Source: Krischvirus LF73P4. Taken from it: a DNA stretch of 64,000 nt. The translations under genes and the position numbers were made by a program. The notes beneath the pieces are model-generated. The model did not search any database and was not told the DNA's origin. It worked only from the letters and a program-made list of their open reading frames with translations. Shown one piece after another: positions 1-64,000 of the stretch. Every line of letters begins with the position of its first letter. Position 1 is the stretch's first letter. The stretch is from the sequence record OZ035795.1; one strand, written 5' to 3'.

Positions 1-224
1 GTTGTATTAGTGCAATGAAGCTACTGGATGATCTGGGTATTCCGTATACACTTAAACCAGTATTCAAGCAGGTCGGGGTTGACATTATTCCCGACCGTGA
101 TATGATTGAAGAACTGGCGGGGAGGCTAAACTCAAAGAGCCTCCGGTTTGTATACCCCCAGATATTCATTGACAACGAGCACATTGGAGGCTATAAAGAA
201 CTGAGGGCGATTTATGATTATTGA
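1..224 (+). CDS. glutaredoxin/thioredoxin-like protein (NrdC-like), 5' partial; N-terminus lies upstream of the window
   Basis: Frame is open from the window edge; translation ...CISAMKLLDDLGIPY...YPQIFIDNEHIGGYKEL matches the glutaredoxin pattern (second Cys of the CxxC site, then the PQIFI..HIGG motif). Confidence 0.6.
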   Translation, partial: CISAMKLLDDLGIPYTLKPVFKQVGVDIIPDRDMIEELAGRLNSKSLRFVYPQIFIDNEHIGGYKELRAIYDY

Positions 225-264
225 GAATTTAGTTTCGGTGTTCATTATTGCTTTATTTGCTATA

Positions 265-372
265 ATGGCTTTACCGTTGAAGAAGTGTAAACACTGTAAC
301 GGAACAGGATTGCGTGGTGATGGGTGTTGCGCTCATTGTCACGGATCTGGTAAAGTAAGTATCATTAAGTAA
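265..372 (+). CDS. 35-aa zinc-finger mini-protein with two CxxCxGxG (DnaJ-type) motifs
   Basis: Not in supplied track (<60 aa); ATG at about 265, translation MALPLKKCKHCNGTGLRGDGCCAHCHGSGKVSIIK; an in-frame GTG at about 238 would add a hydrophobic N-terminus. Confidence 0.35.
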   Translation: MALPLKKCKHCNGTGLRGDGCCAHCHGSGKVSIIK

Positions 373-393
373 TTCTTGAGTGAGGAATATATT

Positions 394-681
394 ATGTTAG
401 TACACAATGCAATCGCACACATGGTTTATTCTCGATTTGGGCGCATGGAAGAAATCAATATTACCGATGCAGATTTAGATCTGATGCAAGTCGAAGGCCA
501 GACATATCTGAAAAATAACGGCGTGAATATCGGTAAAGCGCGTGTGCGTGAATTGTTGGTTGAATATATTCTCTCTGAATTTGGCATTAGTGCTTTCGGT
601 GTGAAAGAGATTGCACCTAAGCGCGAAATTTCTGATAAAATGATCAAGAAATGCCAGAAAGCACGACGTAAGGGTTTCTAA
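394..681 (+). CDS. hypothetical protein
   Basis: Track ORF 376..681; internal ATG at 394 preceded by GAGGAA chosen as start. Confidence 0.5.
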   Translation: MLVHNAIAHMVYSRFGRMEEINITDADLDLMQVEGQTYLKNNGVNIGKARVRELLVEYILSEFGISAFGVKEIAPKREISDKMIKKCQKARRKGF

Positions 682-2150
682 TGAAGATTGAAACATTAAT
701 CGCATTGCCAGCGGCGGGGAAAACTGATGCTATACTTTCCCACGTCCTAGAGACAAAAGAAAAAGCGGTTATTGCTTCGCCATCTCGTGTTTTAAGTGAA
801 CAATCTTACAATAAGTTTAAAAGAATGGGCGGTCGTGCTGTCTTGATTGATAGCACCAGACTAAGAAGCCTTAAGACAGTGCAAGCGTCGATAATGCAAT
901 CAGTTAAAGACGGTGCTGATGTGATATTCATTACACATACAGCGTTATCTAATATGGAACGTTCAAAAATGTTTGGTGATTATGCTCTTTACATTGATGA
1001 AGTTCCTCAACTGGTTGAATTTAATGAGTATCCGTTTAAGTCTAATCTTGAACTTATCACGAAGCATTGCGAACCAATCGCCGACGAATCGGAATGCCTA
1101 CAGAACTTAGTTCTAAAAGACTCTGAGAAGGCCGCTATCAAAGAAAAGATAGAAAGTGCAAAGGATGGTACTGATATGATCGATTCTTCTCTTAGAGGGC
1201 TTTATGAGGCGTTATTAGAGAAGAAAATCAACGTTATGGTAAAACATAACGAAGGACACCGGAAGAATGGGTCGAAAATTGTTTTCTTGAACGATAACAA
1301 ACACGGTACGTGGGGAGACTTTAAAAAAGTTACGATAGCATGTGCAAATCTCTTTGATACATATAGTGGGAAGTATCTACGATACTATGCAAATTGCGAT
1401 TTTGTTCCGAGTGCGCTAGAATCCAGACTATATTTCAAAGAGTATAAAAATACAGATAGAGTTAACATCATCCTTATGACGGACTCCGAACGATGGTCGC
1501 GTCACCAGTCAGAAACAAACAATACCTTTGAACGTCTTGTTGATATGGTTAAAAATGAATGTGGTGATGACTTCATTTATACCGTGAATCGGGACCGTGA
1601 AGCGTGCACAAATGGTATTGGTGAGCGGATACCTTACGGATCTTATGGTCTTAACTCTTACATTCATCATAAAAATGTTGCTGTGATGTTCAGCTTTAAC
1701 CCTCAACGATGGGAGATTGATATTTTAAAAGGTCTTGCTAATAGTTGTGATCTCCCGACAAACGAGTTTTTGAAAGCGCGTCATGTGTCTGATTATCTGG
1801 AACCAGCATTTCAATTATGTTTGCGTTGTAACCTGAGAGACAACGAGAGCAAGGAGAATGTTAATCTATATGTTCCTGATTGGGCGTTGGTGGATTATCT
1901 AAAAACGTTTCTACCTAATGCCAATGTAATAACAGACCGAATGATTCCGCTAGAATGTGGTGAGCGTAAAGGGAGAAAATCATTTAAAAAGATGTTCGAC
2001 TTTAACGAGCAAGAGAATGCAAGATTTAACGGATTTAAGTATCGCATGAAGAAAAAAGGAAAAACTCTTGATCCGTCTGACGGCGAATCTGTAGAGATGG
2101 TTAGAGTGTGGATAACTAAGCAAAGAAAGTATAATGGCAATGGGGAATAG
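681..2150 (+). CDS. P-loop NTPase with helicase-like N-terminal motifs, function unknown
   Basis: 489-aa ORF; Walker A-like ALPAAGKT at residues about 9-16, PSRVL resembling SF2 motif Ia, Walker B-like ALYIDEV about 90 residues later; start overlaps upstream stop. Confidence 0.55.
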   Translation: MKIETLIALPAAGKTDAILSHVLETKEKAVIASPSRVLSEQSYNKFKRMGGRAVLIDSTRLRSLKTVQASIMQSVKDGADVIFITHTALSNMERSKMFGDYALYIDEVPQLVEFNEYPFKSNLELITKHCEPIADESECLQNLVLKDSEKAAIKEKIESAKDGTDMIDSSLRGLYEALLEKKINVMVKHNEGHRKNGSKIVFLNDNKHGTWGDFKKVTIACANLFDTYSGKYLRYYANCDFVPSALESRLYFKEYKNTDRVNIILMTDSERWSRHQSETNNTFERLVDMVKNECGDDFIYTVNRDREACTNGIGERIPYGSYGLNSYIHHKNVAVMFSFNPQRWEIDILKGLANSCDLPTNEFLKARHVSDYLEPAFQLCLRCNLRDNESKENVNLYVPDWALVDYLKTFLPNANVITDRMIPLECGERKGRKSFKKMFDFNEQENARFNGFKYRMKKKGKTLDPSDGESVEMVRVWITKQRKYNGNGE

Positions 2151-2190
2151 CCCGAAAGGGTTATTTCCTAAATAATAGCGAGGGTGCGAA

Positions 2191-2724
2191 GTGTCTGATT
2201 ATGTAAACAATAAAGAGCTTTACGAAGAAATTTGCCGTTGGAAACAACGAATTGCAGCAGAAGGTCGGCAAGTGCCAATGAGCGATCAAATCGGCCTGGC
2301 AATTATGCAAATCTCTAAAAATCTATCACGGCGTTTTAACTTTTCTGGCTATAGTCAAACATGGCGCGAAGAAATGATCGACGATGGAATCGAAGCGGCG
2401 GTCAAGGGTTTGATTAATTTTGACGAGACAAAGTATAAAAATCCTCATGCTTACATCACGCAAGCGTGCTTTAATGCTTTTGTACAGCGCATTAAAAAAG
2501 AGAGAACAGCGACAGCCGCAAAATACAAATATTTTGTGCATCATGTATATGACGAACGCGACGCTGATATGTGCCAGATTGCTGATGAGGCATTCATACA
2601 GGACATTTACGATAAAATCAACAACTACGAGGAATCGGTCAATAAACCGAAAGCGCCAAAGGTTGAAGATGTATTGACCGAGGAATTGCCTAGCTTGGAC
2701 CAATTTTATGAGATTGAAAATTAA
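2191..2724 (+). CDS. 55: late-transcription sigma factor gp55
   Basis: 177 aa; ...YVNNKEL...[48 protein letters not shown] matches recalled T4 gp55; GTG start after GAGGGTG. Confidence 0.85.
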
Positions 2725-2941
2725 CATTTCCCGTTTGCTGGAAGAAGCAGAGTTTGAAACTGACCTTGTGCCGTATTTCGCCAAATTATTTTTGAGAGAT
2801 TGCGGCGTTCCGGTGATTATCGATCCGTGCAATATCAAATCACCGGATCTTGAGGTCTTGACGGGTACAATCTCACATAGCTATAATGTATCAGAAGATG
2901 AATTTTCTTTAATCATCGACTATATCCCAGAAGGAAAATAA
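2708..2941 (+). CDS. hypothetical protein
   Basis: 77-aa ORF overlapping the end of gene 55. Confidence 0.4.
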
Positions 2942-2942
2942 C

Positions 2943-3230
2943 ATGACTTACGATGAACAGCATGACCAGATTGCAGTGAATGAAGTAGACAAAGTACAAG
3001 CAGAACTAGAGGCTAAAGCCGCTAAGAAAGCGGAAAAGATCTTGCGTAAGAACTCGCGAGAGATTGCACGCCTTAAGCGGTGGGCGGAACAAGCTATCAT
3101 CGATGATAATCGTGATGCGTATATCTACGCTATCGGAAAGTTACGTGATATCTACAAACAGCCACACACGCCAGAACTGCTTTCTGCTATGTGGATTAGT
3201 ACACGGCAAACGGTATTAAGTATGCTGTAA
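2943..3230 (+). CDS. hypothetical protein
   Basis: 95-aa ORF, Lys/Ala-rich helical N-terminal half; followed by a hairpin and T-run. Confidence 0.45.
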   Translation: MTYDEQHDQIAVNEVDKVQAELEAKAAKKAEKILRKNSREIARLKRWAEQAIIDDNRDAYIYAIGKLRDIYKQPHTPELLSAMWISTRQTVLSML

Positions 3231-3320
3231 TGGCTTTATAAGGGAGACTCTGAAAGGGGTTTCCCTTTTTATTTTTCTGTGATATAGTGAGAGCATCGAA
3301 AACGAAGAGAGGAAGAGACT

Positions 3321-4346
3321 ATGAAAATTTTGCTTTTAGGTGATCTGCATACTGGTATCGGTGGCGATGATCCGTGGGTGCATGAGTATATTCTTGATAC
3401 CATCAAGAAAGCGGTTGAATACTCCAAAGAGCATAATATTAAGACATGGATTCAAACAGGGGATTGGTTTGATTGCCGAAAAGCAATTACCCATGAAACC
3501 ATGAAATTTAACCGTACTAAGGTCATCCCGTTACTGGAAGAGGCTGATATTACTTGTTATATCACGGTCGGGAATCATGATATGTTTAAACGAAACAAGA
3601 TCCAGCCTAACGCACCGCGCGAAGTGTTAAGCCAGTATGATTGCATTAAGGTTATCGATAAACCGGAAACAGTTACCTTTGATGGTGTATCATTTGATCT
3701 GTTCCCGTGGTTTTGTGATGACAATAAATCAGAGGTTTTAGAGTTTATTCAAAACTCATTCAGCGAATATTGTGTAGGCCATTGGGAATTGTCCGGTTAC
3801 TATTTCTATAAAGGGCTAAAATCCGAAGGTTATAGCTCGGACTTCCTCAAGAAATACCGTGAAGTGTTTTCGGGTCACTTTCATACTATCAGTGATGGCG
3901 GTAACGTAACGTATATTGGTACACCATACACACTAACGGCGGGTGACGAAAACGATCCGCGTGGTTTTTGGGTATTCGATACCGATACACACAAAAAAGA
4001 GTTTATTCAGAATGACAAAACTTATCATGTGCGTATCACTTACCCGTCAGATGATAAAATCGATGTAGAACGCTTTAAAGGGCTTAGTGTGCGTCTTATC
4101 GCAACGGTCGCTGATAATGGATTAACTAAGTTAGAAAGCGCGTTAGAGGCCGTTGTACACAAGCTAAAAGTGGTCCATAAACTGGAGAGTAGCGCATCAC
4201 AGGAAACAGGTGTTATTGAAGTTAAAAGCACTATTCAGATGGTCTATGAATATCTGGAAGAACAAAACCTAGAACCGGAAGAACTTGCGGCGGTCAAGCG
4301 TATTTCTGATGAACTTTTAGCCGAAGTAAATAACGCAAAAAGTTAG
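3321..4346 (+). CDS. 47: recombination endonuclease subunit gp47 (Mre11-like phosphoesterase)
   Basis: 341 aa; MKIL.LGD.H.G...D.W; TWIQ.GD.FD.RKAITH; GNHD; GHWEL.G.YFYKG; GHFHT match recalled T4 gp47. Confidence 0.9.
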   Translation: MKILLLGDLHTGIGGDDPWVHEYILDTIKKAVEYSKEHNIKTWIQTGDWFDCRKAITHETMKFNRTKVIPLLEEADITCYITVGNHDMFKRNKIQPNAPREVLSQYDCIKVIDKPETVTFDGVSFDLFPWFCDDNKSEVLEFIQNSFSEYCVGHWELSGYYFYKGLKSEGYSSDFLKKYREVFSGHFHTISDGGNVTYIGTPYTLTAGDENDPRGFWVFDTDTHKKEFIQNDKTYHVRITYPSDDKIDVERFKGLSVRLIATVADNGLTKLESALEAVVHKLKVVHKLESSASQETGVIEVKSTIQMVYEYLEEQNLEPEELAAVKRISDELLAEVNNAKS

Positions 4347-4375
4347 TTGACGCGGGGAGAAATCCCCGTTATACT
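4347..4375 (+). promoter_or_regulatory. sigma70-type early promoter TTGACG-N17-TATACT with GGGGA/TCCCC hairpin in the spacer
   Basis: Hexamers with 17-nt spacing downstream of gene 47 stop. Confidence 0.4.
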
Positions 4376-4400
4376 CTCTAAAAATTGATTGGAGGTTGTT

Positions 4401-4652
4401 ATGATTACTAATGCACTGAAAGAAATCAACGAAGGTTTATCGAAATTCACTAAGATCCATGTATTTGAGGTTGTGCGAGATGGTCAGTATATGCTATCAT
4501 TTCGGTCTAACTATGGTTTGTGGACTCATGACGAAATCCCATTTGATCGTGAAAATATCACCAAAGAGGGGCTAACAAACATCGTATCTCGTAAGGTTGC
4601 TGATATTACCCAGAATGTTATTGCTCGTGGGTCTATGGGGTCTGTACGATGA
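4401..4652 (+). CDS. hypothetical protein
   Basis: Track ORF 4389..4652; ATG at 4401 after GGAGG. Confidence 0.45.
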   Translation: MITNALKEINEGLSKFTKIHVFEVVRDGQYMLSFRSNYGLWTHDEIPFDRENITKEGLTNIVSRKVADITQNVIARGSMGSVR

Positions 4653-4966
4653 AAACACTTGCACAAAAAGTAATGGAATTTAATGCCGCGTTGCCTATGT
4701 TTGCTCGACGCAAGGGGATCTCCGTTGATGTATGGTATTCCAAAGAGCATGAAGAAGTTCGGATGATGGTCGAAAAGCGACTCACCGATACTACTGTTAA
4801 GTGTAAGATTCGCTCTATTCCTCGCGCGGAAATAGAATTTGATGAAAGCTATTACTTTACGCTACGTCATACACTGAAACAAGCAGTGGATGAACTTTTA
4901 GAAGACCTGAAACAATATGAAATTGAACGAGGAACATATTATGAATACGACTATGGTCGCGGCTGA
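4649..4966 (+). CDS. hypothetical protein
   Basis: 105-aa ORF, ATGA overlap with upstream stop. Confidence 0.45.
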   Translation: MKTLAQKVMEFNAALPMFARRKGISVDVWYSKEHEEVRMMVEKRLTDTTVKCKIRSIPRAEIEFDESYYFTLRHTLKQAVDELLEDLKQYEIERGTYYEYDYGRG

Positions 4967-5513
4967 TCCTGATTCGATAGCAATGGAATATTTTATTGAA
5001 TTGGTGCACGCGTACACACTAAAACAATCATATTACAAGAATCCGATCTATGGTTATCTGAAAGCGCGTATTGCTAAAATGTGGGGTCAGCCAGTGGTTA
5101 AGCTGTGGTATGATGACGGCTACCGTCGTTACCTTAAAGTGATTCACCCACAAGAATTGATGGTGACTATGGGCATTGGCGACTTTGTAAAAGACAAAGT
5201 AGAATCCATTATTAAGAGTGTGGTTGGTGAATATAATCCGATTGTATATGGTGCTTTCGTCCAGTGGAAACAATCCAGCAAATATTATTTTCCGAATACT
5301 CCATTGACGCTAACAGGTTGGATCTCTGTCATGCATAGTGGGGTATTCCTGGAAGCGTCAGAGACGATGTATAAAGGGTATATTCTCCCACATCGACTGG
5401 TGAAGTGTGATTATCGCTTGACTGTAGGTGAATTTCGCGATATTCTGGAACAACAAGCGGAAGACCTGCAAGGTGAAATTGAAGAATTTTTAGAGGAACA
5501 TAAACTAAAATGA
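4941..5513 (+). CDS. hypothetical protein
   Basis: Track ORF 4917..5513; ATG at 4941 after GAGGAA preferred. Confidence 0.45.
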   Translation: MNTTMVAADPDSIAMEYFIELVHAYTLKQSYYKNPIYGYLKARIAKMWGQPVVKLWYDDGYRRYLKVIHPQELMVTMGIGDFVKDKVESIIKSVVGEYNPIVYGAFVQWKQSSKYYFPNTPLTLTGWISVMHSGVFLEASETMYKGYILPHRLVKCDYRLTVGEFRDILEQQAEDLQGEIEEFLEEHKLK

Positions 5514-5773
5514 TTCTATCGATGACCTACCTTAGACACAGGGTTATAGAAGGTCTTCGCGAATATCTGGCATTGAATAAAGGGATTTATGTTGATCCCT
5601 TTATGACATATGATCCGGCGACACTGGATTATGTGATCATGTTGCCAGATCGCAGAGACACACTAGTTAAAGTGAAGGCGGCAAGTGTTTACAACATTGA
5701 TGAAGATGTGTTAGCATTTAATATTATGGAATGTGTGATTGCGGAGTGGATTAATGGCAAAGTTAAATTTTAA
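5510..5773 (+). CDS. hypothetical protein
   Basis: 87-aa ORF, ATGA overlap with upstream ORF. Confidence 0.4.
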   Translation: MILSMTYLRHRVIEGLREYLALNKGIYVDPFMTYDPATLDYVIMLPDRRDTLVKVKAASVYNIDEDVLAFNIMECVIAEWINGKVKF

Positions 5774-7436
5774 AACCTTGCGCTATCAAAATATAATGAG
5801 CGTGGGTGCTGAACCTGTTGAGATTCAGCTAGACGGATTCAAAAAGACACTAATCACTGGTGTTAACGGTGCTGGTAAATCAACAATGATCGAGGCGCTT
5901 TGCTTTGTGTTGTTCGGTAAACCGTTTCGTAGTATCAAGAAAGGCCAATTGATTAACAGCGTCAACAAAAAGAAACTGTTAGTCGAAGTCTGGTTTGAAC
6001 TGGACGGGAAAGAGTTTTATATAAAACGTGGTCAAAAACCGGAAGTATTCGAAGTGCATCGCGACGGTCAAAAGATCGACGAGAGCGCAAGCACCAAAGA
6101 CTTTCAGGAATATTTTGAAGGTATCATAGGCATGAACCTAGCCAGCTTCAAACAGATCGTTGTTTTAGGCACTGCTGGTTATGTTCCGTTTATGAGTCTT
6201 CCGGCAGCGGGTCGCCGTAAACTGGTCGAGGATTTGCTTGATATTGCTACGCTAGGCGAAATGGATAAACTGAATAAAGCGTATGTGCGCGAGATTACCC
6301 AGAATATCCAAATGCAGGAAATGAAAGCTAATCACGTTCAGCAACAAATCAACACTCATAAAAAGTACATAGAAGACGCTAGCAAGGCGAGTGCCGAGAA
6401 TCTCCAGCGTTTACAGAATATGTATGATAAAGAGGTAGAATCGGCTAAAGCATTTAAAGCCGAAGAAACGCGCTTGACCGATGAGCTATTGGCTGTTGTT
6501 ATGCCGGAAGATCCTAGCGCGGTATTGGCTAAAATTAATACTGCTATCGCACAGATTGGTGCGCAGATCCAGAACTTTGACCGTGTTATCCATATGCACG
6601 AGAAAGGCGGGATCTGTCCTACGTGCACACAACCGATCATTCAGGGTAATGATCAGACTGTACGCGAACAAAAAGCACAAGCGGAACATAAACTGTTTCT
6701 GATTGACGAGAAACGCGTAGAATACGCCGAGAAAGCAAATTCTTTCCAGGCAGCACAAACTAAGGTCTTGGAAATTAAACGCGCTATAGAGTCACAGAGA
6801 GCGAATTTAACGGCATCTGTAGGTCGTGCTAAACAGATCCAGAAAGCAATGCAGGAATTGCAAAAAGAAAGGGTTGACAATTCCGAAGAACTTGCTAAAC
6901 TGGAACACGAACTGGTAGAGATTACTAATGAAAAATCAAAGCTAGTTCTTGAAAAATATCACCGTGGATTTGTAACAGAAATGTTGAAGGATTCCGGTGT
7001 TAAGGCGTCTATCGTCAAGAAATATATTCCATATTTCAATGATCGGATTGCGTATTATCTTGATATTATGGAAGCGGATTATATCTTTACGCTAGATGAA
7101 GAGTTTAACGAAACAATCAAATCACGGGGGCGTGAATCGTTTTCGTATACATCGTTCAGTCAAGGCGAAAAGGCACGTATTGACCTTGCGATGCTCTTTA
7201 CATGGCGTGATGTTGCTGGTAAAGTATCTGGTACTAATATTTCTTTGTTGGTACTCGACGAAATTTATGATGGGGCTACGGACGTTCAGGGCGTAAAAGC
7301 ACTTGATTCCATCATTGACAAGTTAGATGATAACGTGTATATTATCAGCCATCGTGACCATAACCCTGATGATTTTAGCCGTCATCTCAAGATGGTTAAA
7401 CGTGGGCGATTCACTGAAATGAATGTTAACATTTGA
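5754..7436 (+). CDS. 46: recombination endonuclease subunit gp46 (Rad50/SbcC-like ATPase)
   Basis: 560 aa from ATG 5754; Walker A GVNGAGKST, long coiled-coil middle, CPTC zinc hook, C-terminal ...FSQGEKARIDLAMLF...LVLDE match recalled T4 gp46. Confidence 0.9.
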   Translation: MAKLNFKTLRYQNIMSVGAEPVEIQLDGFKKTLITGVNGAGKSTMIEALCFVLFGKPFRSIKKGQLINSVNKKKLLVEVWFELDGKEFYIKRGQKPEVFEVHRDGQKIDESASTKDFQEYFEGIIGMNLASFKQIVVLGTAGYVPFMSLPAAGRRKLVEDLLDIATLGEMDKLNKAYVREITQNIQMQEMKANHVQQQINTHKKYIEDASKASAENLQRLQNMYDKEVESAKAFKAEETRLTDELLAVVMPEDPSAVLAKINTAIAQIGAQIQNFDRVIHMHEKGGICPTCTQPIIQGNDQTVREQKAQAEHKLFLIDEKRVEYAEKANSFQAAQTKVLEIKRAIESQRANLTASVGRAKQIQKAMQELQKERVDNSEELAKLEHELVEITNEKSKLVLEKYHRGFVTEMLKDSGVKASIVKKYIPYFNDRIAYYLDIMEADYIFTLDEEFNETIKSRGRESFSYTSFSQGEKARIDLAMLFTWRDVAGKVSGTNISLLVLDEIYDGATDVQGVKALDSIIDKLDDNVYIISHRDHNPDDFSRHLKMVKRGRFTEMNVNI

Positions 7437-7653
7437 CAGAGTAACGCAGCCGGAGTTAGAATTGTATACCTTAATCAATCTATATTCCGGTGAAGAATAT
7501 GTAGTTAGTATGGGGGACATGAAAAACAGCATATACAGCGATGCAGACATAACAAAAATGTTGTCTTGTCGTCATCATGAGTTTATGCTGGTCCCCAAAT
7601 TTGATAAACTTGATTACCCTGATGCTGGGGTTGCAACAAACTTTAGAACGTGA
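7423..7653 (+). CDS. hypothetical protein
   Basis: 76-aa ORF overlapping the gene 46 stop. Confidence 0.4.
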   Translation: MLTFDRVTQPELELYTLINLYSGEEYVVSMGDMKNSIYSDADITKMLSCRHHEFMLVPKFDKLDYPDAGVATNFRT

Positions 7654-7683
7654 TATACTGATTTTATTTTGGAGATTAATATT

Positions 7684-8061
7684 ATGACTACTTCCGCAAA
7701 CCTGGCTAAAATTACTGTAGCAGACATTCAGAACAAGAAAACCAGCCTCGAATTTGACCGAGCAATGAACAAGATCCGTAAAGCGTGGGTACTGCAAATG
7801 CCGGAAAGCGAGAAAGCTAAAATGAAGGTTATCCCGCAGCAAGCACGCTTTGAACTGTACGCGCATATTGATGATATGGTGCAAAAAGAATGGATCGCTG
7901 CAATGCGCAAGTATTACGATGATTCAATTGCTAAAGGCGCTAAAACTATTCGAGGTAAAGATATTCTCGAAAAGGGTTATCAGATTGACACTGATGAACT
8001 GCTGATTGAAGCCGCTAGCGTAGTAGTAACTCGTCTGATCGCAATTGCTGATGGGAAGTGA
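7684..8061 (+). CDS. hypothetical protein (occupies the T4 rpbA position between 46 and 45)
   Basis: Track ORF 7669..8061; ATG 7684 after GGAGATTAA; positional inference only. Confidence 0.4.
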   Translation: MTTSANLAKITVADIQNKKTSLEFDRAMNKIRKAWVLQMPESEKAKMKVIPQQARFELYAHIDDMVQKEWIAAMRKYYDDSIAKGAKTIRGKDILEKGYQIDTDELLIEAASVVVTRLIAIADGK

Positions 8062-8065
8062 TAGA

Positions 8066-8443
8066 ATGAAACGTATGAGCTTAAAAGAACAAATGCTATT
8101 CATCCTACAAAATAGTAAATTATGTCATATTCCGTTTGACTATATCAAAGATAATGATGTAATGAACTACCGTCACGGGATAGAGTGTATTGAGTGGTAT
8201 TTTGTCCTAGATAAATTTGTTGATGATGTGATTCGTCGTAAACTTGCGTTTGATGTTCGTGGTGATCTGGTATATCTCGACGGAAAAAAGACCGCAAAGA
8301 ATCCTGTTACTGTCTATGCTCTGCAACAATACTTGACAGCTTACATTGGATTGAAGTATACTCACTCATCCGATAAGGAAGCCGAGAAAAAATTTATCGA
8401 AAGAATGCTAAAGATTCAAAATGAGCACGAAGTAAACCCGTAA
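8066..8443 (+). CDS. hypothetical protein
   Basis: Track ORF 8045..8443; alternative ATGs at 8051 and 8066. Confidence 0.4.
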   Translation: MKRMSLKEQMLFILQNSKLCHIPFDYIKDNDVMNYRHGIECIEWYFVLDKFVDDVIRRKLAFDVRGDLVYLDGKKTAKNPVTVYALQQYLTAYIGLKYTHSSDKEAEKKFIERMLKIQNEHEVNP

Positions 8444-8473
8444 TTAATTGATTAACATGATAAAGGTGATTTG

Positions 8474-9160
8474 ATGAAACTGACTAAAGAAACCATTGCT
8501 ACCCTGAAAAACTTTTCCGCTATTAACCCAGGTATCATCCTGAAAAAAGGAAACGTCCTAATCACCAAAAACATGACAAACGTTGTATATGGTGAAGCGA
8601 CTCTGAATCAAGAACTGGAACACGAAATCGGGATCTATGATCTTAACTCTTTCCTGGGCATTCTGAATCTGGTGGGCGATGAAGCAGATATTACGGTTGA
8701 TAACCGCACCGGAAACATTCGTGTGTCTAATGATCGTCTGAAAATTAATTATCCTGGTGCTAGTGCTGCTGCTATCGTATCACCGAAAGGCCGAGTTACT
8801 CCACCTGCAAGCGATGTAGATTACGAACTGAGCAACGACGATCTGAAACAGCTTATGAAAATGAGCAATCAGCTTAAAGTGGATCGCCTTGAATTTCTAC
8901 CGATTGATGGTCGTCTGATGATCAAAGGCTGGGAAGAGATTGACAAAAATAATCCTAATGAGATGTTTTGTCTTGATATGGGCGAATATACCGGAACCGC
9001 AGACTTCCATTTCTTTATTCGTAAAGATAACATGAAACTGGTTGCTACTGACTTCGGCGATTACAAACTGAGCTTCACTCGCCGTAAGGCTGTATGGCTG
9101 GCAAGTGAAACCGTATCTTATATGATCGCGTGTGACCTTGACTCCAGCTACACCGACTAA
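8474..9160 (+). CDS. 45: sliding clamp gp45
   Basis: 228 aa; MKL.K.T.A.LKNF..IN.GI.LK ... IYDLN.FLGIL.LV.D.A.I matches recalled T4 gp45. Confidence 0.9.
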   Translation: MKLTKETIATLKNFSAINPGIILKKGNVLITKNMTNVVYGEATLNQELEHEIGIYDLNSFLGILNLVGDEADITVDNRTGNIRVSNDRLKINYPGASAAAIVSPKGRVTPPASDVDYELSNDDLKQLMKMSNQLKVDRLEFLPIDGRLMIKGWEEIDKNNPNEMFCLDMGEYTGTADFHFFIRKDNMKLVATDFGDYKLSFTRRKAVWLASETVSYMIACDLDSSYTD

Positions 9161-9192
9161 TATAATGTTTGTGGGGAGTGTAAATACTCCCC
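9138..9192 (+). promoter_or_regulatory. early promoter TTGACT-N17-TATAAT followed by stem-loop GGGGAGT-gtaaat-ACTCCCC
   Basis: Perfect -10 with 17-nt spacer inside 3' end of gene 45; 7-bp hairpin immediately downstream. Confidence 0.5.
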
Positions 9193-9225
9193 GTTTTAAT
9201 GATGTAATTTGTGAGAGGTGATTAT

Positions 9226-10200
9226 ATGCTGAGTGTTAATGAAAATGAGTTTCAGTGGGAACAGAAATACCGTCCGAAATCAATTTCTGAATGTATTCTG
9301 CCGGAAGCAGATAAAAAGATCTTCGCGCAGATTGTTAAGCAAGGCCGAATCCCTTCTATGATCCTGCATAGCCCATCGCCGGGTACTGGTAAAACAACCG
9401 TTGCTAAGGCGCTTTGCGAAGATGTGGGTGTTGATTATCTGTTTGTTAACGGCGCAGATTGTAAGATTGATTTTATCCGCGATGAGATTACACGCTTTGC
9501 GCAGAGTGTATCACTCGATGAAGAAAAACGAGAAAAAGGCAAAGTTGTTATTATCGATGAGTATGACCGAGCGGGGTTGGCTGACGCTCAAAGACACTTG
9601 CGTAGTTTCTCTGAGGCATACTCAAACAACGTGACATTCATTATCACAGCAAACGATCTAGAAGGTATTATCCCAGCGTTACGATCTCGATTTGATCCCA
9701 TCACGTTTGGATCTCCGACTAAAGATGATCAGCTTCGCATGATGAAAGAAATGATCGTCCGGTGTAAAGCAATTCTTGATAAAGAAGGTGTGCCAGTAGA
9801 AGAAATGCGCGTATTAGCGGAACTGGTTAAACAGAACTTCCCAGACTTCCGACGCGTAATGAAACTTTTGGACCGCTACGCTAAACATGGTAAAATTGAT
9901 GCTGGCGTATTGAGCATGGTTATCGAAAGTAGCAATACCGAAGTAACCGATGTGGTGGAAGCACTTAAAACTAAACAGTTTGCTAATGTGCGTAAACTTG
10001 CACCGCGATATACCAATACATACGCTCAATTTGTCAAGAAACTTTATAATGAGTTGTATACTCAAGTTAAGCCAGCTTCTATTATTCGTCTGACCGAGAT
10101 TATCGGTGAAAATAATCAGATGTTTGCGCACGCGGCTGATAAAGAGATTCACATTGTCTTTTTGTTAATGCAATTAATGGTTGAATTGGAGTTCGTATAA
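9226..10200 (+). CDS. 44: clamp-loader large subunit gp44 (AAA+ ATPase)
   Basis: ATG 9226; EQKYRP....ECILP, Walker A HSPSPGTGKTTVAKALC, DE Walker B (IIDEYDR), sensor ...ITAN match recalled T4 gp44. Confidence 0.9.
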   Translation: MLSVNENEFQWEQKYRPKSISECILPEADKKIFAQIVKQGRIPSMILHSPSPGTGKTTVAKALCEDVGVDYLFVNGADCKIDFIRDEITRFAQSVSLDEEKREKGKVVIIDEYDRAGLADAQRHLRSFSEAYSNNVTFIITANDLEGIIPALRSRFDPITFGSPTKDDQLRMMKEMIVRCKAILDKEGVPVEEMRVLAELVKQNFPDFRRVMKLLDRYAKHGKIDAGVLSMVIESSNTEVTDVVEALKTKQFANVRKLAPRYTNTYAQFVKKLYNELYTQVKPASIIRLTEIIGENNQMFAHAADKEIHIVFLLMQLMVELEFV

Positions 10201-10778
10201 TGTTAGGTCAATTTTTCGGTGAAGATGATACACAATTAAACGAGCATGAAATTGCATGGCGCTCTCGTGATTGGGAAAAGGTGTCTGAATTAGCTGACAC
10301 ATTCACCGAGAAAACCGACAATGCATTATTTGCTCTGATGGATCATATCACCTTAGATAAACAGCGCGTTAATGTTGGGAACAATTCTGCATATAACCAG
10401 AGATGGATTAATACCGCTCTTTCCCAGCACGCAGATTGCCTATATAGCGCGTATGTGATGAATTTAATCGGTCATGGCCTCCCAGATCAAATGCATTTTG
10501 ATTATCTCTTACAGAGTATTTCTAAGGGGAAACGATACGGTAAATGGGCTAAACTAACAGAAGAATTGGACCAAAAATTGGTTTTAATGGCAGTGGCGAA
10601 AGCATATTGTGTAAATATGGATGACGCCCGGTTTTATCTCGATTTGGCTAATGAAAAGGGATATATGGACAAGTTATTGAAGCACATTAAACCGTATGCG
10701 ACCGATGAACTTTTGGCGGGTGTTACTAAGAATCAGACAGAAAGGAAACGACTTAAAAAGATTATAGAAAGGTGGTAA
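10200..10778 (+). CDS. 62: clamp-loader small subunit gp62
   Basis: 192 aa, TAATG overlap with gene 44, size and position as in T4. Confidence 0.75.
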   Translation: MLGQFFGEDDTQLNEHEIAWRSRDWEKVSELADTFTEKTDNALFALMDHITLDKQRVNVGNNSAYNQRWINTALSQHADCLYSAYVMNLIGHGLPDQMHFDYLLQSISKGKRYGKWAKLTEELDQKLVLMAVAKAYCVNMDDARFYLDLANEKGYMDKLLKHIKPYATDELLAGVTKNQTERKRLKKIIERW

Positions 10779-10779
10779 A

Positions 10780-11142
10780 ATGATTGAAATTAATTTGATT
10801 AGTCCTGAAAACTTCCTTAAAATTAAGGAGACTTTAACCCGCTGCGGCATTGCCAACAATCGAGACAAGACGCTGTATCAGTCTTGTCATATTCTCCAGA
10901 AGAAAGGGCGCTATTACATCGTTCATTTCAAGGAGTTGTTGAAATTAGATGGTCGTAGTGTTAAAATGACGTGGGAAGATGAATTACGCCGTAATAACAT
11001 TGCAAAACTTCTGGCGCAGTGGAATCTGTGTACCCTGATTGATAGTGATTTTGAAACTACCGAAGTTAATAATTTCCGTGTATTGTCTTTCAAACAGAAA
11101 GAAGAGTGGACGCTGATCGAGAAATATCAGATCGGACGATAA
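10780..11142 (+). CDS. regA: translational repressor RegA
   Basis: 120 aa; MIEI.L..PE.FLK.KETLTR.GIAN..DK.LYQSCHILQKKG.YYIVHFKE matches recalled T4 RegA. Confidence 0.85.
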   Translation: MIEINLISPENFLKIKETLTRCGIANNRDKTLYQSCHILQKKGRYYIVHFKELLKLDGRSVKMTWEDELRRNNIAKLLAQWNLCTLIDSDFETTEVNNFRVLSFKQKEEWTLIEKYQIGR

Positions 11143-11163
11143 GATACTGATGGGATAGGGGTA

Positions 11164-11192
11164 TTGACAAACTAAGTCGATTCCCCTATAAT
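11164..11192 (+). promoter_or_regulatory. early promoter TTGACA-N17-TATAAT upstream of gene 43
   Basis: Consensus hexamers, 17-nt spacer. Confidence 0.6.
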
Positions 11193-11224
11193 GAGTGTCT
11201 TTCGTAAGTGAAGGAGTTTATATT

Positions 11225-13903
11225 ATGTATTTTCTGTCATGTGAGCGAGTGGGTGATAAGATCTACGAGCGTTATATTGATGATGCTGGACAAGAACAAG
11301 AGCGTTACGTTGAATATACGCCAACTTTATTTCATCATGCCGCGCCCGGTATGGTTACGAATTATAAAGATATCTATGGCAAGCCTTGCATTGCTAAAAA
11401 ATTCCCATCTATGAACGAGGCCAACAAATGGCGTAAAAAGATGGGAGAAATGGGGCAGGAGGCACTAGGGATGGATGATTTTATCATCTCCTATCTGTCC
11501 GATACATATAAAGGCGAGATTCGATATGACCGAAATAAAATCCGTGTAGCCTGGGTTGATATTGAGGTCACTGCACCGGAATTTCCTAAACCAGAAGAAG
11601 CGAAATATCCTATCGATGCTATTACGCATTATGATTCCGTACATGATCGTTTCTTTGTATTTGATTTGAAAGGAAAAAACGGTGAAATCTGGGAAGCAAG
11701 CAAGTCTATTCTTCGACCTGATATTGTAGAGCGCGTTGTTTATAACGTCTATGACACAGAAGATGAATTGCTGTTAGAATACATCCGATTCTTTGAGGAA
11801 AACCGACCCGTTGGTTTCACTGGCTGGAACACAGAAACATTCGATATTCCATATATCATTAAACGTATCAGTAATAAGTTCGGAAGTAGAACCGCTAACC
11901 GTCTAAGCCCATGCGGTAAGATTAAATCCCGAATCTCGCAGGATGATTTTGGCAACGAGCGTGAAGCATTTACGATCATGGGGATCGAAAGCCTTGATTA
12001 TATTGACCTGTACAAGAAATTTAGCTTTACGACTCAACCAACATATGCATTAGATTATGTTGCTGAATATGAGACCGGAATCGGTAAGGTTGATTATGAT
12101 GGTCCGTTAAAGAAATTGCGTGATGACAACCATCAACTTTACATCGATTATAACATCGGCGACGTTGATCGTGTGCTGGCGATTGATAAAAAGCGTGGAT
12201 TTATCGATCTTGTGTATAGTCTATGTTTCTATGCAAAGATTAAATTTAACCATGTTTATAACCCGATGAAAGTATGGGATGCTATTATCTTCGGATCTCT
12301 GAAAGCAGAGGGTAAAGTAGTACCGGAAAATAAGATACAGCCTAAGCAGACTTATCCTGGCGCATTCGTAAAAGAACCTGTACCGAATGCTTACCGTTGG
12401 ATGATGAGCTTTGACTTAACAAGTCTGTACCCATCTATTATTCGACAGGTTAATATTTCTCCTGAAACAATCGCTGGATCTTTTGATGCTGCACCGATGC
12501 ACGAGTATATCAATAAAACTGCACCACGTCCGAGTGATGAGTATTCTTGCTCGCCTAACGGATGGATGTATAGAAAAGATATTCACGGTATCGTACCGAT
12601 TGAGATTAAAAAGGTATTCGATCAGCGTAAGCAGTACAAAAACATGATGTTGGCATGTGATCGCAATGCTGAACTCTGTAAAGCGATTCTACACGATGAA
12701 AATCATGTTTATGGGGGAACCATTAGCTATAGCGTTGAAGTGCGTCACGACTTCGATGAAGCGTTTAAATCGATGCTTTCTGAATTGAGCAAAGATGCCT
12801 TAGAGAAATTGCTGGAAGAATGTAAAGACGAGTCGATCTTGTGCAATACAAACCAGCTTTCTCGAAAAGTTTTGATCAACTCCCTTTATGGTGCGTTGGG
12901 GAATCCTAAATTCCGTTTTTATGATCTCCGTAACGCTAGTGCGATCACACTGTTCGGTCAGCTTGCAATTCAGTGGATTGAGCGTAAGATTAACGAATAC
13001 TTAAACGAGCTTTGCGGAACGACTGATTTTGCATATGTTCGTTATTGTGATACTGACTCCGTTTATGTGCTGGTTAACAATGTTATTGATAAGGTTGGCG
13101 GGGAAGACCGTTTCGACGATACCGAAAAACTTGTTGACTTCCTTGATAATTTCGGTAAACATCGAATGGAACCTATTATCGACAAGGGATATCGCGAGTT
13201 ATGCGAGTACATGAACAACTATGAGCACTTGATGTTTATGGACCGTGAGGCAATTGCTGGTCCTCCGTTGAAATCTGCGGGTATCGGTGGATTCTGGACT
13301 GGTAAAAAGCGTTATGCTCTTAATGTTTGGGATATGGAAGGAACGCGCTTTGCTGAACCTAAGCTAAAAATCATGGGCTTGGAAACGCAACGTAGCTCCA
13401 CCCCTAAAGCATGTCAGAAATCACTGAAAGAATGTATTCGCCGTATGTTGCAGGAAGGTGAAGAGTCATTGCAGGAATACTACGGTATTTTTGAGCAAGA
13501 ATTTAGAAAACTTGACTATCTTGATGTTGCTGCGGTATCATCTGCAAACAACCTACAGAAATACAGCGATTCAAACGGGTATCCGATTAAGGGTTGTCCG
13601 TATGCGGTTAAGAGTGTATTGTGTTATAATCGTAATGCTCGAAAATTCGGACTAGACCCGATTCGTGAGGGTGAGAAGGTTATGATTGTACCGCTTAAAG
13701 ACCGAAATCCGTTTGGAGAAATCTGTTTTGGTTGGTTGTCTGGTACTCGTATTCCACCAGAAATTGAATCAGAGGTGTTGAAGTGGTTGGACTGGCCTTT
13801 GTTGTTTAATAAGACTTTCGTCAAACCACTGGAGAACATTACCACGGCTGCAAAGCTGCAATATGAAAAAGTTGCTTCACTGACTGACCTGTTTGACATT
13901 TAA
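11225..13903 (+). CDS. 43: DNA polymerase gp43 (family B)
   Basis: ATG 11225 after AAGGAG; ...ERYIDD.G.E; exo motifs; SFDLTSLYPSIIRQVNISPET; NSLYGALGN; YCDTDSVYV match recalled T4 gp43. Confidence 0.95.
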   Translation: MYFLSCERVGDKIYERYIDDAGQEQERYVEYTPTLFHHAAPGMVTNYKDIYGKPCIAKKFPSMNEANKWRKKMGEMGQEALGMDDFIISYLSDTYKGEIRYDRNKIRVAWVDIEVTAPEFPKPEEAKYPIDAITHYDSVHDRFFVFDLKGKNGEIWEASKSILRPDIVERVVYNVYDTEDELLLEYIRFFEENRPVGFTGWNTETFDIPYIIKRISNKFGSRTANRLSPCGKIKSRISQDDFGNEREAFTIMGIESLDYIDLYKKFSFTTQPTYALDYVAEYETGIGKVDYDGPLKKLRDDNHQLYIDYNIGDVDRVLAIDKKRGFIDLVYSLCFYAKIKFNHVYNPMKVWDAIIFGSLKAEGKVVPENKIQPKQTYPGAFVKEPVPNAYRWMMSFDLTSLYPSIIRQVNISPETIAGSFDAAPMHEYINKTAPRPSDEYSCSPNGWMYRKDIHGIVPIEIKKVFDQRKQYKNMMLACDRNAELCKAILHDENHVYGGTISYSVEVRHDFDEAFKSMLSELSKDALEKLLEECKDESILCNTNQLSRKVLINSLYGALGNPKFRFYDLRNASAITLFGQLAIQWIERKINEYLNELCGTTDFAYVRYCDTDSVYVLVNNVIDKVGGEDRFDDTEKLVDFLDNFGKHRMEPIIDKGYRELCEYMNNYEHLMFMDREAIAGPPLKSAGIGGFWTGKKRYALNVWDMEGTRFAEPKLKIMGLETQRSSTPKACQKSLKECIRRMLQEGEESLQEYYGIFEQEFRKLDYLDVAAVSSANNLQKYSDSNGYPIKGCPYAVKSVLCYNRNARKFGLDPIREGEKVMIVPLKDRNPFGEICFGWLSGTRIPPEIESEVLKWLDWPLLFNKTFVKPLENITTAAKLQYEKVASLTDLFDI

Positions 13904-13947
13904 GATAAAGTGTGTATAATGGCGGGTGTTGGGTGACGATACCCGCC
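13893..13947 (+). promoter_or_regulatory. early promoter TTGACA-N16-(TG)TATAAT followed by stem-loop GGCGGGT...ACCCGCC
   Basis: Hexamers overlapping gene 43 stop; 7-bp stem just after -10. Confidence 0.5.
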
Positions 13948-13964
13948 AATGTGAGAAATATATT

Positions 13965-14153
13965 ATGAGAGACATTGAAAAGATTAAACGTGAACGTGAG
14001 GAAGGCATAGAGCATTTCAAGAAAGTTCACGGAAATCACAGCAACGAAGTATTTGTGACGATCAATGTTGATGCGATGAAAAAGTTAATTCAAGAGCACT
14101 ACAAAGATCGAATAACAATGAAGCAATTAAAGTATTACGGATTAACTGAATAG
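13965..14153 (+). CDS. hypothetical protein
   Basis: Track ORF 13926..14153; ATG 13965 downstream of promoter/stem-loop. Confidence 0.4.
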   Translation: MRDIEKIKREREEGIEHFKKVHGNHSNEVFVTINVDAMKKLIQEHYKDRITMKQLKYYGLTE

Positions 14154-14164
14154 AGGTATTAATA

Positions 14165-15235
14165 ATGTCTGTACTGGAAAAACTGAAAAAGAACTCTACC
14201 CTGAAAACTACTGCGGTACTGTCTAAATCCAGCTTCTTTAACGAAAAAACAAATACTCGCACTAAGATCCCGATGCTGAATATTGCGTTTTCAGGTGATC
14301 TTAAAAAGGGCTTTCAATCTGGTCTGATTTTCTTTGCTGGTCCGTCTAAGCACTTTAAATCAAACATGGGATTAACTTGTGTTAGTGCATACATGAAACA
14401 GAATCCTGATGCGGCGTGTTTGTTCTTTGATTCTGAGTTCGGTATTACACCCGCTTATCTTGAATCTATGGGTGTAGATCCTGATCGCGTGGTGCATGTT
14501 CCAATCAAGAACATCGAAGAACTTAAATTTGAAATCATGAACCAGCTTGAGCAAATTACCCGTGAAGATAAAGTGATCATCTTTATTGACTCAATCGGTA
14601 ACTTAGCAAGTAAAAAAGAAGTTGAAGACGCGATTAATGAGAAATCCGCACAGGATATGACGCGAGCTAAAGCACTTAAAGGCTTGTTCCGTATGGTGAC
14701 GCCATATCTGACTATGAATGATATCCCGTGCATCGCTATTAACCACACTTACGAAACGCAAGAAATGTTTAGTAAGACCGTTATGTCCGGCGGTACGGGC
14801 GCGATGTATTCAGCCAATGAAGTTTTCATTATTGGTCGTCGTCAGCAGAAAGAAGGAACCGAAATTACTGGTTATGATTTTATCCTGAATGCGGAAAAAT
14901 CACGAACCGTTAAAGAAAAATCTAAGTTCCCGATTAGCGTAACATTTAGCGGTGGTATCGATCCTTATTCCGGCTTGCTGGAATTGGCTGTAGAGTTAGG
15001 CTGGGTAGTGAAACCGTCAAACGGCTGGTATTCTCGTTCAATCCTAAATACCGAGACCGGAGAGATGGAAACCGAAGAACGCAAGTTCCGTGCTAAAGAA
15101 ACCAATAGCATTGAGTTCTGGAAACCACTTCTGACAAACGATAAGTTTAACGAAGCAATCAACGATCATTATAAGCTGGGGCAAGTGATCAGCGACGAAG
15201 CAGTTGACAAAGAAATCGAAGATATGTTAGCATAA
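14165..15235 (+). CDS. uvsX: recombinase UvsX (RecA-like)
   Basis: 356 aa; ...KFFNEK...RTKIPM.NIA.SG; GPSK.FKSN; DSEFGITPAYL.SMGVDP.RV.H; CIAINHTYETQEMFSKTVM.GGTG match recalled T4 UvsX. Confidence 0.9.
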   Translation: MSVLEKLKKNSTLKTTAVLSKSSFFNEKTNTRTKIPMLNIAFSGDLKKGFQSGLIFFAGPSKHFKSNMGLTCVSAYMKQNPDAACLFFDSEFGITPAYLESMGVDPDRVVHVPIKNIEELKFEIMNQLEQITREDKVIIFIDSIGNLASKKEVEDAINEKSAQDMTRAKALKGLFRMVTPYLTMNDIPCIAINHTYETQEMFSKTVMSGGTGAMYSANEVFIIGRRQQKEGTEITGYDFILNAEKSRTVKEKSKFPISVTFSGGIDPYSGLLELAVELGWVVKPSNGWYSRSILNTETGEMETEERKFRAKETNSIEFWKPLLTNDKFNEAINDHYKLGQVISDEAVDKEIEDMLA

Positions 15236-15247
15236 CAATGGTAGTAA

Positions 15248-15272
15248 AGGGGCTACGTGCCCCTTTTTCATA
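15248..15272 (+). terminator. intrinsic terminator after uvsX
   Basis: AAAGGGGCTACGTGCCCCTTTTTC: GC stem plus T-run. Confidence 0.5.
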
Positions 15273-15290
15273 TCTAGAGAGGATTATATT

Positions 15291-15608
15291 ATGGATAAGA
15301 AACCAACAAGTTTAGAAGAAGCACACAGCTTGATTCAAGAAGCAATGAAGACAGTTATCCAGGAACTGATAATTGTTGATGAAGAGGGAGAACATCATAT
15401 TGTCTATATTCATAATGTTGAATACGATCCAGACACTAAAGGTATTATGGTCGACTACTCCACGCCGTCAGATCGTGATGTGGTATATCCACACGTCATT
15501 AAGGCGTTAACCGCGCAGATCAAAGAAGCAGAAGAAAAGTTGAAAAAAGAAACTTTCTGGTATAAACTCAAGACCTTTGTTATGCGTGTAGTTGGGGGCT
15601 ATGTATGA
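15291..15608 (+). CDS. hypothetical protein (between uvsX and 41, where T4 has gene 40)
   Basis: 105-aa ORF, overlaps gene 41 start; positional inference only. Confidence 0.45.
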   Translation: MDKKPTSLEEAHSLIQEAMKTVIQELIIVDEEGEHHIVYIHNVEYDPDTKGIMVDYSTPSDRDVVYPHVIKALTAQIKEAEEKLKKETFWYKLKTFVMRVVGGYV

Positions 15609-17017
15609 TTAAAACTATCTTTTCACAGTTGATTTACAATGGCGCATTCTTTACGAATGTATGGCCTCACCTTAAAGCGGACTACTTCACCGAAGACGAA
15701 GAAAAACTGATTTATAAGCTGATTAAAAAGCACGTAGACGAATATTCCAATATTCCTACGCCAACAGCATTACAGATTGCTTTAGACAAGGAGAGAGGCA
15801 ATCAGACAACATATGAAGGGGCGAAAACTCTTCTTGATTCGCTTGAGAATACACCGGAAGACCTTGATTGGTTAATGAAGGAAACCGAAAAATTTATTCG
15901 TGACCGCGCTATGTATAATGCAATGTCACGGGCGCTAGAGATTCAGGCGAACGCACAACTACCAAAAGAGAAACAGAATAAGAAATTGCCTAGTGAGGGC
16001 GCTATTCCTGAAATTATGCAGGAAGCACTATCCATTACGTTTGATTCTGATGTAGGTCATGACTGGTTTAATGACTTTGAAAAACGATTCTTGCTATATC
16101 AGACTAAGGCGAATAAGATCCCATTTAAGCTGCCGATGTTGAATAAAATCACGAAAGGAGGGGCGGAAAGAAAAACGCTAAATGTGTTGCTTGCTGGTGT
16201 AAACGTTGGTAAATCGCTTGGATTGTGTTCTCTTGCTGCGGATTATATGGAATGTGGTTATGATGTATTGTATATCTCAATGGAGATGGCAGAGCATGTC
16301 GTAGCCAAACGTATCGACGCAAACTTGCTTGACATTACATTAGATGAATTGGATAATGGTAATGTTTCTTTTGCGGAATATTCCGCACGCATGAAGCGTG
16401 TTAAGAATAAGAAGATCGGGGATCGTCCGGTTGGAAAATTGATGATCAAGCAGTATCCGACTGGTGGCGCGAACTCCAATCACTTTGAGGCGTTAATGAA
16501 TGAATTGCGACTCAAGAAACAGTTTAAACCTGATGTTGTGATTGTTGACTATCTTGGGATTTGCGCATCGTCTCGCTTGCGTGTATACTCTGAAAATAGT
16601 TACACACTAGTTAAGGCGATTGCGGAAGAACTGCGAGGATTTTTTGTTAAGTGGGATGTTGTTGGTTGGACTGCGGCACAGACTACCCGCGCTGGTTGGG
16701 ATGCTTCCGACCTTAACATGAGTGATACCGCTGAATCAGCAGGTCTTCCGGCTACAGCCGACTTTATGTTGGGTGTTATCGAAACCGAAGACCTGGCTAA
16801 AATGGGCGTCCAACTCATGAAGCAGATCAAGTCTCGTTACGGTGATAAGAACTATTATTCACGGTTTAACGTTGGTGTGAAGAAAGGCAATCAGCGTTGG
16901 TATGAAGTACCAAACCAGATCGCAGATCAGGAGAACGCACAAGTTAAACCACAAAGCGCACAGCAAGCCGAGAAACGCGAAAAACTCGACGAGCTAGCAA
17001 ATACCATGACTTTCTAA
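15605..17017 (+). CDS. 41: replicative DNA helicase gp41 (DnaB-like)
   Basis: 470 aa; KIPFKLPMLNKITKGGAE..TLNVL.AGVNVGKSLGLCSLAADY; DYLGIC; SRYGDKN match recalled T4 gp41. Confidence 0.9.
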   Translation: MIKTIFSQLIYNGAFFTNVWPHLKADYFTEDEEKLIYKLIKKHVDEYSNIPTPTALQIALDKERGNQTTYEGAKTLLDSLENTPEDLDWLMKETEKFIRDRAMYNAMSRALEIQANAQLPKEKQNKKLPSEGAIPEIMQEALSITFDSDVGHDWFNDFEKRFLLYQTKANKIPFKLPMLNKITKGGAERKTLNVLLAGVNVGKSLGLCSLAADYMECGYDVLYISMEMAEHVVAKRIDANLLDITLDELDNGNVSFAEYSARMKRVKNKKIGDRPVGKLMIKQYPTGGANSNHFEALMNELRLKKQFKPDVVIVDYLGICASSRLRVYSENSYTLVKAIAEELRGFFVKWDVVGWTAAQTTRAGWDASDLNMSDTAESAGLPATADFMLGVIETEDLAKMGVQLMKQIKSRYGDKNYYSRFNVGVKKGNQRWYEVPNQIADQENAQVKPQSAQQAEKREKLDELANTMTF

Positions 17018-17026
17018 TAAAATGCG

Positions 17027-17045
17027 CCCTACGGGGCGCTGGTGA
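17027..17045 (+). terminator. stem-loop after gene 41
   Basis: GCGCCCTACGGGGCGC hairpin; weak U-tract. Confidence 0.35.
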
Positions 17046-17067
17046 ATGATTTGATAGGAGATATAAC

Positions 17068-17703
17068 ATGATCGCTAATGCTTTACCGCCAAAATGGATC
17101 GTAAGTCGCTTTTATACTCTCAAGGAAGGTAACGCACCTGATGGTCGTCCGATCCGAGATCTGTTTCTGGAGATGACTACAGCCGAAGCACAGTTTTATA
17201 ATGATCTGACAGACGATAAGCCATTTCTCGTAAATTCGGTGGACCTCGATGGCAATGTCACATCAATCATCACACATGGTGGGGGAGTGAAAAATATTAC
17301 TTCTCTGCGTGATCACGGTTGGGAAATTGCTTGTGTATTTCCTGCGGATGTACGCGGATTCTTTGATGAGGTATCTGATATTAAAGTAAATGCACTGGAA
17401 CCATATGACGAGATCCCACCACTGAAAGAAGAAAAAGAGTTGACACCGGAAGATGTAGATAGTACACTACACCCCGACCTATTTAAGAAGATTAGCGGTT
17501 TATGGACTGTTACCCTGTATCCAACCGCATTAGGTCTAGAATTGGGTATGCCAACTTATTCTGATATTGATAATTGGACTAAGCATATTGATAAAGATGT
17601 TGAAAAACAGCGAAATAATGCTAAAATGCAACTTAAAGAGAAACGCAAAGATCTTGAACGACAACTGAAAGAAACAAAACGTTTGCTTTCTACATTCGCT
17701 TGA
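17068..17703 (+). CDS. hypothetical protein
   Basis: 211-aa ORF between 41 and 61, coiled-coil C-terminus. Confidence 0.5.
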   Translation: MIANALPPKWIVSRFYTLKEGNAPDGRPIRDLFLEMTTAEAQFYNDLTDDKPFLVNSVDLDGNVTSIITHGGGVKNITSLRDHGWEIACVFPADVRGFFDEVSDIKVNALEPYDEIPPLKEEKELTPEDVDSTLHPDLFKKISGLWTVTLYPTALGLELGMPTYSDIDNWTKHIDKDVEKQRNNAKMQLKEKRKDLERQLKETKRLLSTFA

Positions 17704-17733
17704 TCTATAATGAAACTCTAAGGAGACTATATT

Positions 17734-18111
17734 ATGAAAAATATGATTACGCCGGAAGATGTAGCATTCAAAACCGCATTCAACGGAGATATTCTTATTT
17801 TTATCGACGGTAAACACGCCGGAATGATTGAACAGGAAGGTCGCTGGGGTGTTGCTGAACTATATAACGTGGCGGGTGTAGAAGGTCATAAAACAGCACT
17901 TGTTTTCTTGTCGGATAAAGATCAAATGCGTCGAAAAATTGCTGCGCTCTATAATGAAGCAGTATATTTCTACGAACCGTTTCATCGTATTAAAACGATC
18001 TCCCGCGTGACTCGAAAAGATGTTAATGCTTGTGTTATCAAGATTGTAGAGAATCAGGATAAACTGACGAAAGACCAGATTGTTGACTTACTGAAAGAGA
18101 TTATTCTATGA
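17734..18111 (+). CDS. hypothetical protein
   Basis: 125-aa ORF, TATAAT -10 about 25 nt upstream. Confidence 0.5.
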   Translation: MKNMITPEDVAFKTAFNGDILIFIDGKHAGMIEQEGRWGVAELYNVAGVEGHKTALVFLSDKDQMRRKIAALYNEAVYFYEPFHRIKTISRVTRKDVNACVIKIVENQDKLTKDQIVDLLKEIIL

Positions 18112-18284
18112 TTGGATTTAAACAGTTTGTTGAAGAAAATAAACTCAAAGAAGATATGACCGCTGGCGATGCTGGCGGCAATCCTGAGAAGATCGCAGCA
18201 GGTGAAACGAGCGGATCTATTACCAATCGTGGACCTAGTGTAGCGGGTAAAGAAAAACGCAAAAAGGAGAAAGACGGTGCTTAG
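18108..18284 (+). CDS. hypothetical 58-aa protein
   Basis: Not in track; ATGA overlap with upstream stop; MIGFKQFVEENKLKEDMTAGDAGGNPEK... Confidence 0.3.
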   Translation: MIGFKQFVEENKLKEDMTAGDAGGNPEKIAAGETSGSITNRGPSVAGKEKRKKEKDGA

Positions 18285-18291
18285 TATCATC

Positions 18292-18435
18292 ATGTTTATC
18301 GTTGGCTTGCTGTCCGCTATTATCGGTGTTGTTATTTTCGGATTATCTGGACACAAAACAAAAACAGAAAAGTTATCCGAGATCACAATGTATGTTGGTG
18401 TAGTTCTCATTCTGTTGTCGGTGGCGCTTAAATGA
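18292..18435 (+). CDS. hypothetical 47-aa membrane peptide (two hydrophobic segments)
   Basis: Not in track; MFIVGLLSAIIGVVIFGLSGHKTKTEKLSEITMYVGVVLILLSVALK; stop overlaps next ATG. Confidence 0.3.
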   Translation: MFIVGLLSAIIGVVIFGLSGHKTKTEKLSEITMYVGVVLILLSVALK

Positions 18436-18635
18436 TTACGATGAAATGTCTTAAAAGCACATATGCACTTTTTGAAGCCGGAAAAGAATATGAATTTACA
18501 GAACTTGACCCGGTAGGCCGTTTTCGTGTATTCTCTTACACATCGCCAGATGGTAGTGTCTACAAATTTGGATTAGATGAGAACGGAGAGAATGAAAATG
18601 AAAGTGTAGGAACTTTCATGAAATTTGAGCTATAA
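18432..18635 (+). CDS. hypothetical protein
   Basis: 67-aa ORF. Confidence 0.4.
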   Translation: MITMKCLKSTYALFEAGKEYEFTELDPVGRFRVFSYTSPDGSVYKFGLDENGENENESVGTFMKFEL

Positions 18636-18644
18636 GAGGTTATT

Positions 18645-19673
18645 ATGATTTACTACGCAGATTATGAAATAGCGGAAAAAGCCATATACGGCGAACGAAA
18701 TTTTAAACGGTTGCATACTAGCTCATTTACGCTGGTCTGTAGTTGTCCGATCTGCGGTGACTCAAAGAAAAATCATACTCAAGCGCGATTCCGTATCTAT
18801 ACCTATAAGGATAGTTTGCGTTGTGGTTGTTTCAACTGTAACTACAATCAGCCGTTAGGTGAATTTCTCAAACAGTATAAACCGGACCTATTCAGGGAAT
18901 GGCTTATGGAGAGACGGAAGGAACAAGGCGACCACAAGAACACCACGTTCAAGCCACTGAAAAAGGTAGAAAAGCCGGAGATTAAGAAAGTGCAAACATT
19001 GCCTTTCTGCGAGAGATTAGATACTCTTCCGGCTAATCATCCTATAATAAAGTATGTCAGTGATCGTTGCATCCCTCACGATAAATGGGATCTTCTGTAT
19101 TTCACGAGAGAATGGCAAAAGGTAGCAAATCACATTAAGGCTGATACTTTCAAGAACCCACAACCTGAACCGCGTTTAGTGATTCCTATCTTTAACCGCG
19201 AGAACAAGATAGAATCCATTCAGGGGCGAGCATTGAGAAAGGATTACGGAAAGACCAAATATATGACGATTAAAACTCATGAGTTAGCGAGTAAGGTCTA
19301 TGGTCTTGAACGCGCCGATCCGAGTAAGCCAGTGTATTTCTTAGAAGGTCCGATCGATTCATTGTTTATTGATAACGGGTGTGCAATTACTGGCGGTACT
19401 TTGGGATTAGATGAAATACCTTTCCCAGACCAGCGAGTGTTTGTACTTGATGCGGAACCACGGTCTGCCGATACAATGCACCGACTGGAAAAGTTTATCA
19501 ATGCAGGGGAAAAGATTGTATTGTGGGACCGTTGCCCGTGGCATTCTAAAGACGTTAACGCCATGATTCAGGACGAGGGCGCTACACGCGACCAGATCAT
19601 GGAATATATCAAAGAGAACACCGTACAAGGTCTGATGGCTAAAATGCGGTTTATGAAATATTGTAAATTTTAA
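18645..19673 (+). CDS. 61: DNA primase gp61
   Basis: 342 aa; N-terminal zinc-binding CPICGDSKK..H...C..C, TOPRIM-like C-terminal half; follows 41 as in T4. Confidence 0.85.
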   Translation: MIYYADYEIAEKAIYGERNFKRLHTSSFTLVCSCPICGDSKKNHTQARFRIYTYKDSLRCGCFNCNYNQPLGEFLKQYKPDLFREWLMERRKEQGDHKNTTFKPLKKVEKPEIKKVQTLPFCERLDTLPANHPIIKYVSDRCIPHDKWDLLYFTREWQKVANHIKADTFKNPQPEPRLVIPIFNRENKIESIQGRALRKDYGKTKYMTIKTHELASKVYGLERADPSKPVYFLEGPIDSLFIDNGCAITGGTLGLDEIPFPDQRVFVLDAEPRSADTMHRLEKFINAGEKIVLWDRCPWHSKDVNAMIQDEGATRDQIMEYIKENTVQGLMAKMRFMKYCKF

Positions 19674-19687
19674 TTAATGAGGTGAAT

Positions 19688-20206
19688 ATGTCAGAATTTA
19701 ATTCTTGTGCTGGTCTGGTTAACGAAAAAGATATTAACGCGGCTATCGCCGCATATCATCACGCTATTGCAGAAGGTAAAGATCCGTTTCAGGTGATGCT
19801 CGAAATGCAAACTGGTTTGCAGGTTGCATTATCCGAAAAATTTGATTGGGTCCCAAATCCAACTAAGCTAGAGACTTGCGGTGAAATGCTGGATTGGATG
19901 CAACGGATGGATGACGCTATCGCAGACGAAACACGAGAGCTTTACACATCGCTGGGTGGAATGTCCAATGGTAAAGATGCAAGTGCAATCTGGAAAATGT
20001 GGAAAAAGAACCACGGAGAAGCGCGAGCGCGTAAATTCTCTGAACTGTCACCGGAAGATCAGCTTGAAGTGAAATTTGAATTTGTGGACGCGATCCACTT
20101 CATTCTGTCAAAGATGATCCCGCTGGGTATTGACGCTCAAGAACTCTTTATTCTGTACTATCTGAAAAATGCTGAAAACTTCGCCCGTCAAGAACGCGGC
20201 TACTAA
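19688..20206 (+). CDS. 56: dCTP pyrophosphatase gp56-like (MazG-type)
   Basis: 172 aa from ATG 19688; KDP.QVML.MQ; KLET.GE...WM; SPEDQLE.KFE.VD; LYYLKN.ENFARQ.RGY match recalled T4 gp56. Confidence 0.75.
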   Translation: MSEFNSCAGLVNEKDINAAIAAYHHAIAEGKDPFQVMLEMQTGLQVALSEKFDWVPNPTKLETCGEMLDWMQRMDDAIADETRELYTSLGGMSNGKDASAIWKMWKKNHGEARARKFSELSPEDQLEVKFEFVDAIHFILSKMIPLGIDAQELFILYYLKNAENFARQERGY

Positions 20207-20213
20207 AAATTAG

Positions 20214-20272
20214 TTGACACTAATCTATAATGGTTTTATTATGCCTCCCGTCGAAAGATTGGAGGCTTTTTT
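20214..20272 (+). promoter_or_regulatory. promoter TTGACA-N17-TATTAT overlapping terminator-like hairpin GCCTCC-N12-GGAGGC plus T6
   Basis: Hairpin 3' arm GGAGG doubles as Shine-Dalgarno for ORF 20276. Confidence 0.45.
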
Positions 20273-20275
20273 ATT

Positions 20276-20779
20276 ATGCAATTTACACCAGAAGAACTTA
20301 ACATCATTGATGAAGTGATGAACTCTAAAGAAAATATCGATATGTCGATCCTTAATGGATTGATCGAAAAGACTGAGCGGTTAGTGCATCATGAAGCCTT
20401 GTATCGCGGTGTGAGCAAAAGAGAAGGCCGTAAGCTGGATACCTTAATTGTAGGTGATTCTTTCGTTGTAGAGCGTCCTATGAGCTTTACGCCACTGAAA
20501 TCAACAGCAGAGGACTTTGCAACCGATGTTTATGCAACAGGAAAGATTATTGCAATAAAACCTACCAAGCCTTGCATGAATTATTACGAACATGCTATTG
20601 ACCGAGTGGTGTCTAAAGAGTATGACAATCCGACTACTCGACTGTCTTTGTATGCTATGTTGGCAGATGAGCGCGAGTGCATATACAAGACAGGGACGAC
20701 CATGATCCTTGATGAGATCGAGGAAGTTTACGCGTGTAATGGCGAGCTGATAGAGATTTACAAATTTTCTTTAATTTAA
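20276..20779 (+). CDS. hypothetical protein; possible ADP-ribosyltransferase-like R-S-ExE motif
   Basis: 167 aa; LYRG (R44), MSFT (S70), DERE (E132/E134) in the order of ART motifs; weak motif evidence only. Confidence 0.45.
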   Translation: MQFTPEELNIIDEVMNSKENIDMSILNGLIEKTERLVHHEALYRGVSKREGRKLDTLIVGDSFVVERPMSFTPLKSTAEDFATDVYATGKIIAIKPTKPCMNYYEHAIDRVVSKEYDNPTTRLSLYAMLADERECIYKTGTTMILDEIEEVYACNGELIEIYKFSLI

Positions 20780-20840
20780 GTGTTGACAGCACAAACCAGA
20801 TAGACAATAATACACACATACCAACTAAGGAGAATCAATT

Positions 20841-21596
20841 ATGAAACTGTTTGCTTTTAAATCTAACGAAGAATTGGCGCTGGTTGTTTTCCGGCTGAAC
20901 TCTATCATGGCTGGTGCTTCACGTCGCAACAAAGACTTCTCTATGAGCTTAGTCACTGTGCGTAACATTTACCGACAGACTCATTGCGCCTATTCCGGTG
21001 AGGCTTTCGGTGAAGGTGATGATGGACTCTCCTTAGAGCGCATTGATTGCAATCTAGGATATGTTGATGGCAATGTAATTCCGGTTAAACTGAAATACAA
21101 TTCTTTCCGTGGCAATCACACTATCGAATCTCTTAAAGAGATCCAGGAACTAGGAACTAACGGTAAACTTTCTGATGATGAAATTGCCCTACGTGCGAAG
21201 TACATCGAGTGGATCGAACTTAACGAGAATCGCATCAAAAATCAGGAACTGGCAATCGAAGAAAAGAAATTAGCAATCGAGCGCCACAAAAAGCACAACG
21301 AACCTGAGAAAGCAGAGGCAGTCGAGCGAGCTATTAAAAATACTCTCTTCCGTATGGAAGAACGTTATCAGAAAATTGCAGATCTCAAGCAAGCCCTTAG
21401 CGAAATCAACAAGAAAGAAGAAAAACTTAAGGCTATTGCAAACAATACCGAAGTCGTGCTAAAATATACCAGCGTTTTGATTGAATCTCTTTCTAAGTAT
21501 GAGAACTTAACGCCAGCACAAAAAGAACGCGTGAAATACGGGCTTCCGATTGATGCGTCGTGGATTGAATTGATGAAAGCGAAGGTAGGTTTATAA
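20841..21596 (+). CDS. hypothetical protein with degenerate HNH-like segment and long coiled-coil C-terminus
   Basis: 251 aa; HCAYSGE....LSLERIDCNLGYVDGNVIPV resembles a His-Me finger with substitutions; C-terminal 130 aa heptad-rich. Confidence 0.5.
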   Translation: MKLFAFKSNEELALVVFRLNSIMAGASRRNKDFSMSLVTVRNIYRQTHCAYSGEAFGEGDDGLSLERIDCNLGYVDGNVIPVKLKYNSFRGNHTIESLKEIQELGTNGKLSDDEIALRAKYIEWIELNENRIKNQELAIEEKKLAIERHKKHNEPEKAEAVERAIKNTLFRMEERYQKIADLKQALSEINKKEEKLKAIANNTEVVLKYTSVLIESLSKYENLTPAQKERVKYGLPIDASWIELMKAKVGL

Positions 21597-21910
21597 TGCA
21601 TGTATTTGCTGTATGTTATCGTGATAAAGACGGATTCTTTCAATACTCAGTGGACGCGAAGGGTCGCGTCCTAACTTGCGAAACACATGATGCTGCGTTA
21701 GCGTCAATGTGTGATCAGATAGATTATTGTGAGAGTCTATTGGCAGGTGAACCGAAATACAAGGTTGTACCTAAACGAAAATTTGGCATAATCCGGTCTT
21801 CTGAAATTGTTCGGGATGGTATCGAATATAAAATTCCTGAATATGAAAAAGAACGGGTACGGCGAGAACTCAATACTATCTGTGTTCGCAAGGTGAGGAT
21901 TTTAGGATAA
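21596..21910 (+). CDS. hypothetical protein
   Basis: 104-aa ORF overlapping flanking genes by 1 nt. Confidence 0.45.
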   Translation: MHVFAVCYRDKDGFFQYSVDAKGRVLTCETHDAALASMCDQIDYCESLLAGEPKYKVVPKRKFGIIRSSEIVRDGIEYKIPEYEKERVRRELNTICVRKVRILG

Positions 21911-23301
21911 TGAGCAGAGTATTAACTTTCGATATGTTAACAGACGGGCAAAAACATGCTTTTGATGTTCTAATGAAACGCATTGAACAAAAGAAGCATA
22001 CAACTGTCCGTGGTGCGGCGGGTACTGGTAAAACCGCAATGATGAAATTCATTGTTCAGGAAATGGTCCGCCGTGGTGTAACTGGTGTGGTTTTGGCAAC
22101 GCCTACCCACCAGGCTAAAAAAGTTTTGAGTAAAGCGGTAGGTCGTCAAGCATTTACTTTACATGCACTACTGCGACTAAACCCGACCAACTATGAAGAT
22201 ACTCAAGTATTTGAGCAAAAAGATACTCCTAAGCTAGATGATGTTCAGATCATCATTGTTGATGAAGCGAGTATGGTCGATAAGAAACTATTTGATATTC
22301 TCATGAAGAGTATCAACGGTCGAATTGTTGTTATTGCAGTTGGCGATCCGCACCAGTTACGACCAGTTGATCCGAGCGGTGCAACGTCGATCTCTCCTTT
22401 CTTCACGGATGAAAATTTTCAAAACGTGGAGTTGACAGAAATTAAACGATCTAATGCACCGATCATTGATGTGGCGACCGCTGTCCGTAATGGTAAATGG
22501 GTATTCGAAAAGCAGTGCGGCAACGAGGGTGTATTCCATAGCTCAACTCTGCCGGAGTTTATGAAGCATTATTTCGAAACCGTTAAAACGCCGGAAGACC
22601 TGCTAGAAAACCGTATTCTGGCCTACACTAACAAGAGCGTCGAAAAACTCAATGAAATTGTGCGTAAGCGCGTTTATAACACCGATGAACCAGTGATTGT
22701 AGATGAAATTCTGGTTACTCAGGAACCATTGATCGAATATCTGCGAGATGAACGCGGGAAGAAGATTCCCAATGTTATTTTTAACAATGGTGAGATGATC
22801 CGAGTTAAAGAGGTCATCCCGCGCGAATTTACATTACGTTGCACGGGGGTAGATCCGCAACCAGTTTTAGGCTATACTCTGAAAGTGGAAAGCGTCGATG
22901 ATGACGAAGACAAAGAAATCCTAAATCAGAAAGTCGGTTTAGATGCAGTCGGAATCACTACAGATAAACCAGATTTAGTAGAAATCAACATTCTGACAGA
23001 ACAACGTCAGAAGAACATTTTCTCTATCTATCTGAATACGGTCGCCGGACAATATCGCGAAATGAAGAAAGAGAATCCAAAATTTAAACCAGATTGGGAT
23101 TCCTTCTGGACGATGAAGCGTATGTTCTTGAATGTAAAAGCATTACCAGCTTGCACCATTCATAAGTCACAAGGGATCAGCGTAGACCGCGTGTTCCTGT
23201 ATACTCCTTGCATGTGTACAGACAATGTTGACTTTGAATTGGCAATGCAGTTATTATATGTGGGTGTTACCCGTGCGCGGTATCGAGTAGACTATATTTG
23301 A
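21910..23301 (+). CDS. dda: Dda DNA helicase (SF1)
   Basis: 463 aa; F..LT.GQK.AF...MK.I..KKH; Walker A GAAGTGKT; ATPTH.AKK.LSK; KRSNAPIIDVATAVRNGKW; LLYVGVTR.RY match recalled T4 Dda. Confidence 0.9.
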   Translation: MSRVLTFDMLTDGQKHAFDVLMKRIEQKKHTTVRGAAGTGKTAMMKFIVQEMVRRGVTGVVLATPTHQAKKVLSKAVGRQAFTLHALLRLNPTNYEDTQVFEQKDTPKLDDVQIIIVDEASMVDKKLFDILMKSINGRIVVIAVGDPHQLRPVDPSGATSISPFFTDENFQNVELTEIKRSNAPIIDVATAVRNGKWVFEKQCGNEGVFHSSTLPEFMKHYFETVKTPEDLLENRILAYTNKSVEKLNEIVRKRVYNTDEPVIVDEILVTQEPLIEYLRDERGKKIPNVIFNNGEMIRVKEVIPREFTLRCTGVDPQPVLGYTLKVESVDDDEDKEILNQKVGLDAVGITTDKPDLVEINILTEQRQKNIFSIYLNTVAGQYREMKKENPKFKPDWDSFWTMKRMFLNVKALPACTIHKSQGISVDRVFLYTPCMCTDNVDFELAMQLLYVGVTRARYRVDYI

Positions 23302-23311
23302 GGAAATTATT

Positions 23312-23479
23312 ATGATTATGCGAAGTATCCCAGAATTTAATGATGTGACGGTAAGCCGTCACAATGGAACTGTTACCATGTGCTTTAGATGGGGTCTATA
23401 CGGCTGGAACGTGTCCGGCGATAGTGAAGCTGCATGTATCAATAAAATGATCGAGCATTTCACTAAGCGAGGGTTTTGA
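23312..23479 (+). CDS. hypothetical 55-aa protein
   Basis: Not in track; ATG 23312 after AGGAAA. Confidence 0.3.
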   Translation: MIMRSIPEFNDVTVSRHNGTVTMCFRWGLYGWNVSGDSEAACINKMIEHFTKRGF

Positions 23480-23480
23480 T

Positions 23481-23723
23481 ATGGTTGTTATTAATAATGT
23501 GGCTAATGTAATACATCTACAATCAATTGTCGCGTGGAACCGTCAAAAGATTCATTGTGACTATGCACAACATGTAATGAATTTTAACAACAAAGTACGC
23601 GCATACATGGCAACGGAACGACTGTTAACCGATAATTACGGTAACGGGATTATTGATTGTAGCGGTTTCATTCTGGATAAAAACGATCTGGAGTTGTTCC
23701 GGCATATCGCGGAGGATATTTAA
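23481..23723 (+). CDS. hypothetical protein
   Basis: 80-aa ORF. Confidence 0.4.
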   Translation: MVVINNVANVIHLQSIVAWNRQKIHCDYAQHVMNFNNKVRAYMATERLLTDNYGNGIIDCSGFILDKNDLELFRHIAEDI

Positions 23724-23724
23724 A

Positions 23725-24393
23725 ATGCTTCCAGTGGATTTAATGATTGACTTTGAAAGTTTAGGTTATCCGCCCGATGGGGCGGTTATCAATATGGCGG
23801 CAATCGGATTTAAAGAAGATCCGCACAATCCACCTACATTTAAAGAACTGGTCGACAATTCCTTTCTGGTAAAATTTGATATTCCTTCCCAGAAAGGTGT
23901 AAGGGTGTTTGATCATGGTGTGGTTGAATGGTGGAAGAATACCGCCTCAGAAGGTATGAGAAAGCAATTAATCACAAATGGTACGGAAGTATCAACTAAA
24001 GAAGGTTTAGCGCGTTTTAACGCATTCTGTGAAGCCGTAGGGGTAGATCCGGTTAAATCCGTAATGTGGTCACGCGGTAATGCGTTTGATATTCCGTTAC
24101 TAGTTGATATGATCCGCCGTGCACACAATACACGAGAGACGTTCAGCCTTGAACCTGTGCGATTCTGGAATATCCGAGATGTTCGCACCGCCATTGAGCG
24201 TACATTGATGCATCGCGGGATGTGTGAGTGTCCGTTACCAATGGGTACGCTAGATGGTTTTATCGCACATGATGCAATTCATGATTGCGCTCGCGATATT
24301 CTTATGCTAATCTATGCACAACGTTATGCTATGGGTCTGGAAGACCTACCAGAAAATCCAGATCCAAATTCAGTTAAGAAACAAAGGGGATAA
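23725..24393 (+). CDS. dexA: exonuclease A DexA
   Basis: ATG 23725 after GGAGGA; IDFE..G; KFD...QKG.R.F....VEWWKN; FD.P.LVD.IRR; FW..RD.RT; GTLDGF.AHD.IHDCA.DILM..YA.RYAMGLED match recalled T4 DexA. Confidence 0.85.
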   Translation: MLPVDLMIDFESLGYPPDGAVINMAAIGFKEDPHNPPTFKELVDNSFLVKFDIPSQKGVRVFDHGVVEWWKNTASEGMRKQLITNGTEVSTKEGLARFNAFCEAVGVDPVKSVMWSRGNAFDIPLLVDMIRRAHNTRETFSLEPVRFWNIRDVRTAIERTLMHRGMCECPLPMGTLDGFIAHDAIHDCARDILMLIYAQRYAMGLEDLPENPDPNSVKKQRG

Positions 24394-24394
24394 T

Positions 24395-24568
24395 ATGCCA
24401 TTATACGATTATTCTTGTGAAGAACACGGTCAATTTCAGAAAATCCGCAAAATTTCCGAGCGTGAAAAGGCAGAATGCCCTGAATGCGGTAAAGAATGCA
24501 AACAGGGATTGACTGCCCCGCGCGGGATTAATGGCGGGTACTATGATAAAAATGTGCGCGTGTCATGA
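24395..24568 (+). CDS. zinc-ribbon protein (FmdB-like)
   Basis: MPLYDYSCEEHGQF....CPECGK; ATG 24395 after AAAGGGGA, 1 nt after dexA stop. Confidence 0.55.
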   Translation: MPLYDYSCEEHGQFQKIRKISEREKAECPECGKECKQGLTAPRGINGGYYDKNVRVS

Positions 24569-24666
24569 GTCATATACTTGACAATCACTCAATTTTAATA
24601 TGATTGTTGCAGCCGTCTTTGTGGCGGTTGCAGTAAGTTATGGTTATGTTATGAAGAGGTTTAATA

Positions 24667-26490
24667 ATGAGTGAGTTTCGCATTTTATCTGATCGTGAGC
24701 ATGTCCTTAAGCGTGCAGGAATGTATATAGGATCAACAACTTACGAAGAACATCAACGTTTCCTGTTCGGTAAATGGACAAAAATTTCATATGTTCCTGG
24801 ACTGGTGAAAATCATTGATGAGATCATCGACAACTCTGTAGACGAGGCGATTCGCACTAATTTTGAATTTGCCAATGTGATTAGCGTCGATATCCAAAAC
24901 AATATTGTTACGGTAACAGACAACGGTCGCGGTATTCCTCAACATATGGTTACTACCCCAGAGGGCACGCAGATTCCGCAACCTGTAGCCGCATGGACAC
25001 GAACAAAAGCAGGGTCTAACTTTGATGATACCAATCGATTAACGCAAGGGATGAACGGTGTAGGGTCGTCGTTGTCAAATTTCTTTAGCGATTGGTTTAC
25101 TGGTGTGACCTGTGACGGCGAAACAGAAATGACCGTTCAATGTACAAACGGTGCTGAAAATATCACATGGTCATCGAAACCATCAAAATTGAAGGGAACA
25201 AAGGTTACATTTTGCCCAGACTTCGACCACTTCGAAGGTTATATGATGGACAACTCTGTTTTAGATATTGTTCATGATCGTCTGCAATCATTGAGCGTAA
25301 TATTTCCTAAGATCACGTTTAAGTTTAATGGTAAACGTATTGTTAGTAAGTTCAAGGATTATGCTAAACTATACAATGATGATCCGTTTGTCATTGAAGA
25401 TAAAAACTTTTCACTTGCCCTAGTTCCTGCGGTCGAGGGAGAAGGTTTTAAATCAGTATCCTTTGCTAATGGTCTGTTTACCAAAAACGGGGGAACACAC
25501 GTAGACTACGTGACAGATGATCTTTGTGAAGAGATTGTAAAACGAATCAAGAAAGAATATAAGGTTGATGTTACTAAAGCTGCGGTTAAATCTGGATTGA
25601 CCTGTATTCTTATTGTTCGTGAATTGCCTAACCTTCGTTTTGATTCACAGACAAAAGAACGATTGACTAATCCAACTGGTGATATCAAGCGTCATATTGA
25701 TCTTGATTTTAAAAAGCTGGCTAAAGTCATTGCGAAGAAAGAAAACATTATCATGCCTATTATTGCTGTAGTCCTGGCACGCAAAGAGGCAGCAGATAAA
25801 GCGGCAGCGACTAAGGCAGCAAAGGCAGCGAAACGGGCTAAGGTAGCAAAACACGTTAAAGCTAACCTTATTGGAACTGACGCAGAAACTACCCTGTTTT
25901 TGACGGAAGGTGATTCCGCGATCAACTATCTGATCTCTGTACGTGATCAAGATTTACATGGCGGTTTCCCGTTGCGAGGCAAAACTCTTACAACGTGGGA
26001 ACAACCGGAGGCAAAGATCGTTAAGAACGCCGAAATTTTTAACATCATGGCGATCACTGGCTTGCAATTTGGTGTTGATGCATTGGAAGTTATGCAATAC
26101 AAAAATATTGCGATTATGACAGACGCTGATACTGACGGGATCGGGTCTATTAAACCTAGTCTGATCTCTTTCTTTGCTCGTTGGCCTGAATTGTTCGAAG
26201 ATGGACGAATCCGGTTTATCAAAACACCTATTATCATTGCGGAACCAAAGAAAGGTGATGATGTTCGATGGTATTATGACCTAGAAGATTTTGAGAACGA
26301 CCGAGATAATATCAAAGGTTACAACATTCGATATATCAAAGGTTTAGCATCGCTCACAGAATCAGACTATCATCGCGTGATCAACGATCCTGTCATGGAG
26401 ATCATCACGTTACCGGAAAACTATAAAGAGCTATTCGATTTGCTCTATAGTGAAGATTCAGACATGAGGAAGGCATGGATGGCGTCATAA
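24667..26490 (+). CDS. 39: DNA topoisomerase II large subunit gp39 (GyrB-like ATPase), apparently fused 39+60
   Basis: 607 aa; GHKL ATPase motifs (IIDEIIDNSVDEA, TVTDNGRGIP), TOPRIM-like C-terminal part; length exceeds recalled T4 gp39 alone. Confidence 0.85.
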   Translation: MSEFRILSDREHVLKRAGMYIGSTTYEEHQRFLFGKWTKISYVPGLVKIIDEIIDNSVDEAIRTNFEFANVISVDIQNNIVTVTDNGRGIPQHMVTTPEGTQIPQPVAAWTRTKAGSNFDDTNRLTQGMNGVGSSLSNFFSDWFTGVTCDGETEMTVQCTNGAENITWSSKPSKLKGTKVTFCPDFDHFEGYMMDNSVLDIVHDRLQSLSVIFPKITFKFNGKRIVSKFKDYAKLYNDDPFVIEDKNFSLALVPAVEGEGFKSVSFANGLFTKNGGTHVDYVTDDLCEEIVKRIKKEYKVDVTKAAVKSGLTCILIVRELPNLRFDSQTKERLTNPTGDIKRHIDLDFKKLAKVIAKKENIIMPIIAVVLARKEAADKAAATKAAKAAKRAKVAKHVKANLIGTDAETTLFLTEGDSAINYLISVRDQDLHGGFPLRGKTLTTWEQPEAKIVKNAEIFNIMAITGLQFGVDALEVMQYKNIAIMTDADTDGIGSIKPSLISFFARWPELFEDGRIRFIKTPIIIAEPKKGDDVRWYYDLEDFENDRDNIKGYNIRYIKGLASLTESDYHRVINDPVMEIITLPENYKELFDLLYSEDSDMRKAWMAS

Positions 26491-26491
26491 T

Positions 26492-27055
26492 ATGAAAAGT
26501 GCGAAATTTTGGAATACTGAAATTCAAGAGGAATTAAAACGAAGATTTGGACACACGGAAGGTGTTCTATATCACAAAACAAATAGTCCGTCTTTTAATG
26601 GTCTGCCAGAGGGATATTTCTACCAAGTCGGTGATAAAGTAAAAACAAAAAAGTTAAATTACGGTCATTTGGCAATAGATGTTTACAATAAGGTTAAAAA
26701 GAGAACATCTACATATCTTGTACATAGAATTGTCTGGTTTCTTGAATATGGAACACAGGTTAAGGTAATAGACCACATAGACGGGAATCCAGAAAACAAC
26801 AATCCACCAAATTTACGGGAGGCAACACAACAACAAAACATGTACAATAAAAAGAAAATGGACGGGTGCACGAGCATATATAATGGTGTTACTCATCGCA
26901 AAGGATCTAGCAAAAGACCGTGGCAAGCACAAATAAGGATAAACGGATACAGAAAATACATAGGATCGTTTGCTACTCAGGAGGAAGCCGCTAGAGCATA
27001 TGATGAATATGCAAAAATTCATCATGGGGAGTTTGCATCTTTAAATTTTAGTTGA
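26492..27055 (+). CDS. HNH-AP2 homing endonuclease
   Basis: 187 aa; HNH segment HRIVWFLEYG...IDHIDGNPENNNPPNLREATQQQN followed by AP2-like YNGVTHRKGS.RPWQAQIRINGYRKYIGSFATQEEAARAYDEYA; starts 1 nt after gp39 stop. Confidence 0.75.
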   Translation: MKSAKFWNTEIQEELKRRFGHTEGVLYHKTNSPSFNGLPEGYFYQVGDKVKTKKLNYGHLAIDVYNKVKKRTSTYLVHRIVWFLEYGTQVKVIDHIDGNPENNNPPNLREATQQQNMYNKKKMDGCTSIYNGVTHRKGSSKRPWQAQIRINGYRKYIGSFATQEEAARAYDEYAKIHHGEFASLNFS

Positions 27056-27091
27056 CACACAAGGGAGATTCTCTATAATGGGAGTCTCCCT
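27052..27091 (+). promoter_or_regulatory. early promoter TTGACA-N16-TATAAT with AGGGAGA/TCTCCCT stem around the -10
   Basis: Immediately after HNH gene stop. Confidence 0.5.
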
Positions 27092-27113
27092 TTTCTTTTA
27101 TGAGGATTTAACG

Positions 27114-27413
27114 ATGAGCAAAAAGAATAACATGATGATGAGTATGGCAAAGTTCATGGAAGCAGACCTGATCAAAAATACAGTACAGCATGAACGCCAG
27201 CGAGAAGCCGCAGTGATTGCAGAACAAGGTTTTCAGGTTATCCGCAATCCACCTAAAGATACGATTAAATCGAAATACAGAGACGATCTGAAAGACCATG
27301 AAGTACGGGAACTGGTTAATGATCTGCGTGACATTGCCATCAAATATCATGGTTATCAGTGCTTACGAGAACTGATCGCAGAGCGAGTAATGGATGCCCT
27401 GAAAAAAGATTAA
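27114..27413 (+). CDS. hypothetical protein
   Basis: Track ORF 27078..27413; ATG 27078 lies inside the -10 hexamer, ATG 27114 after GAGGA preferred. Confidence 0.45.
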   Translation: MSKKNNMMMSMAKFMEADLIKNTVQHERQREAAVIAEQGFQVIRNPPKDTIKSKYRDDLKDHEVRELVNDLRDIAIKYHGYQCLRELIAERVMDALKKD

Positions 27414-27420
27414 AAATCTG

Positions 27421-27455
27421 TTGACGCTGGATCGGGGATATATCATAATGTCCCC
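27421..27455 (+). promoter_or_regulatory. early promoter TTGACG-N17-CATAAT with GGGGA/TCCCC stem around the -10
   Basis: Hexamers and inverted repeat seen directly. Confidence 0.45.
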
Positions 27456-27479
27456 ATCGAAAACAAAAGGTTGACTTAT

Positions 27480-27674
27480 ATGAAACCGTTTAAGAATGAA
27501 GAAACTCAAAAATTTTGTGAAAAAATTGCAGAAATCTACTTGACAGGGGAAAAGGAAAAAGCTAATATTATGTTCAAAGAGTCGGTTTCTATGATGAAAG
27601 TAGCACGCTGGGAACTGATCGCAATGCAAGACCAAATTCGTTATCTAGTAACAAAGGAGAATCAAAATGCGTAA
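27480..27674 (+). CDS. hypothetical protein
   Basis: Track ORF 27471..27674 (TTG); ATG 27480 after AAAAGG. Confidence 0.4.
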   Translation: MKPFKNEETQKFCEKIAEIYLTGEKEKANIMFKESVSMMKVARWELIAMQDQIRYLVTKENQNA

Positions 27675-27861
27675 CCATTACATCGAACTGGCAAGCCGTA
27701 AAGTTTCAGACCTGAAAGGCGTAATTGCTTACTATGAAGAAGTCCTGAAAAACGAAATTGCGGAGTGGGAACGTAAAGAATACAGCAAGTGCTTAGAGAA
27801 AAGCCGCGCTGAACTGGTTGACGCAGAAGCCCATCTGCAATGGGTGATTGAAAATGTATAA
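27667..27861 (+). CDS. hypothetical protein
   Basis: 64-aa ORF overlapping upstream stop. Confidence 0.4.
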   Translation: MRNHYIELASRKVSDLKGVIAYYEEVLKNEIAEWERKEYSKCLEKSRAELVDAEAHLQWVIENV

Positions 27862-27871
27862 GGAGTAGAAA

Positions 27872-28129
27872 ATGAGTCGAAGTTTTGATTTTCTGATCGC
27901 CAAGTGTCATCGAGAAAAGAAATCGATGGACCTGTTTATGAAATGTTTGAGGTATGAATATGCACACCTTCGTAAACACAAAATTGATCCGCAAGTTTCC
28001 TACGAAAACATCAAGAAATATGCGAAAGAAGTGATTGACAACGATTGCACCGTGACATATAATGCGTTTATTGATTTATGGGCGTGGGATGTAATCTACG
28101 CAGAGATGGACAAAGAAGATTTTAATTAA
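27872..28129 (+). CDS. hypothetical protein
   Basis: 85-aa ORF. Confidence 0.4.
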   Translation: MSRSFDFLIAKCHREKKSMDLFMKCLRYEYAHLRKHKIDPQVSYENIKKYAKEVIDNDCTVTYNAFIDLWAWDVIYAEMDKEDFN

Positions 28130-28143
28130 GTGAGGATTATATT

Positions 28144-30252
28144 ATGAAAATGCATATCGATAATGAAGAAGTATTTGGCAGTGACCTGAGCGGTGCGGTT
28201 GATTTTTCACTGAAAGCAAGTAGCAAGGCTTTTATGGTGCTTTCTAAGAACACTTATCAATATTGTGAGCGTGCTTGCGTCCGTGAGTATTCGTGCAATG
28301 CTACCGACACTCACAAAGAAGCCGGAACCTTAGATCGTCCGTTTGATATTCATTTACCGACTGCAATCGAACCGTATTTTTCTGTGCGTGATTATGGTAC
28401 GGGTATTCCGTCTAAGAAAGAATTAGAACAACTGTTTACGGTTTACTTTGAATCAACAAAAGACCAGACTAATGATTATATCGGATCTTTTGGTTTAGGT
28501 GCGAAGTCTGCTTATAGCTATACTGACACCTTTACAATCGTAAACTACTACAATGGTCGCGCTTATGGCTTTACTGCATTTGTGCAAAACTCTATGCCGA
28601 AAATGGTGCAGATTTTCGACGAACCGACCTATGAAGACAACGGTCTGAAAATCACTATTCCGGTGAAAGAAAAAGACATTCAGACATGGCATCGAGAAGC
28701 ACAATTTGTACTTCGTCATTTTGGGGAACACAAACCTAATATCAATGCAATCGAAATTAATTATTTCCCTAGCTTTGATAATTATTATGTTTGCAATGGG
28801 CGTGATAACGATTCCTATGTAGTATATGCAATCATGGGTAAGATCCAGTATCCGATCCCGTATGAATATGTTCGCGGAACATGGTTAGAAGCTGTAAACC
28901 GCCAGCACCAGACCATTTACATTAATTTTGATTTGGGTGATCTGGACCTGATGCCATCGCGCGAAGAAGTTCACTTGTCAATCGAGACTAAAGCGAACAT
29001 CGAAAAACGTATTGCAGAAATCAATGAAATGATGTTGGAAAAGGTTAAAGAAAAGATCGCCAACATTAAAACAGAGCGTAAACTTGCGCAATTTATGAGC
29101 GAGTATTCATCGACTCAACGCAATATTATTAGCAAGATGGGTAAGATCGGGCAGTGGGATGATCCGGTAGCAATCTATAATAAGTTTGTGAATGCGGGTA
29201 AAGATTCGCCTAGTGACGTAGAAGGTCAGGTGTATACTCTGTATCGTACTCGTCACACAATCAGTAAATTGCGCCCTGCTTTCGTTAGCAGTCAATACAA
29301 CATTACGCATTTTGTATGGATGCATAAAGAAGATATTCTGTGTGTAATTGATGATACCGATAAACCGAAACTGCGTGCACTGACTCTTAACGGCATGGTC
29401 CAGGAATACGGAATCAATAAAAAGGTACTGGTGTTCCGTCAGCGCAACGAAAAACATATGGAGACTTTCGAGTACATCAAACAGTATTATGATGAATCTG
29501 AAATGACCGTGATTAAGGTATCAGAGGCCGATGATCTGCGTGCTAAAGCAGTTAAACCGGAAAAGACCGAGCGTACACAACGTGAAGCGACTCCCAAGCT
29601 GCCTAACGTGTATATCATGGAAAAGATTGGTGACAGTTGGCATAAAACCAGCCATCACATGAAAGCGGCAGAGATTCGCGAGTTATCAGGCTTGCACATG
29701 TTCCGCGTAGGTGATGCATTCGAAAGCCGTAGTCGTAAATCGATCTATAGTGAAAATACATTACACACGGCGCTTGACTACTTCGGGGTAACAAAGTATA
29801 TTATTACTCGAAACGAGACACAAAAATATCTCGTTGACGAACAATTGGAATGTGCGCTAGAATTTGTTCGCGGTAAGCTGGCTGGTCTGGCTAAGAAGGT
29901 TAAGACCAATCATCTGGGGTATGGCGAATATCTGGGTGTGATCACTATGTTGTTTCATGACGATGAACTAGAACGCTGTGTTCCAGAATTTATTGACAGA
30001 CTGTACGGTCGTCATTATAATAAAGAGGTTTCCAAGTTACTCCTTCGTACTCGTTGGATTATGGACGAAGAAACTAAAAAGATCTGTGATGAAAAATTCA
30101 CGGCAGCAAACGAACGAATTAAAGCAGTTTGTGCGAAGTTTAAAGAGAATAGCCCGTTACTGTATGATATTGTAGATAACTGGTATCGTATTCTGCATAA
30201 CGACAAACGCGCACAAGACTTTATGAAACTGGTTAAGAATGTTAAATTTTAA
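28144..30252 (+). CDS. rIIA: rIIA protein (histidine-kinase-like ATPase fold)
   Basis: 702 aa; NDYIGSFGLGAKSAYSYTDTFTIVNYY and the Bergerat-fold segment match recalled T4 rIIA; followed by rIIB. Confidence 0.85.
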   Translation: MKMHIDNEEVFGSDLSGAVDFSLKASSKAFMVLSKNTYQYCERACVREYSCNATDTHKEAGTLDRPFDIHLPTAIEPYFSVRDYGTGIPSKKELEQLFTVYFESTKDQTNDYIGSFGLGAKSAYSYTDTFTIVNYYNGRAYGFTAFVQNSMPKMVQIFDEPTYEDNGLKITIPVKEKDIQTWHREAQFVLRHFGEHKPNINAIEINYFPSFDNYYVCNGRDNDSYVVYAIMGKIQYPIPYEYVRGTWLEAVNRQHQTIYINFDLGDLDLMPSREEVHLSIETKANIEKRIAEINEMMLEKVKEKIANIKTERKLAQFMSEYSSTQRNIISKMGKIGQWDDPVAIYNKFVNAGKDSPSDVEGQVYTLYRTRHTISKLRPAFVSSQYNITHFVWMHKEDILCVIDDTDKPKLRALTLNGMVQEYGINKKVLVFRQRNEKHMETFEYIKQYYDESEMTVIKVSEADDLRAKAVKPEKTERTQREATPKLPNVYIMEKIGDSWHKTSHHMKAAEIRELSGLHMFRVGDAFESRSRKSIYSENTLHTALDYFGVTKYIITRNETQKYLVDEQLECALEFVRGKLAGLAKKVKTNHLGYGEYLGVITMLFHDDELERCVPEFIDRLYGRHYNKEVSKLLLRTRWIMDEETKKICDEKFTAANERIKAVCAKFKENSPLLYDIVDNWYRILHNDKRAQDFMKLVKNVKF

Positions 30253-30263
30253 GAGGTGATATT

Positions 30264-30395
30264 ATGACTAAACTGACCGCTATCCAGAAAGAAACCATCC
30301 GTAAACAATACGCTCGCGGCTTGACTAAAGGCGAACTGGCACGAATCTATAATGTATCAGACCGCACAATCCGCAAGGTTGTAGAAGCAAAATAA
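30264..30395 (+). CDS. 43-aa helix-turn-helix mini-protein, paralogous to the rIIB N-terminus
   Basis: Not in track; MTKLTAIQKETIRKQYARGLTKGELARIYNVSDRTIRKVVEAK; G.T..ELA....VS.RT..RV pattern shared with rIIB residues about 30-55. Confidence 0.45.
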   Translation: MTKLTAIQKETIRKQYARGLTKGELARIYNVSDRTIRKVVEAK

Positions 30396-30457
30396 TTCTG
30401 GTATAATGATGTGAATCGGGCGGCGATAGTCGCCCAACTAATAGAGGAATGAATACT

Positions 30458-31450
30458 ATGACTAAAGCAAAAATCACCGTCTCTGACCGTAACGTTCAAT
30501 GCCTGGATTCTGCGAAACAAATCAAACTGGCTAAACAGTGGGGCGAAGGTAAGTTTACTACCCGCGAAGCACTTGCGGCAGCATTTGGTGTATCTCGTCG
30601 CACTGCCTCCCGTGTATTACTGATTCAGAAAGACGCAGTAGCGGAAGGTCGCAAGGCACTAGAAAAACGTAAAGCACGCCGTAAAACCAGTAAAGGAAAA
30701 GGCGGTGAACGCGCAAAAAAGCCCGTGACTACTTCCTCAAAAATCGTAGCCATAGCCTCAACTAAGTTTATTACTATTACATGTGGTGACATTGTTTATA
30801 CTGCTGATCCATCACATGTTAACTTTAATGAAGCACTGGAAGCGATTAAACATAATGATTTCATCAAAGCTATTACGCTGATTGACATTAAGAAAGCGGT
30901 TGAAGTATATTATCACGGCGCTTTCCGTATCGAAAATGGTATTGTGTATTATCATAATATTGTTCTTGATAATAATCTGACTCGTCGAGTTGTGGAGTCG
31001 ATTAAAGAGAATAAGCCATATACGCACTATCTGAACTTCTTTGAGAAGTGCAAGAAAAACCCTAGCCGTAAGGCCGTAGATCGTCTATTTGACTTCTTAG
31101 AGCACAACGACATTGAGATCGTGGAAGATGGTTGTTTCTATGCATGGAAACGTGTTGATGTTGATTATAAAGATTTCTTTACGCATACGTTTGATAATAG
31201 CCCAGGTCGCACGGTTAAAATGAAGCGTAAAGACGTGGACCCAGATGATGATCGCACTTGCTCTAATGGCCTCCACGTTGCAGCGAAACACTATATTCCG
31301 CACTATGGCGGTGGACGAGGCCGAATCATTAAATGTAAAGTTGATCCGCGTCACGTTGTAAGTATCCCGAAAGATTATGCGAATGCCAAAATGCGCTGTC
31401 ATCGTTACTATGTGGTTGAAGATGTAACCGAAGGTTTTAGCCATTACTAA
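30458..31450 (+). CDS. rIIB: rIIB protein
   Basis: Track ORF 30449..31450; NPSRKAVDRLFDFL..NDIEI.EDG.FYAWK; TFDN.PG..VKM.R..V; C..GLHV..K.YI.H.G; VSIP.DY..AKMR...Y.VVEDVTE.F match recalled T4 rIIB. Confidence 0.85.
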   Translation: MTKAKITVSDRNVQCLDSAKQIKLAKQWGEGKFTTREALAAAFGVSRRTASRVLLIQKDAVAEGRKALEKRKARRKTSKGKGGERAKKPVTTSSKIVAIASTKFITITCGDIVYTADPSHVNFNEALEAIKHNDFIKAITLIDIKKAVEVYYHGAFRIENGIVYYHNIVLDNNLTRRVVESIKENKPYTHYLNFFEKCKKNPSRKAVDRLFDFLEHNDIEIVEDGCFYAWKRVDVDYKDFFTHTFDNSPGRTVKMKRKDVDPDDDRTCSNGLHVAAKHYIPHYGGGRGRIIKCKVDPRHVVSIPKDYANAKMRCHRYYVVEDVTEGFSHY

Positions 31451-31464
31451 CAGAGGAATTAATT

Positions 31465-31791
31465 ATGGTTGATATGAAAGTTACTTGCGAAAGTGCACAT
31501 GTTGAAGTTGAAAGTAGCCAATATTCATTGCGTCCGTCCGGTCGTGTTACTGTGACTATGGATGATGTTGATTTGGTTAATAATGTTAGTGTTGAAGATA
31601 TCGTTAATGAGTATGATCATAGCGAACTGCTAGACGCAATTCCTGAACATGTTGTTATCCAGCACGTAGTAAGCAATAATGATCCATCGACTTTCATTAA
31701 AGAATATGGCGCTGATGAAATGCTCGATGAAATTGGCGAAAAGATTGTTATTGCATGGCTTGAAAACAACGGTTATACTGTAGAACAATAA
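31465..31791 (+). CDS. hypothetical acidic protein
   Basis: 108-aa ORF followed by GC-rich hairpin. Confidence 0.45.
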   Translation: MVDMKVTCESAHVEVESSQYSLRPSGRVTVTMDDVDLVNNVSVEDIVNEYDHSELLDAIPEHVVIQHVVSNNDPSTFIKEYGADEMLDEIGEKIVIAWLENNGYTVEQ

Positions 31792-31836
31792 TCAACATAG
31801 GCCGCTTTGCGCGGCCTTTCTTAGAGGGAATACATT

Positions 31837-32130
31837 ATGACAGTCACGGTTATTACCAAATACGACGACGAAAATGTGATTTACGGTGATGTGGTTGTTG
31901 TTCACGGTCGTAGCATGAAAGTTACTGGCAATTGTAAAGATGGTGCTATTATTTGCGGTGAATTGGTGAGAACAGTCAATCCTATCACCGACGAACAAAA
32001 GCGAGTCATTATCAGAAAACTTAAAGACAGTGGATATTGTAACGTCGTGGTGATTCAAGAAAAAATTGAAGTAGGCCAATTATACACAAATCAGAAAACA
32101 ATTCCGGTATCAATGGTTAAAGGCGGTTAA
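31837..32130 (+). CDS. hypothetical protein
   Basis: 97-aa ORF. Confidence 0.45.
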   Translation: MTVTVITKYDDENVIYGDVVVVHGRSMKVTGNCKDGAIICGELVRTVNPITDEQKRVIIRKLKDSGYCNVVVIQEKIEVGQLYTNQKTIPVSMVKGG

Positions 32131-32132
32131 TA

Positions 32133-32495
32133 ATGCTAGGTCATTCTAAAATAGAAGATTGCTCATTCAGAGCAATGAAAGATGATTTTTCGGTCCTGTA
32201 CGCGTCTATCCGAGAGTTGTTTGTAGATTTTAAGCAATTCAGAGAATACAAAGGAGTTAAGATGCGGGAGTGGGTATTCTGGCCTTTCTATATCATTACT
32301 CTGTTTTCTATGGTATTTTGTTTTGTCGGGATCACTATCGCTAGTTTTGTCACTTGCGTTTTCCTGATTATCAGGTGTATCATGTTTGCTTTGATTGCTG
32401 CCCCGTTTATTGTGTCAATCCTTCCGTTAAAATGGCTATTGGATTGGGCTGATAAATCTGATAAAGTAAAGAATGTGATTTGTAAGCGTGTATGA
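32133..32495 (+). CDS. hypothetical integral membrane protein
   Basis: 120 aa; two long hydrophobic segments (FWPFYIITLFSMVFCFVGITIASFVTCVFLII and IMFALIAAPFIVSILPL). Confidence 0.45.
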   Translation: MLGHSKIEDCSFRAMKDDFSVLYASIRELFVDFKQFREYKGVKMREWVFWPFYIITLFSMVFCFVGITIASFVTCVFLIIRCIMFALIAAPFIVSILPLKWLLDWADKSDKVKNVICKRV

Positions 32496-32502
32496 GGTGA
32501 AG

Positions 32503-33849
32503 ATGAATAAATCAGTTACTTACCGCAGCCTTGAAAGCATTGTACATAATGAAGCTAAGGAATATGCGATCTATTCTGCCGAGGAACGCGGGATTCCTCA
32601 ATTAGTAGATGGGCTTAAACCAGTGCAACGCTTTGTTATGGAATGTGCTTTGCAAAAGAGTAAAGGCGACCGTAAGAAATTCCGTAAGATGGCAGATATT
32701 GGATCTGGTGTTGCTGAGTTGGGTTATCACCACGGGGAAACTAATGCCGTAGAAGCCGGATCACTCATGGCGAATACATGGAGCAATAATACTCCACTGC
32801 TTGACGGTCAAGGTAACTTCGGATCTCGTTTAGTCCAGAAAGCAGGTGCAGCACGTTATATCTTTGCTCGTGTGCATGAAAACTTCTTTAAAATCTATAA
32901 AGATATGAATTGCGCACCTAAGCACGAAGATCTGGAACACATCCCGCCAGCGTTCTACTTGCCAGTTGTGCCAATGGTATTGGCTAATGGTATTAGTGGT
33001 ATTGCTACAGGGTATAAAACTGACATTTTACCGCATTCACTGGAAAGCCTCATTGAATGCACAGAGCTAGCACTTGCCGGAAAACTGGATAAAGAACCTA
33101 GTGTTCAATTCCCGAAATTCACGGGTAAAGTTATCCCGCGAGATGATCGCGATGGTGTGATTCTTGAGGGTACATATGAACTAAACGGCAAGACTAAACT
33201 GACAATATCAGAAGTTCCTTATAAGTTCGACCGTGAAGAATATGTAGCGGTACTGGATGCACTGGAAGAAAAAGATCTGATTGTATCGTATAATGACCGT
33301 TGCTCTAAGGACGGATTCAGATTTGAAGTAACACTGAAACGCGATTATTTCAAAAGCGAAGATGAATCCGCTCGACATGAGCAAATCATGAAGGATTTTA
33401 AACTAACGCAGTTAGTAGCCCAGAATATCGTAGTGGTTAATGAACGTGGTTTAGTAGAAGTATTCGAGAAAGCGAGCGATCTGATCCGTCGATTCGTCGA
33501 AATCCGATTAGGGTATGTTGATAAACGCATTGAATTGATGCAAGCGGAAACGCTGGAAGCATACAATTATGCAATGGCTAAAGCCGAATTTATCGATCGC
33601 GTAATTAAGGGCGAAATCGAGCTACAGGGCAAGAAAAAGGCCGAGGTAATGCAATCCATCAATGGACATGAAAAACTGCGTCCATACGCCGATAAGCTAG
33701 TTTCTATGCCATTGTATAGCGTTACTCAAGAAGAGTATGATCGACTGGTCAAAGATGCCAATAAACATCATAGTGAATATGAGTATTGGACAAAGACGAC
33801 AGCAATGAAGGAATATAAGAAAGATCTTAAAGAACTTAAGAAGGGTTGA
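32503..33849 (+). CDS. 52: DNA topoisomerase II medium subunit gp52 (GyrA-like)
   Basis: ATG 32503 after GAGGTGA; DG.KPVQRFV, GDRKKF.K.A.I.G.VA.LGYHHGE, LLDGQGNFGSR.VQKA.A.RYIFARV match recalled T4 gp52. Confidence 0.9.
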   Translation: MNKSVTYRSLESIVHNEAKEYAIYSAEERGIPQLVDGLKPVQRFVMECALQKSKGDRKKFRKMADIGSGVAELGYHHGETNAVEAGSLMANTWSNNTPLLDGQGNFGSRLVQKAGAARYIFARVHENFFKIYKDMNCAPKHEDLEHIPPAFYLPVVPMVLANGISGIATGYKTDILPHSLESLIECTELALAGKLDKEPSVQFPKFTGKVIPRDDRDGVILEGTYELNGKTKLTISEVPYKFDREEYVAVLDALEEKDLIVSYNDRCSKDGFRFEVTLKRDYFKSEDESARHEQIMKDFKLTQLVAQNIVVVNERGLVEVFEKASDLIRRFVEIRLGYVDKRIELMQAETLEAYNYAMAKAEFIDRVIKGEIELQGKKKAEVMQSINGHEKLRPYADKLVSMPLYSVTQEEYDRLVKDANKHHSEYEYWTKTTAMKEYKKDLKELKKG

Positions 33850-34055
33850 TTATGAAAGAATATCCAGAAGGCGGTTATATTGCATTTGTGTACAACAATA
33901 AAAAGATTGTGCCAATGGTCGTTGAGACTATGGAAGAAGCCAACCGGATCACTATTGAATCTCTGAATAAGTTAGCAGAGATAACAAACACACCAGAACA
34001 CAGAGCAACGATAGACTATTTGATGAAAGAATTTTTGGAGGGAAAGTATGACTGA
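33846..34055 (+). CDS. hypothetical protein
   Basis: 69-aa ORF, ATGA overlap with gene 52. Confidence 0.4.
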   Translation: MIMKEYPEGGYIAFVYNNKKIVPMVVETMEEANRITIESLNKLAEITNTPEHRATIDYLMKEFLEGKYD

Positions 34056-34440
34056 ACGACGCATCACTTCAAATGGTTTGGGTACTCATCATGCCTGGAT
34101 GGTTAATCCAGACAAAAATCCTTATAAACTTTACGATACAACGATTAAACCGTGGAATAATGACGTATGGAAATCATCACCATCAATTAATCCGATGACT
34201 GATCCGAGACCGATTAGCCCAATGGCGGACCCAGTACAGATCAAGCCGTTGCCTTACCAGATAACGACGAATAGCATAGCCAACAAACAAGAAAATGATA
34301 TTGATATGATCTACGAGATGATTAAACTTTGGCGTGATGTTTATCTGGGTGTTCTATGCAACACAGATAAAAGTGCACATGCGGCAGCGGTGCTGGCATC
34401 TCATGCAGTAGACGAAGCCAAAAAGAAATTTAGTAAGTAA
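34048..34440 (+). CDS. hypothetical protein (Pro-rich middle)
   Basis: 130-aa ORF followed by intrinsic terminator. Confidence 0.45.
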   Translation: MTERRITSNGLGTHHAWMVNPDKNPYKLYDTTIKPWNNDVWKSSPSINPMTDPRPISPMADPVQIKPLPYQITTNSIANKQENDIDMIYEMIKLWRDVYLGVLCNTDKSAHAAAVLASHAVDEAKKKFSK

Positions 34441-34450
34441 CTGACTATTA

Positions 34451-34519
34451 AGCCGATCCTTGTGGTCGGCTTTTTTATTTGAAAAGTTGTTTGACTTCCA
34501 TAATCCAGCATTGCATAAT
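34451..34519 (+). promoter_or_regulatory. intrinsic terminator (AAGCCGATCC..GGTCGGCTTTTTT) followed by promoter TTGACT-N17-CATAAT
   Basis: GC stem plus U-tract after ORF 34048..34440; promoter 10 nt downstream. Confidence 0.5.
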
Positions 34520-34550
34520 ACACACAGTGAAACAAAAAGGAGATTCAAAA

Positions 34551-34757
34551 ATGAAAGTACGTTGCATTGAAACAGATCACATCAATTATAGCTTTAGTGT
34601 TGGGTGTGATTATGATGTTGATGTATTCACGGACAATAGCGGAAACACATTTGATGTAGTTCATGGTGACTATATTTGGTTTTACTTTGACAAACAACAA
34701 CTTACTGCAACCAAACGAAACGGTGATCCGGTAGCAAAATTTGAAATAATCGAATAA
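34551..34757 (+). CDS. hypothetical protein
   Basis: Track ORF 34479..34757; ATG 34551 after AAAGGAGA downstream of promoter. Confidence 0.45.
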   Translation: MKVRCIETDHINYSFSVGCDYDVDVFTDNSGNTFDVVHGDYIWFYFDKQQLTATKRNGDPVAKFEIIE

Positions 34758-34763
34758 AGTCTA

Positions 34764-34823
34764 TTGACACCAGAACAAGGGAGTAGTAACATACTCCCAT
34801 ACCAAACAAAAGGAGAATCAAAG
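34764..34823 (+). repeat. PeSL-like cassette B: TTGACA-N17-TAACAT, stem-loop GGGAGTA-gtaaca-TACTCCC, RBS AAAGGAGAATCA
   Basis: About 60-bp module, near-identical to cassette D. Confidence 0.6.
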
Positions 34824-35096
34824 ATGAACAACGAAAACAGCAAGGTGTTAGCAATTGCCGATAAAGTAGGTTACTGGAAATGCTGGGATGATATGGAGAA
34901 ATTAGGCGGTCGCTATCTCGATAACTTAGAGTTGCATTATTGCCAAGCGCGTAATGCAGAAGTTGCGGGAGTAGCAATCGAAGATATTCCGTCTAAAGTC
35001 TTCGGATTCTCTAAAGATGATACTCTAGAATATGTTTTCAAGGCTGTTATGGATCAAGCATGGGAAGACGCAGAGACACGCGCTCTTGATTGGTGA
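34824..35096 (+). CDS. hypothetical protein (downstream of repeat cassette B)
   Basis: Track ORF 34764..35096; ATG 34824 after AAAGGAGAATCA. Confidence 0.45.
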   Translation: MNNENSKVLAIADKVGYWKCWDDMEKLGGRYLDNLELHYCQARNAEVAGVAIEDIPSKVFGFSKDDTLEYVFKAVMDQAWEDAETRALDW

Positions 35097-35100
35097 TAAT

Positions 35101-35271
35101 ATGAACTGGTATAAAATTTGGAAAAATCAGGTGGAGGCTTATCTAGGGTATAAGCCCACCGACGAAGAATTACTTGAAGCAATGTACGAAGACGGAATAA
35201 ATCCGAAAGTAGCCGCGCAAGAATACGCGGAATGGATGAAGGTCGAAGATAACATAAAGGGGAAACTATGA
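35101..35271 (+). CDS. hypothetical 56-aa protein
   Basis: Track ORF 35032..35271; ATG 35101. Confidence 0.35.
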   Translation: MNWYKIWKNQVEAYLGYKPTDEELLEAMYEDGINPKVAAQEYAEWMKVEDNIKGKL

Positions 35272-35468
35272 AGAAAATGATTGCAATTGCTTTGCTGGCT
35301 AGTGCATGTACTGTAAATGCTAATACCGCAGCGATGGTCGCGGCTGTAACTGCCGCAAATGCTTCCGTTATGGCATCGCAAGAGGCAGCACGCCAGCAAG
35401 CACAACAAGAAGCCCAGCGAAAAGCGCATGAGGCGACGAAAAAATTTCACGAAAATAACAAAAATTAG
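35268..35468 (+). CDS. small secreted protein or lipoprotein
   Basis: 66 aa; MKKMIAIALLASAC|TVNA: signal peptide with lipobox-like LASAC (or AxA cleavage); Ala/Gln-rich mature part. Confidence 0.45.
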   Translation: MKKMIAIALLASACTVNANTAAMVAAVTAANASVMASQEAARQQAQQEAQRKAHEATKKFHENNKN

Positions 35469-35530
35469 TTGACTCCAAAGGTCATCGGTAGTATTATACT
35501 CCCATACCGAAACGAACTGGAGGAATTAAA
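35469..35530 (+). repeat. PeSL-like cassette C (diverged): TTGACT-N17-TATTAT, GGTAGTA..TACTCCC, RBS GGAGGAA
   Basis: Same architecture, one stem mismatch. Confidence 0.5.
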
Positions 35531-35773
35531 ATGGTTAAAGTTAATGTTATCGAAGTTGCACTGTATGACGCTGGTATCTTCCTGAATGAAAAAGAAGCTG
35601 CCGTTCTCGATGAACTGAAAACTGTTTTTGTTCCTGTAGTAGAAGACGTAGAAGCAATCAAAATCGCTTCTCGTAAACTGTCCCGCGAAGCATTCGATAT
35701 GATTGATCCGGTTTTCAAAGTTATGCACGAATGCGCGGTTATGATGACCGAAGAAGAAGCGAAAAATTTCTAA
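35531..35773 (+). CDS. hypothetical acidic protein (downstream of repeat cassette C)
   Basis: 80-aa ORF after GGAGGAA. Confidence 0.45.
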   Translation: MVKVNVIEVALYDAGIFLNEKEAAVLDELKTVFVPVVEDVEAIKIASRKLSREAFDMIDPVFKVMHECAVMMTEEEAKNF

Positions 35774-35780
35774 AAACTAG

Positions 35781-35838
35781 TTGACGTAAAGATAAGGGAG
35801 TAGTAACATACTCCCATACCAAACGAAAGGAGAATCAC
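35781..35838 (+). repeat. PeSL-like cassette D: TTGACG-N17-TAACAT, stem-loop GGGAGTAGTAACATACTCCC, RBS AAAGGAGAATCA
   Basis: Shares with B the run AAGGGAGTAGTAACATACTCCCATACCAAAC.AAAGGAGAATCA. Confidence 0.6.
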
Positions 35839-36051
35839 ATGAAATCTATCGAGCAAGTAGTAACAGAGTTTATGAGCTACGAAGGAAACCGCATCTTTGG
35901 ACGTTCTCAAGTTCGCGAGATCGTAGAAGAAGTTGCGGGAGAGTTTGCGGAATCTGGTCACGTTATCACGCAAGAACGTAAAGAAGAAGCAGTAAGCCAG
36001 ATCATGGCTATGCAGAAAATGCGTATTAATGCACGAGCGGGTAAAAATTAA
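35839..36051 (+). CDS. hypothetical protein (downstream of repeat cassette D)
   Basis: 70-aa ORF after AAAGGAGAATCA. Confidence 0.45.
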   Translation: MKSIEQVVTEFMSYEGNRIFGRSQVREIVEEVAGEFAESGHVITQERKEEAVSQIMAMQKMRINARAGKN

Positions 36052-36062
36052 AAAATAGTTGT

Positions 36063-36124
36063 TGACACAGGATTAAGGGAGTAGTAAGATACTCCCATCA
36101 AGACAAAACATTGAGGAATATATT
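36063..36124 (+). repeat. PeSL-like cassette E: TTGACA-N17-TAAGAT, stem-loop GGGAGTAGTAAGATACTCCC
   Basis: Same module upstream of DUF1311 ORF. Confidence 0.55.
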
Positions 36125-36883
36125 ATGAAAAACATTATCGCTGCTATCGTTCTTTCCGCTACTGCTTTCGGTGCTAATGCTGCGTCCTTTGATTGCGCTA
36201 AAGCTACTACCAAATCAGAGAAGTTTATTTGTGCTAATGAGTCTATCTCCGCACTGGACTCTAAACTTCATGAAGTGTATGTTAAGGCTGTTAAGATTGA
36301 TCCGTCTCTGAAACAAGAGCAACGAAACTGGAATAAAACTGTTCGTGATACAATGATCAATATCGGGCAGATTCAGCCACTGGAGGCTGTATACAACGCT
36401 CAAATCCAAAACTTGATGAATGTATTACCTAAAGAAGAAACCGCGTCAGAAAGCGATTCAGAGACTTCTGCGAAGGTTGAAGAAGAACAACCGAAACAGG
36501 AAGCAAAAGTGGTAGAAGAACCGAAGGTCGAAACTTTTACCTATCAATGCACCGTTCGTTATGAGTGGAGTATGAAAGATGGAATTTCCACAAAAATTAA
36601 AGAAGCGCCACTGTATGCCAAATATGGAAATCAACCAGGAGATCTTAAAGTAACCATTAAAAATGGGAAGATGGTTGATTTTGTATACATTGATGAATAC
36701 AACGTACACAAAGCAAACGTACAAGAAACCGTTATGACTAAAGGCGGGTTTTATAAGAATGTTGGCAAGAAAGATCTATATGAATACTCCGTTTTCGAAC
36801 CAAACGACGGAACTATTCGATTCGAAAAACGTCATCCTACATTCGGTGGCGCAATTGATGTAGATCAATACGTTTGCAAGTAA
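36125..36883 (+). CDS. secreted DUF1311/LprI-like protein (putative periplasmic lysozyme-inhibitor fold)
   Basis: 252 aa; signal peptide MKNIIAAIVLSATAFGANA; then SFDCAKATTKSEKFICANESISALDSKLHEVY.......Q.W pattern typical of the DUF1311 N-terminal domain; downstream of repeat cassette E. Confidence 0.5.
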   Translation: MKNIIAAIVLSATAFGANAASFDCAKATTKSEKFICANESISALDSKLHEVYVKAVKIDPSLKQEQRNWNKTVRDTMINIGQIQPLEAVYNAQIQNLMNVLPKEETASESDSETSAKVEEEQPKQEAKVVEEPKVETFTYQCTVRYEWSMKDGISTKIKEAPLYAKYGNQPGDLKVTIKNGKMVDFVYIDEYNVHKANVQETVMTKGGFYKNVGKKDLYEYSVFEPNDGTIRFEKRHPTFGGAIDVDQYVCK

Positions 36884-36894
36884 GAGGTTAAATT

Positions 36895-37182
36895 ATGAAA
36901 TTCAATAACATGAAGATCACAAAAGATTGGTGGGATGCGATGCGAGATACTCCAGAAACCAAATTGAATGAGACCACAACAACAATACAAGTTGATTACG
37001 AAGATCCGAAAGACATATACAGAGAGATTTTAATCAGAGATCTTATAAAAGCTGGAAACTATCAAACACCAGATGGCCTTATTGACATGATGGTTAAAGG
37101 TCTGTATAGTGGTAAAAATACAGATATTTTACCGTGGTACGAGGGATATTTTAAAACATATCGTGACCACAACCGAAAATAA
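36895..37182 (+). CDS. hypothetical protein
   Basis: 95-aa ORF. Confidence 0.4.
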   Translation: MKFNNMKITKDWWDAMRDTPETKLNETTTTIQVDYEDPKDIYREILIRDLIKAGNYQTPDGLIDMMVKGLYSGKNTDILPWYEGYFKTYRDHNRK

Positions 37183-37205
37183 TTTGTTGACGTGAGGATT
37201 ATATT

Positions 37206-37397
37206 ATGGTAATTTTTAATCGTGATGGTATTATAGTTCGACAGCATCCATTCCTTGAATACTATCAGGTTGAACAATGGGGATATGGAGATTGCAACCG
37301 CTCATACGGTCAAAGCTGGGGATACCGTACAGTTTTTGAATCAACTAATATTGACAAAGTACGACAGAAAGTTTTAGAACTTCTTAACGATAAGTGA
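37206..37397 (+). CDS. hypothetical protein
   Basis: 63-aa ORF. Confidence 0.35.
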   Translation: MVIFNRDGIIVRQHPFLEYYQVEQWGYGDCNRSYGQSWGYRTVFESTNIDKVRQKVLELLNDK

Positions 37398-37407
37398 GGA
37401 TTACATC

Positions 37408-37776
37408 ATGGAAATTCAAAACAATTACGAAAAATGTGTTATTATCAATGATTTGCAACGTCAATTGCATCATTACGAAACCGATTATAAAACAGCAACC
37501 AAAACCGGAAAGTTGAAAGTGTGGGAAGTATGGTATAACCGAAACTATCTGGGAAGTATCCACAAACTTGATCGCAGTGATGTTTATACAATGCATGTAG
37601 GCGCTTGTGGTGAATCGGATGTAGCATCTAATTTCATGGAAGCACTTGCATTCTATGTAGAATATCTGGTAGACTATATCGAGTTGGAAGAGGAAGTGGT
37701 AGAATTGCTTCCTCCACCGGAAGAAGCGCCGGAAGCAACGATCCTGAAAGCATTAAAGAAAATCTTTGTTAAGTGA
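37408..37776 (+). CDS. hypothetical protein
   Basis: 122-aa ORF. Confidence 0.45.
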   Translation: MEIQNNYEKCVIINDLQRQLHHYETDYKTATKTGKLKVWEVWYNRNYLGSIHKLDRSDVYTMHVGACGESDVASNFMEALAFYVEYLVDYIELEEEVVELLPPPEEAPEATILKALKKIFVK

Positions 37777-37784
37777 GGTGAACT

Positions 37785-38117
37785 ATGAAAAATGTACTGA
37801 TTGTGTGGGAACTGATTCCAGAAACTACTGAATTATACATGGTACAGGTTGATAATAAAGAATTTGAAATTCTGAAACGCGTCAACTGCAAATATATTAA
37901 CATTGATGACATGACCCCAGAAATGGACTATGTAAACTATGCTCTCATGCAGCCTAGTTGGATTATGGATGAAACCAAAGCAGACGCCGAATCGCTGGGT
38001 GTACCGGAAGAAGTATTAGCGAAATGGCATCAATTCAAAGTTGAAATAAAAGAGGGCGAACCGTTTATTCCTAGCGGTATGATCGATGCGGTGATCGTAA
38101 CAGGTTTTCATCTGTAA
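37785..38117 (+). CDS. hypothetical protein
   Basis: 110-aa ORF. Confidence 0.45.
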   Translation: MKNVLIVWELIPETTELYMVQVDNKEFEILKRVNCKYINIDDMTPEMDYVNYALMQPSWIMDETKADAESLGVPEEVLAKWHQFKVEIKEGEPFIPSGMIDAVIVTGFHL

Positions 38118-38129
38118 GGAGATTATACA

Positions 38130-38462
38130 ATGTTTAACTATGACAAATATGAATCATGGAAAGCGACCGAATTGAAAGAGGCAGCGCGGTTAATCACACC
38201 GCGTCTTTATCCGGTGTTGTTTAGCGCCGATAAAGTAACAAGGGAAGTAAACGAGGCGCTATCGGTTTTAGGCTATCTGATCGATAAAGTAGAGAAAACA
38301 TCGGTATTCACAAATAGCGTAGAATATACCCGGTATCGAGTGTTTTTAGATTCCTTGCTCGTTGTCATTAAAGCACTAAATGATCATAACTACACCATGA
38401 ACATGACGAAAATAATCGACGAAGCAAGAATTATGACAGAGAATATTTTCGGTAAATTTTGA
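38130..38462 (+). CDS. hypothetical protein, paralog A of a tandem pair
   Basis: 110 aa; C-terminus ...DEARIMTENIFGKF aligns with 38571..38900. Confidence 0.45.
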   Translation: MFNYDKYESWKATELKEAARLITPRLYPVLFSADKVTREVNEALSVLGYLIDKVEKTSVFTNSVEYTRYRVFLDSLLVVIKALNDHNYTMNMTKIIDEARIMTENIFGKF

Positions 38463-38570
38463 TTATGAAAGATGATGAATCATTGAAAATTGCACTGGTT
38501 ATGCTATTACAAGGTATAGAATTAGCAAACCACGAAAAAATGTTGACACAACAGCGTGAAATTATGAGAG

Positions 38571-38900
38571 GTGATTATGATCGAGTTTGAAATTGACAAC
38601 TTTCACGAAAAAGCAGAAGACTTAACCAAAATTTTGATTAGTCGAGGTGCATATAATACGAAAGATATTATAAAAGAAGTTAATGTAGCGATGGACGCGA
38701 TCCAAAAGGAATTTAAACATATTTCAGCGATTGGAGAAAATGGTCATCTTGAAGATGTTGAGCTGGTAGCACTGCGACGCTATTACTTCTTTGTTGATTG
38801 CATCATTGATCTAGCTAAAAATTATAGTCATTACATGAAAGATATTGTAAACGATGCACGTAAGTTGGCAGAGAATGTTTACGGGAAGTTTCCAGAATGA
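38571..38900 (+). CDS. hypothetical protein, paralog B of a tandem pair
   Basis: 109 aa; C-terminus ...NDARKLAENVYGKFPE; shared EVN..A...........Y.F.D..I.....Y...M..I...AR...EN..GKF. Confidence 0.45.
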   Translation: MIMIEFEIDNFHEKAEDLTKILISRGAYNTKDIIKEVNVAMDAIQKEFKHISAIGENGHLEDVELVALRRYYFFVDCIIDLAKNYSHYMKDIVNDARKLAENVYGKFPE

Positions 38901-39145
38901 AATTAGAACAAGCGATTGTATACTTTGAGATGGGCTATGATATTGCTCGTGTAGAGTGGGAAGATGGTGATTTTGTCCGATTGATTGATCTTCCAGAAAC
39001 AGCTATTGCACTGGTCAAAGTAGAAAACGGCATACAACGAAATTACGCGTTTTCTGACGAAGACAAACAAGCCGATGACTGGTACGCTACATGTTTTCAT
39101 CATACAGCGTCAAAATGCGATTCAGGCGCGTCTATGCGTCAATAA
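38897..39145 (+). CDS. hypothetical protein
   Basis: 82-aa ORF; last gene of plus-strand block before convergent terminator. Confidence 0.4.
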   Translation: MKLEQAIVYFEMGYDIARVEWEDGDFVRLIDLPETAIALVKVENGIQRNYAFSDEDKQADDWYATCFHHTASKCDSGASMRQ

Positions 39146-39159
39146 ATGCGTCAATAAAA

Positions 39160-39190
39160 AAGAAGGGGAGGCCGAAAGGCTTCCCCTTTA
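39160..39190. terminator. bidirectional terminator between convergent plus-strand block and holin t
   Basis: AAAAAAGAAGGGGAGGCCGAAAGGCTTCCCCTTTA: GC stem flanked by A-run and T-run. Confidence 0.6.
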
Positions 39191-39192
39191 AG

Positions 39193-39849
39193 TTATCTAA
39201 TCCTTCCGAGGATTCTGGCAGATTGATTGCAAAGAGTATCTAAATTCTCAATGTCAATATCCGGTTTATTCTTCCATGCAATGGAGATACTACCAGAATA
39301 GACATTATCGAGATTGAATATAGGGCAAGAATACATAAACCCTATATCGATACTCTCTAATTTCTTTTCTCTTGATGGAATATACTGGAAATCTTTATCG
39401 GTAAAATATGATTTACCTAAAAGATGCCTACGATATTCTTCACTCGTTTTATTGATAGGGAATCCGCCTAAATTTTTTTCATCGATTGTATGCGGTAACT
39501 TTCCTTCATATGCCACCAAATCAACAAAATAGTTTAGGTTTTTCGGACGAAAACTAAAAACAGCAGAAAAATCGGCATCAGCCGACACATGAACTATCTG
39601 TAACTGCTCCTGTGCTGCATTATCAAAATTGCGGTCTTTCTCTACCTGGAGAACGTGAGCATAAGTCTCATAACGAGTCTCTTTATAAAGCGCAAATAAC
39701 TCGTTTTTACTATAAACGACAAATGCTAATATAGACAACACGACGGCAGCAAAAACACGAAGTACGAGCAACTCCGTGCTTTTAGTTGTGAAAATAGCGC
39801 GCAGGACATTTGAGATAGCAAAGTCTTTCCCTTTTTCAGAAACTTGCAT
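39193..39849 (-). CDS. t: holin T
   Basis: 218 aa; N-terminal TM segment; YETY; EQLQIVHVSADADFSAVFSFRPKNLNYFVDLVAYEGKLP; MYSCP.FNLDN.Y.G.I; ARILGR match recalled T4 holin. Confidence 0.85.
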   Translation of the reverse strand: MQVSEKGKDFAISNVLRAIFTTKSTELLVLRVFAAVVLSILAFVVYSKNELFALYKETRYETYAHVLQVEKDRNFDNAAQEQLQIVHVSADADFSAVFSFRPKNLNYFVDLVAYEGKLPHTIDEKNLGGFPINKTSEEYRRHLLGKSYFTDKDFQYIPSREKKLESIDIGFMYSCPIFNLDNVYSGSISIAWKNKPDIDIENLDTLCNQSARILGRIR

Positions 39850-39882
39850 ATAATGCCCTAAGATAACTATGACAGTGTACTC

Positions 39883-40122
39883 TTATTTAGGTAGTTGACT
39901 ATCACTATTTTTATTTTGCTCGTTGCTATCTTCTGACTGATCTTTATTAAACTCCTTATAAAGTTCTTCCACAAAACGATCATCAATTGGCGTATTGGTA
40001 TAAGCCGCAAGACGACGAGCGCAATAGAAGAAAATTTTAGTGAGCATCTTTTCACTAATTAACTTTGACAATAGTTTCATTCCGAAATTAGACAAAGCAC
40101 CAATGACGATATTATAGACCAT
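39883..40122 (-). CDS. hypothetical protein between gene 38 and t
   Basis: 79-aa ORF with AAGGAG RBS on minus strand; hydrophobic/amphipathic N-terminus, acidic tail. Confidence 0.4.
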   Translation of the reverse strand: MVYNIVIGALSNFGMKLLSKLISEKMLTKIFFYCARRLAAYTNTPIDDRFVEELYKEFNKDQSEDSNEQNKNSDSQLPK

Positions 40123-40185
40123 AGCCGTTTCTCCTTAGTAGTTCCCTTCCGTGGGAGTTTTCCTTAATTCTTTTTATAATTGCGT

Positions 40186-40968
40186 CTAAACAGCCGGTCC
40201 GTAAATAGCTCCGCGATTTTGCCACGTTGGAGAAGACCCTATAACAGCATATCCAGAATCGCCGCCATTATATTCAGATCCTTGACCACGAATATTACAT
40301 CTACCTCCTGCGGCGCCTACCTCACCACCGCTTCCACCATTATAGATACCGTTCACGGACCCCGAACCGGGCGCATAAAGAGTACCAGCAGTTGCGCCTG
40401 ATTGCATATCAATAGATCCGCCCGGCGCACCAAACGGACGCCCACCGCCACCGCCAAAGGTTAATCTCATTTGTGAAAAAGGAGAATAATACCCGCCACC
40501 GCCACCGCCACCGCCACCTGCAATAGCTCCACCATTATTAATTCTTAGTCTCCCACCAATATCATTTTGAATACAATGCCCCCCGGCTGATCCAGGACCA
40601 TTGCTACCGCCATTCCCGCCACGACCATACATCGTTACGCCATGTATATTCAACTGAACATATTCATTCGGTGTATCTCCGTACATAAAGAATAAAGGAA
40701 CATCTTTAGAATATGATACTAAATCTCCAGTGATATTAAACACTATAGGTGTACTACCTGCTTCAAAGCATCTATCACGGAACCACTGACCGTTGAAGTT
40801 ATGGTCTGCACCAAGTGTATGAATAATTTCTCGCGAGCGACCTGCAAATTGACTCATCCAGCAAGGAACACCCAATCTTAATTGACCAGCCGCTTGACTC
40901 ATCCATCGTTGTCCTGTTTCATTTGCGGCTGAACTTCCAATCCAACCAGGAACACCAACTACTGCCAT
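40186..40968 (-). CDS. 38: tail-fibre adhesin gp38 (T2-type, glycine-rich motifs)
   Basis: 260 aa directly downstream of gene 37; conserved N-terminal part then poly-Gly blocks ([30 protein letters not shown]) separating short variable segments. Confidence 0.75.
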
Positions 40969-40976
40969 AATTTATA

Positions 40977-41002
40977 CTCCAAAGGGGGCAACGCCCCCTT
41001 GT
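40977..41002 (-). terminator. hairpin between gene 37 and gene 38
   Basis: AAGGGGGCAACGCCCCCTT palindrome in 36-nt intergenic spacer. Confidence 0.35.
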
Positions 41003-41004
41003 TG

Positions 41005-43785
41005 TTAGAATTTAAAATATTTACTAATTTTGCGAGCAATTTTAGTAAAGAAAGGAGTTTTCAATTCTTTAATTTCTTCACTCATTTCCTGAATAGCCTT
41101 AATTAAAAGAGCATTCACTGCCGAGTTAGAAATTGTCAGAACATCAGATCCATCAACTTCAACTTTAGATACAGCTTCCGGCAATTCTTTTTCAAGATCC
41201 TGAGCAATAATACCAGCTTCACGTTTAATCACACTACGATCTTTAATAGACTTAACTTTATCGTAAGTATAAACTTTCAGACGGCATACTTTTTCAAGTG
41301 CTCCGTTTTCTAACTCTTCTTTATTAATCTTAAGACGGGAGTCAGAACGAATATACACATCGCTAAAGCTACCATTTCCTGGTGTATAAAAGAACCCATC
41401 ATGATGGAATTCAAACACAGCTTGTGGGTGTCCAGCATCAGGAGAAGCCTCCGTGGATCCGACACGAATGATTGCTTGCCCCCACTGTGATGGAATACGA
41501 CGCATACCAAAGTCAACAGCGGTGCTATATCCTTGATTGGTTATAACGCTTCTTGCTTTAAGAATAGGATAATAACTATCTTGACCAACATAACCATGAT
41601 CAACGAATAATGGAGCTTCTACTCGCCATTGGTTGCCCCAATCACCTGGTTGTCTGGCAACCCAACTTGCACCATTGATATACATACGATCGCGGTTAAC
41701 GTTAACCATTAAGGTATTTTGCGGGTTTAAAGATATCTCGCCAGAATTTGTAATATAAATTGCAGAATTACTAGCATAACTAAAAAACCCTAATCCGTTA
41801 TCAGCGCCTCCTTTCCCTATATACCAATTATTATTACCATCACAACTACCCAACAAATAAACCGAATCTCCAGATGACGGAGCATTCAAAACTATTGCGT
41901 CCGAACCACGATTAACAGTTATTTTATCGGAAGATTCTATTTGACCAAAGAATTTAGTTTTAATTGCACCAGTCGCTAAAGTACGTTCAGTGGAAAAATG
42001 AGCGCCTTTGCTATCTTCTAACTGAATAATGTTATCACGAGCGTTATTGCTATCACCCCAATGGTTAAATTTAAAATAATCTCGTGATCCTAAACGTCCG
42101 GCGTCAAAAGTCATCAAGCCTTTCATGTTAATATCACCACCAAAAAATGCGGTGAGAGAATCACGTTTTAATTTTAAAACGTTAGCACCACTAGTACCAC
42201 CCAAAGTAACATCACCAGTTCTTAATTCATAACGGAAAGGTCTATTTGTATTAAAGTTTCCATCTTGATCATTTTCGTCGGTGGAAAGAATATAAAGACT
42301 CTCTCCATCATTACGTAAAAATGCACCAAATTTTCCGCCATACATACGGAATGCATTCAACGAGCGGAATTTAACTTCTGTTTTAAATGTGGTAGTGTTA
42401 TTAAGGTTAACAGTAGAGTTAAAGTTAACTGCGCCATTAAAATCTTGTTTAGCAGTCCAAGTATGTGATCCGTCTTCAAGAACAACACGGCGAACTGTAC
42501 AAGTTCTATTTCCCGGATTACCAGCAACACGAACGACAAAATAACGGTAGTTTGTCTGGGATACAGTACCACGCCAAACCTGAACAGTACGCCCTGTGCC
42601 AGTGTGTTCGCTAGGACCGACAGAAAACATAACCAAGTTTCCGTCAATCGCACCCCAATCCATATTTGCTGGCATGTTCTTTATTTTGTTCAAAGGAACA
42701 CTAAACATACTACCAGGGACAAAATCAAAGGTTTGCCAGTCTAGCTCCGCTAATTGAGATTTAACACCACCCATACCCAGAGTGATCGGCATAGAATAGG
42801 ACGTATATACTTCGTACCAATTTCCCCAGATGTTATTTGTCATCGCACGTTCAAACACGCGAGATCGCGTAGTTGCACCCGTTCCTGCGGTAGTGAAACG
42901 TTGGAAAATAGCGGCACCGGAAGCACGCTGTTTAACCTCAAGCAATCCGGTCATCTCAACCGGAACACCTTCTGCAACTGGACGGTTAATAACGGCATCA
43001 GTCCCTAAAATGTTATACAAGCCAGGAGAACGAAAATTATTAAGATCCCCGTCATAGAATGTGTTTGGAGTAACCATACCTACTTGTTGCCACGGTCCCC
43101 AATTCGGAGCTTCTGGATCCCATGCACCAGCAAGACAACGAACATATACAACACCCATTCGGGTAGTATAACGTTGCGTGCGAGAATAGTTACCACCTTC
43201 ATAAATTTCTAAAAGACCTTGCGCGAGACCACCTTCTTCTGGGTAATTTCGAGAAAATGATGCAATGGAACTTAAACTATTTCGCCATAACCCAAAATGA
43301 GAAGCATCACCTAAAGTATTCAAGTCTAGTGTAGTTGATAGTGGACGTGTGCCAGTTTGAATATTGCGCCACGGACCCCATGGACCATCTACGCCATTCC
43401 ATTTAGCAGACAAAGAACGGATATAAACGTTACCAGACCGAACAGTATAACGCTGAGTGCCAGCAAATTGACCAGCCACAAATACTTCTAATACACCTAC
43501 AGCATTCTCTTCTGGGAATTTATTTGCTGGCTGCGCATTTGTTGAAGTTGATTTAGACCAAACGCCAGTAAATTTACCAGTAGGTCCATAATTATCTAAA
43601 TTTGCATCAGATGGCAACTCACCGCGAAAGTGTCCCAAAGTAATTACATTATTGCTGTCATCTTTTGTATATAGTTCTCGATCCGCTAGGTTAATAGCAA
43701 GTTCACCCGGAGTTAGAATATTCGCATCCGGCTTGCGACCTGCCGTACTTGTTCTTTTAAATTGGATTCTCTGTAAATCTGCCAT
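41005..43785 (-). CDS. 37: long tail fibre distal subunit gp37 with C-terminal intramolecular chaperone domain
   Basis: 926 aa; N-terminus MADLQRIQFKRTSTAGRKPDANILTPGELAINLADRELYTKDDSNNVI matches recalled gp37 N-terminus; C-terminal ...RSDSRLKINKEEL... carries the SD.R.K motif of S74-type auto-cleaving chaperone domains. Confidence 0.8.
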   Translation of the reverse strand: MADLQRIQFKRTSTAGRKPDANILTPGELAINLADRELYTKDDSNNVITLGHFRGELPSDANLDNYGPTGKFTGVWSKSTSTNAQPANKFPEENAVGVLEVFVAGQFAGTQRYTVRSGNVYIRSLSAKWNGVDGPWGPWRNIQTGTRPLSTTLDLNTLGDASHFGLWRNSLSSIASFSRNYPEEGGLAQGLLEIYEGGNYSRTQRYTTRMGVVYVRCLAGAWDPEAPNWGPWQQVGMVTPNTFYDGDLNNFRSPGLYNILGTDAVINRPVAEGVPVEMTGLLEVKQRASGAAIFQRFTTAGTGATTRSRVFERAMTNNIWGNWYEVYTSYSMPITLGMGGVKSQLAELDWQTFDFVPGSMFSVPLNKIKNMPANMDWGAIDGNLVMFSVGPSEHTGTGRTVQVWRGTVSQTNYRYFVVRVAGNPGNRTCTVRRVVLEDGSHTWTAKQDFNGAVNFNSTVNLNNTTTFKTEVKFRSLNAFRMYGGKFGAFLRNDGESLYILSTDENDQDGNFNTNRPFRYELRTGDVTLGGTSGANVLKLKRDSLTAFFGGDINMKGLMTFDAGRLGSRDYFKFNHWGDSNNARDNIIQLEDSKGAHFSTERTLATGAIKTKFFGQIESSDKITVNRGSDAIVLNAPSSGDSVYLLGSCDGNNNWYIGKGGADNGLGFFSYASNSAIYITNSGEISLNPQNTLMVNVNRDRMYINGASWVARQPGDWGNQWRVEAPLFVDHGYVGQDSYYPILKARSVITNQGYSTAVDFGMRRIPSQWGQAIIRVGSTEASPDAGHPQAVFEFHHDGFFYTPGNGSFSDVYIRSDSRLKINKEELENGALEKVCRLKVYTYDKVKSIKDRSVIKREAGIIAQDLEKELPEAVSKVEVDGSDVLTISNSAVNALLIKAIQEMSEEIKELKTPFFTKIARKISKYFKF

Positions 43786-43852
43786 TTTATAAAATCCTTA
43801 ACGGTTGTTAGAATAATATTATTTAGAAAAGCGGGGATTATCCCCGCTAGAA

Positions 43853-45343
43853 TTAGAAAGTACCAAAATCAATTACCGCATTAAGCGGAACAGCGCCAAC
43901 ATCATCAGGAGTTGGTTTGTGTCCTTCGTGGTATAATTCAAATGTATCGGTGTCCTGAGTATTGTTGCGTGATTTAACGAAAATAATTTTAGAATCATGT
44001 GTGATGCCTAGTTTCTCGTGCGCTTTAATATCACTAACACGATGAATCATTGCTGTGCCATCTAAGCTATTAAGTCCAGCGTAGCAATTATCACCATTAT
44101 AGTTAGCTTTTGCGGTACGAACGCCGTTTGCAGCGGGAACTGTCAAAGCACCTCTCATGGTATCGCCAGTCACATTAACATAGCGAGCATCAGCCAATTT
44201 ACGGTGATCTACATAGTTCCATGCGGTCCATGATTCATTAGAACAAGAACGCCAGCACATCGGATGATCAATAGATTCAGGATAGTATACCTGAACAATT
44301 CGACGAGTACCGACCGCATCTTCTGGGCGATATACCATCAAAACGCCGTTATAATAGCTATCAGACGGTTTATTAGTACCTGATCCAGCATTTTCCACAC
44401 GATAGATACCGCGATTAATAAGAGTGTTCCAATCAACGTTTCCAATGATTGTTGGATTTGCTACCATTGATTTTTTCTCAAAGTAGCTCAAACGAACCAA
44501 TTCATTAGGACCAGCAGGATCGTTTGTCGCCAACATTCTAGGCGCTTGCAAGTTACCTTCCATAATATCACCAGCACGTTTAACCTGTGCATCATTGGTG
44601 ACATTACCTAGTCCAACATCGGCTTTAGTCGGTTTATTGTTGGTGTGGTAGAATCTACCTGCCTTGCCATTAACAGAAATTGTCGGCTCGTTTTTGCTAC
44701 TGAATGCCAAAGTATCAAGACTATTTCCAAAATAAATGGCATTAGAATCGAAAGCAATGAAACCACGATCCCGCGCAAGTATTTTCGAATTAACATCAAG
44801 TTTAAATGTAGCCGTGTTTAAATTATACGTTCCCGTGAGAGTATCACCGCGACGAGACACCAAATCCAAATCATTGTTTGTCGGCTTATTAACAGGACTA
44901 TAGACGCGTTGACCAGTGTCTTTAATGGTTGTCCCTTCGATGGTCCCTTTAGTTTTAAAATCACCTGTGGTAGTGTCAATATAAGCCATGATAACATCAT
45001 CACGAGCATTAACAAAACCAATAGATTTCCACGAATGCAAACCCCAACTTACACCATCAAAGTTAGCCGCATCGCTCTTTCCTTTAAAGATCCCGTTCTT
45101 TTTGGTTTCTCCACCGGATGCGCTACCTACGCTTAAACCTTCCTCAAAATGGACCAGTTTCTGAAATGTACCACCCTCAGATGCACTAACAGCATCAAAA
45201 TCGGCAGCCGAAGGTTTATCAAAAGCGGTATAGATTTTATGACCTTTATAGAAAAGCTGATCACCCGCTGGCTGGATCGTCAAGTTTCCTTGCGTCCAAA
45301 TGGGAGATCCGCCTACAGTAGATCCATGTTTCAAATCTGCCAT
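43853..45343 (-). CDS. 36: long tail fibre connector gp36-like protein
   Basis: 496 aa upstream of 37 on minus strand; N-terminus MADLKHGSTVGGSPIWTQGN resembles recalled gp36 N-terminus; longer than recalled T4 gp36. Confidence 0.55.
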   Translation of the reverse strand: MADLKHGSTVGGSPIWTQGNLTIQPAGDQLFYKGHKIYTAFDKPSAADFDAVSASEGGTFQKLVHFEEGLSVGSASGGETKKNGIFKGKSDAANFDGVSWGLHSWKSIGFVNARDDVIMAYIDTTTGDFKTKGTIEGTTIKDTGQRVYSPVNKPTNNDLDLVSRRGDTLTGTYNLNTATFKLDVNSKILARDRGFIAFDSNAIYFGNSLDTLAFSSKNEPTISVNGKAGRFYHTNNKPTKADVGLGNVTNDAQVKRAGDIMEGNLQAPRMLATNDPAGPNELVRLSYFEKKSMVANPTIIGNVDWNTLINRGIYRVENAGSGTNKPSDSYYNGVLMVYRPEDAVGTRRIVQVYYPESIDHPMCWRSCSNESWTAWNYVDHRKLADARYVNVTGDTMRGALTVPAANGVRTAKANYNGDNCYAGLNSLDGTAMIHRVSDIKAHEKLGITHDSKIIFVKSRNNTQDTDTFELYHEGHKPTPDDVGAVPLNAVIDFGTF

Positions 45344-45376
45344 AAAGTAACCTCAAAAATTAGTTATAGTTCCGAG

Positions 45377-45384
45377 TATTTATA
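45377..45384 (-). promoter_or_regulatory. T4-type late promoter TATAAATA (minus strand) upstream of gene 36-like
   Basis: Plus strand reads TATTTATA about 34 nt upstream of the minus-strand start at 45343. Confidence 0.45.
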
Positions 45385-45553
45385 GAATGTTAACAAAATA
45401 TCGCTTCGCGACGTGCCGTAGGCACTGACTACTTTTTAACCGAAACAAATTTTCTATTATTCTAAAGATCTTTCTTCGTTTTGGTTATGTTTTAACCAAT
45501 AACTATATTTTTATACAGTAATAAATAAAACGGGTACTATACGAGGACTTCTT

Positions 45554-45808
45554 ATGACAGAAGACATTTTGTTAAAACTCTATGATCGTCTGGATAACGA
45601 ATTAGCAACATTGCGGGGTGAAGTTCTCTATTTGTCTAAATGCAATACAGATCTGCTTAAGCAGATTGCAGAAAGGGATGATCAAATAAAATCCCTTTCA
45701 GGTGCATTACGTGATCGCGACAAGGCATTAGAGATTTTACAGCGTGTTACCAATAAGGAAGAATTAAAAGACTTCTTACATGGTTATGCTCATGCCATCG
45801 ATCTATAA
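45554..45808 (+). CDS. hypothetical coiled-coil protein
   Basis: 84-aa plus-strand ORF between two minus-strand blocks; preceded by 210-bp AT-rich spacer, followed by bidirectional terminator. Confidence 0.4.
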   Translation: MTEDILLKLYDRLDNELATLRGEVLYLSKCNTDLLKQIAERDDQIKSLSGALRDRDKALEILQRVTNKEELKDFLHGYAHAIDL

Positions 45809-45811
45809 TAA

Positions 45812-45838
45812 AAAAGCCCGTCAATGACGGGCTTAATG
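45812..45838. terminator. bidirectional terminator between ORF 45554..45808 and gene 2
   Basis: AAAAAAGCCCGTCAATGACGGGCTTAATGTT. Confidence 0.55.
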
Positions 45839-46660
45839 TTATGCATCCTTCCAAACTTTCCTTGCGTCGTATTTCTTGCCTTTTGACATAAACTGATATG
45901 TAGGCATATAGATAATATTGCTCCAGTCTTTCGGGCTAATCTCAACAAGTTTTGTTTTAATGTGTCCCGGTAGATATGCTTTGATCATGTGATCACTTCC
46001 ACGCATACCTTTTACATCGCTCCATTTGATTTTTAAGCGTGTTTTATTGCTCAAGGTAGGAGTAGATGCATATTGCTTTAAAAGTGCCTCTAAAAACTGC
46101 TGACGGGCTTTAGGCGTTACATAGTGTAAGTTAAGACCCAGCATTACAGTATTACCCGCCTTTGTCTTAGAATCACCCAGACAAATGATCAGCGGGAAAA
46201 CATCCCAATATGGTAAAGTGTCTTTATACTTCGCATCATACATAAAGGTATAGATTCGCCCTACTTGCGGTTTTACAATCTGGTGTCCCTTTATTCCCGC
46301 TTTTATTGTTTTAGTAAACCACTCCTGTGATTTTTCTTTAGGACGACTCTTTGATACAGCACGCATAGACGCACGAAAATCATTAATCATCATCATTGCG
46401 CGTTGCTGCTTATTGAGACCCTTTGCACCTTTCCCTTTTAGTTTTTCAACTTCTATTGCTGTTTTAATTTCGCTGGCATAACGAGACATACTTTTAGTGA
46501 AAGTCGCATAGGCTATTCCCTTAGAATCTGCAAATGCTTTAGCTGTCATGCCTTTGGCTTTTGCTTTCGCAAATTCTACACCCAATTCGACCCACTGTTT
46601 AGACTTTCTTTTTTGGGGAGACGGCTTTTCGTCTTCTGTGATTATTTCAAATACGCTCAT
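45839..46660 (-). CDS. 2: DNA end-protector protein gp2-like
   Basis: 273 aa, adjacent to gene 4 on the same strand as in T4; size matches recalled T4 gp2; basic N-terminus. Confidence 0.6.
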   Translation of the reverse strand: MSVFEIITEDEKPSPQKRKSKQWVELGVEFAKAKAKGMTAKAFADSKGIAYATFTKSMSRYASEIKTAIEVEKLKGKGAKGLNKQQRAMMMINDFRASMRAVSKSRPKEKSQEWFTKTIKAGIKGHQIVKPQVGRIYTFMYDAKYKDTLPYWDVFPLIICLGDSKTKAGNTVMLGLNLHYVTPKARQQFLEALLKQYASTPTLSNKTRLKIKWSDVKGMRGSDHMIKAYLPGHIKTKLVEISPKDWSNIIYMPTYQFMSKGKKYDARKVWKDA

Positions 46661-46671
46661 AATATTATCCT

Positions 46672-47145
46672 CTATTTGTTAAGCCCTTTAAAGCCAAACA
46701 CTTTCTTTAATGCATGTTCGGTGATGATCTTAAACTCCATGTTATGCTTTTGGCATAATTTCACGGCAGCTAACCATTTTTCAGTATTTTTTGTGTATGT
46801 CCATACTTCATGCATATATCGTTGCTTTGTCTTCGCGGTCATTCTTTTTGGCTTTTCCGGTGGCCTTGTCTCTTTAGCTGGTTTAACTTCCCATAAATGC
46901 TCCTTGCCATCATCAAACTTAACGTAAAAATCCATAAAGTATCTGTGTCTTTTTCCGTCTGTTGATGACTCATAAGGAATTACTACGGTCTCAGATCCCC
47001 ATTTTGCAACTCTAGGATTGCGGTCTAGCCACTGCATGATCCATCTTTCCCAGCTTGAACGGTATGTGATCTTACGTATATCCCCTTTATACTTTTCCTT
47101 ATTCTCAGGAACATACTTGCCCTTATAAGTGTTAGATCCTCCCAT
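46672..47145 (-). CDS. 4: head completion protein gp4
   Basis: 157 aa; MGG.NTY.GKY.PEN..KY.GDI.KI.YRS.WER ... EVKP.KE..PP.KPKR matches recalled T4 gp4. Confidence 0.7.
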   Translation of the reverse strand: MGGSNTYKGKYVPENKEKYKGDIRKITYRSSWERWIMQWLDRNPRVAKWGSETVVIPYESSTDGKRHRYFMDFYVKFDDGKEHLWEVKPAKETRPPEKPKRMTAKTKQRYMHEVWTYTKNTEKWLAAVKLCQKHNMEFKIITEHALKKVFGFKGLNK

Positions 47146-47160
47146 TTTAGCACCCTTTAT

Positions 47161-47168
47161 TATAAATA
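47161..47168 (+). promoter_or_regulatory. T4-type late promoter TATAAATA upstream of gene 53
   Basis: Exact octamer about 33 nt before ATG 47201. Confidence 0.55.
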
Positions 47169-47200
47169 CATAATACTATTTATCAATTGAGGGTGCTAAA

Positions 47201-47755
47201 ATGCTCTTTTCTTTCTTCCCTGCCATTGAATACAATGGCAAGATGATTACTGACATTGTGCGCAATTACCGCGCATATTTCAACGCAATAATTTCTGATT
47301 ATAACATACAAACATATTACATTCAAGGTAGTCCACGACCGGAACAAGTTGCATATGAAGTATACGGAAACCAGCAACTTTATTGGATCTTGCTGATGCT
47401 TAATGACGTATACGATCCGTTTCATGACTGGATCACTGATCAAGAGACAGCATATGAATCAGCCGAACAGCGATATGCAAATGTAGGAGGAAATCAAGTA
47501 TTATACCACGTTGATATTGACGGAAACAAGTATTGGAATCTTACCGAATATCCGAAAGGATCAAGCAATTGGTATGATAAAGGGGATATTCATCACCGTT
47601 ATTTGCAGTTTCAGGGTGCATTATCGGCAGTAGACACACTGGAAGATGCGATCCTCCGTAATGAGGAACGACGCAAGATCAAGATCATAGATCCTACACA
47701 AATTAAACAATTTATTAACGCATTCATTCGAGAAATGGAAAAGGCTGATGTGTAA
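47201..47755 (+). CDS. 53: baseplate wedge protein gp53
   Basis: 184 aa; MLFSFF..IEY N-terminus and position before gene 5; late promoter TATAAATA about 35 nt upstream. Confidence 0.7.
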   Translation: MLFSFFPAIEYNGKMITDIVRNYRAYFNAIISDYNIQTYYIQGSPRPEQVAYEVYGNQQLYWILLMLNDVYDPFHDWITDQETAYESAEQRYANVGGNQVLYHVDIDGNKYWNLTEYPKGSSNWYDKGDIHHRYLQFQGALSAVDTLEDAILRNEERRKIKIIDPTQIKQFINAFIREMEKADV

Positions 47756-47766
47756 GGTGATTAATT

Positions 47767-49566
47767 ATGCTAATGTTTAATAACTCCGTTAAATGGTTTA
47801 CCGGAATTGTAGAAAACAGGGAAGATCCATTAATGTTAGGCCGAGTTCAGGTTAGGATTCATGGTATACATCCCTCGCTATCCGCACACGGTGACATTCA
47901 AGGTCTTCCAACCGAAGATCTACTATGGATTACGCCAGTACAAGATATTACAAGCGCGGCGATCTCCGGTATAGGTCAAAGCCCTACTGGTATTGTTGAA
48001 GGTTCAATGGTATTTGGTTTGGCTTTAGATGAACGTTATTTAAACTGCGTTATTCTTGGTACTATTGCCGGACAATATACAGAGAAACCACTCACTACAG
48101 AAGGTTTTTGCGACCCTTCTGGTGCATATCCTCGTTATATTGGTAATGATGTTAATATTCTTGCTCGTGGCGGTATTAACCCAGAAACCGGGCAAACAAC
48201 AAAACCTGATAGTGTCTATATTCGAGATGAAAACACTGGAGTTGCAGTAAATCCAGACGACGAGCCATTAGATCAAATTCCGGTTGATGATAATCCTGAT
48301 TTTACAATAGAAAAAATGCTGCGTGGCGATGAGGGGTATCGCGAGAAATGGTATCTTGATTCAGAAGGATATCCGACAATAGGCATCGGGCATCTGATCA
48401 TTTATAAGAAAACCAGTGATCTTGGTATTATCAATAATGAACTTTCTAAGCTGGTAGGGCGTGAAGTTACAAACGGAAGACTTACTGCCGAAGAAGTTAG
48501 TAAAGTATTTGCTGACGATATAGAAAAGACTCGTCGTGATATGCGCAAACATCCACGAATTGCACCTGTCTATAATAAATGTAATGCCTCACGTCGTATG
48601 GCATTAGAAAATATGGCGTTTCAAATGGGTGTTGGTGGATTGGGTAAATTTAAGAATAGTCTTGCTGCGATGTTAGCGGAAGAATGGAAACAAGCCTATG
48701 ATGGATTACGTCAATCTGTATGGGCTAACCAAACTCCAGGACGATCCAGCCGTGTTTCTAAAATTATTTTAACTGGTAACTTAGAATCATATGGCGTAAT
48801 TGCTCCAAAGAAAGAGGAATCAATTTCGGATGATCCGCGAGCACGTTTAAGAAATGCCCGTATTGCTGCCTATAAGACGCAGAGAGCAGAAGAAGACCCA
48901 GAAGCACCGTTTACCCCACAAGACACACGAATCATGTTTAAAGAGCCTAAGAGTTCGTATTCTGCAAGGTATCCTTATAACCATGTGTACGAGTCAGAGA
49001 GCGGTCATATTATCGAGATTGATGATACTCCTTCTCATGAGCGATATCATCGTAAACATCCTTCTGGTACATTTGAAGAAACCAGACCGGACGGAACGAG
49101 GGTAGAAAAGATTGAAGGTGATGACTATTTGATCGTTAAGCAAGGCCGCAAAGTCAACGTTAAAGGCAATCTGCAAGTTGTTGTTGAAGGTGACGCGCAA
49201 GTTTATTATATGGGTAATGTAATGCAAACCGTTGATGGTAACGTCACGGAATTTATTCGTGGCAATGTTAATCAGACCGTTGAGGGTACAGCTAATATGC
49301 ATGTTGTAGGTGATGTTACCGCACAGCTTGACGCTAATTTGACGGCTAACGTCAAGGGTAATGCTGAATTAATGATCGAGGGTAACACTACCGAAACAAT
49401 TAAAGGTAACTATGATTTAACCGTTGAGGGTAATTTTAATATGACCGTCAATGGCACTAAATCAGATCAGGTTAATGGTGACTGGTCCCGTAATTGTGGT
49501 GCAAGCGTTAAAGATATTGCATCTGGTACAGTTAAAATTGATGGTAGCCGTATTGATCTTGGGTGA
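47767..49566 (+). CDS. 5: baseplate central spike/lysozyme gp5
   Basis: 599 aa; N-terminal OB domain, central lysozyme domain (EGYREKWYLDSEGYPTIGIGHLI), C-terminal V.G....-type beta-helix repeats (VKGN, VEGD, VDGN, VEGT, VKGN, IEGN, VEGN, VNGT). Confidence 0.9.
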   Translation: MLMFNNSVKWFTGIVENREDPLMLGRVQVRIHGIHPSLSAHGDIQGLPTEDLLWITPVQDITSAAISGIGQSPTGIVEGSMVFGLALDERYLNCVILGTIAGQYTEKPLTTEGFCDPSGAYPRYIGNDVNILARGGINPETGQTTKPDSVYIRDENTGVAVNPDDEPLDQIPVDDNPDFTIEKMLRGDEGYREKWYLDSEGYPTIGIGHLIIYKKTSDLGIINNELSKLVGREVTNGRLTAEEVSKVFADDIEKTRRDMRKHPRIAPVYNKCNASRRMALENMAFQMGVGGLGKFKNSLAAMLAEEWKQAYDGLRQSVWANQTPGRSSRVSKIILTGNLESYGVIAPKKEESISDDPRARLRNARIAAYKTQRAEEDPEAPFTPQDTRIMFKEPKSSYSARYPYNHVYESESGHIIEIDDTPSHERYHRKHPSGTFEETRPDGTRVEKIEGDDYLIVKQGRKVNVKGNLQVVVEGDAQVYYMGNVMQTVDGNVTEFIRGNVNQTVEGTANMHVVGDVTAQLDANLTANVKGNAELMIEGNTTETIKGNYDLTVEGNFNMTVNGTKSDQVNGDWSRNCGASVKDIASGTVKIDGSRIDLG

Positions 49567-49574
49567 GGTAACTA

Positions 49575-50141
49575 ATGGTTGAAATTCTTCCGATGAGTTC
49601 AAAATTGGAGGATATCAGCGAGCGAGAAATCTTTGAGGTGGTGTTCTCTTATAAAGCAACGCCACCGGATGCAAATACCACATACACGATTAAAGAGTTT
49701 AAGATCAGCGAGTATCGCCCTAATAAGGGCGTTACCGTTGAAGAAACTAAAATATCTGGTGAGTATCGGGATAGTTTTTCGCTTGGCGCGGATTCTCTTA
49801 AATATATAACGAAAGATAGAATTAAAAAATCTGCCGGAAGTTTTGATGATTTACCAGATCCAACTACCGCAGATCTATATTATTTTAACGCTCCTACACG
49901 TCTACAGGAGGTTTATACTTATAAAGTAACCCTAACCTATATCCAATCTGTTTCAGAGTCTTCTGGTGGTTCTGATGAAGGAAATAGTGGTGGTTCCAAT
50001 AGCCGAGAGGGTGCTGGTGAAACTAATCCGCCTCCGGTAGTAACCGAGCACACAATAGAGAAAGTTTATACTCAAACCGTTTTTGGAAATTGGGATGTGT
50101 GGGCGCAGCAACTAAGAGATTATGTACATAGGGGTGTTTAA
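49575..50141 (+). CDS. hypothetical protein (gene 5.1 position)
   Basis: 188-aa ORF between 5 and 5.4; Gly/Ser-rich linker. Confidence 0.5.
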
Positions 50142-50434
50142 TGGCTGGATTATCCTACGATAAAGCTAAAACTACAGGGCACGGAAACTACCCACCTACG
50201 GTAATTAATGCAACTCAATCTAAGGTATTTGTTGAGGGTATCCCTGTATTAGTCGAAGGAGACCCAATTACACCACATACAAAAACAACAAAGCCTTATG
50301 ATACACACGGGGGAACTACGGTCGCCAGTACCCCGAAAGTATTTGTTACCGGAAAGAAAGCAATTCAAATGGCAGATCGTATTAGCTGTGGCGATACCGT
50401 CGCTATGGCATCACCGAAGGTATTCATAAAATGA
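50141..50434 (+). CDS. 5.4: PAAR-repeat spike tip protein gp5.4
   Basis: 97 aa; three PAAR-like repeats ([29 protein letters not shown]) with Cys/His metal ligands. Confidence 0.7.
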
Positions 50435-52335
50435 CAAAGCAAAAGATTACACAAATTCCTGATATTTTTAATGCTGCTACGTTTGATGAAATTAAAAGCG
50501 CATTAACAGACTGGATGAGAAACCAGGAAGAATTTAAAGATTTTGATTTTAATGGTGCTGGCATTAACGTATTGATGGACTTGCTCGCATATAACACTCT
50601 GTATATTCAGCAATTCGCTAACGCCGCGCTATATGAATCTTTTATCAGAACGGCAATTAAGCGTAGTTCAGTTGTTCAAGCCGCGCAAGATTTAGGATAT
50701 TTGCCAGCAAGTAAAACTAGTGCATCGACCACAATTATGTTGCACGTATCACATCCGCGAAATCCGGCAAGTATTCGAATCCCACGAGGAACTAAATTTA
50801 TTGCAAGTGTGGATCGCCAGACTTCTTACCCATTTGTTACTACAGAGGACGTCGTAAGCGTTTTAGGTTCAAATGGTTTATATACGCCTATGCTTAAAGT
50901 CGCACAAGGTCGTATTGTTCGTACAGAAATGTTATTTGATCCGAAGAAACAAATTCTGATCCGTGATCCTGATATTGACCGCGCTCAGGTTAAGTTGTGG
51001 GTAGATGGTGCTGAATGGAAAGACTGGACGCGAGAAAGTATTGTTAATGCAACTGGCGCTAGTAATATTTTCTATATGCGTGAAACCGTAGACGGACATA
51101 CTGAAATTTTCTTTGGTGAGGGTGAATCAACTTTATCTGCCGCTGGCGGTGCACTGGAAGCAAATTATATTGGTGGACTTAAGCCGTCAACTGGTGCTAA
51201 TATTGTTATCGAATATATCAGCACTAAAGGCGCGGAAGCAAACGGTTCAGTTAATTTCACATACGCGGATACATTGGCATCAATTTCTATTGTTAAAATT
51301 ATTGAGAATCCGACAAATGATCGTGATTATGTCGGTGCAGATGGTGGTGGTGATCCTGAATCAATCGAACGTATCCGTGAACTTGCTCCGGTAATGCGTG
51401 AATCTCAGCGTCGTTGTGTGACTGCTTCCGACTATGAGGCTTTTGTGTCTAGCCGTTTTGGTAGTATTGTTCAGGCGGTACAATGTTTCACCGACCGAGA
51501 AAAACCGGGTTATGCTTTTGTTGCTGTTAAGCCTAAATCTGGCTTGCGCTTGACAACCGTTCAAAAAGAAGATATGCGGGATTATCTGGCAAAATATAAC
51601 CTTGCCCCTATCACGCCGAGCATCATTGACCCTAACTATCTGTATATTAAACAGAATATTAAAGTTTCCTATTCAATCAACGACTTGTCAGAATCAGAGC
51701 AGTGGTTGCGCGGTGCGGTTATTGATCAGATTGATGCATATTATACCGACGAAGTGGAAATTTTTAACCAGACATTTAGTAAGTCTAAAATGCTTGCTCG
51801 TATTGACAAAGCTGATGTATCTGTGATAGGTTCTAGTGCAGAAATCGAGATGGTGCGAGAGATCGACAACTTCTATAAAGCACCGATGGCGGGAATCAAG
51901 TTTTTAAACCAGTATAAGAGCGGAATCAAGTCTAGTTCATTCAACTTCGAAAAGGACGACAAGCAATATCCGATCCATTATGTAAGTACAGAAATGAACA
52001 AAGAATCCGGTTTAGCTAAATTGCTGGTTGGACCTTTCCCTGTTGATTCTACAATCGCTTTACCGCACTATTCCGGCACTGATTTTGATAAAGAGATTAT
52101 CGACGGTGCGGACCTATACTTTGAGGTTGGAGAGGTTCAGCATTATGAAGACCTTATTTCATGGGATCTGGGTAAACTGAATATCAATAGCGATCGCTTT
52201 ACTGGTTCATATATTGAGTTGACAGCTAAACCGATTGCTGATAACATTTTTACTAAAGACGGTTCTTTGATCGTGTTTGAAAACGATCTCCGTCCTCAGT
52301 ACACAACTATTAGTCTGGAGGCAATTGCTCAATGA
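50431..52335 (+). CDS. 6: baseplate wedge protein gp6
   Basis: 634 aa (T4 gp6 recalled as about 660), position 5.4->6->7, overlapping starts. Confidence 0.8.
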
Positions 52336-55300
52336 TTAAAGCGCCTAGTGTAACTAGCTTGACAATAGAAAAATTGTCTGCTAATCAGGCGTATATCACA
52401 TGGGATGACGTAGGCGAAAACTTCTTTTATTTTGTGGAGTTAGCCGAAACCAGAACACGAGACGGGGAGATCATCCCCGTCGATGAGTTAAGCTGGGTAA
52501 ACCTGGGATATACTGCCGACCAAAACTGGTTTGAGGATAAAAACCTTTTTCCAGAATATTATTACAAGTTTCGTGTAGCAGTAGCCGCAGAAGGATTTGA
52601 ACAAAGTAAATGGGTTGAAACAGAAGAGTTTCAGACATTTAAAACAAACGCATATAATTTTTCTATGATGCGAGAGTTCAACCTTGCAAACGAGTTTATA
52701 AAGGAAAAATTTACATACGATAATCGAGAGTATGTCAAGTTTAATACTGACCTGATTCAAGCATCATTAATGAAGGAAGATTTTGTCTTTAGTCCTGAAT
52801 ATGCAAACATGACAAATATCTCAAACTACATTGTAGTGGATGAGAACTTTCATGAAATACAGGATCACATAGAAAAAGTTTGTACTGATATAAACCGCAC
52901 TATGTTAGCGGAAATGAACGGTGTTTTGTACCTTTTCGAACGGTTCCAGCCGATCGTGAAAGTGTCAAATGATAAAGGCCAATCATGGAAAGCATACAAG
53001 GCTTTTAATGACCGTGTAGGGAATCCGGTTTCCCGTACATGCGTTTATCAGTCTAAAACCACTACTTACGTTTTAGGATATGACCGAATCTTTTACGGAC
53101 GACAAGCGAGCGATACTCGATGGAGCGCGGACGATGTTCGATTTAGTGATGATACGATCACTTTTGCAAAGGTCGGTGACGAAAACGATTTAGGCTTTGA
53201 CGTTGAGGTCTTTGGTGTATTTTCCAGATTAACAGGTGATACCACAAAATACGCCGAAGCTATGGCGTGTAGTGATGACTATTTGTGGGTTGGTGCTAAA
53301 GATGTTATTCGCAGGATTCGTCTTAAGAATACTCCTGTTGATACCGTACAGGGTTCGCCTACGTTTGGAGAAAAAATATTCGATCCTGATGTTATCCGAG
53401 TAACAGGAAATGATAAAGCTGTCATTCAGAAAATGGATGTGATCGACGGTAAATTGCTTGTATTTGTTACGGGTGAAGTTAAACAGCGTTATCAAGATCC
53501 AACTAAACCAGAAAACGTTGTTCCGTCAGATGATGCGGGTGTATACTTAATAGGGAGTGATGGTCTGTCTTTTCAGAGAGTATTTGGCAACACTCCGCAG
53601 GAAAGGGAATATATTCAGCATGGGTTCAGTAATATGTCAACCAATGGTGATGAGGTGTTCATAAGCCATTATAATCATCACTTCGAAAGCATTTTACCTG
53701 ATCCAGAAACTGCCGAGAAATATGAATTGGGCGAAGCTGTAAAATATTCTCAGGAGCCAACTTATCTAACTGATAAGAAAATACATCAAACTACTTTCAG
53801 AGCAAGTTATGATGATTTGCGTATTTGGGAGTTAGGACCGCAAGCGTATTATAACGAGGCTGATTATACATGGATGCGTCGAAACGGTGTCCGTGTGTGG
53901 ATCACAAATGATAATCGCCCGTTGGTTGTTTATCCAGAAGTTGTCTATACGCAGGAAGTTGATACTTCCGGCATTCTTGATAAAAACAGAATTAACCGTG
54001 AAGTTTATGATAAAGGGACCGTGACCTGTTATCTTAACAATGTTAAATTTGAAGGATTCAAACAATATGCATCCGGTGTAATGTTCCATAAAAACACGGG
54101 AGAGATCATAGGATTCTATCAATTTAACTATCGCGTTCGTGATCAGGTTGGTGTATATTGGAAACCTACAAATGTAGCATTTGTTGCTGAATTGCAAAAT
54201 CAGGTTCGAGAGGTTCCCTGGGTTCCGGTTCACTACGATCGAGAACAAGACCCAGATTTGCGACCTTTACTGAATAAGATGACACCGGATAGCTTTTTAC
54301 TTGAGAACGAAAATTTCAGAAAATTCTCTGAATATTATCTGCAATTCTTAAGTGATGGTTCTGGAACATATTATAATAAACTAAAAAATCTGATTAAAAA
54401 CAAATATCCACGCGAGCAAGATGCATATGAGTATCTTTGGTCAGAGATGAACAAACGAAACATCTATGCAGATAAAAACAAGCGAGATGCGGTCGTAAGA
54501 TTCTTTGAATCCCGCAAATCAGATTTTTATTCCACTAAGGGCGTGGAGGCTTCTTATAAGTTCTTGTTTAAGTTACTTTATAATGAAGATGTGGAAATTG
54601 AGGTTGAATCACAAGCCGGACTAGAGTATGATATTGTTGTTAGTTCAACGAACATTGACGAGGATATCGTAGGTCGCACGATTTATACCCCGACCGGACG
54701 GGCTAACGTGACTTATCTTGAAAGGGAATATGAAGGTGGACGTCTACGCTGGCGAGTAACCATTCATAACCTGATCGGGCGGTTCGAAGAAGGTCAAGTG
54801 ATCAAATCAGAGAAAACAGCGTTTGAAGGGATGATCCTTGTTGGTGTACGTGGTAAAGAGTTGCTGAGTAGTTCAATCGACTATATCAACCGATCACGAA
54901 GCCAATACACCATGAAGATTAAAAGTGCATTGCCAGTTTCGCGCTATGCAAATGATGTAATGCGATTCGTTCATCCTGTCGGCTTTGGGTTTATCGGTGT
55001 TACCCTGCTTACGATGTTCATTAACAGCGGGTTGAGCATGAAGCACACCGAGACTATAATTCAATCTCTGAAAAATTATAAGTTTGACAGCGGATTGCCT
55101 AGCGTGTATCCTGATCGGGTGGCAGACCTTGATGTTGATGGAAATATTAAGATTGACCCACTAACAGGGAAACCATTATACTTAACGTCACCGACAATTG
55201 GCGAAGAGTTCCCTGTTCCTCCTGAATATGATCAGGAGAACAGCGAATTGTTCCACGGACTTAAAGCAAGCGAACGAAGATTTGCAATGAGTCCACTGTT

Positions 55301-55418
55301 TGACCAGTCGGCGGTAACATTCTCTATGTTCCGTGAACTTGTAGATAAAAGGTTGAAGGATAATATAGGGAATCCACGCGATCCGAAGAATCCGACACAG
55401 AGGAAAATTAATGGCTAA
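52332..55418 (+). CDS. 7: baseplate wedge protein gp7
   Basis: 1028 aa (T4 gp7 recalled as about 1032), synteny. Confidence 0.8.
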   Translation: MIKAPSVTSLTIEKLSANQAYITWDDVGENFFYFVELAETRTRDGEIIPVDELSWVNLGYTADQNWFEDKNLFPEYYYKFRVAVAAEGFEQSKWVETEEFQTFKTNAYNFSMMREFNLANEFIKEKFTYDNREYVKFNTDLIQASLMKEDFVFSPEYANMTNISNYIVVDENFHEIQDHIEKVCTDINRTMLAEMNGVLYLFERFQPIVKVSNDKGQSWKAYKAFNDRVGNPVSRTCVYQSKTTTYVLGYDRIFYGRQASDTRWSADDVRFSDDTITFAKVGDENDLGFDVEVFGVFSRLTGDTTKYAEAMACSDDYLWVGAKDVIRRIRLKNTPVDTVQGSPTFGEKIFDPDVIRVTGNDKAVIQKMDVIDGKLLVFVTGEVKQRYQDPTKPENVVPSDDAGVYLIGSDGLSFQRVFGNTPQEREYIQHGFSNMSTNGDEVFISHYNHHFESILPDPETAEKYELGEAVKYSQEPTYLTDKKIHQTTFRASYDDLRIWELGPQAYYNEADYTWMRRNGVRVWITNDNRPLVVYPEVVYTQEVDTSGILDKNRINREVYDKGTVTCYLNNVKFEGFKQYASGVMFHKNTGEIIGFYQFNYRVRDQVGVYWKPTNVAFVAELQNQVREVPWVPVHYDREQDPDLRPLLNKMTPDSFLLENENFRKFSEYYLQFLSDGSGTYYNKLKNLIKNKYPREQDAYEYLWSEMNKRNIYADKNKRDAVVRFFESRKSDFYSTKGVEASYKFLFKLLYNEDVEIEVESQAGLEYDIVVSSTNIDEDIVGRTIYTPTGRANVTYLEREYEGGRLRWRVTIHNLIGRFEEGQVIKSEKTAFEGMILVGVRGKELLSSSIDYINRSRSQYTMKIKSALPVSRYANDVMRFVHPVGFGFIGVTLLTMFINSGLSMKHTETIIQSLKNYKFDSGLPSVYPDRVADLDVDGNIKIDPLTGKPLYLTSPTIGEEFPVPPEYDQENSELFHGLKASERRFAMSPLFDQSAVTFSMFRELVDKRLKDNIGNPRDPKNPTQRKING

Positions 55419-56406
55419 TGAAAATAGTGTGATCTATCGCTCAATCATTACTAGCAAATTCAGAACAGAAAAACTTCTGAACTTCTATAATTCTGTAGGC
55501 GATGGAGCAAATCAAATTACAATTTATGGAACGTTTGGACGTTCGGAGCCGTGGTCAGAAAACGAAAAAGAGGTGGGCTTTGCCCCACCTTATCCGACCG
55601 ATTCAACGGCTGGTGTTGTTGACATGTGGACCCATATGATGGGGGCGGTTAAGATTAACAAATCACTTCTTGATGCGGTTATCCCTCGTAAAGATTGGGG
55701 TGATACCGGACAGGATAACCCGCGCACGTTCTTTATCAATGACATTGTTGTCGTAAACTCAGCACCATATAACCGTACAGATGTTGGTAGCGGCTGGATG
55801 GTTTACCGTGTAACTGATGTTCCTGATCGCGGTTACTGCTCGATTTCAAGCATTGACGCTAAAGTAGAGTGTTTGAAGTTGGGCGGAAAGTGGACACCTA
55901 CCCATGAATCAATTGCGCCACCTGTAGGAAAGGGCGATTCTATTGATATGGGTGATGGGTATCGTTGGGAATATCTGTACACAATTCCGCCTGATGCGGC
56001 GATCAACCGTTGCACCAATGAACATATTGTTGTACCGTTCCCCGATGAACTGCGACAAGATCCGGCGCGTTGGGGCTATGACAATGTGATCACCTGGTAT
56101 AATGACTATAATCTGCTTTATCGGCTGAAAGTAGTAACTTTGCGTTTTCAGGCTTATATGGACTCTGCGCAATTCCCAACTACCGCGTTAGTGGGTAATA
56201 CTGGTTTCCGTCAGTTAAGCATTATCCTTAACCCATTGGAAAAGAAAGCACGCCCTAGCGATCCAGACGTTAAAGCGGTTAAATATAAGTACCGACCGCA
56301 AGACTTAGAGCCACACTCAGGAGAAATGATCTACATGGAAAACCGACAACCTATCGTTCGGTCATTAGATCAAACAGAACTTGTTTCTGTATTGTTTGAG
56401 TTCTAA
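55411..56406 (+). CDS. 8: baseplate wedge protein gp8
   Basis: 331 aa (T4 gp8 recalled as about 334), synteny; followed by intrinsic terminator. Confidence 0.75.
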   Translation: MANENSVIYRSIITSKFRTEKLLNFYNSVGDGANQITIYGTFGRSEPWSENEKEVGFAPPYPTDSTAGVVDMWTHMMGAVKINKSLLDAVIPRKDWGDTGQDNPRTFFINDIVVVNSAPYNRTDVGSGWMVYRVTDVPDRGYCSISSIDAKVECLKLGGKWTPTHESIAPPVGKGDSIDMGDGYRWEYLYTIPPDAAINRCTNEHIVVPFPDELRQDPARWGYDNVITWYNDYNLLYRLKVVTLRFQAYMDSAQFPTTALVGNTGFRQLSIILNPLEKKARPSDPDVKAVKYKYRPQDLEPHSGEMIYMENRQPIVRSLDQTELVSVLFEF

Positions 56407-56417
56407 GTGTATGATTT

Positions 56418-56458
56418 TAAAAGCCAATTCGAGAGAGTTGGCTTTTTCCATTTTTGGT
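56418..56458 (+). terminator. intrinsic terminator after gene 8
   Basis: AAAAGCCAATTCGAGAGAGTTGGCTTTTTCCATTTTT. Confidence 0.55.
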
Positions 56459-56459
56459 G

Positions 56460-56487
56460 TTGACAATATTATTTGGTAAGGTATAAT
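56460..56487 (+). promoter_or_regulatory. sigma70-type promoter TTGACA-N16-TATAAT inside the baseplate gene cluster
   Basis: Consensus hexamers about 30 nt upstream of ORF 56517, just after gene 8 terminator. Confidence 0.55.
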
Positions 56488-56516
56488 GCTCACATCTAAA
56501 CAACGGAGGATAAATT

Positions 56517-56774
56517 ATGGCACGTCGTAAATTTACAGATAATTGTGAAGCAATTCAGGTATCCCCTTGCGGTTGGTATGTGATCGCGAACGGTGAAAAG
56601 ATCGGAGAGATCATCGATCATACTCATTCATCACTAGCCGATTACACCGATGAACTATGGGAGGGTATCAACTTCATGAATGACACTAAACGATTCAAGA
56701 CTATCGACGAAGCTATCTATTTTGTGTATAATCCAACTTTCGGTATGTGGGGAACTAGAAAATGGCACGCGTAA
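56517..56774 (+). CDS. hypothetical protein, first gene of inserted early cassette
   Basis: 85 aa, starts MARRK; RBS GGAGGA; two Cys (DNCEAIQVSPCGW). Confidence 0.5.
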   Translation: MARRKFTDNCEAIQVSPCGWYVIANGEKIGEIIDHTHSSLADYTDELWEGINFMNDTKRFKTIDEAIYFVYNPTFGMWGTRKWHA

Positions 56775-57091
56775 ATATTAAACTGCATTATACAATGGGT
56801 AAACCAAAACATCCAATGCATAAAGTGTTTTGGGGCTTGCATCTTCAAGAAAAATGGCATGATAACTATTGGTTTTGTGACCATGATAAGAAGTGGCATT
56901 CTCAAGATGAAGTTAATGCGATGATGGAACATGGTATAAAATTTAATTACTCTAATTATGACCATAGCATTACTTGTATTCGAAAATTGAAACGGTTTAT
57001 TCGAAAGAATCCGCAATTTAAAAACTTTGTGTTCTTTATGTCTCATGTTTATTTGGGGCATAGCGTTACCGTAACAGCAAAGGTTAAATAA
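56762..57091 (+). CDS. hypothetical His/Trp-rich protein, second gene of inserted cassette
   Basis: 109 aa, starts MARVN; His/Trp-rich segment HYTMGKPKHPMHKVFWGLHLQEKWHDNYWFCDHDKKWH; overlaps flanking genes. Confidence 0.5.
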   Translation: MARVNIKLHYTMGKPKHPMHKVFWGLHLQEKWHDNYWFCDHDKKWHSQDEVNAMMEHGIKFNYSNYDHSITCIRKLKRFIRKNPQFKNFVFFMSHVYLGHSVTVTAKVK

Positions 57092-57930
57092 TGGCACGAC
57101 TTTCTAAACAAGAGCAAAAATTACACGATCGGGCGATGGAGCTAATCAATTCAGATCGCCCATTGACCTATGAAGAAAAAGAATTTTGCTATAACAACTA
57201 TCATGGCGATGGGCTAGGTGGTTCCGGTGCATTCTTTACCCCAGAAGGGCTTGCCTGGGATTTTACCATTGATGCACACTGCACCGGAAAAGTATTGGAC
57301 CTTTGTGCTGGGATCGGTCGTTTATCTTTTTGTATGTTGCATCGCTGTAAGCCAGAAAAGATCGTATGCGTCGAACTCAATCCAGAATTTGCGAGGATTG
57401 GCAAGCGACTATTACCGGAGGCAGAATGGATCACCAGCGATGTATTCGAATTTGAGTCAAACGAGAAATTCGATGTTGTAATTAGCAATCCACCTTTCGG
57501 GAAAATCAATACAACCGACACAAAGGATGTATTTGAGTACACTGGCGGCGAATTTGAATTTAAGGTTATGACATTAGGCCAGAAGTTTGCCGATGTAGGT
57601 TATTTTATTGTTCCTACTGGTTCCGCTGGTTTTGCCTATTCCGGTAGACCTTATTATGATGGATCAGTGAAGTCTAATAAATATCTAAAATGGAGCAAAC
57701 AAACTGGTTTGGTGACTTATGCCGGATGTGGGATCGATACATCAATCTATCGCGATGAATGGCACAGTACCAACGTTTTAACAGAAGTGGTTGAGGTTCG
57801 GTATTACGAGAAAGAAGCCGTAGAAGCGCCTAAATCGCGTCCTAACGAACAAATAGAAGAAAGTAAGGAGATTACCTTACCGGAACAAGAAACAGCGTCT
57901 GGGACGCTCTCAGACTTGTTTGACATTTAA
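57091..57930 (+). CDS. putative N6-adenine-specific methyltransferase (gamma-class motif order)
   Basis: 279 aa, starts MARLS; motif X-like AFFTPEG, SAM-binding motif I VLDLCAGIGRL, catalytic motif IV VVISNPPFG in that order; followed by intrinsic terminator. Confidence 0.55.
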   Translation: MARLSKQEQKLHDRAMELINSDRPLTYEEKEFCYNNYHGDGLGGSGAFFTPEGLAWDFTIDAHCTGKVLDLCAGIGRLSFCMLHRCKPEKIVCVELNPEFARIGKRLLPEAEWITSDVFEFESNEKFDVVISNPPFGKINTTDTKDVFEYTGGEFEFKVMTLGQKFADVGYFIVPTGSAGFAYSGRPYYDGSVKSNKYLKWSKQTGLVTYAGCGIDTSIYRDEWHSTNVLTEVVEVRYYEKEAVEAPKSRPNEQIEESKEITLPEQETASGTLSDLFDI

Positions 57931-57939
57931 TTATAAGCC

Positions 57940-57968
57940 GTCCTCCTGGGCGGCTTTTTTGTATGTAT
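57940..57968 (+). terminator. intrinsic terminator after methyltransferase gene
   Basis: AAGCCGTCCTCCTGGGCGGCTTTTTTGT. Confidence 0.55.
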
Positions 57969-57970
57969 TT

Positions 57971-57978
57971 TATAAATA
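57971..57978 (+). promoter_or_regulatory. T4-type late promoter TATAAATA upstream of gene 9
   Basis: Exact octamer about 28 nt before ATG 58006. Confidence 0.55.
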
Positions 57979-58005
57979 ATACATCATAACATGAGGAATT
58001 AAACA

Positions 58006-58860
58006 ATGGCACAAGTTCCAAAGAAAAGAATAGACACAGGTACGGTCGGCAATCCATCGACTGGCGATATCTTATATGATGGCGGTAATAAAATTAACGA
58101 TAACTTTGATTCAATATATGACGCATTTGCTGATCAACGTCTAAAAGAGATTGATCATGGTGCTGGTCGAATGGTTATTCATGCCACGGGATACTATCAG
58201 AAACACCCACGACAAAGCTATGCAGGATCGGCGGTAGAGATTGGTAGCTTACATGATATTGACACAACTCAAGGCGCATTAATAGCAATTCTTCCTAAAG
58301 CTAAAGTTGGTGAGGGTGTTGTGTTCATAAATAGTAACGGTAGCTTTTCGGCAACAACACCACTAAACATTAGAACTCAAGCAGGAGATTCTATTAGCGG
58401 GTATTCCGGTGACGCGGTAATAACTCAACCTTTCTCAAAAGTCACCGTCTGGTGTACTGCCGTCGAAGGTAGTAGAGTTACCTGGCGGCTGGGCATCGAA
58501 AGTATGTTTACCGACACAACCACACCACTAGATAGGACAGTTAATGTAACTGGAGTTGCAACCAACGTTGCTATTGCAGCAAAAACAGAATATGTATCAA
58601 TTAAACTATTAACAACCGCTAGCAATACGACGGGTTCAAAAATGCGCTCAAGCGAAACTCTATTGATGATTGATGCCAGAGCCGGAAAAGTTTACGCGAC
58701 AGAATATGCGGTTTTACAGAAAACAGAAGACGAATTATACACGGTTCGTTATTTCATTGGTTCCGGCGATAAAGTATATGCAGAGTATAAGGCTACTGGC
58801 GAAAATATTCGTTTAGCAGTTAAAGCCACAGACACTATTAAAATCGGGGTTGCTACATGA
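58006..58860 (+). CDS. 9: baseplate wedge protein gp9 (long tail fibre socket)
   Basis: 284 aa; PKK.IDTG..GN.STGDIL.DGGNKIN..F..IY.AF.DQR; HATGYYQKH match recalled T4 gp9; late promoter upstream. Confidence 0.85.
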   Translation: MAQVPKKRIDTGTVGNPSTGDILYDGGNKINDNFDSIYDAFADQRLKEIDHGAGRMVIHATGYYQKHPRQSYAGSAVEIGSLHDIDTTQGALIAILPKAKVGEGVVFINSNGSFSATTPLNIRTQAGDSISGYSGDAVITQPFSKVTVWCTAVEGSRVTWRLGIESMFTDTTTPLDRTVNVTGVATNVAIAAKTEYVSIKLLTTASNTTGSKMRSSETLLMIDARAGKVYATEYAVLQKTEDELYTVRYFIGSGDKVYAEYKATGENIRLAVKATDTIKIGVAT

Positions 58861-60659
58861 AACAATTAATTAATATCGGTAACGTTGTAGATGACGGTAC
58901 TGGTGATTATCTAAGAAAAGGCGGTCAAAAGATCAACGACAACTTTTCTGAACTTTATACTAAGCTGGGGGACGGCGATACCCCCCACGCATCCGGTGCA
59001 TGGAAAACGCATACAGCGCCATTATTAAAGCCTAATTTTGGTGATGCGTGGGCTATCAATACAACAAACAACGCGGTGTCGGTAGAGCTTCCTAAAGGTG
59101 GAGTTGGTGATTATAACAAGACAATTAAACTTCGTGATGTTTGGCGCTCGTGGGCGTCTCATAACGTAACACTTAAGCCAGCACAAGGCGATACAATTAA
59201 AGGATCACCAATTGACCGAGAATTGTATAAAGATTTTATGGATGTTGAACTGGTTTATTGTGCGCCTGGGCGCTGGGAATATATCGAAAACAAGCGAGTT
59301 GACACGATCACCACGTCTGACCTAAGCACAGTAGCTAAGGAAGTTTATATTGCCACAGAAGGGCAAACAGATTTCCCTAATGTATTTGGTTCTAACACAT
59401 ATAACACTCGAAATGTTGAAGTATATTATCGAGGAAACCTTTTATATTATGGTAAGTCTTTTAGTAATGACTCTAACTACGGTTCAATTGGTGAGGATGG
59501 ATCACTTGTTGAACTTGATGGCAAAAGCATAAAACTTCGTTTTCCTTGTTCGGCTGGGGACACCGTTCAAATTATTACATACATGGACGGAATTGCATCA
59601 TTCCGATCTAGTTATATCACACACACAATTAGAGTGTATGATACCGGAATGACAGCACTAGAAACTATTCCGGGTGAAGTGTGGGTAGGTGATTTATCGA
59701 CGAAAAAAGAATTTACCAATGCTGATTTGGGAGTTAGTAAACGTGATATAATTAACCCAAATTCATTTGAGTTATTAATAAATGGTACTCAAATGATTAA
59801 AGCTGGTGATGCTGATCTTCCTTCGTTTGTCTGTGAAGGTGCTGACGGAGAAACCGAAGAGAGTTGCGCACTTGCTGGCGGTCAGTGGGTACAGTCTGGA
59901 GAAGATTATTCACTGGTATTTGATGAGAATAGCATTGTAACAGGGATTAAATTAGCTAAAGCGTTGGACAATAGAGATACTATAACAATTCGTTGGTTTA
60001 ATAACGATATCGGAACTCTATTAGAATGGGATGGTGTCGGCGGAATTAAAGAAAAAGCAGACAAGATTTATCTCAATAACGAAGACGAAGTTAATTTAAC
60101 AAAACAAATTGAATATACAGACTTCCAGAATCCTAGTCAGAAAAACACTCGTCCGGCAGAAGAGTATTCAGGTCGAATTATGGATATATATTCACTGTTT
60201 GATATTTTTCATCCGGTCGGCACGATATACGAAAACGCACATAACCCAGCTAACCCAGCGACCTATATGGGGTTTGGTATCTGGGTTCGGTATGCGGAAG
60301 GAGAATTTCTTGCTGGTTGGTCTTCCGATGCCAGCGACCAGAATTTTGCATTAAACAATAACGATCTTGATATTCATGGACAACCTACACACACCGCTGG
60401 TGGTACTGGTGGTGAAGTTGCCTATCAAATCAAGAAAGATATGATTCCTGAATTACAATCCAGCGATCGTGTTTTGGTGAAAGACGATACAGGGTCAATT
60501 ATCATTGGTGGCTGTCAAGTTGATCCTGATGCGGCAGGTCCAGCGTTTACGAAATATAGAGAGGATATCGTAAAAGTTAATTCTGGAAATGCTGATCCAT
60601 CAATGATGGGTATTCTTCCTCCATATCGCACCGTTCATCGCTGGTTAAGGGTAGGTTAA
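58857..60659 (+). CDS. 10: baseplate wedge protein gp10
   Basis: 600 aa (T4 gp10 recalled as about 602), synteny 9-10-11-12. Confidence 0.8.
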   Translation: MKQLINIGNVVDDGTGDYLRKGGQKINDNFSELYTKLGDGDTPHASGAWKTHTAPLLKPNFGDAWAINTTNNAVSVELPKGGVGDYNKTIKLRDVWRSWASHNVTLKPAQGDTIKGSPIDRELYKDFMDVELVYCAPGRWEYIENKRVDTITTSDLSTVAKEVYIATEGQTDFPNVFGSNTYNTRNVEVYYRGNLLYYGKSFSNDSNYGSIGEDGSLVELDGKSIKLRFPCSAGDTVQIITYMDGIASFRSSYITHTIRVYDTGMTALETIPGEVWVGDLSTKKEFTNADLGVSKRDIINPNSFELLINGTQMIKAGDADLPSFVCEGADGETEESCALAGGQWVQSGEDYSLVFDENSIVTGIKLAKALDNRDTITIRWFNNDIGTLLEWDGVGGIKEKADKIYLNNEDEVNLTKQIEYTDFQNPSQKNTRPAEEYSGRIMDIYSLFDIFHPVGTIYENAHNPANPATYMGFGIWVRYAEGEFLAGWSSDASDQNFALNNNDLDIHGQPTHTAGGTGGEVAYQIKKDMIPELQSSDRVLVKDDTGSIIIGGCQVDPDAAGPAFTKYREDIVKVNSGNADPSMMGILPPYRTVHRWLRVG

Positions 60660-60660
60660 T

Positions 60661-61305
60661 ATGATTTCTAAAACACGTTCTAAAGCAAGCGTATTTTCTA
60701 GCGACGCAGCATTCATTTCATACGATCCGGGGTCGAAAGACCCCATTATTGGTGACATTCGCCCAATTGGTGGATTAAACGTAGACCAATCTCGCAAAGG
60801 TTCTTTTATTAACAACGTACAATCAGCCATTGATGATTTGTATAGCATTTCTATGCTTAATGTCGGTGATGTATTGGTAACTACAAATTCAACTCCACCG
60901 GAAGCGGCGGGACAAATAGAAACTCTTTCTTTCACTGGAACGGTAACAAATAAACACGATCCAGCCGCGACAAAAGTTGTAATTGAAGTTTTGGGTTATC
61001 CATTTGTTGTTAATGTTGGAACATCGAATGTTGCATTATGCGAAATGGTCACAACAAAATTTACTGAATTGAAAGACAAAAGTATCTTATTCTCTAGAGT
61101 TGAGAGGAAAGGTACTGGCAACGATAAAATAGAGATTCAGTATATTGATTCAAATGCACACGAAGCAACGGTCGTAGAAAAATATGGTATTAGCGTTCGT
61201 GGGGAAATAAATTCCCCTGCTCGTTATGGTTATGGTGCATGGTCCAGAATGGGAACGGAAGAAAAATTTGGTTCAACACTATTTTATTTTAAGCGTATTG
61301 CGTAA
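60661..61305 (+). CDS. 11: baseplate wedge protein gp11
   Basis: 214 aa (T4 gp11 recalled as about 219), synteny. Confidence 0.75.
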   Translation: MISKTRSKASVFSSDAAFISYDPGSKDPIIGDIRPIGGLNVDQSRKGSFINNVQSAIDDLYSISMLNVGDVLVTTNSTPPEAAGQIETLSFTGTVTNKHDPAATKVVIEVLGYPFVVNVGTSNVALCEMVTTKFTELKDKSILFSRVERKGTGNDKIEIQYIDSNAHEATVVEKYGISVRGEINSPARYGYGAWSRMGTEEKFGSTLFYFKRIA

Positions 61306-61315
61306 GGTGTAAATT

Positions 61316-62719
61316 ATGAATAACACTATTAATCACGTAAAAGACGATGCACAGTATGTTAAGTTTGACCCTACCGGAAATTGGCCTAGCAATATAAAAA
61401 ACGTACAAGCGGCATTAGCCGCTATTCAGGGGTTTGCTATTGCAGGTCTTCCAACGGCAACCGAAGAAACAGCGGGTATTGCTGAAATTGCTACTCAAAA
61501 AGAAGTAGATGATGGGTTGGATGGAACTAAAATTGTTACCCCAAAAACATTGGCTGTTAAGCTGTCAAGACCGGACGCAACAAAACTTGTCAAAGGGATC
61601 ACTCGCTATGCTAATAACGATGAAGCTATGGGCGATACTCCAAATATTGCAATTGGTCCTGATACATTAACCCATGTATTCGAGAAGAAGAAGGCAACGG
61701 AAACCGTACAGGGTACAATTAAAATCTGTTCTATGGATGCGGCAAAAATCGGTAGTGATGACACTATGGCGGTTACGCCTAAAAAGATGCACGCTGCTAT
61801 TGCTCAGATTGTTCCTGGATTGATCCCAGAGCAAAATACCGCTTCCGAATCCCGTGAGGGTCTAGTTAGGCTGGCAACAAGCCAACAAACGCTTGCTGGT
61901 ACTATCAGAGAAGGATTTGCCGTTAGCCCATATGCATTTTCCAACGCAAGAGCCAATGAAAATCAGGCGGGTACTGTTAAAATTGCGTCATCCCAACAAA
62001 TGATTGACGGTAATGACAACACAGTAGTAGTATCAGCACAAAAATTTGCGAACACTAAAGCAACCACTGGACAATTCGGTGTTGTTAAGCTAACAGATAA
62101 TCCCGGTTCCGGTGAAGCAAATGCTGCGTTATCTGCAAATGCTCGTGTATTGCCTCTAAGCGGTGGTGTCGTTACTGGTGATGTGTATCGTCATAGTGGA
62201 GGTGACGGAAACCAGTTTACCACTAAAAACGAAATGGATGCATGGTGTATGCCAATTGGTGCAATTATTCTAACTGCATTCAACAGCAATGATCATGGCG
62301 CATTTAAAATTTGTAACGGGCAATGGTTGAATAAACACCAATATCCTACGCTATTTGCTCGCATCGGATTTACATATGGTGGTGACGGTGGAGATCATTT
62401 CGCTGTTCCAGATATGCGCGGTCTTGTTGCTCGTGGGTGCGATTGGGGAAGAGGTTTAGACCCAGGTCGTGGATTTGGTACTTATCAAGACGACACCATG
62501 CAACATATGACAGGTAACTTCCCTGTAGCTAACCGTTGGCGCGGTTGGACTGGTGGTGCATTTGCCATCACAGGTGGTCAATGGAGCACGAACTATAAAA
62601 ACGGTGGTGGTGATGATTGGGGTAGTATTGTTAACTTTGACAGCGCAAGACAGGTTAGAACGTCTGGCGAAACTCGCGTTAAAAGCCTTGCATTAAACTA
62701 CGTTATAAGGGTACAATAA
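61316..62719 (+). CDS. 12: short tail fibre protein gp12
   Basis: 467 aa; YVKFDPT...P....NVQAA.AAI; repeats G..K..S; C-terminal CMPIGAII...; VPDMRGL.ARG; LNYVIRV match recalled T4 gp12. Confidence 0.85.
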   Translation: MNNTINHVKDDAQYVKFDPTGNWPSNIKNVQAALAAIQGFAIAGLPTATEETAGIAEIATQKEVDDGLDGTKIVTPKTLAVKLSRPDATKLVKGITRYANNDEAMGDTPNIAIGPDTLTHVFEKKKATETVQGTIKICSMDAAKIGSDDTMAVTPKKMHAAIAQIVPGLIPEQNTASESREGLVRLATSQQTLAGTIREGFAVSPYAFSNARANENQAGTVKIASSQQMIDGNDNTVVVSAQKFANTKATTGQFGVVKLTDNPGSGEANAALSANARVLPLSGGVVTGDVYRHSGGDGNQFTTKNEMDAWCMPIGAIILTAFNSNDHGAFKICNGQWLNKHQYPTLFARIGFTYGGDGGDHFAVPDMRGLVARGCDWGRGLDPGRGFGTYQDDTMQHMTGNFPVANRWRGWTGGAFAITGGQWSTNYKNGGGDDWGSIVNFDSARQVRTSGETRVKSLALNYVIRVQ

Positions 62720-64000
62720 TGATCGAACAATTAAACATTCGAAAGATCCCTAACGTCGATGGTGTCCCTGGAGAGGGACAACATTCTATTAGCTGGATTA
62801 AAAATGGTGAATGTCTAAGCGCAGCAACCACAGAAACAGGACACGAGGGGACGCTTAACCGCGCCCCTTATGCGATTCAAGAAAATATTGTTCGTTTGGA
62901 TGAAAATTCTAAGACAACGGTAACAAAAGTTAACGAAGTTGTTACAGCAGTTAATGATATTAAAACTACTTTAGGCGCGGTTGCTGATGGTAGTATTATT
63001 GATATTGTCAATCAAACTATTGCAAAGGTTGAGTCTGTAGAAGAAAATTTAGGAGAAACTTCAAGGACATTACAAACCACAGTAGATGAACTGGCGGAGA
63101 CAGGAAAGAAAATTGGTGTTCGTCCGGCAGCAGATCCGAGTACACGAACAATATATGATGATATTTCTTTCATCAAACAAGAATTGGGCGCTTTCCCTAA
63201 CTTCAATATCAACGGTTATCCAGATCCAGGTAGTTCCGGTTCCGGTATCAAATATAGAGTTATCCAGAATACGGAAGCATTAAACAACCACGGTCAGCGA
63301 ATCCGCCAACTAGAAAACGACTGGCAAGATTCTGACGTTGGAGAGCTAACAGAACAAGTTAACAAAATGCGAAGCGAGCTAGGAGACACATCACTAGCAA
63401 CACAGGACAATGTTTATCTTCGTCTTCGCACAAACACTCGCAATATCGCTAGTATATCAAACGAAGTTCAGGAAGTAAAGAAAGCGATTCTATTTGAATC
63501 AATTCCCGATATCGGGACTAAAGTAACTAAGCTACAATCTGATTATACACAGCTTAATGATGAAGTCAACGGCTTTGACGCTGGTATCCGTCCTCGTTTA
63601 ACTCTTCTGGAAAATAAGATCGGCAATCCTCAAGCCGCTGGAAGTATTGATTATCGATTGACCAATCAAGAACTGGAATTTGTAGATCTTAAATCTATTG
63701 TCGGTGTCAGTGGTGCTGATGGCCTACGTGGTGAGGTTGCACGAATCTCTAACACAGTTGGTACTGACAGTGAGCGTCATACTATCGCAGGTCGTCTAAA
63801 AATTGTAGAAAACACACAGGGACGACTAGAAGCTAGCGTACAGGATATCGAGCAAATGATCGGCGATCGAGATTCCGGTCTAACCGCCGGGGTTATTAAG
63901 CTGTCAAGCGACATGTACGGCAATCCAGAAGGAAGCACGCAGCTTGAACAAGATGGGATCGTGAAAACTGTTAAGGCATTGAGCACATCAAATGCAAGCA
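62719..64000 (+). CDS. wac: fibritin (wac), 3' partial; continues beyond window
   Basis: ATG overlaps gp12 stop (TAATG); MIEQLNIRKIPNVDGVPGEGQHSISWIKNGE.L matches recalled T4 fibritin N-terminus; coiled-coil heptads to window edge. Confidence 0.8.
   Translation, partial: MIEQLNIRKIPNVDGVPGEGQHSISWIKNGECLSAATTETGHEGTLNRAPYAIQENIVRLDENSKTTVTKVNEVVTAVNDIKTTLGAVADGSIIDIVNQTIAKVESVEENLGETSRTLQTTVDELAETGKKIGVRPAADPSTRTIYDDISFIKQELGAFPNFNINGYPDPGSSGSGIKYRVIQNTEALNNHGQRIRQLENDWQDSDVGELTEQVNKMRSELGDTSLATQDNVYLRLRTNTRNIASISNEVQEVKKAILFESIPDIGTKVTKLQSDYTQLNDEVNGFDAGIRPRLTLLENKIGNPQAAGSIDYRLTNQELEFVDLKSIVGVSGADGLRGEVARISNTVGTDSERHTIAGRLKIVENTQGRLEASVQDIEQMIGDRDSGLTAGVIKLSSDMYGNPEGSTQLEQDGIVKTVKALSTSNAS

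Follow-up and report, generated by a model that had tools for sequence, protein, structure and literature searches.

A genus-restricted accessory gene in the hyperplastic region of Krischvirus LF73P4 and its small, predicted exported early product

Does a lipobox-like string near the start of a short open reading frame (ORF) announce a lipoprotein that masks a phage receptor, or is it part of an ordinary export signal? This question is raised by a 66-codon ORF of Krischvirus LF73P4 (record OZ035795.1), contained in a stretch of 64,000 nucleotides to which we refer as the window. The original prediction saw in its product a small lipoprotein of the hyperplastic region, with a signal peptide that has a lipobox-like LASAC and with an Ala/Gln-rich continuation, and compared it with T5 Llp and the lambdoid Cor proteins, superinfection-exclusion factors acting in the envelope. 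The ORF exists as described and its translation is exactly the one that had been quoted (Table 1): MKK is followed by 11 uncharged apolar residues that include LASAC, then by an Ala-rich stretch, and finally by a segment rich in Gln, Glu and Lys.

Table 1. Features of the ORF, its product and its surroundings, in window coordinates.
Feature	Position	Strand	Remarks
Strong terminator	34450-34472		upstream of the early promoter at 34764
Early promoter	34764-34792	+	TTGACA, 17 nt, TAACAT; consensus match; probably drives a three-gene operon
90-aa gene	34824-35096	+	first gene of the proposed operon
56-aa gene	35101-35271	+	second gene of the proposed operon, directly upstream of the ORF
Shine-Dalgarno-like AAGGGG	35257-35262	+	5 nt before the ATG of the ORF; read from the sequence
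ATGA overlap	35268-35271	+	start of the ORF and stop (TGA) of the 56-aa gene
ORF	35268-35468	+	66 codons, then a TAG stop; product MKKMIAIALLASACTVNANTAAMVAAVTAANASVMASQEAARQQAQQEAQRKAHEATKKFHENNKN
Predicted Sec signal peptide, residues 1-18	35268-35321	+	n-region MKK, h-region MIAIALLASAC, c-region TVNA
Cys14 codon TGT	35307-35309	+	proposed lipidation site; not conserved
Val16-Asn17-Ala18	35313-35321	+	signal-peptidase I (-3,-1) motif; predicted cut Ala18/Asn19
Predicted Ala-rich helix, residues 19-36	35322-35375	+	NTAAMVAAVTAANASVMA; uniformly mildly apolar; most conserved part of the protein
Predicted polar, charged helical segment, residues 37-66	35376-35465	+	rich in Gln, Glu, Lys and Ala
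A-run	35460-35464	+	A5 or A6; in the DNA alignment its length decides whether the product has 66 or 74 aa
T4-type early promoter	35469-35497	+	TTGACT, 17 nt, TATTAT; begins at the base after the ORF stop
gp38 adhesin gene	40186-40968	-	about 4.7 kb and a dozen genes from the ORF

The region is 94-98% identical to genomes of Krischvirus, a genus of RB49-like T-even phages that infect E. coli and Shigella. The ORF has topoisomerase gene 52 (32488-33849) on one side and the holin t and adhesin genes (39193-43785) on the other, and is situated among many small orphan ORFs that each have their own early promoter. Its description as hyperplastic holds well, for repeated T4-type early promoters flank the locus and gene content differs among close relatives. 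Two other products of this region are an early, exported protein whose domain is LprI/DUF1311 ("lysozyme inhibitor") and a Tad2-like anti-Thoeris domain protein.

Because a strong terminator and an early promoter precede the 90-aa gene, the ORF would most simply be the third and last cistron of an early operon composed of the 90-aa gene, the 56-aa gene and the ORF itself, and translational coupling with the 56-aa gene, through the ATGA in which the two overlap, is likely. Downstream, the promoter that adjoins the stop codon, annotated as a promoter at this position also in phage GEC-3S, drives an 80-aa gene (35531-35773) and is a repeated, recombination-prone cassette. Indeed, when 35230-35530 was used as a query, its positions 222-301 (35451-35530 of the window, including this promoter) also matched many Krischvirus genomes at another site far away. 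Stems of the form GGGAGTA...TACTCCC are clear at the neighbouring promoters (34779-34798 and 35796-35815); at the downstream promoter the fold of 35440-35535 gives z = -0.95 against shuffled sequences, i.e., no significant stem-loop.

In the hyperplastic regions of RB49 and phi1, promoter-early stem-loop (PeSL) cassettes have been described to mediate modular shuffling (Arbiol et al. 2010, PMC2839356). The ORF shares with the ORFans associated with these cassettes the genus, the type of region, the status of database orphan, the adjoining repeated early promoter and an insertion/deletion polymorphism by which it is present or absent among near-identical genomes. That paper covers the shuffling mechanism and not the 66-aa ORF; its searched text mentions no signal peptide or lipoprotein, and "membrane" stands there mainly for filtration membranes.

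A low-complexity orphan that about half of the genus lacks or has deleted, and whose 3' end is unstable, might be suspected to be a spurious or non-functional product of cassette shuffling. Nevertheless, several layers of evidence speak against such a view. The most divergent copy, carried by a metagenomic Krischvirus-like contig (L007), was compared with the window over 195 bases of the ORF: 26 of them differ, 18 at third codon positions, and the Nei-Gojobori pN/pS ratio is 0.15 in the frame of the ORF, against 1.14 and 2.21 in the other frames. Furthermore, residues 16-34 are identical in the two copies despite six synonymous changes. This is strong, frame-specific purifying selection. Likewise, the start context GGGGAAACTATG, with its ribosome-binding site, is kept in all copies, including L007; as this contig keeps both the ORF and its start context without the upstream 56-aa gene, the ORF is retained independently of its neighbour. 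Moreover, it occurs on over 100 contigs. The gene is real, and we regard a spurious origin as very improbable. An overlapping antisense ORF of 103 aa was also considered and discarded, its frame being interrupted by stop codons in W115 and L010.

Relatives annotate the product as a hypothetical protein or, in W115, as a "putative membrane protein". According to a simple heuristic, a signal-peptide-like N-terminus is found in eight of the 231 ORFs of the window that begin with ATG and reach 40 aa; only two of the eight lie in plausible genes, namely the 66-aa ORF and its LprI/DUF1311 neighbour. At the other end of the protein, the 74-aa form carries eight extra residues, (A/L/E/V)VDAKGHR, which result from reading on into the -35 region of the following promoter (TTGACG giving Val-Asp). 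In the allele comparison no other part of the protein varies as much as this read-through tail, which probably has no function.

Since tblastn misses the low-complexity product, even against phages with identical DNA, the distribution of the ORF was established by DNA searches. Among the 58 Krischvirus GenBank records surveyed in this way, 27 carry the full ORF. In four others (E26, 011D4, phiS and PHB13) an internal deletion of about 173 nt covers the start and body of the ORF, and the 56-aa gene runs in frame into its tail, a fusion form that we read as a deletion derivative. Another 24 records, including the RB49 reference, JSE and Phi1, have neither the ORF nor the 80-aa gene, and there the 56-aa gene abuts a promoter cassette; three records scarcely match the region. 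The metagenomic arrangement without the 56-aa gene constitutes a fourth form, beside the ORF-bearing, deleted and ORF-less ones, and these four arrangements match PeSL-mediated shuffling of orphan ORFs. As the records with and without the ORF all correspond to viable isolates, the gene is accessory and dispensable.

The ORF is, in addition, an orphan confined to the genus Krischvirus. No relative was found in Pfam, PHROG, NCBIfam or PDB, and only four close clusters exist among the 5.8 billion proteins searched. An exhaustive HMMER scan of 1.84 billion representatives yielded nothing beyond two hits (P0005 and P0006), rejected as compositional false positives: they are long and repetitive, match a wide variety of unrelated Pfam families and do not align in BLASTP. 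The NCBIfam matches to FkpA, to the SCO0930 lipoprotein and to the TrbK entry-exclusion protein were set aside as chance, all being far under their cutoffs (TrbK, TIGR04361, reaches 12 bits with E = 0.2 against a curated cutoff of 50). No host counterpart was detected by blastn in 5,426 complete E. coli genomes, nor any copy by a DNA pattern scan of IMG/VR, and a metagenome scan gave only two further copies of the 66-aa form.

What, then, does the N-terminus encode? Its sequence reads as a signal peptide and not as a membrane anchor, because no segment of 19 residues is nearly hydrophobic enough to span a membrane (Hessa sums of +3.9 kcal/mol or more); in the hydrophobicity profile the apolar run measures 11 residues, i.e., the length usual in a signal peptide. 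The charged n-region and the hydrophobic h-region that precede the cysteine of a lipoprotein are both present (MKK and MIAIALLASA), and it is at the cysteine itself that the comparison of alleles becomes informative. This comparison included 24 distinct protein sequences from GenBank phages, metagenome contigs and protein clusters. At residues 11-14, ASAC occurs in 18 of the 24, VSTF in three, ASVC in two and VSSF in one, so that Phe replaces Cys14 in four sequences and Val occupies position -1 in two more; neither the cysteine at +1 nor a small residue at -1 is conserved among the homologs. The TGT codon has become TTC in L007-L009, Phe is likewise found in P0003 and P0021-23, and residue 13 is Val in P0011, P0018 and P0004. 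The ASVC allele P0011 is carried by nine contigs of up to 170,569 bp, and the cysteine-less P0021 by one of 174,881 bp. Variable residues 4, 11, 13, 14 and 15 fall within the signal peptide, and residues 11-15 form the most variable stretch of the 66-aa form, exceeded only by the read-through tail of the longer one. Such variability would be expected where the h-region of an ordinary signal peptide passes into its c-region, whereas a lipobox would show the reverse.

By contrast with this variable stretch, the VNA/N motif that follows it is invariant in all 24 sequences. Its residues at -3 and -1 are small and uncharged and no Pro stands at +1, as in a substrate of signal peptidase I (SPase I) with an 18-aa signal, and the cleavage call at Ala18/Asn19 is based on this (-3,-1) rule together with conservation. 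The neighbouring exported protein has a similar motif, ANA/A. Since the alleles vary at Cys14 while VNA/N is invariant, we conclude that the conserved route would be export with cleavage by SPase I and not by SPase II.

The lipobox itself was examined against the consensus [LVI][ASTVI][GAS]C, which none of the 24 sequences matches, ASAC departing from it by the Ala at -3. This mismatch is a weak failure, since AWAC, which also has Ala at -3, has been experimentally shown to be functional; a looser, PROSITE-like pattern accepts ASAC. Given this pattern and the activity of AWAC, lipidation of the ASAC allele of the window is possible, with the greater weight against it. Val at -1 falls outside the consensus, and mutagenesis of the Lpp cleavage site has indicated that bulky residues at this position block modification. 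Lipidation is not conserved across the family, so that the protein is unlikely to need it for its function. Thus, of the lipoprotein that had been proposed, the N-terminal export signal stands and the lipobox is doubtful, Cys14 being lost in four of the 24 sequences and position -3 lying off the consensus. The idea of an envelope-acting factor survives in part, because the export signal makes an envelope or periplasmic site of action likely.

That the signal is cleaved at all is an assumption against which T4 RI offers a precedent, the signal-peptide-like N-terminus of this protein being able to remain uncleaved and to act as a releasable anchor. By extension, the product could be an uncleaved signal-anchor or SAR-type protein, as the antiholin RI, in which residues 1-36, where Ala, Ser, Thr and Asn abound, would tether it transiently to the inner membrane while its periplasmic helix regulates the T holin (lysis inhibition) or blocks DNA entry as T4 Imm does. 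The weak hydrophobicity of the N-terminal stretch (best Hessa sum +3.9) and the second, mildly apolar Ala-rich segment behind it are consistent with this reading, a weakly hydrophobic Ala-rich composition being typical of releasable anchors, as are the "putative membrane protein" annotation in W115 and the presence of a T-type holin about 4 kb away. However, the ORF has no genetic linkage to this holin other than a common 5-kb region, no similarity to the RI or Imm families was found in Pfam or PHROGs, the hydrophobic core has only the 11 residues of a signal peptide, and VNA/N is an ideal and invariant SPase I motif. We consider an uncleaved anchor quite improbable.

After SPase I cleavage, which is the reading that we prefer, the mature peptide is predicted to have 48 aa and a net charge of +2 in the window, and 56 aa in the long allele, and from Asn19 onwards it has no Cys. 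Its first part (residues 19-36) displays a small-residue face of the type AAxxAAxxAA, with muH ~0 and <H> ~0.45, and its Ala residues are clustered on one helical face to a degree reached by 35 of 5000 shuffles. Patterns of this kind allow tight helix-helix packing. Its second part (residues 37-66) tolerates an in-frame deletion of four residues, RQQA being missing in P0002. In turn, an AlphaFold2 model based on a shallow alignment of five near-identical sequences presents residues 3-65 as one continuous helix with no tertiary fold (mean pLDDT 72, with a low pTM of 0.30).

These properties invite a bolder reading, to which we give little credence, namely that the strictly conserved Ala-faced helix (residues 19-36) represents a novel type of small effector in the periplasm, which docks onto a helix of an envelope protein and is switched by allele. 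Candidate partners would be the T holin, through its periplasmic or transmembrane part, or a component of the host inner membrane used in DNA entry. The effector would then serve a Krischvirus-specific superinfection exclusion or lysis timing unrelated to Imm, Spackle, RI, Llp and Cor, and its alleles would switch between a lipid-anchored form (ASAC) and a soluble one (ASVC, S[ST]F).

The analogy with Llp and Cor deserves to be weighed in its own right. These are outer-membrane lipoproteins with a conserved intramolecular disulfide, whose genes adjoin that of the receptor-binding protein and whose products jam the receptor of their own phage from the periplasmic side (PMC9586334); Rtp and LptD have been cited beside them for receptor jamming. 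If the ORF product were of this kind, Lgt and LspA would process Cys14, Thr at +2 would permit Lol-dependent sorting to the outer membrane, and the anchored helix would bind the periplasmic face of the receptor, blocking adsorption or entry of further phage. The likeness lies in size and early production and in a Cys near the end of the signal in most alleles of the ORF. Indeed, in the majority allele Cys14 follows a short hydrophobic core and the small residues A-S-A, the Ala at -3 is tolerated in the validated AWAC lipobox, and Asp, whose absence at +2 is a sorting rule for lipoproteins, does not occur there. The gene is, besides, early and dispensable, like superinfection-exclusion genes.

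Yet the cysteine is missing or preceded by Val in the six sequences described above, while the remaining protein is under selection, and no similarity to Llp or Cor was detected in Pfam, PHROGs or PDB, the last of which holds the FhuA-Llp complex. The product cannot form the disulfide that Llp and Cor have in common, because it has one Cys or none in the 24 distinct sequences, and a single helix is predicted instead of a compact domain. Nor does the ORF lie beside adhesin genes, gp38 being distant and on the opposite strand, and its presence does not co-vary with adhesin type. Among the ORF carriers, the adhesin module of the window, of KMB43 and of FL04 is of the gp38 type and about 93% identical to that of Tequatrovirus phages, whereas GEC-3S, also ORF-positive, has an RB49-type gp37 and no gp38 adhesin; its gp37 is 61% identical to that of ORF-negative RB49 and only 36% to that of the window. 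The gp38-type and RB49-type adhesins target different outer-membrane proteins. For all these reasons (no similarity, at most one Cys, a single helix, a distant gp38 and unshared adhesins) a receptor-matched masking factor is unlikely, and the Llp/Cor-type lipoprotein of the original prediction finds no confirmation; as a whole, we judge an outer-membrane lipoprotein of this type to be improbable.

A second analogy is provided by T4 Spackle (gp61.3), an early periplasmic superinfection-exclusion protein of 75 aa that forms a compact helical bundle with a disulfide (PMC7677548). Both are small, non-essential and helical early products of T-even phages with a cleavable export signal, these last two traits being predicted for the ORF, and they would share periplasmic action, which is presumed for the ORF product. 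They differ in that the latter is predicted to be a single helix of 48 aa with no Cys in its mature part; no similarity to Spackle was found in Pfam, PHROGs or PDB.

Two further possibilities were considered and rejected. Braun's lipoprotein, Lpp, is all-helical with Ala-lined faces, as the ORF product appears to be from the AlphaFold2 model and the helical-face test, and its mature length of 58 aa is near the 53 aa that the product would have if processed at Cys14. Nevertheless, anatomy speaks against a mimic of Lpp: the C-terminal Lys by which Lpp attaches to peptidoglycan is not conserved in the ORF product, which ends in KN, KK or GHR, the Cys is not conserved either, and similarity to Lpp was not detectable in Pfam or PDB. 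Spanins, in turn, combine an outer-membrane lipoprotein signal with a linked i-spanin or a C-terminal transmembrane domain and belong to a lysis cassette. An o-spanin or u-spanin was discarded in view of the polar, charged C-terminal half with no transmembrane domain, the early operon and the non-conserved Cys.

Altogether, we lean, somewhat beyond even chances, to the product being a non-essential early protein that is exported and cleaved by SPase I to act in the periplasm. A sigma-70-type early promoter would drive its synthesis shortly after infection, the ORF being the last of three cistrons in a small operon, and the 18-residue signal peptide (MKK, an 11-residue hydrophobic core and TVNA) would direct the product to the Sec pathway. 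SPase I would most probably cut after Val-Asn-Ala, freeing into the periplasm a peptide of 48 aa (56 aa in the long allele). This peptide would form one long helix, apolar, rich in Ala and strictly conserved in its N-terminal half, polar and rich in Gln, Glu and Lys in its C-terminal half. The Ala-faced helix would be the likely working part, whether it associates with itself or packs onto a helix in some partner of the envelope, and with the ASAC majority allele a fraction of the molecules might enter the lipoprotein pathway instead. We infer export, cleavage site, helical structure and periplasmic action.

As regards the purpose of such a peptide, Imm and RI are T4 early envelope proteins with assigned roles, both of which concern the superinfecting phage. 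By analogy with these two and with T4 Spackle (PMC7677548), a role in conflicts related to the envelope or to superinfection is plausible, dealing with superinfecting phage or protecting the envelope being the likeliest class of function, and an early and accessory gene fits it; superinfection exclusion in particular is at best doubtful. Alternatively, the exported peptide could target a host envelope function unrelated to superinfection, for instance by neutralising a periplasmic or membrane anti-phage system or by adjusting envelope integrity during infection. The conflict-type genes nearby (the exported LprI/DUF1311 protein and the Tad2-like anti-Thoeris domain protein) are in keeping with such a target, and the presence/absence polymorphism fits a utility that depends on the host. 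On the other hand, the product has no homology to known anti-defence proteins, and this alternative differs from the account that we favour only in the target; it seems to us unlikely.

The ORF is thus an ordinary orphan accessory gene of a PeSL hyperplastic region, with a small, predicted exported early phage protein as its product. It carries a note of caution for annotation, as a lipobox-like string in one genome is insufficient to call a phage lipoprotein, and comparison of alleles can overturn such a call. To our knowledge, few of the proteins that T-even phages export early have been given a function, and Imm, Spackle and RI have each revealed how the infected cell handles a superinfecting phage. 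Because natural knock-outs (PHB13, 011D4, E26 and phiS) and alleles with and without the lipobox-like string already exist, this genus-restricted, putatively exported peptide would constitute a cheap candidate for a further function of the superinfection type.

The 66-aa ORF and the 80-aa gene next to it are absent together from the RB49-type arrangement; along with one promoter, they thus act as a single indel unit of ~520 nt, lying between repeated early promoters (Table). Two further variants touch the ORF itself. The A-run at its 3′ end occurs as A5 or A6, which makes the product either 66 or 74 aa long; the extra residues of the longer form are encoded by the -35 element of the next promoter. 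In four isolates (PHB13, 011D4, E26 and phiS), a deletion of ~173 nt, whose junction falls at a short AGG-type microhomology, lets the upstream 56-aa gene read in frame into the ORF's final ~20 codons, so that a chimera of 72 aa results.

Table. Features of the window discussed in the text
Feature	Position	Strand	Remarks
56-aa gene, fused to the tail of the ORF by the ~173-nt deletion (L005/L006)	35101-35271	+	
A5/A6 homopolymer polymorphism	35460-35464	+	ORF product length 66 vs 74 aa
80-aa gene, next after the ORF	35531-35773	+	no match in PHROG or Pfam searches
Early protein, 252 aa, LprI/DUF1311 domain	36125-36883	+	PF07007; clear signal peptide ...FGANA|A
Tad2-like (Thoeris anti-defence 2) domain ORF, 82 aa	38897-39145	+	PF11195; adjoins holin gene
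gp38 adhesin + gp37 tip	40186-43785	-	PF05268 and PF21721 in gp38

A second predicted exported protein, the LprI/DUF1311 protein, is encoded ~650 nt downstream of the ORF. Its domain match reaches 25.8 bits (cutoff 22), and relatives carry forms of 252 or 266 aa. Further on, the Tad2-like domain passes the Pfam threshold with 27.9 bits (cutoff 25, E = 3.4e-6); the homolog in L007, the metagenomic contig bearing the most divergent copy of the ORF, likewise receives a Tad2-like call.

The DNA of the gp38 adhesin and gp37 tip is ~93% identical to that of Tequatrovirus phages (RB14, T6-like, Yersinia PST). There were 548 matching records, and the best 60 of them include no Krischvirus entries other than KMB43, FL04, MIZ4/5 and FL15. 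A gp37-only architecture is present instead in GEC-3S and in the RB49 reference. The region looks like an adhesin module swapped between genera.

Finally, tblastn-based searches with the ORF protein returned zero matches, even against genomes carrying identical DNA, a blindness that is probably due to low-complexity masking. Small Ala/Gln-rich proteins of this kind may be systematically overlooked.

Follow-up and report, generated by a model that had tools for sequence, protein, structure and literature searches.

The locus examined here raises the question of why the distal tail-fibre and holin genes of a T4-like phage should lie directly against gene 2, gene 4 and the baseplate genes. The stretch analysed, referred to here as the window, comprises 64,000 nucleotides of the Krischvirus LF73P4 record (OZ035795.1). 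In the original prediction, this order was read as a genome architecture distinct from that of T4, possibly with a remodelled proximal fibre. As judged from comparison with relatives, the gene order anomaly is a single inversion breakpoint inside a 99-bp inverted repeat, specific to one genome record, and the window otherwise belongs to a normal RB49-like coliphage of the genus Krischvirus (RB49/Phi1/JSE group, Straboviridae). The breakpoint in this record may be an assembly artefact; a real inversion of ~87 kb, produced by recombination within the phage between two copies of the 99-bp repeat, is given here a probability of about one half.

Genes around the junction

Gene identities were taken from Pfam matches precomputed on identical or near-identical genes of relatives, together with PHROGs and the annotation of RB49 and KMB43. 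The minus-strand order of a 36-like gene, 37, 38, a small ORF and t, converging on the plus-strand early block, is as first described. The holin t (218 aa, 39193..39849, minus strand) was assigned to its ORF from PF11031 (Phage_holin_T) on the identical gene of Logan contig L007 and from the RB49 annotation of t; it closes the tail-fibre/lysis block and converges on plus-strand early genes ending at 39145. Between t and gp38 is a 79-aa ORF (39883..40122, minus strand), a homologue of RB49p252/dc5 by the RB49 annotation, with matches to PF26925 and phrog_402 (function unknown). The T2-type tail-fibre adhesin gp38 (260 aa, 40186..40968, minus strand) has PF21721 (Gp38_N) and PF05268 (GP38) and matches phrog_2056 at 6.6e-111. 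The long tail fibre distal subunit gp37 (926 aa, 41005..43785, minus strand; PF21446, PF13884; phrog_1699 at 1.7e-184) ends in a C-terminal Peptidase_S74 intramolecular chaperone domain.

The 36-like protein is a Krischvirus-type gp36, the distal hinge connector (496 aa, 43853..45343, minus strand), by homology to RB49 gp36 and to phrog_16472, which covers residues 1-496/496. It shares 89.7% identity with RB49p250 across its entire length, and phage KMB43 as well as Logan run ERR12949693 carry exactly this protein. The protein had been singled out as unusually long and does have 496 aa, but RB49p250 is equally long and this is the normal gp36 of Krischvirus.

Upstream of gene 36, the spacer to the next ORF is 210 bp long (45344-45553) and has 70.0% AT, against 59.4% for the window, and it contains an exact match to the T4-type late promoter consensus, TATAAATA (45377..45384, minus strand), both as previously noted. 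This match lies on the gene-36 side, just outside the repeat, and from the consensus is predicted to act as the late promoter of gene 36; the flank that carries it is conserved in all the 36|35 spacers of relatives. The ORF that follows (84 aa, 45554..45808, plus strand), hereafter ORF84, had been taken for an orphan coiled-coil ORF, but it is a conserved homologue of RB49p130, of unknown function (phrog_17832 at 2e-57), and adjoins gp2 in every relative examined, including RB49, KMB43, G5211 and more than 20 contigs. ORF84 is a regular part of the gp2 block and no orphan insertion.

A terminator-like hairpin with a T-run (45814..45834, minus strand), found by a consensus scan, lies 3' of gp2, at the same site where a terminator is annotated in G5211. 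On either side of the repeat, the promoter of gene 36 and the terminator of gp2 are intact. The DNA end protector gp2 (273 aa, 45839..46660, minus strand; PF26869, Phage_T4_gp2) and the head completion protein gp4 (157 aa, 46672..47145, minus strand; PF08722) are both supported by the RB49 annotation. The baseplate operon starts with gp53 (47201-47755, plus strand; PF11246) and continues with gp5 (47767-49566, plus strand; PF06714, PF00959), and from here on the window keeps its colinearity with RB49 up to its last positions.

Colinearity with RB49 and position of the break

Over the whole 64-kb window, blastn against RB49 gives long colinear blocks of 86-99% nucleotide identity on both sides of one single break, at 45390-45499, so that the synteny break reported between the fibre/holin module and the gp2/gp4/baseplate block is real in this record. 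Positions 1-45499 of the window correspond to the reverse complement of RB49 30254..1 followed by 164018..150000, and positions 45390-63920 to RB49 62775..81292 in the forward direction. The two arms overlap by 110 bp on the RB49 alignment, and this overlap is the repeat; both flanks are therefore colinear with RB49 up to a sequence that is present at its two RB49 loci in inverted orientation. The source NCBI contig has 163,088 bp, which is usual for Krischvirus and thus points to an inversion and not to a deletion. No paper on the 163,088-bp source record was found in the literature. The GC skew of the window tracks the direction of transcription only and is uninformative on the break.

In all 58 Krischvirus records, the order is 34-35-36-37-(38)-t, with 1-3-ORF84-2-4-53-5 located ~87 kb away; the T4-like order 34-35-36-37-...-t was seen in RB49, KMB43, G5211, FL04, Phi1, E26 and MIZ5. 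The window departs from it by joining 36 to ORF84-2-4. Homologues of RB49 gp34, gp35, gp3 and gp1 were not found in the 64-kb window by tblastn, the gp34 query giving just weak repeat-motif matches within the short tail fibre gene. This bears out the observation that 34 and 35 are absent upstream of 36 and that the order is unlike that of T4. The idea of a distinct genome architecture is not supported, since all 58 records keep the T4-like order and none has this junction; the order of the window is likewise not the standard of its genus, the Krischvirus relatives having that of T4. A remodelled proximal fibre is not supported either: gp36 is standard and the anomaly is the inversion breakpoint in the 99-bp repeat.

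The 99-bp inverted element

The breakpoint lies inside a 99-bp intergenic element (45401..45499), delimited by alignment. In RB49, its copies lie inverted at 62785-62882(+) and 150000-150098(-), and an inverted pair is present in all 8 Krischvirus genomes whose two copies were both retrieved. The members of the pair occupy the 35/36 spacer and the gp3/ORF84 spacer, upstream of the late promoters of gene 36 and gene 3, respectively. The element is confined to the 58 Krischvirus records and exists as a single inverted pair accompanied by degenerate copies. Two small hairpins lie within it, TCGC-TTC-GCGA and GTGCC-GTA-GGCAC (stems of 4-5 bp), and folding gives a weak structure signal (z about -2). 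No Rfam family matched the element, and a promoter scan of 45401-45499 found no sigma-70-type promoter; one short hairpin in the same interval has a weak terminator-like tail.

The two copies have an exactly identical core, of no more than 80 bp in this phage and of 33-53 bp in relatives. The largest possible core, 45420..45499, is taken as the interval of the exchange, biological or computational. The window has C at 45407, as do 8 of 9 copies from 36|35 spacers and 4 of 25 from gp3|ORF84 spacers, and C at 45454, found in 7/9 and 5/25 of these copies, respectively. Over the full 99 bp, the window matches the 35-36 copy of KMB43, its closest relative in the fibre genes, without a difference. 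From these alleles, the exchange point probably lies within 45456-45499. At several sites, the same alternative alleles occur at both loci (at 45407, 45432, the 45453-45457 indel region and 45488), which indicates, from the pattern of polymorphism, past gene conversion and a physical interaction between the copies.

Occurrence of the junction in related genomes

The flanks were compared for 37 copies of the element. It stands before ORF84 in 25 of them (23 directly between gp3 and ORF84, 2 with an HNH gene between gp3 and the element) and between gp36 and gp35 in 10, one copy is truncated (contig L007, which ends inside the element), and only the window has the element between gp36 and ORF84. 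The junction of the window was present in none of the 58 Krischvirus records, none of ~23 further long contigs and neither of two IMG/VR contigs. In both of these Krischvirus contigs from IMG/VR, the gp3-side flank departs from the usual one: the first has an HNH insertion on the gp3 side, and the second corresponds to the ECD7 record, in which an annotated endonuclease splits the gp2-side match.

Similarly, a 1.7-kb junction probe had no co-linear megablast match in phages, E. coli genomes or plasmids. Megablast matches to the gp2 side of the window came exclusively from Krischvirus records. Gapped exact patterns for the window junction and for the reciprocal junction had no match in metagenome, genome and viral collections; these negatives are weak, as the patterns work locally but the positive control also returned 0 in viral contigs.

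Contigs of run ERR12949693

Logan contigs of run ERR12949693, assembled with k=31, are 100.000% identical to positions 37853-45449 and 48857-64000 of the window. A chimera of two phages is ruled out by this identity of both arms to contigs of one run. Contig ERR12949693_5 stops at 45449 (=45419+30) and contig ERR12949693_1 at 45470 (=45500-30), both inside the repeat, and the arm contigs carry no linkage across it. The repeat is thus a real point of ambiguity for the ERR12949693 data: the join of the window lies inside a sequence that these reads contain more than once, and an independent assembly breaks there.

Origin of the inverted order

Here it is proposed that homologous exchange between the oppositely oriented copies of the element, the 35/36 copy and the gene 3/ORF84 copy, would have inverted ~87 kb or, equivalently, the complementary ~76 kb of the circularly permuted genome. 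Both copies have the same polarity relative to late transcription, each preceded by a late operon with its terminator and followed by a late promoter and its downstream genes, so that an exchange would only swap the downstream partners. The resulting order in the window reads 4>2>terminator>element>P-late>36>37>38>t, and the reciprocal junction, outside the window, is predicted as 34>35>terminator>element>P-late>3>1>57A. Genes 34 and 35 would accordingly be expected beside gene 3, elsewhere in the same 163-kb genome. Since gene, promoter and terminator would all remain unbroken, the isomer should be viable. The exchange would have been carried out by T4-type UvsX/UvsY recombination in the phage, after which plaque purification would have fixed the isomer.

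Precedents have been described, RB49 and Phi1 recombining short intergenic cassettes in a single infection, with <50 bp of homology being enough (PMC2839356), and T4-related Campylobacter phages having PCR-verified inversions of modules between repeats with viability kept (PMC4546147). The broader form of the proposal, put at a little short of even odds, is that the Krischvirus 99-bp pair exchanges by gene conversion and occasionally crosses over, flipping half of the genome with no transcription unit broken. This isolate would then be the first inverted isomer of a T-even-type coliphage genome to be found in nature.

Slightly less probable than an exchange in the phage, and its closest rival, is an assembly artefact, in which the phage is canonical and the assembler, or manual or overlap finishing, went into the repeat along the gene-36 arm and came out along the ORF84/gp2 arm, creating the inversion in silico. 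Only at the break could an assembler have switched paths: it falls exactly in the one two-copy sequence that links both regions, where the two k=31 contigs of the same reads also end (45449 and 45470), and the identity of all 99 bp to the KMB43 copy from 35-36 fits a change of path within the final ~44 invariant bases. That the junction is unique among 58 records and ~25 further contigs also speaks for an artefact, and so does the strong excess of the canonical orientation, which suggests that real inversions are rare or selected against; flips that were neutral and easy would be expected to make both orientations common in the genus, and they are not. However, the exact core of at most 80 bp (33-53 bp in relatives) falls below the length of usual Illumina reads and of the final k-mers in common assemblers, and since ordinary reads can span it, an erroneous join by a modern assembler is less likely. 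Unresolved repeats normally break contigs instead of mis-joining their arms, reference-guided finishing would restore the canonical order, and the join over the repeat is seamless and base-perfect.

The recombination between copies could also be continual, with both isomers in the lysate, as for the isomers of chloroplasts or herpesviruses, and with the record following one path. The polymorphisms common to both loci indicate recurrent exchange, RB49 and Phi1 recombine strongly at short repeats (PMC2839356), and the repeat is collapsed in the Logan graph. Such a mixed population is nevertheless improbable, because common isomers should break or invert many of the ~80 other assemblies, which are all contiguous and canonical, and imperfect homology of 33-80 bp should mean low frequencies. 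An alternative architecture at the level of the genus, or a programmed tail-fibre switch for host range like those of Mu Gin or P1 Cin, can be set aside as very improbable, although the breakpoint lies immediately upstream of the genes for the distal tail fibre: T4 order is the rule in the genus, gp36 is of standard length and sequence, the inverted segment is about half of the genome (~87 kb) and no fibre cassette, and the 36-37-38 promoter is unchanged after the inversion, with no alternative fibre C-termini gained. Among the Pfam-annotated genes of relatives, no recombinase, resolvase or invertase domain was found near either copy of the repeat. An invertible segment of the Mu Gin or P1 Cin type was thus rejected for its lack of an invertase domain and of an alternative fibre exon and for its ~87-kb size.

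Should the inversion in the phage be real, a T4-type coliphage would tolerate a reversed relative orientation of its early/replication and late/structural halves, with the 99-bp element as the identified mediator of the flip, and it would provide a simple system, based on PCR across four junctions, in which to measure ectopic recombination in T4-like genomes and the constraints on their orientation. That such isomers are nearly absent from ~80 genomes would then point to selection on how the two halves of a T4-like phage genome are oriented relative to each other. An artefact would mean an error in a deposited 'complete genome' and a repeat pair able to mislead any Krischvirus assembly. Either way, the idea of a novel fibre architecture can be dropped.

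Comparison with known systems

The window resembles other Krischvirus in the full colinearity of its flanks, at 91-99% nucleotide identity on either side of the break, the 496-aa gp36, ORF84 beside gp2 and the 99-bp repeat pair. It differs from RB49 by having a T2-type gp38 directly after gp37, and from the 58 genomes and ~25 contigs of the genus, in which 34-35-36 are contiguous and gp3 is by ORF84, by the joining of the gene-36 arm to the ORF84/gp2 arm.

In repeat-induced mis-assemblies, the break likewise falls at a two-copy repeat, and an independent assembly ends both arms there; in the present case, with an exact core of no more than 80 bp, the repeat is short, imperfect and normally resolvable, and no error marks (Ns, frameshifts or hybrid bases) were found in the sequence.

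The short repeated intergenic cassettes of RB49 and Phi1 known as PeSLs, in which an early promoter is combined with a stem-loop and through which modules are shuffled (PMC2839356, PMC4122927), are also hairpin-bearing regulatory sequences that recombine homologously. Consensus sigma-70 early promoters and GC-rich polyG/polyC stems characterise the PeSLs, which lie in hyperplastic early regions (PMC2839356) and have been described as yielding insertions, deletions, replacements and mini-circles (PMC2839356, PMC4122927). The 99-bp element, in contrast, sits between late genes, has no sigma-70 match and stems of 4-5 bp, and would yield an inversion. Its identity as a PeSL was therefore rejected, on the grounds of the missing sigma-70 site, the short hairpins only and the late-gene location.

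A parallel to the proposed inversion is found in the group II Campylobacter phages (CP21 versus CP220/CPt10; PMC4546147), where large T4-related blocks are likewise inverted via repeated intergenic regions with the genes intact. The Campylobacter repeats measure 1-2.9 kb, and the inversions define whole subgroups and have been confirmed by PCR, whereas the Krischvirus repeat is an imperfect one of 99 bp, and its inversion is known from the sequence of one record.

Gene Content around the Junction

The tail-fibre and lysis genes lie on the minus strand in the order holin t (39193-39849), a 79-aa ORF between t and gp38, the T2-type adhesin gp38 (40186-40968), gp37 (41005-43785) and gp36 (496 aa, 43853-45343), followed by a 210-bp spacer (45344-45553; 70% AT vs 59% across the window) with an exact match to the late-promoter consensus, TATAAATA (45377-45384, minus strand). 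Beyond it are an 84-aa ORF on the plus strand (ORF84, 45554-45808), the minus-strand genes gp2 and gp4, with the terminator-like hairpin of the 4>2 operon at 45814-45834, and gp53/gp5 on the plus strand. Proteins were identified by Pfam matches on identical genes of relatives, together with PHROGs and the RB49 and KMB43 annotation. This gene order and AT-rich spacer correspond to the original prediction, as does the absence of 34 and 35 upstream of 36, since tblastn with RB49 queries found no homologue of gp34 and gp35, nor of gp3 and gp1, in the 64-kb window. The gp36, thought to be unusually long, is typical of Krischvirus, matching RB49p250 in length at 89.7% identity, which rules out the suggested remodelling of the proximal fibre, and the supposed orphan ORF84 is RB49p130, in every case next to gp2.

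The gp37 carries a C-terminal Peptidase_S74 intramolecular chaperone domain, with the T2-type gp38 adhesin next to it. This cassette (40186-43785) has 86-88% nucleotide identity to the Tequatrovirus phages C2-3, Ptacy1496 and BW-1, suggesting that the receptor-binding module may have been exchanged between genera. RB49 lacks gp38 after gene 37 and has instead a gp38-like ORF in its early region (45367-46143), whereas gp38 follows gp37 in the window. Converging on the holin is an 82-aa ORF (38897-39145, plus strand), whose homologs in KMB43 and Logan assemblies have a weak Pfam match to PF11195 (Tad2-like); its product may be an anti-defence (anti-Thoeris-like) protein.

Collinearity with RB49 and Other Krischvirus Genomes

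The window falls in the genus Krischvirus, in the RB49/Phi1/JSE group (megablast). Blastn of the entire window against the complete RB49 genome gave three blocks with exactly one break in colinearity, as the claimed synteny break implied: window 1-30252 aligns in reverse complement to RB49 30254..1, as does 30253-45499 to RB49 164018..150000, and 45390-63920 corresponds to RB49 62775..81292 in forward orientation. The blocks meeting at the break share 110 bp (45390-45499). This alignment has the geometry expected if the window holds one of the two junctions left by inverting the RB49 62.8-150.0 kb segment. RB49, KMB43, G5211, FL04, Phi1, E26 and MIZ5 all have the T4-like fibre order 34-35-(~200-bp spacer)-36-37-...-t, which contradicts a distinct genome architecture, and carry 1-3-(~190-bp spacer)-ORF84-2-4-53-5 ~87 kb from the fibre genes on the opposite strand. 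The exact gp37, gp6 and gp7 of the window are found on one sequence of 163,088 bp, a size usual in the genus, so there is no substantial loss of sequence. The earlier observation is confirmed and its interpretation is largely wrong: what was found is an ordinary Krischvirus apart from a structural variant, or assembly error, mediated by a conserved inverted repeat.

The 99-bp Element

Both the 35/36 and the gp3/ORF84 spacers of every Krischvirus carry a 99-bp element, inverted relative to each other (RB49 150000-150098, minus, and 62785-62882, plus), and confined to this genus. The window copy (45401-45499) has the gene-36 flank on its left and the ORF84 flank on its right. Among 37 extracted copies scored for their flanks, 23 lie between gp3 and ORF84, two between an HNH insertion and ORF84, and ten between gp36 and gp35; the gp36-ORF84 arrangement occurs once, in the window, and the remaining copy, on a Logan contig, is flanked by gp36 and truncated inside the element. 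Each half of a 1.7-kb junction probe matches in 58 Krischvirus records, and in none of these are the halves adjacent. The element has no Rfam match, a weak folding signal and, by promoter scan, no sigma-70-type promoter; it therefore falls outside the PeSL definition of PMC2839356. Its putative role is that of an insulator or terminator-like module upstream of the gene 3 and gene 36 late promoters. Limited checks of the literature and record annotations found no description of this conserved inverted repeat.

Two further degenerate tandem copies, with the same two hairpins and TTCTAAAGATCTTTCTTCGTTTTG core, occur outside the window at RB49 ~97,500-97,800, between RB49p164 (DprA-like) and RB49p165, and a distant blastn search placed the element at ~4 places per Krischvirus genome, making it a small family and not a single pair. 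The gp3-ORF84 copy of an ENA metagenome scaffold (L009, 9163-9260) has the loop of the GTGCC-GTA-GGCAC hairpin reversed to TAC, its reverse complement, which may reflect a micro-inversion spanning the 5-bp stem, or else conversion by the oppositely oriented copy. The gp3-ORF84-gp2 interval is also an insertion hotspot in relatives: two contigs (L029, 5838-6296, and L035) have an HNH endonuclease gene immediately to the left of the repeat, and in Phi1 and others (L025/L026/L027, ~6874-8080) ORF84 is separated from gp2 by a 343-380-aa ORF with weak or faint CapR, DUF723 or DUF4379 matches; the window has neither type. Elsewhere, an intergenic stretch after gp8 (56422-56513) has a ~92-bp, 81%-identical match in opposite orientation to an early-region spacer of RB49 (34426-34519), and could be one more repeat dispersed among intergenic regions, perhaps PeSL-like.

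In the eight genomes with both copies fetched, 1-7 of the 99 positions distinguish the two copies of a genome, and the longest identical runs are 33-53 bp. The same alternative alleles occur at both loci (45407, 45432, the indel region 45453-45457 and 45488), a pattern that would be expected of occasional gene conversion between copies. The window element is 100% identical to the KMB43 35-36 copy, and both its C alleles are commoner at the 36-35 locus (45407, 8/9 vs 4/25 gp3-ORF84 copies; 45454, 7/9 vs 5/25). The C at 45454 is missing from the gp3-ORF84 copy of G5211 and MIZ5, the nearest genomes for the right-hand part, so that the ~44 invariant bases at the end of the element (45456-45499) are the most likely site of the exchange.

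Inversion or Mis-Assembly

Relative to late transcription, both copies share one polarity: a late operon ending in its terminator (a strong hairpin after 34>35, the 45814-45834 hairpin after 4>2) precedes the element, and the late promoter with its downstream genes (36>37>38>t, or 3>1>57A) follows it. An exchange inside the element would therefore swap only the downstream partners, keeping every promoter, terminator and ORF whole, and the predicted reciprocal junction, where genes 34 and 35 would be placed, is 34>35>terminator>element>late promoter>3. Here it is proposed, with a probability of about 0.5, that the inversion is biological. Both junctions would be seamless and non-disruptive, the copies show the signature of gene conversion, and T4-type recombination, for which <50 bp of homology suffices, has been demonstrated at short intergenic repeats in RB49/Phi1 (PMC2839356).

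It is quite possible, instead, that the phage is canonical and its arms were wrongly joined at the element, since the canonical order holds throughout ~80 relatives, the break sits at the sole possible switch point, and a neutral, readily arising inversion should make both orientations common. Exact-protein look-up retrieved two Logan k=31 contigs of one read run: ERR12949693_5 (9,655 bp), whose 7,597 retrieved bp match window 37853-45449 at 100.000% identity and which ends at 45449, and ERR12949693_1 (52,078 bp), 100.000% identical to 48857-64000, with its end at 45470 by coordinates. These ends (45419+30 and 45500-30, 45419 being the variable base of the GTAG/GGAG hairpin loop and 45500 the first base of the flank) are the behaviour of a k=31 graph at a two-copy repeat. 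They limit the stretch that this phage's two copies share exactly to at most 80 bp, localising the break to within that length, and mark the element as a genuine ambiguity point for assembly. In favour of a biological inversion, a shared stretch so short should lead a competent assembler to resolve or break the contig, not to mis-join it. Neither contig joins the arms, so they do not discriminate between inversion and mis-assembly. The other end of ERR12949693_5, at ~35795 from its size, lies within 35258-36073, a stretch with indels relative to RB49, and suggests that a further repeated intergenic cassette interrupts k=31 assemblies there.

A mixed flip-flop population of both isomers is improbable, and a programmed or genus-level architecture is more improbable still. 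A chimera of two phages is excluded, as both arms match contigs of one run and hence belong to one phage.

The biological inversion would gain in interest if it were proven and the repeat pair were a recombination hotspot. A precedent in its favour comes from T4-related Campylobacter phages, in which modules are inverted between repeats, as proposed here, and those inversions were PCR-verified (PMC4546147).

Follow-up and report, generated by a model that had tools for sequence, protein, structure and literature searches.

The long-tail-fibre locus of Krischvirus LF73P4 raises the question of what forms the receptor-binding tip of the fibre, the C terminus of gp37 itself or a separate gp38 protein, and which receptor that tip would recognize. 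We examined the locus within a 64-kb window, the whole stretch of DNA that was analysed, to which all positions below refer. Gene 37, encoding the distal subunit of the long tail fibre (926 aa plus stop), is an open reading frame at 41005–43785 on the minus strand, and its product matches PHROG 1699 ('long tail fiber protein distal subunit'; E = 1.7e-184). Gene 38 (260 aa plus stop), assigned as the tail-fibre tip adhesin from Pfam, PHROG and PDB matches, lies at 40186–40968 on the same strand; an earlier note on this DNA had placed the module at 40186–43785, exactly the stretch that the two reading frames occupy. We consider it very probable that the two genes encode a long-tail-fibre receptor-binding tip of the T2/T6/S16 type in an RB49-like Krischvirus.

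The C terminus of gp37 carries the S-D-x-R-x-K signature that the earlier note had ascribed to it, within RSDSRLKINKEEL (aa 813–825, window 41311–41349) from Ser814 to Lys819; the chance expectation for this signature, calculated from the composition of gp37 itself, is about 0.01. The Pfam family Peptidase_S74 (PF13884) matches aa 814–872 (E = 1.3e-11; 45.0 bits, above the curated threshold of 22 bits) over profile positions 1–57 of 58, with Ser814 as the first residue matched, which bears out the proposal that gp37 ends in an S74-type intramolecular chaperone (IMC) domain. This domain (aa 814–926; 41008–41346, minus strand) makes up the last 113 of the 926 residues of a protein that matches long-tail-fibre families. 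It aligns with gp37 of phage S16 (6F45_A; E = 1.9e-5) with the SD.R.K motifs in register, gives a weak match to the MYRF autocleavage domain, and is 95–96% identical in T6, KMB43 and FL04 (96% of amino acids in FL04) and 69% identical in RB49.

Alignment predicts that the strand on which gp38 docks and the site of autocleavage, DVYIR (809–813) followed by S814-D-S-R-L-K819, lie at 41329–41361 on the minus strand. Here DVYIR^SDSRLKI aligns with the cleavage site of S16 gp37, DLNVS^SDRRIKK, and with the site predicted for fPS phages, DVYIR^SDGRLKI (PMC7917993), and Lys819 follows Ser814 by five residues, the same spacing as that of Ser1264 and Lys1269 in T5 pb1. The piece from Ser814 to the end of gp37 is 113 aa long, as is the piece reported to be autocleaved from S16 gp37 (PMC7917993). 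Judged by these alignments, gp37 probably removes its C-terminal folding domain by self-cleavage. Cleavage of gp37 followed by capping with gp38 has been described for T2, T6, RB49 and most T-even-like phages (Trojet 2011; Golomidova 2022), and in the S74 mechanism of T5 pb1 an upstream Arg/Asp from the neighbouring chain senses correct folding of the trimer. A maturation site between Arg813 and Ser814 should be marked in the annotation of gp37.

The 260-aa protein had been described as a gp38-type adhesin, and every comparison agrees: it matches the Pfam families Gp38_N (PF21721; aa 1–42, E = 6.3e-20) and GP38 (PF05268; aa 47–259, E = 4.4e-71), PHROG 2056 ('tail fiber protein; host specificity'; E = 6.6e-111) and two solved adhesins, PP01 gp38 (9V85; E = 7e-77) and, over its full length, S16 gp38 (6F45_D; E = 3e-47). 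Alignment with the T6-type proteins, suggested earlier as a check, gave amino acid identities of 89% for gp38 and 83% for gp37. The N-terminal attachment domain (aa 1–42; 40843–40968, minus strand; assigned by Gp38_N) contains Trp9, Trp22 and Trp37, which align with the three tryptophans of S16 gp38 that act as prongs inserting into pockets of gp37 (PMC7917993).

These matches bear on an arrangement of the T4 type, in which gp38 would be a non-virion assembly chaperone and the C terminus of gp37 the receptor-binding tip. The T4 genes 37 and 38 are placed in the fibre operon just as here, T4 gene 38 is published as a folding chaperone, and gene order by itself cannot separate this arrangement from one with an adhesin. 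T4 gp38 is, however, an unrelated protein, and T4 gp37 has a needle tip of its own that binds the receptor and, judging from published accounts of that tip, lacks an S74 domain, whereas gp37 here ends in an S74 domain; the T4 gp37 tip structure was not found among the PDB matches of gp37. Since gp38 matches adhesin families and adhesin structures only, with the tryptophan prongs kept, and gp37 is S74-ended, a T4-type chaperone role for gp38 was rejected, and the T4-type arrangement as a whole is extremely improbable.

The specificity region of gp38 would lie in its glycine-rich C-terminal part (40237–40626, minus strand), which aligns with the part of S16 gp38 that forms the polyglycine sandwich. 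Poly-glycine blocks separating short segments had been reported in the earlier note and were recovered as five glycine-rich blocks (aa 115–130, 146–159, 172–184, 201–222 and 235–244), the longest runs being nine (151–159) and five (172–176) glycines; glycine accounts for 24% of the protein and 34% of aa 115–260. Variable segments lie at aa 160–171, 185–200 and 223–234, and a conserved C-terminal motif of 11 residues is present after the blocks. Compared with T6 gp38 there are 28 substitutions, 16 of them at aa 124–259; the blocks are unchanged, and the differences are concentrated in the stretches between the blocks and beyond them. In published accounts, gp38 adhesins alternate conserved glycine-rich motifs with hypervariable segments that set specificity, and the suggestion that the segments between the blocks are the likely specificity determinants agrees with that view. 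From the full-length alignment with 6F45_D, we infer a polyglycine-II sandwich fold.

The Salmonella phage S16 tip (PDB 6F45; Dunne et al. 2018) serves as the structural prototype, and both gp37 and gp38 align with it. It combines an autocleaved 113-aa IMC with a single gp38 docked by three tryptophans, and its gp38 folds into a polyglycine-II sandwich whose variable loops lie at the distal end. S16 differs in being distant in sequence (for gp37 the match is in the IMC region only), in its pre-cleavage strand (DLNVS, against DVYIR here) and in its host, and its receptor-binding site is not located in the published account.

A different reading of the S74 domain is that, on the pattern of T5 pb1, the cleaved tip of gp37 serves as the adhesin, with gp38 dispensable or accessory. 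S74-bearing fibres such as T5 pb1 are published as binding the receptor directly once cleaved, and in RB49, the type Krischvirus, no gene 38 adjoins gene 37; the slot after gene 37 is filled by a 79-aa open reading frame only. RB49 does, however, have a gene 38, located in the early region some 105 kb from gene 37 (45367–46143 of its genome) and encoding a 57% identical protein, and published host-range mutants map to it. RB49 gp37, although 979 aa long and just 38% identical to gp37 here, ends in DVYIR-SD-RLKINKEE plus the IMC domain, which implies the same mechanism. The conserved DVYIR docking strand precedes the cleavage site in gp37, and T6 gene 38 amber mutants are reported to form virions of normal morphology that fail to adsorb. 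With K1F endosialidase and T5 pb1 the module shares a C-terminal domain beginning at the scissile serine, a lysine five residues on and trimer-dependent autoproteolysis; in those proteins the cleaved tip is itself the enzyme or receptor binder, whereas here the predicted cleavage would create a surface on which a separate adhesin docks. We therefore regard gp37 as its own adhesin as highly unlikely. A tblastn search found no second copy of gp38 or of the IMC within the 64-kb window, and the relatives KMB43 and FL04 have one gp38 locus each; the displaced locus of RB49 type (45.4 kb in RB49) is not in the portion of the genome spanned by the window.

In the operon, gene 37 is preceded by a gene for a gp36-like fibre subunit (496 aa; 43853–45343, minus strand), whose product matches PHROG 16472 over its full length and Pfam Phage_T4_gp36 weakly, and which is syntenic in KMB43, FL04 and RB49. 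Upstream of it, TATAAATA (45377–45384, minus strand) matches the T4-type late promoter consensus and is the sole exact copy near the fibre operon; sigma-70 promoters and intrinsic terminators in 39100–45600 were at or below the counts expected from shuffled sequence. Genes 37 and 38 are 36 nt apart, and the spacer contains a GC-rich hairpin, recognized by sequence and folding (40982–41000, minus strand; minimum free energy −17.2 kcal/mol, z = −2.05), followed by GGAG and TATAAATT and then the ATG of gene 38. In KMB43, FL04 and T6 the stem of this hairpin is conserved and its loop is variable.

Taken as a T2/T6/S16-type tip, the module would work as follows. Expression of gp36, gp37 and gp38 would be late, probably from the TATAAATA promoter. 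Three gp37 chains would form a beta-helical fibre with the aid of the 113-aa S74 domain, by homology, and of gp57A, encoded outside the window, by analogy with other T-even phages. Once the trimer is correct, Ser814, activated by Lys819, would cut the Arg813–Ser814 bond, the chaperone would depart and a tip ending in ...FSDVYIR would be exposed. On the model of the S16 structure, one gp38 monomer would then dock on this tip by its N-terminal helical domain, with Trp9, Trp22 and Trp37 making the attachment. The C-terminal glycine-rich motifs of gp38 would form a polyglycine-II sandwich, and the variable segments, as the distal loops of this sandwich, would bind the outer-membrane receptor. For cleavage, virion incorporation and stoichiometry in this phage, we infer what is known of the homologues.

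The module is set in a genome of another kind. Nucleotide alignment with T6 (84.6% identity) covers 40196–43623 only, with similarity ending at 43623; the flanking holin gene aligns with T6 over 167 nt at 72%. RB49 shares the backbone up to the cassette edge, with 97% nucleotide identity up to 40176. As these alignments delimit it, the cassette runs from about codon 55 of gene 37 to the end of gene 38, is common to Tequatrovirus phages and is set in a Krischvirus backbone. The N-terminal segment of about 54 aa (43624–43785, minus strand), by the same alignments the right-hand edge of the T6-like cassette, is of Krischvirus type: it is identical in KMB43 and FL04 and 68% identical to RB49, and presumably joins gp36. 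T6, the phage with the classical Tsx-binding adhesin, has the same architecture, with an identical DVYIRSDSRLKINKEEL site and a conserved hairpin between genes 37 and 38; its gp37 differs in having another N-terminal segment of about 50 aa, after which about 60 additional residues are inserted, and the surrounding T6 genome, from another genus, barely aligns. The edges of the cassette, near codon 55 of gene 37 and just past the stop of gene 38, are natural recombination points for host-range swaps between Krischvirus and Tequatrovirus.

The shaft of gp37 (aa ~55–813; 41347–43623, minus strand) is T6-like and mosaic, with a Gp34_trimer-type domain at aa 455–518 (Pfam Gp34_trimer; E = 2.6e-13). 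The sub-segment at 41600–42000 shares 94% identity with Salmonella phage UAB_60, against 75–80% with Krischvirus relatives. Across the whole protein, amino acid identity is 92% to KMB43 and 86% to FL04, and 38% to RB49 gp37; by these comparisons gp37 is a new mosaic allele. Because gp37 is mosaic and only 86% identical to FL04 gp37, its shaft may influence host range.

FL04, also a Krischvirus (PMC12032242), is the closest guide to the receptor. Its Gp38 is identical to gp38 here at 260 of 260 residues, its gene order is the same (gp36, gp37, gp38, 79-aa open reading frame, holin), and it differs in gp37 and over the module (89% nucleotide identity), where several shaft segments here follow T6 or UAB_60 instead. 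FL04 loses plaque formation on a tsx knock-out, and Tsx was identified with deletion mutants (PMC12032242). Since Tsx is needed by FL04, whose Gp38 is the identical protein, and T6 gp38 is also close, the nucleoside channel Tsx is the most probable receptor of gp38 here, and Tsx dependence of Krischvirus LF73P4 can be predicted. Tsx may not be the sole receptor, because RB49-like gp38 proteins have been reported on O-antigens or OmpA. A module built as described with OmpA, another porin or an O-antigen as receptor, in place of Tsx or beside it, would accord with those reports, with the view that a switch of gp38 between OmpA and Tsx needs just small changes in the variable segments (PMC12032242) and with the reported use of LPS and OmpF on Yersinia by fPS-65, whose gp38 is 95.8% identical (PMC7917993). 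All 260 residues are nevertheless shared with a protein whose Tsx dependence was established by deletion mutants, and the resemblance to T6 gp38 points the same way; we hold a receptor other than Tsx, or additional to it, to be unlikely, with some chance of being right.

The host-recognition cassette is of an ordinary, well-described T2/T6-like type and adds nothing to textbook knowledge; its presence in a Krischvirus is a local twist, and such variation is already published. The module offers no novel reading beyond the new mosaic gp37 allele. Its importance for biology is small, because the architecture, the mechanism, the structure and the receptor of this exact gp38 have already been published, and its practical value lies in annotation and engineering.

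As a separate observation, the fibre operon adjoins a synteny break at an inverted repeat of about 100 bp. The gp36–gp2 junction occurs in one piece in none of 58–59 Krischvirus records, and no IMG/VR contig matched a pattern spanning it. The break reflects either a true inversion or a mistake in the assembly, and that the gp36–gp37–gp38 late operon lies directly against a genuine inversion of about 87 kb is possible but doubtful. Recombination at the repeat would have flipped the block of structural genes and so brought gp36 beside gp2 and gp4 rather than gp35 and gp34. If the inversion were true and not a mis-join, T4-like genomes would tolerate large inversions through repeats near late promoters. 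The repeat itself was found at 118 places in 58 Krischvirus records, two per listed record, and in each listed record it stands in inverted orientation upstream of gene 36 and gene 3.

Two minus-strand open reading frames make up the module: gene 37 (41005–43785; 926 aa), which encodes the long tail fibre distal subunit, and gene 38 (40186–40968; 260 aa), which encodes the tip adhesin, with a spacing of 36 nt. The positions given for both genes in the earlier note proved exact. The first product belongs to the PHROG family 'long tail fiber protein distal subunit' (E = 1.7e-184) and includes a Gp34_trimer-type domain at residues 455–518. The second matches the Pfam families GP38 (4.4e-71) and Gp38_N (6.3e-20), and its described glycine-rich organization is borne out by five Gly-rich blocks with short segments between them; glycine makes up 34% of residues 115–260, including runs of G9 and G5. 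Structural matches to gp38 include the solved adhesin 9V85 (E = 7e-77), identified as PP01 gp38 in a paper that cites the entry, and, over the full length, gp38 of Salmonella phage S16 (6F45_D; E = 3e-47). In the alignment, Trp9, Trp22 and Trp37 correspond to the three S16 gp38 tryptophans that the S16 authors describe as prongs entering three equivalent hydrophobic pockets in the gp37 trimer.

The S-D-x-R-x-K motif that had been read near the gp37 C terminus is present in RSDSRLKINKEEL (residues 813–825; window 41311–41349) and lies within a match to Peptidase_S74, the Pfam intramolecular chaperone domain (E = 1.3e-11; 45 bits, cut-off of 22 bits), with profile position 1 at Ser814. This match is the stronger statistic; given the composition of gp37 itself, about 0.01 occurrences of the hexapeptide are expected by chance. 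The C terminus also has a weak match to the MYRF autocleavage domain and aligns with the S16 gp37 construct 6F45_A, placing RSDSRLKI opposite SSDRRIKK. In S16, an intramolecular chaperone made up of the last 113 residues of gp37 is released by autocleavage at DLNVS^SDRRIKK, a site that has been aligned with DVYIR^SDGRLKI of the fPS phages (PMC7917993). The window gp37 has DVYIR^SDSRLKI, with 113 residues from Ser814 to the C-terminal end, and Ser814/Lys819 have the same i/i+5 spacing as in T5 pb1, in which Lys1269 activates the scissile Ser1264. From these correspondences, we infer autocleavage of gp37 at the predicted site.

Late expression would be followed by trimerization of gp37, helped by the chaperone domain; autoproteolysis by Ser814/Lys819 would release 113 residues, one gp38 would dock on the DVYIR tip, and loops of the polyglycine sandwich would bind the receptor. 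Because this sequence of events is the published model, which Trojet et al. also gave for T2 and T6, the earlier reading of an S74-type self-cleaving gp37 with a gp38-type adhesin is supported, its cleavage step as a prediction, but was already known.

The window derives from a Krischvirus, an RB49-like phage, and the flanks of the module share 97–98% nucleotide identity with RB49. That similarity extends to 40176, ten bases short of the g38 stop codon, and restarts at 43658, with only two weaker blocks (74% and 71%) in between. T6, a Tequatrovirus, aligns at 84.6% over 40196–43623; its only other alignment is a 167-nt stretch of the holin gene (72%). These limits define a cassette, shared with Tequatrovirus phages, that runs from gp37 codon ~55 through g38. 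Among Krischvirus phages, the module is 93% identical at the nucleotide level in KMB43 and 89% in FL04. RB49 gp37 (979 aa) is a different protein, 38% identical overall, although it has the same DVYIR-SD-RLKINKEE site and a chaperone domain. RB49 has no g38 directly after g37; that slot holds just a 79-aa ORF (RB49p252/Dc5; PHROG 402, unknown function), the counterpart of which here separates g38 from the holin gene t (39883–40122, minus strand). The RB49 g38 (NC_005066, 45367–46143; 258 aa, with 57% identity to gp38 of the window) is instead located among small hypothetical genes in the early region and on the early strand, ~105 kb from g37, a displacement already noted by Trojet et al. Our phage may have a second adhesin gene, as the counterpart of the RB49 g38 locus falls outside the window. 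Both Krischvirus configurations are already published, with gp38 adjoining the holin in FL04, FL15 and FL20 and located elsewhere in FL37 and FL38 (PMC12032242).

Novelty is confined to the particular mosaic gp37 allele, which is a singleton at 90% clustering (best relative, 92% identical). The patch at 41600–42000 (aa ~596–728) has 94% nucleotide identity to the Tequatrovirus Salmonella phage UAB_60 and merely 75–80% to the otherwise closest Krischvirus relatives, and the patch at aa ~520–570 is closer to T6 than to KMB43 or FL04; these patches constitute fine-scale mosaicism inside the cassette. Separately, aa ~60–330 (window ~42790–43600) comprise three tandem ~90-aa repeats, anchored by GVLEVF (aa 97), GLLEIY (aa 190) and GLLEVK (aa 280), each followed by ...TQRYT/FQRFT...W..W. 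The repeats match the PHROG family 'tail collar fiber protein' (aa 72–297) and occur in T6 but not in RB49 gp37.

Upstream, a minus-strand gene (43853–45343) encodes a gp36-like fibre subunit; at 496 aa, it is over twice as long as gp36 of T4 and T6 (~220 aa). The Krischvirus-type family PHROG 16472 covers its full length; Pfam Phage_T4_gp36 matches weakly and at residues 62–140 only. Upstream of gp36, KMB43, FL04 and RB49 have gp35 and gp34, whereas the sequence here runs into the region upstream of RB49 gene 3 (a hypothetical gene, gp2, gp4, gp53 and gp5). At the break (45344–45553), the switch falls inside a ~100-bp repeat (~45398–45497). RB49 has one copy upstream of gene 36 and another, inverted relative to the first, upstream of gene 3; every Krischvirus record listed holds the repeat at two places (58 records, 118 places). 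Recombination between these repeats could have produced a real ~87-kb inversion; the other explanation is an assembly mis-join, and the junction was found in none of the 58 listed Krischvirus records and on no IMG/VR contig.

The best prediction for the receptor of this phage is Tsx, because its gp38 is identical at 260 of 260 residues to FL04 Gp38 (WWP71647.1), deletion mutants showed that FL04 requires Tsx, and T6 is reported to bind Tsx (PMC12032242). Between the T6 protein and the window gp38 there are 28 differences, of which 16 fall within residues 124–259. As caveats to this prediction, the adhesin of Yersinia phage fPS-65, for which LPS and OmpF are the reported receptors (PMC7917993), is 95.8% identical, and O-antigens or OmpA can serve as receptors for gp38 proteins of the RB49 type (Golomidova 2022).

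The g37–g38 intergenic spacer (40969–41004) contains a GC-rich hairpin, GGGGGC-GTT-GCCCCC (40982–41000), followed by GGAG and TATAAATT, which matches the late-promoter consensus at seven of eight positions. KMB43, FL04 and T6 share the stem but vary in the loop; we speculate that the hairpin might adjust how strongly g38 is expressed compared with g37 (3:1 stoichiometry).
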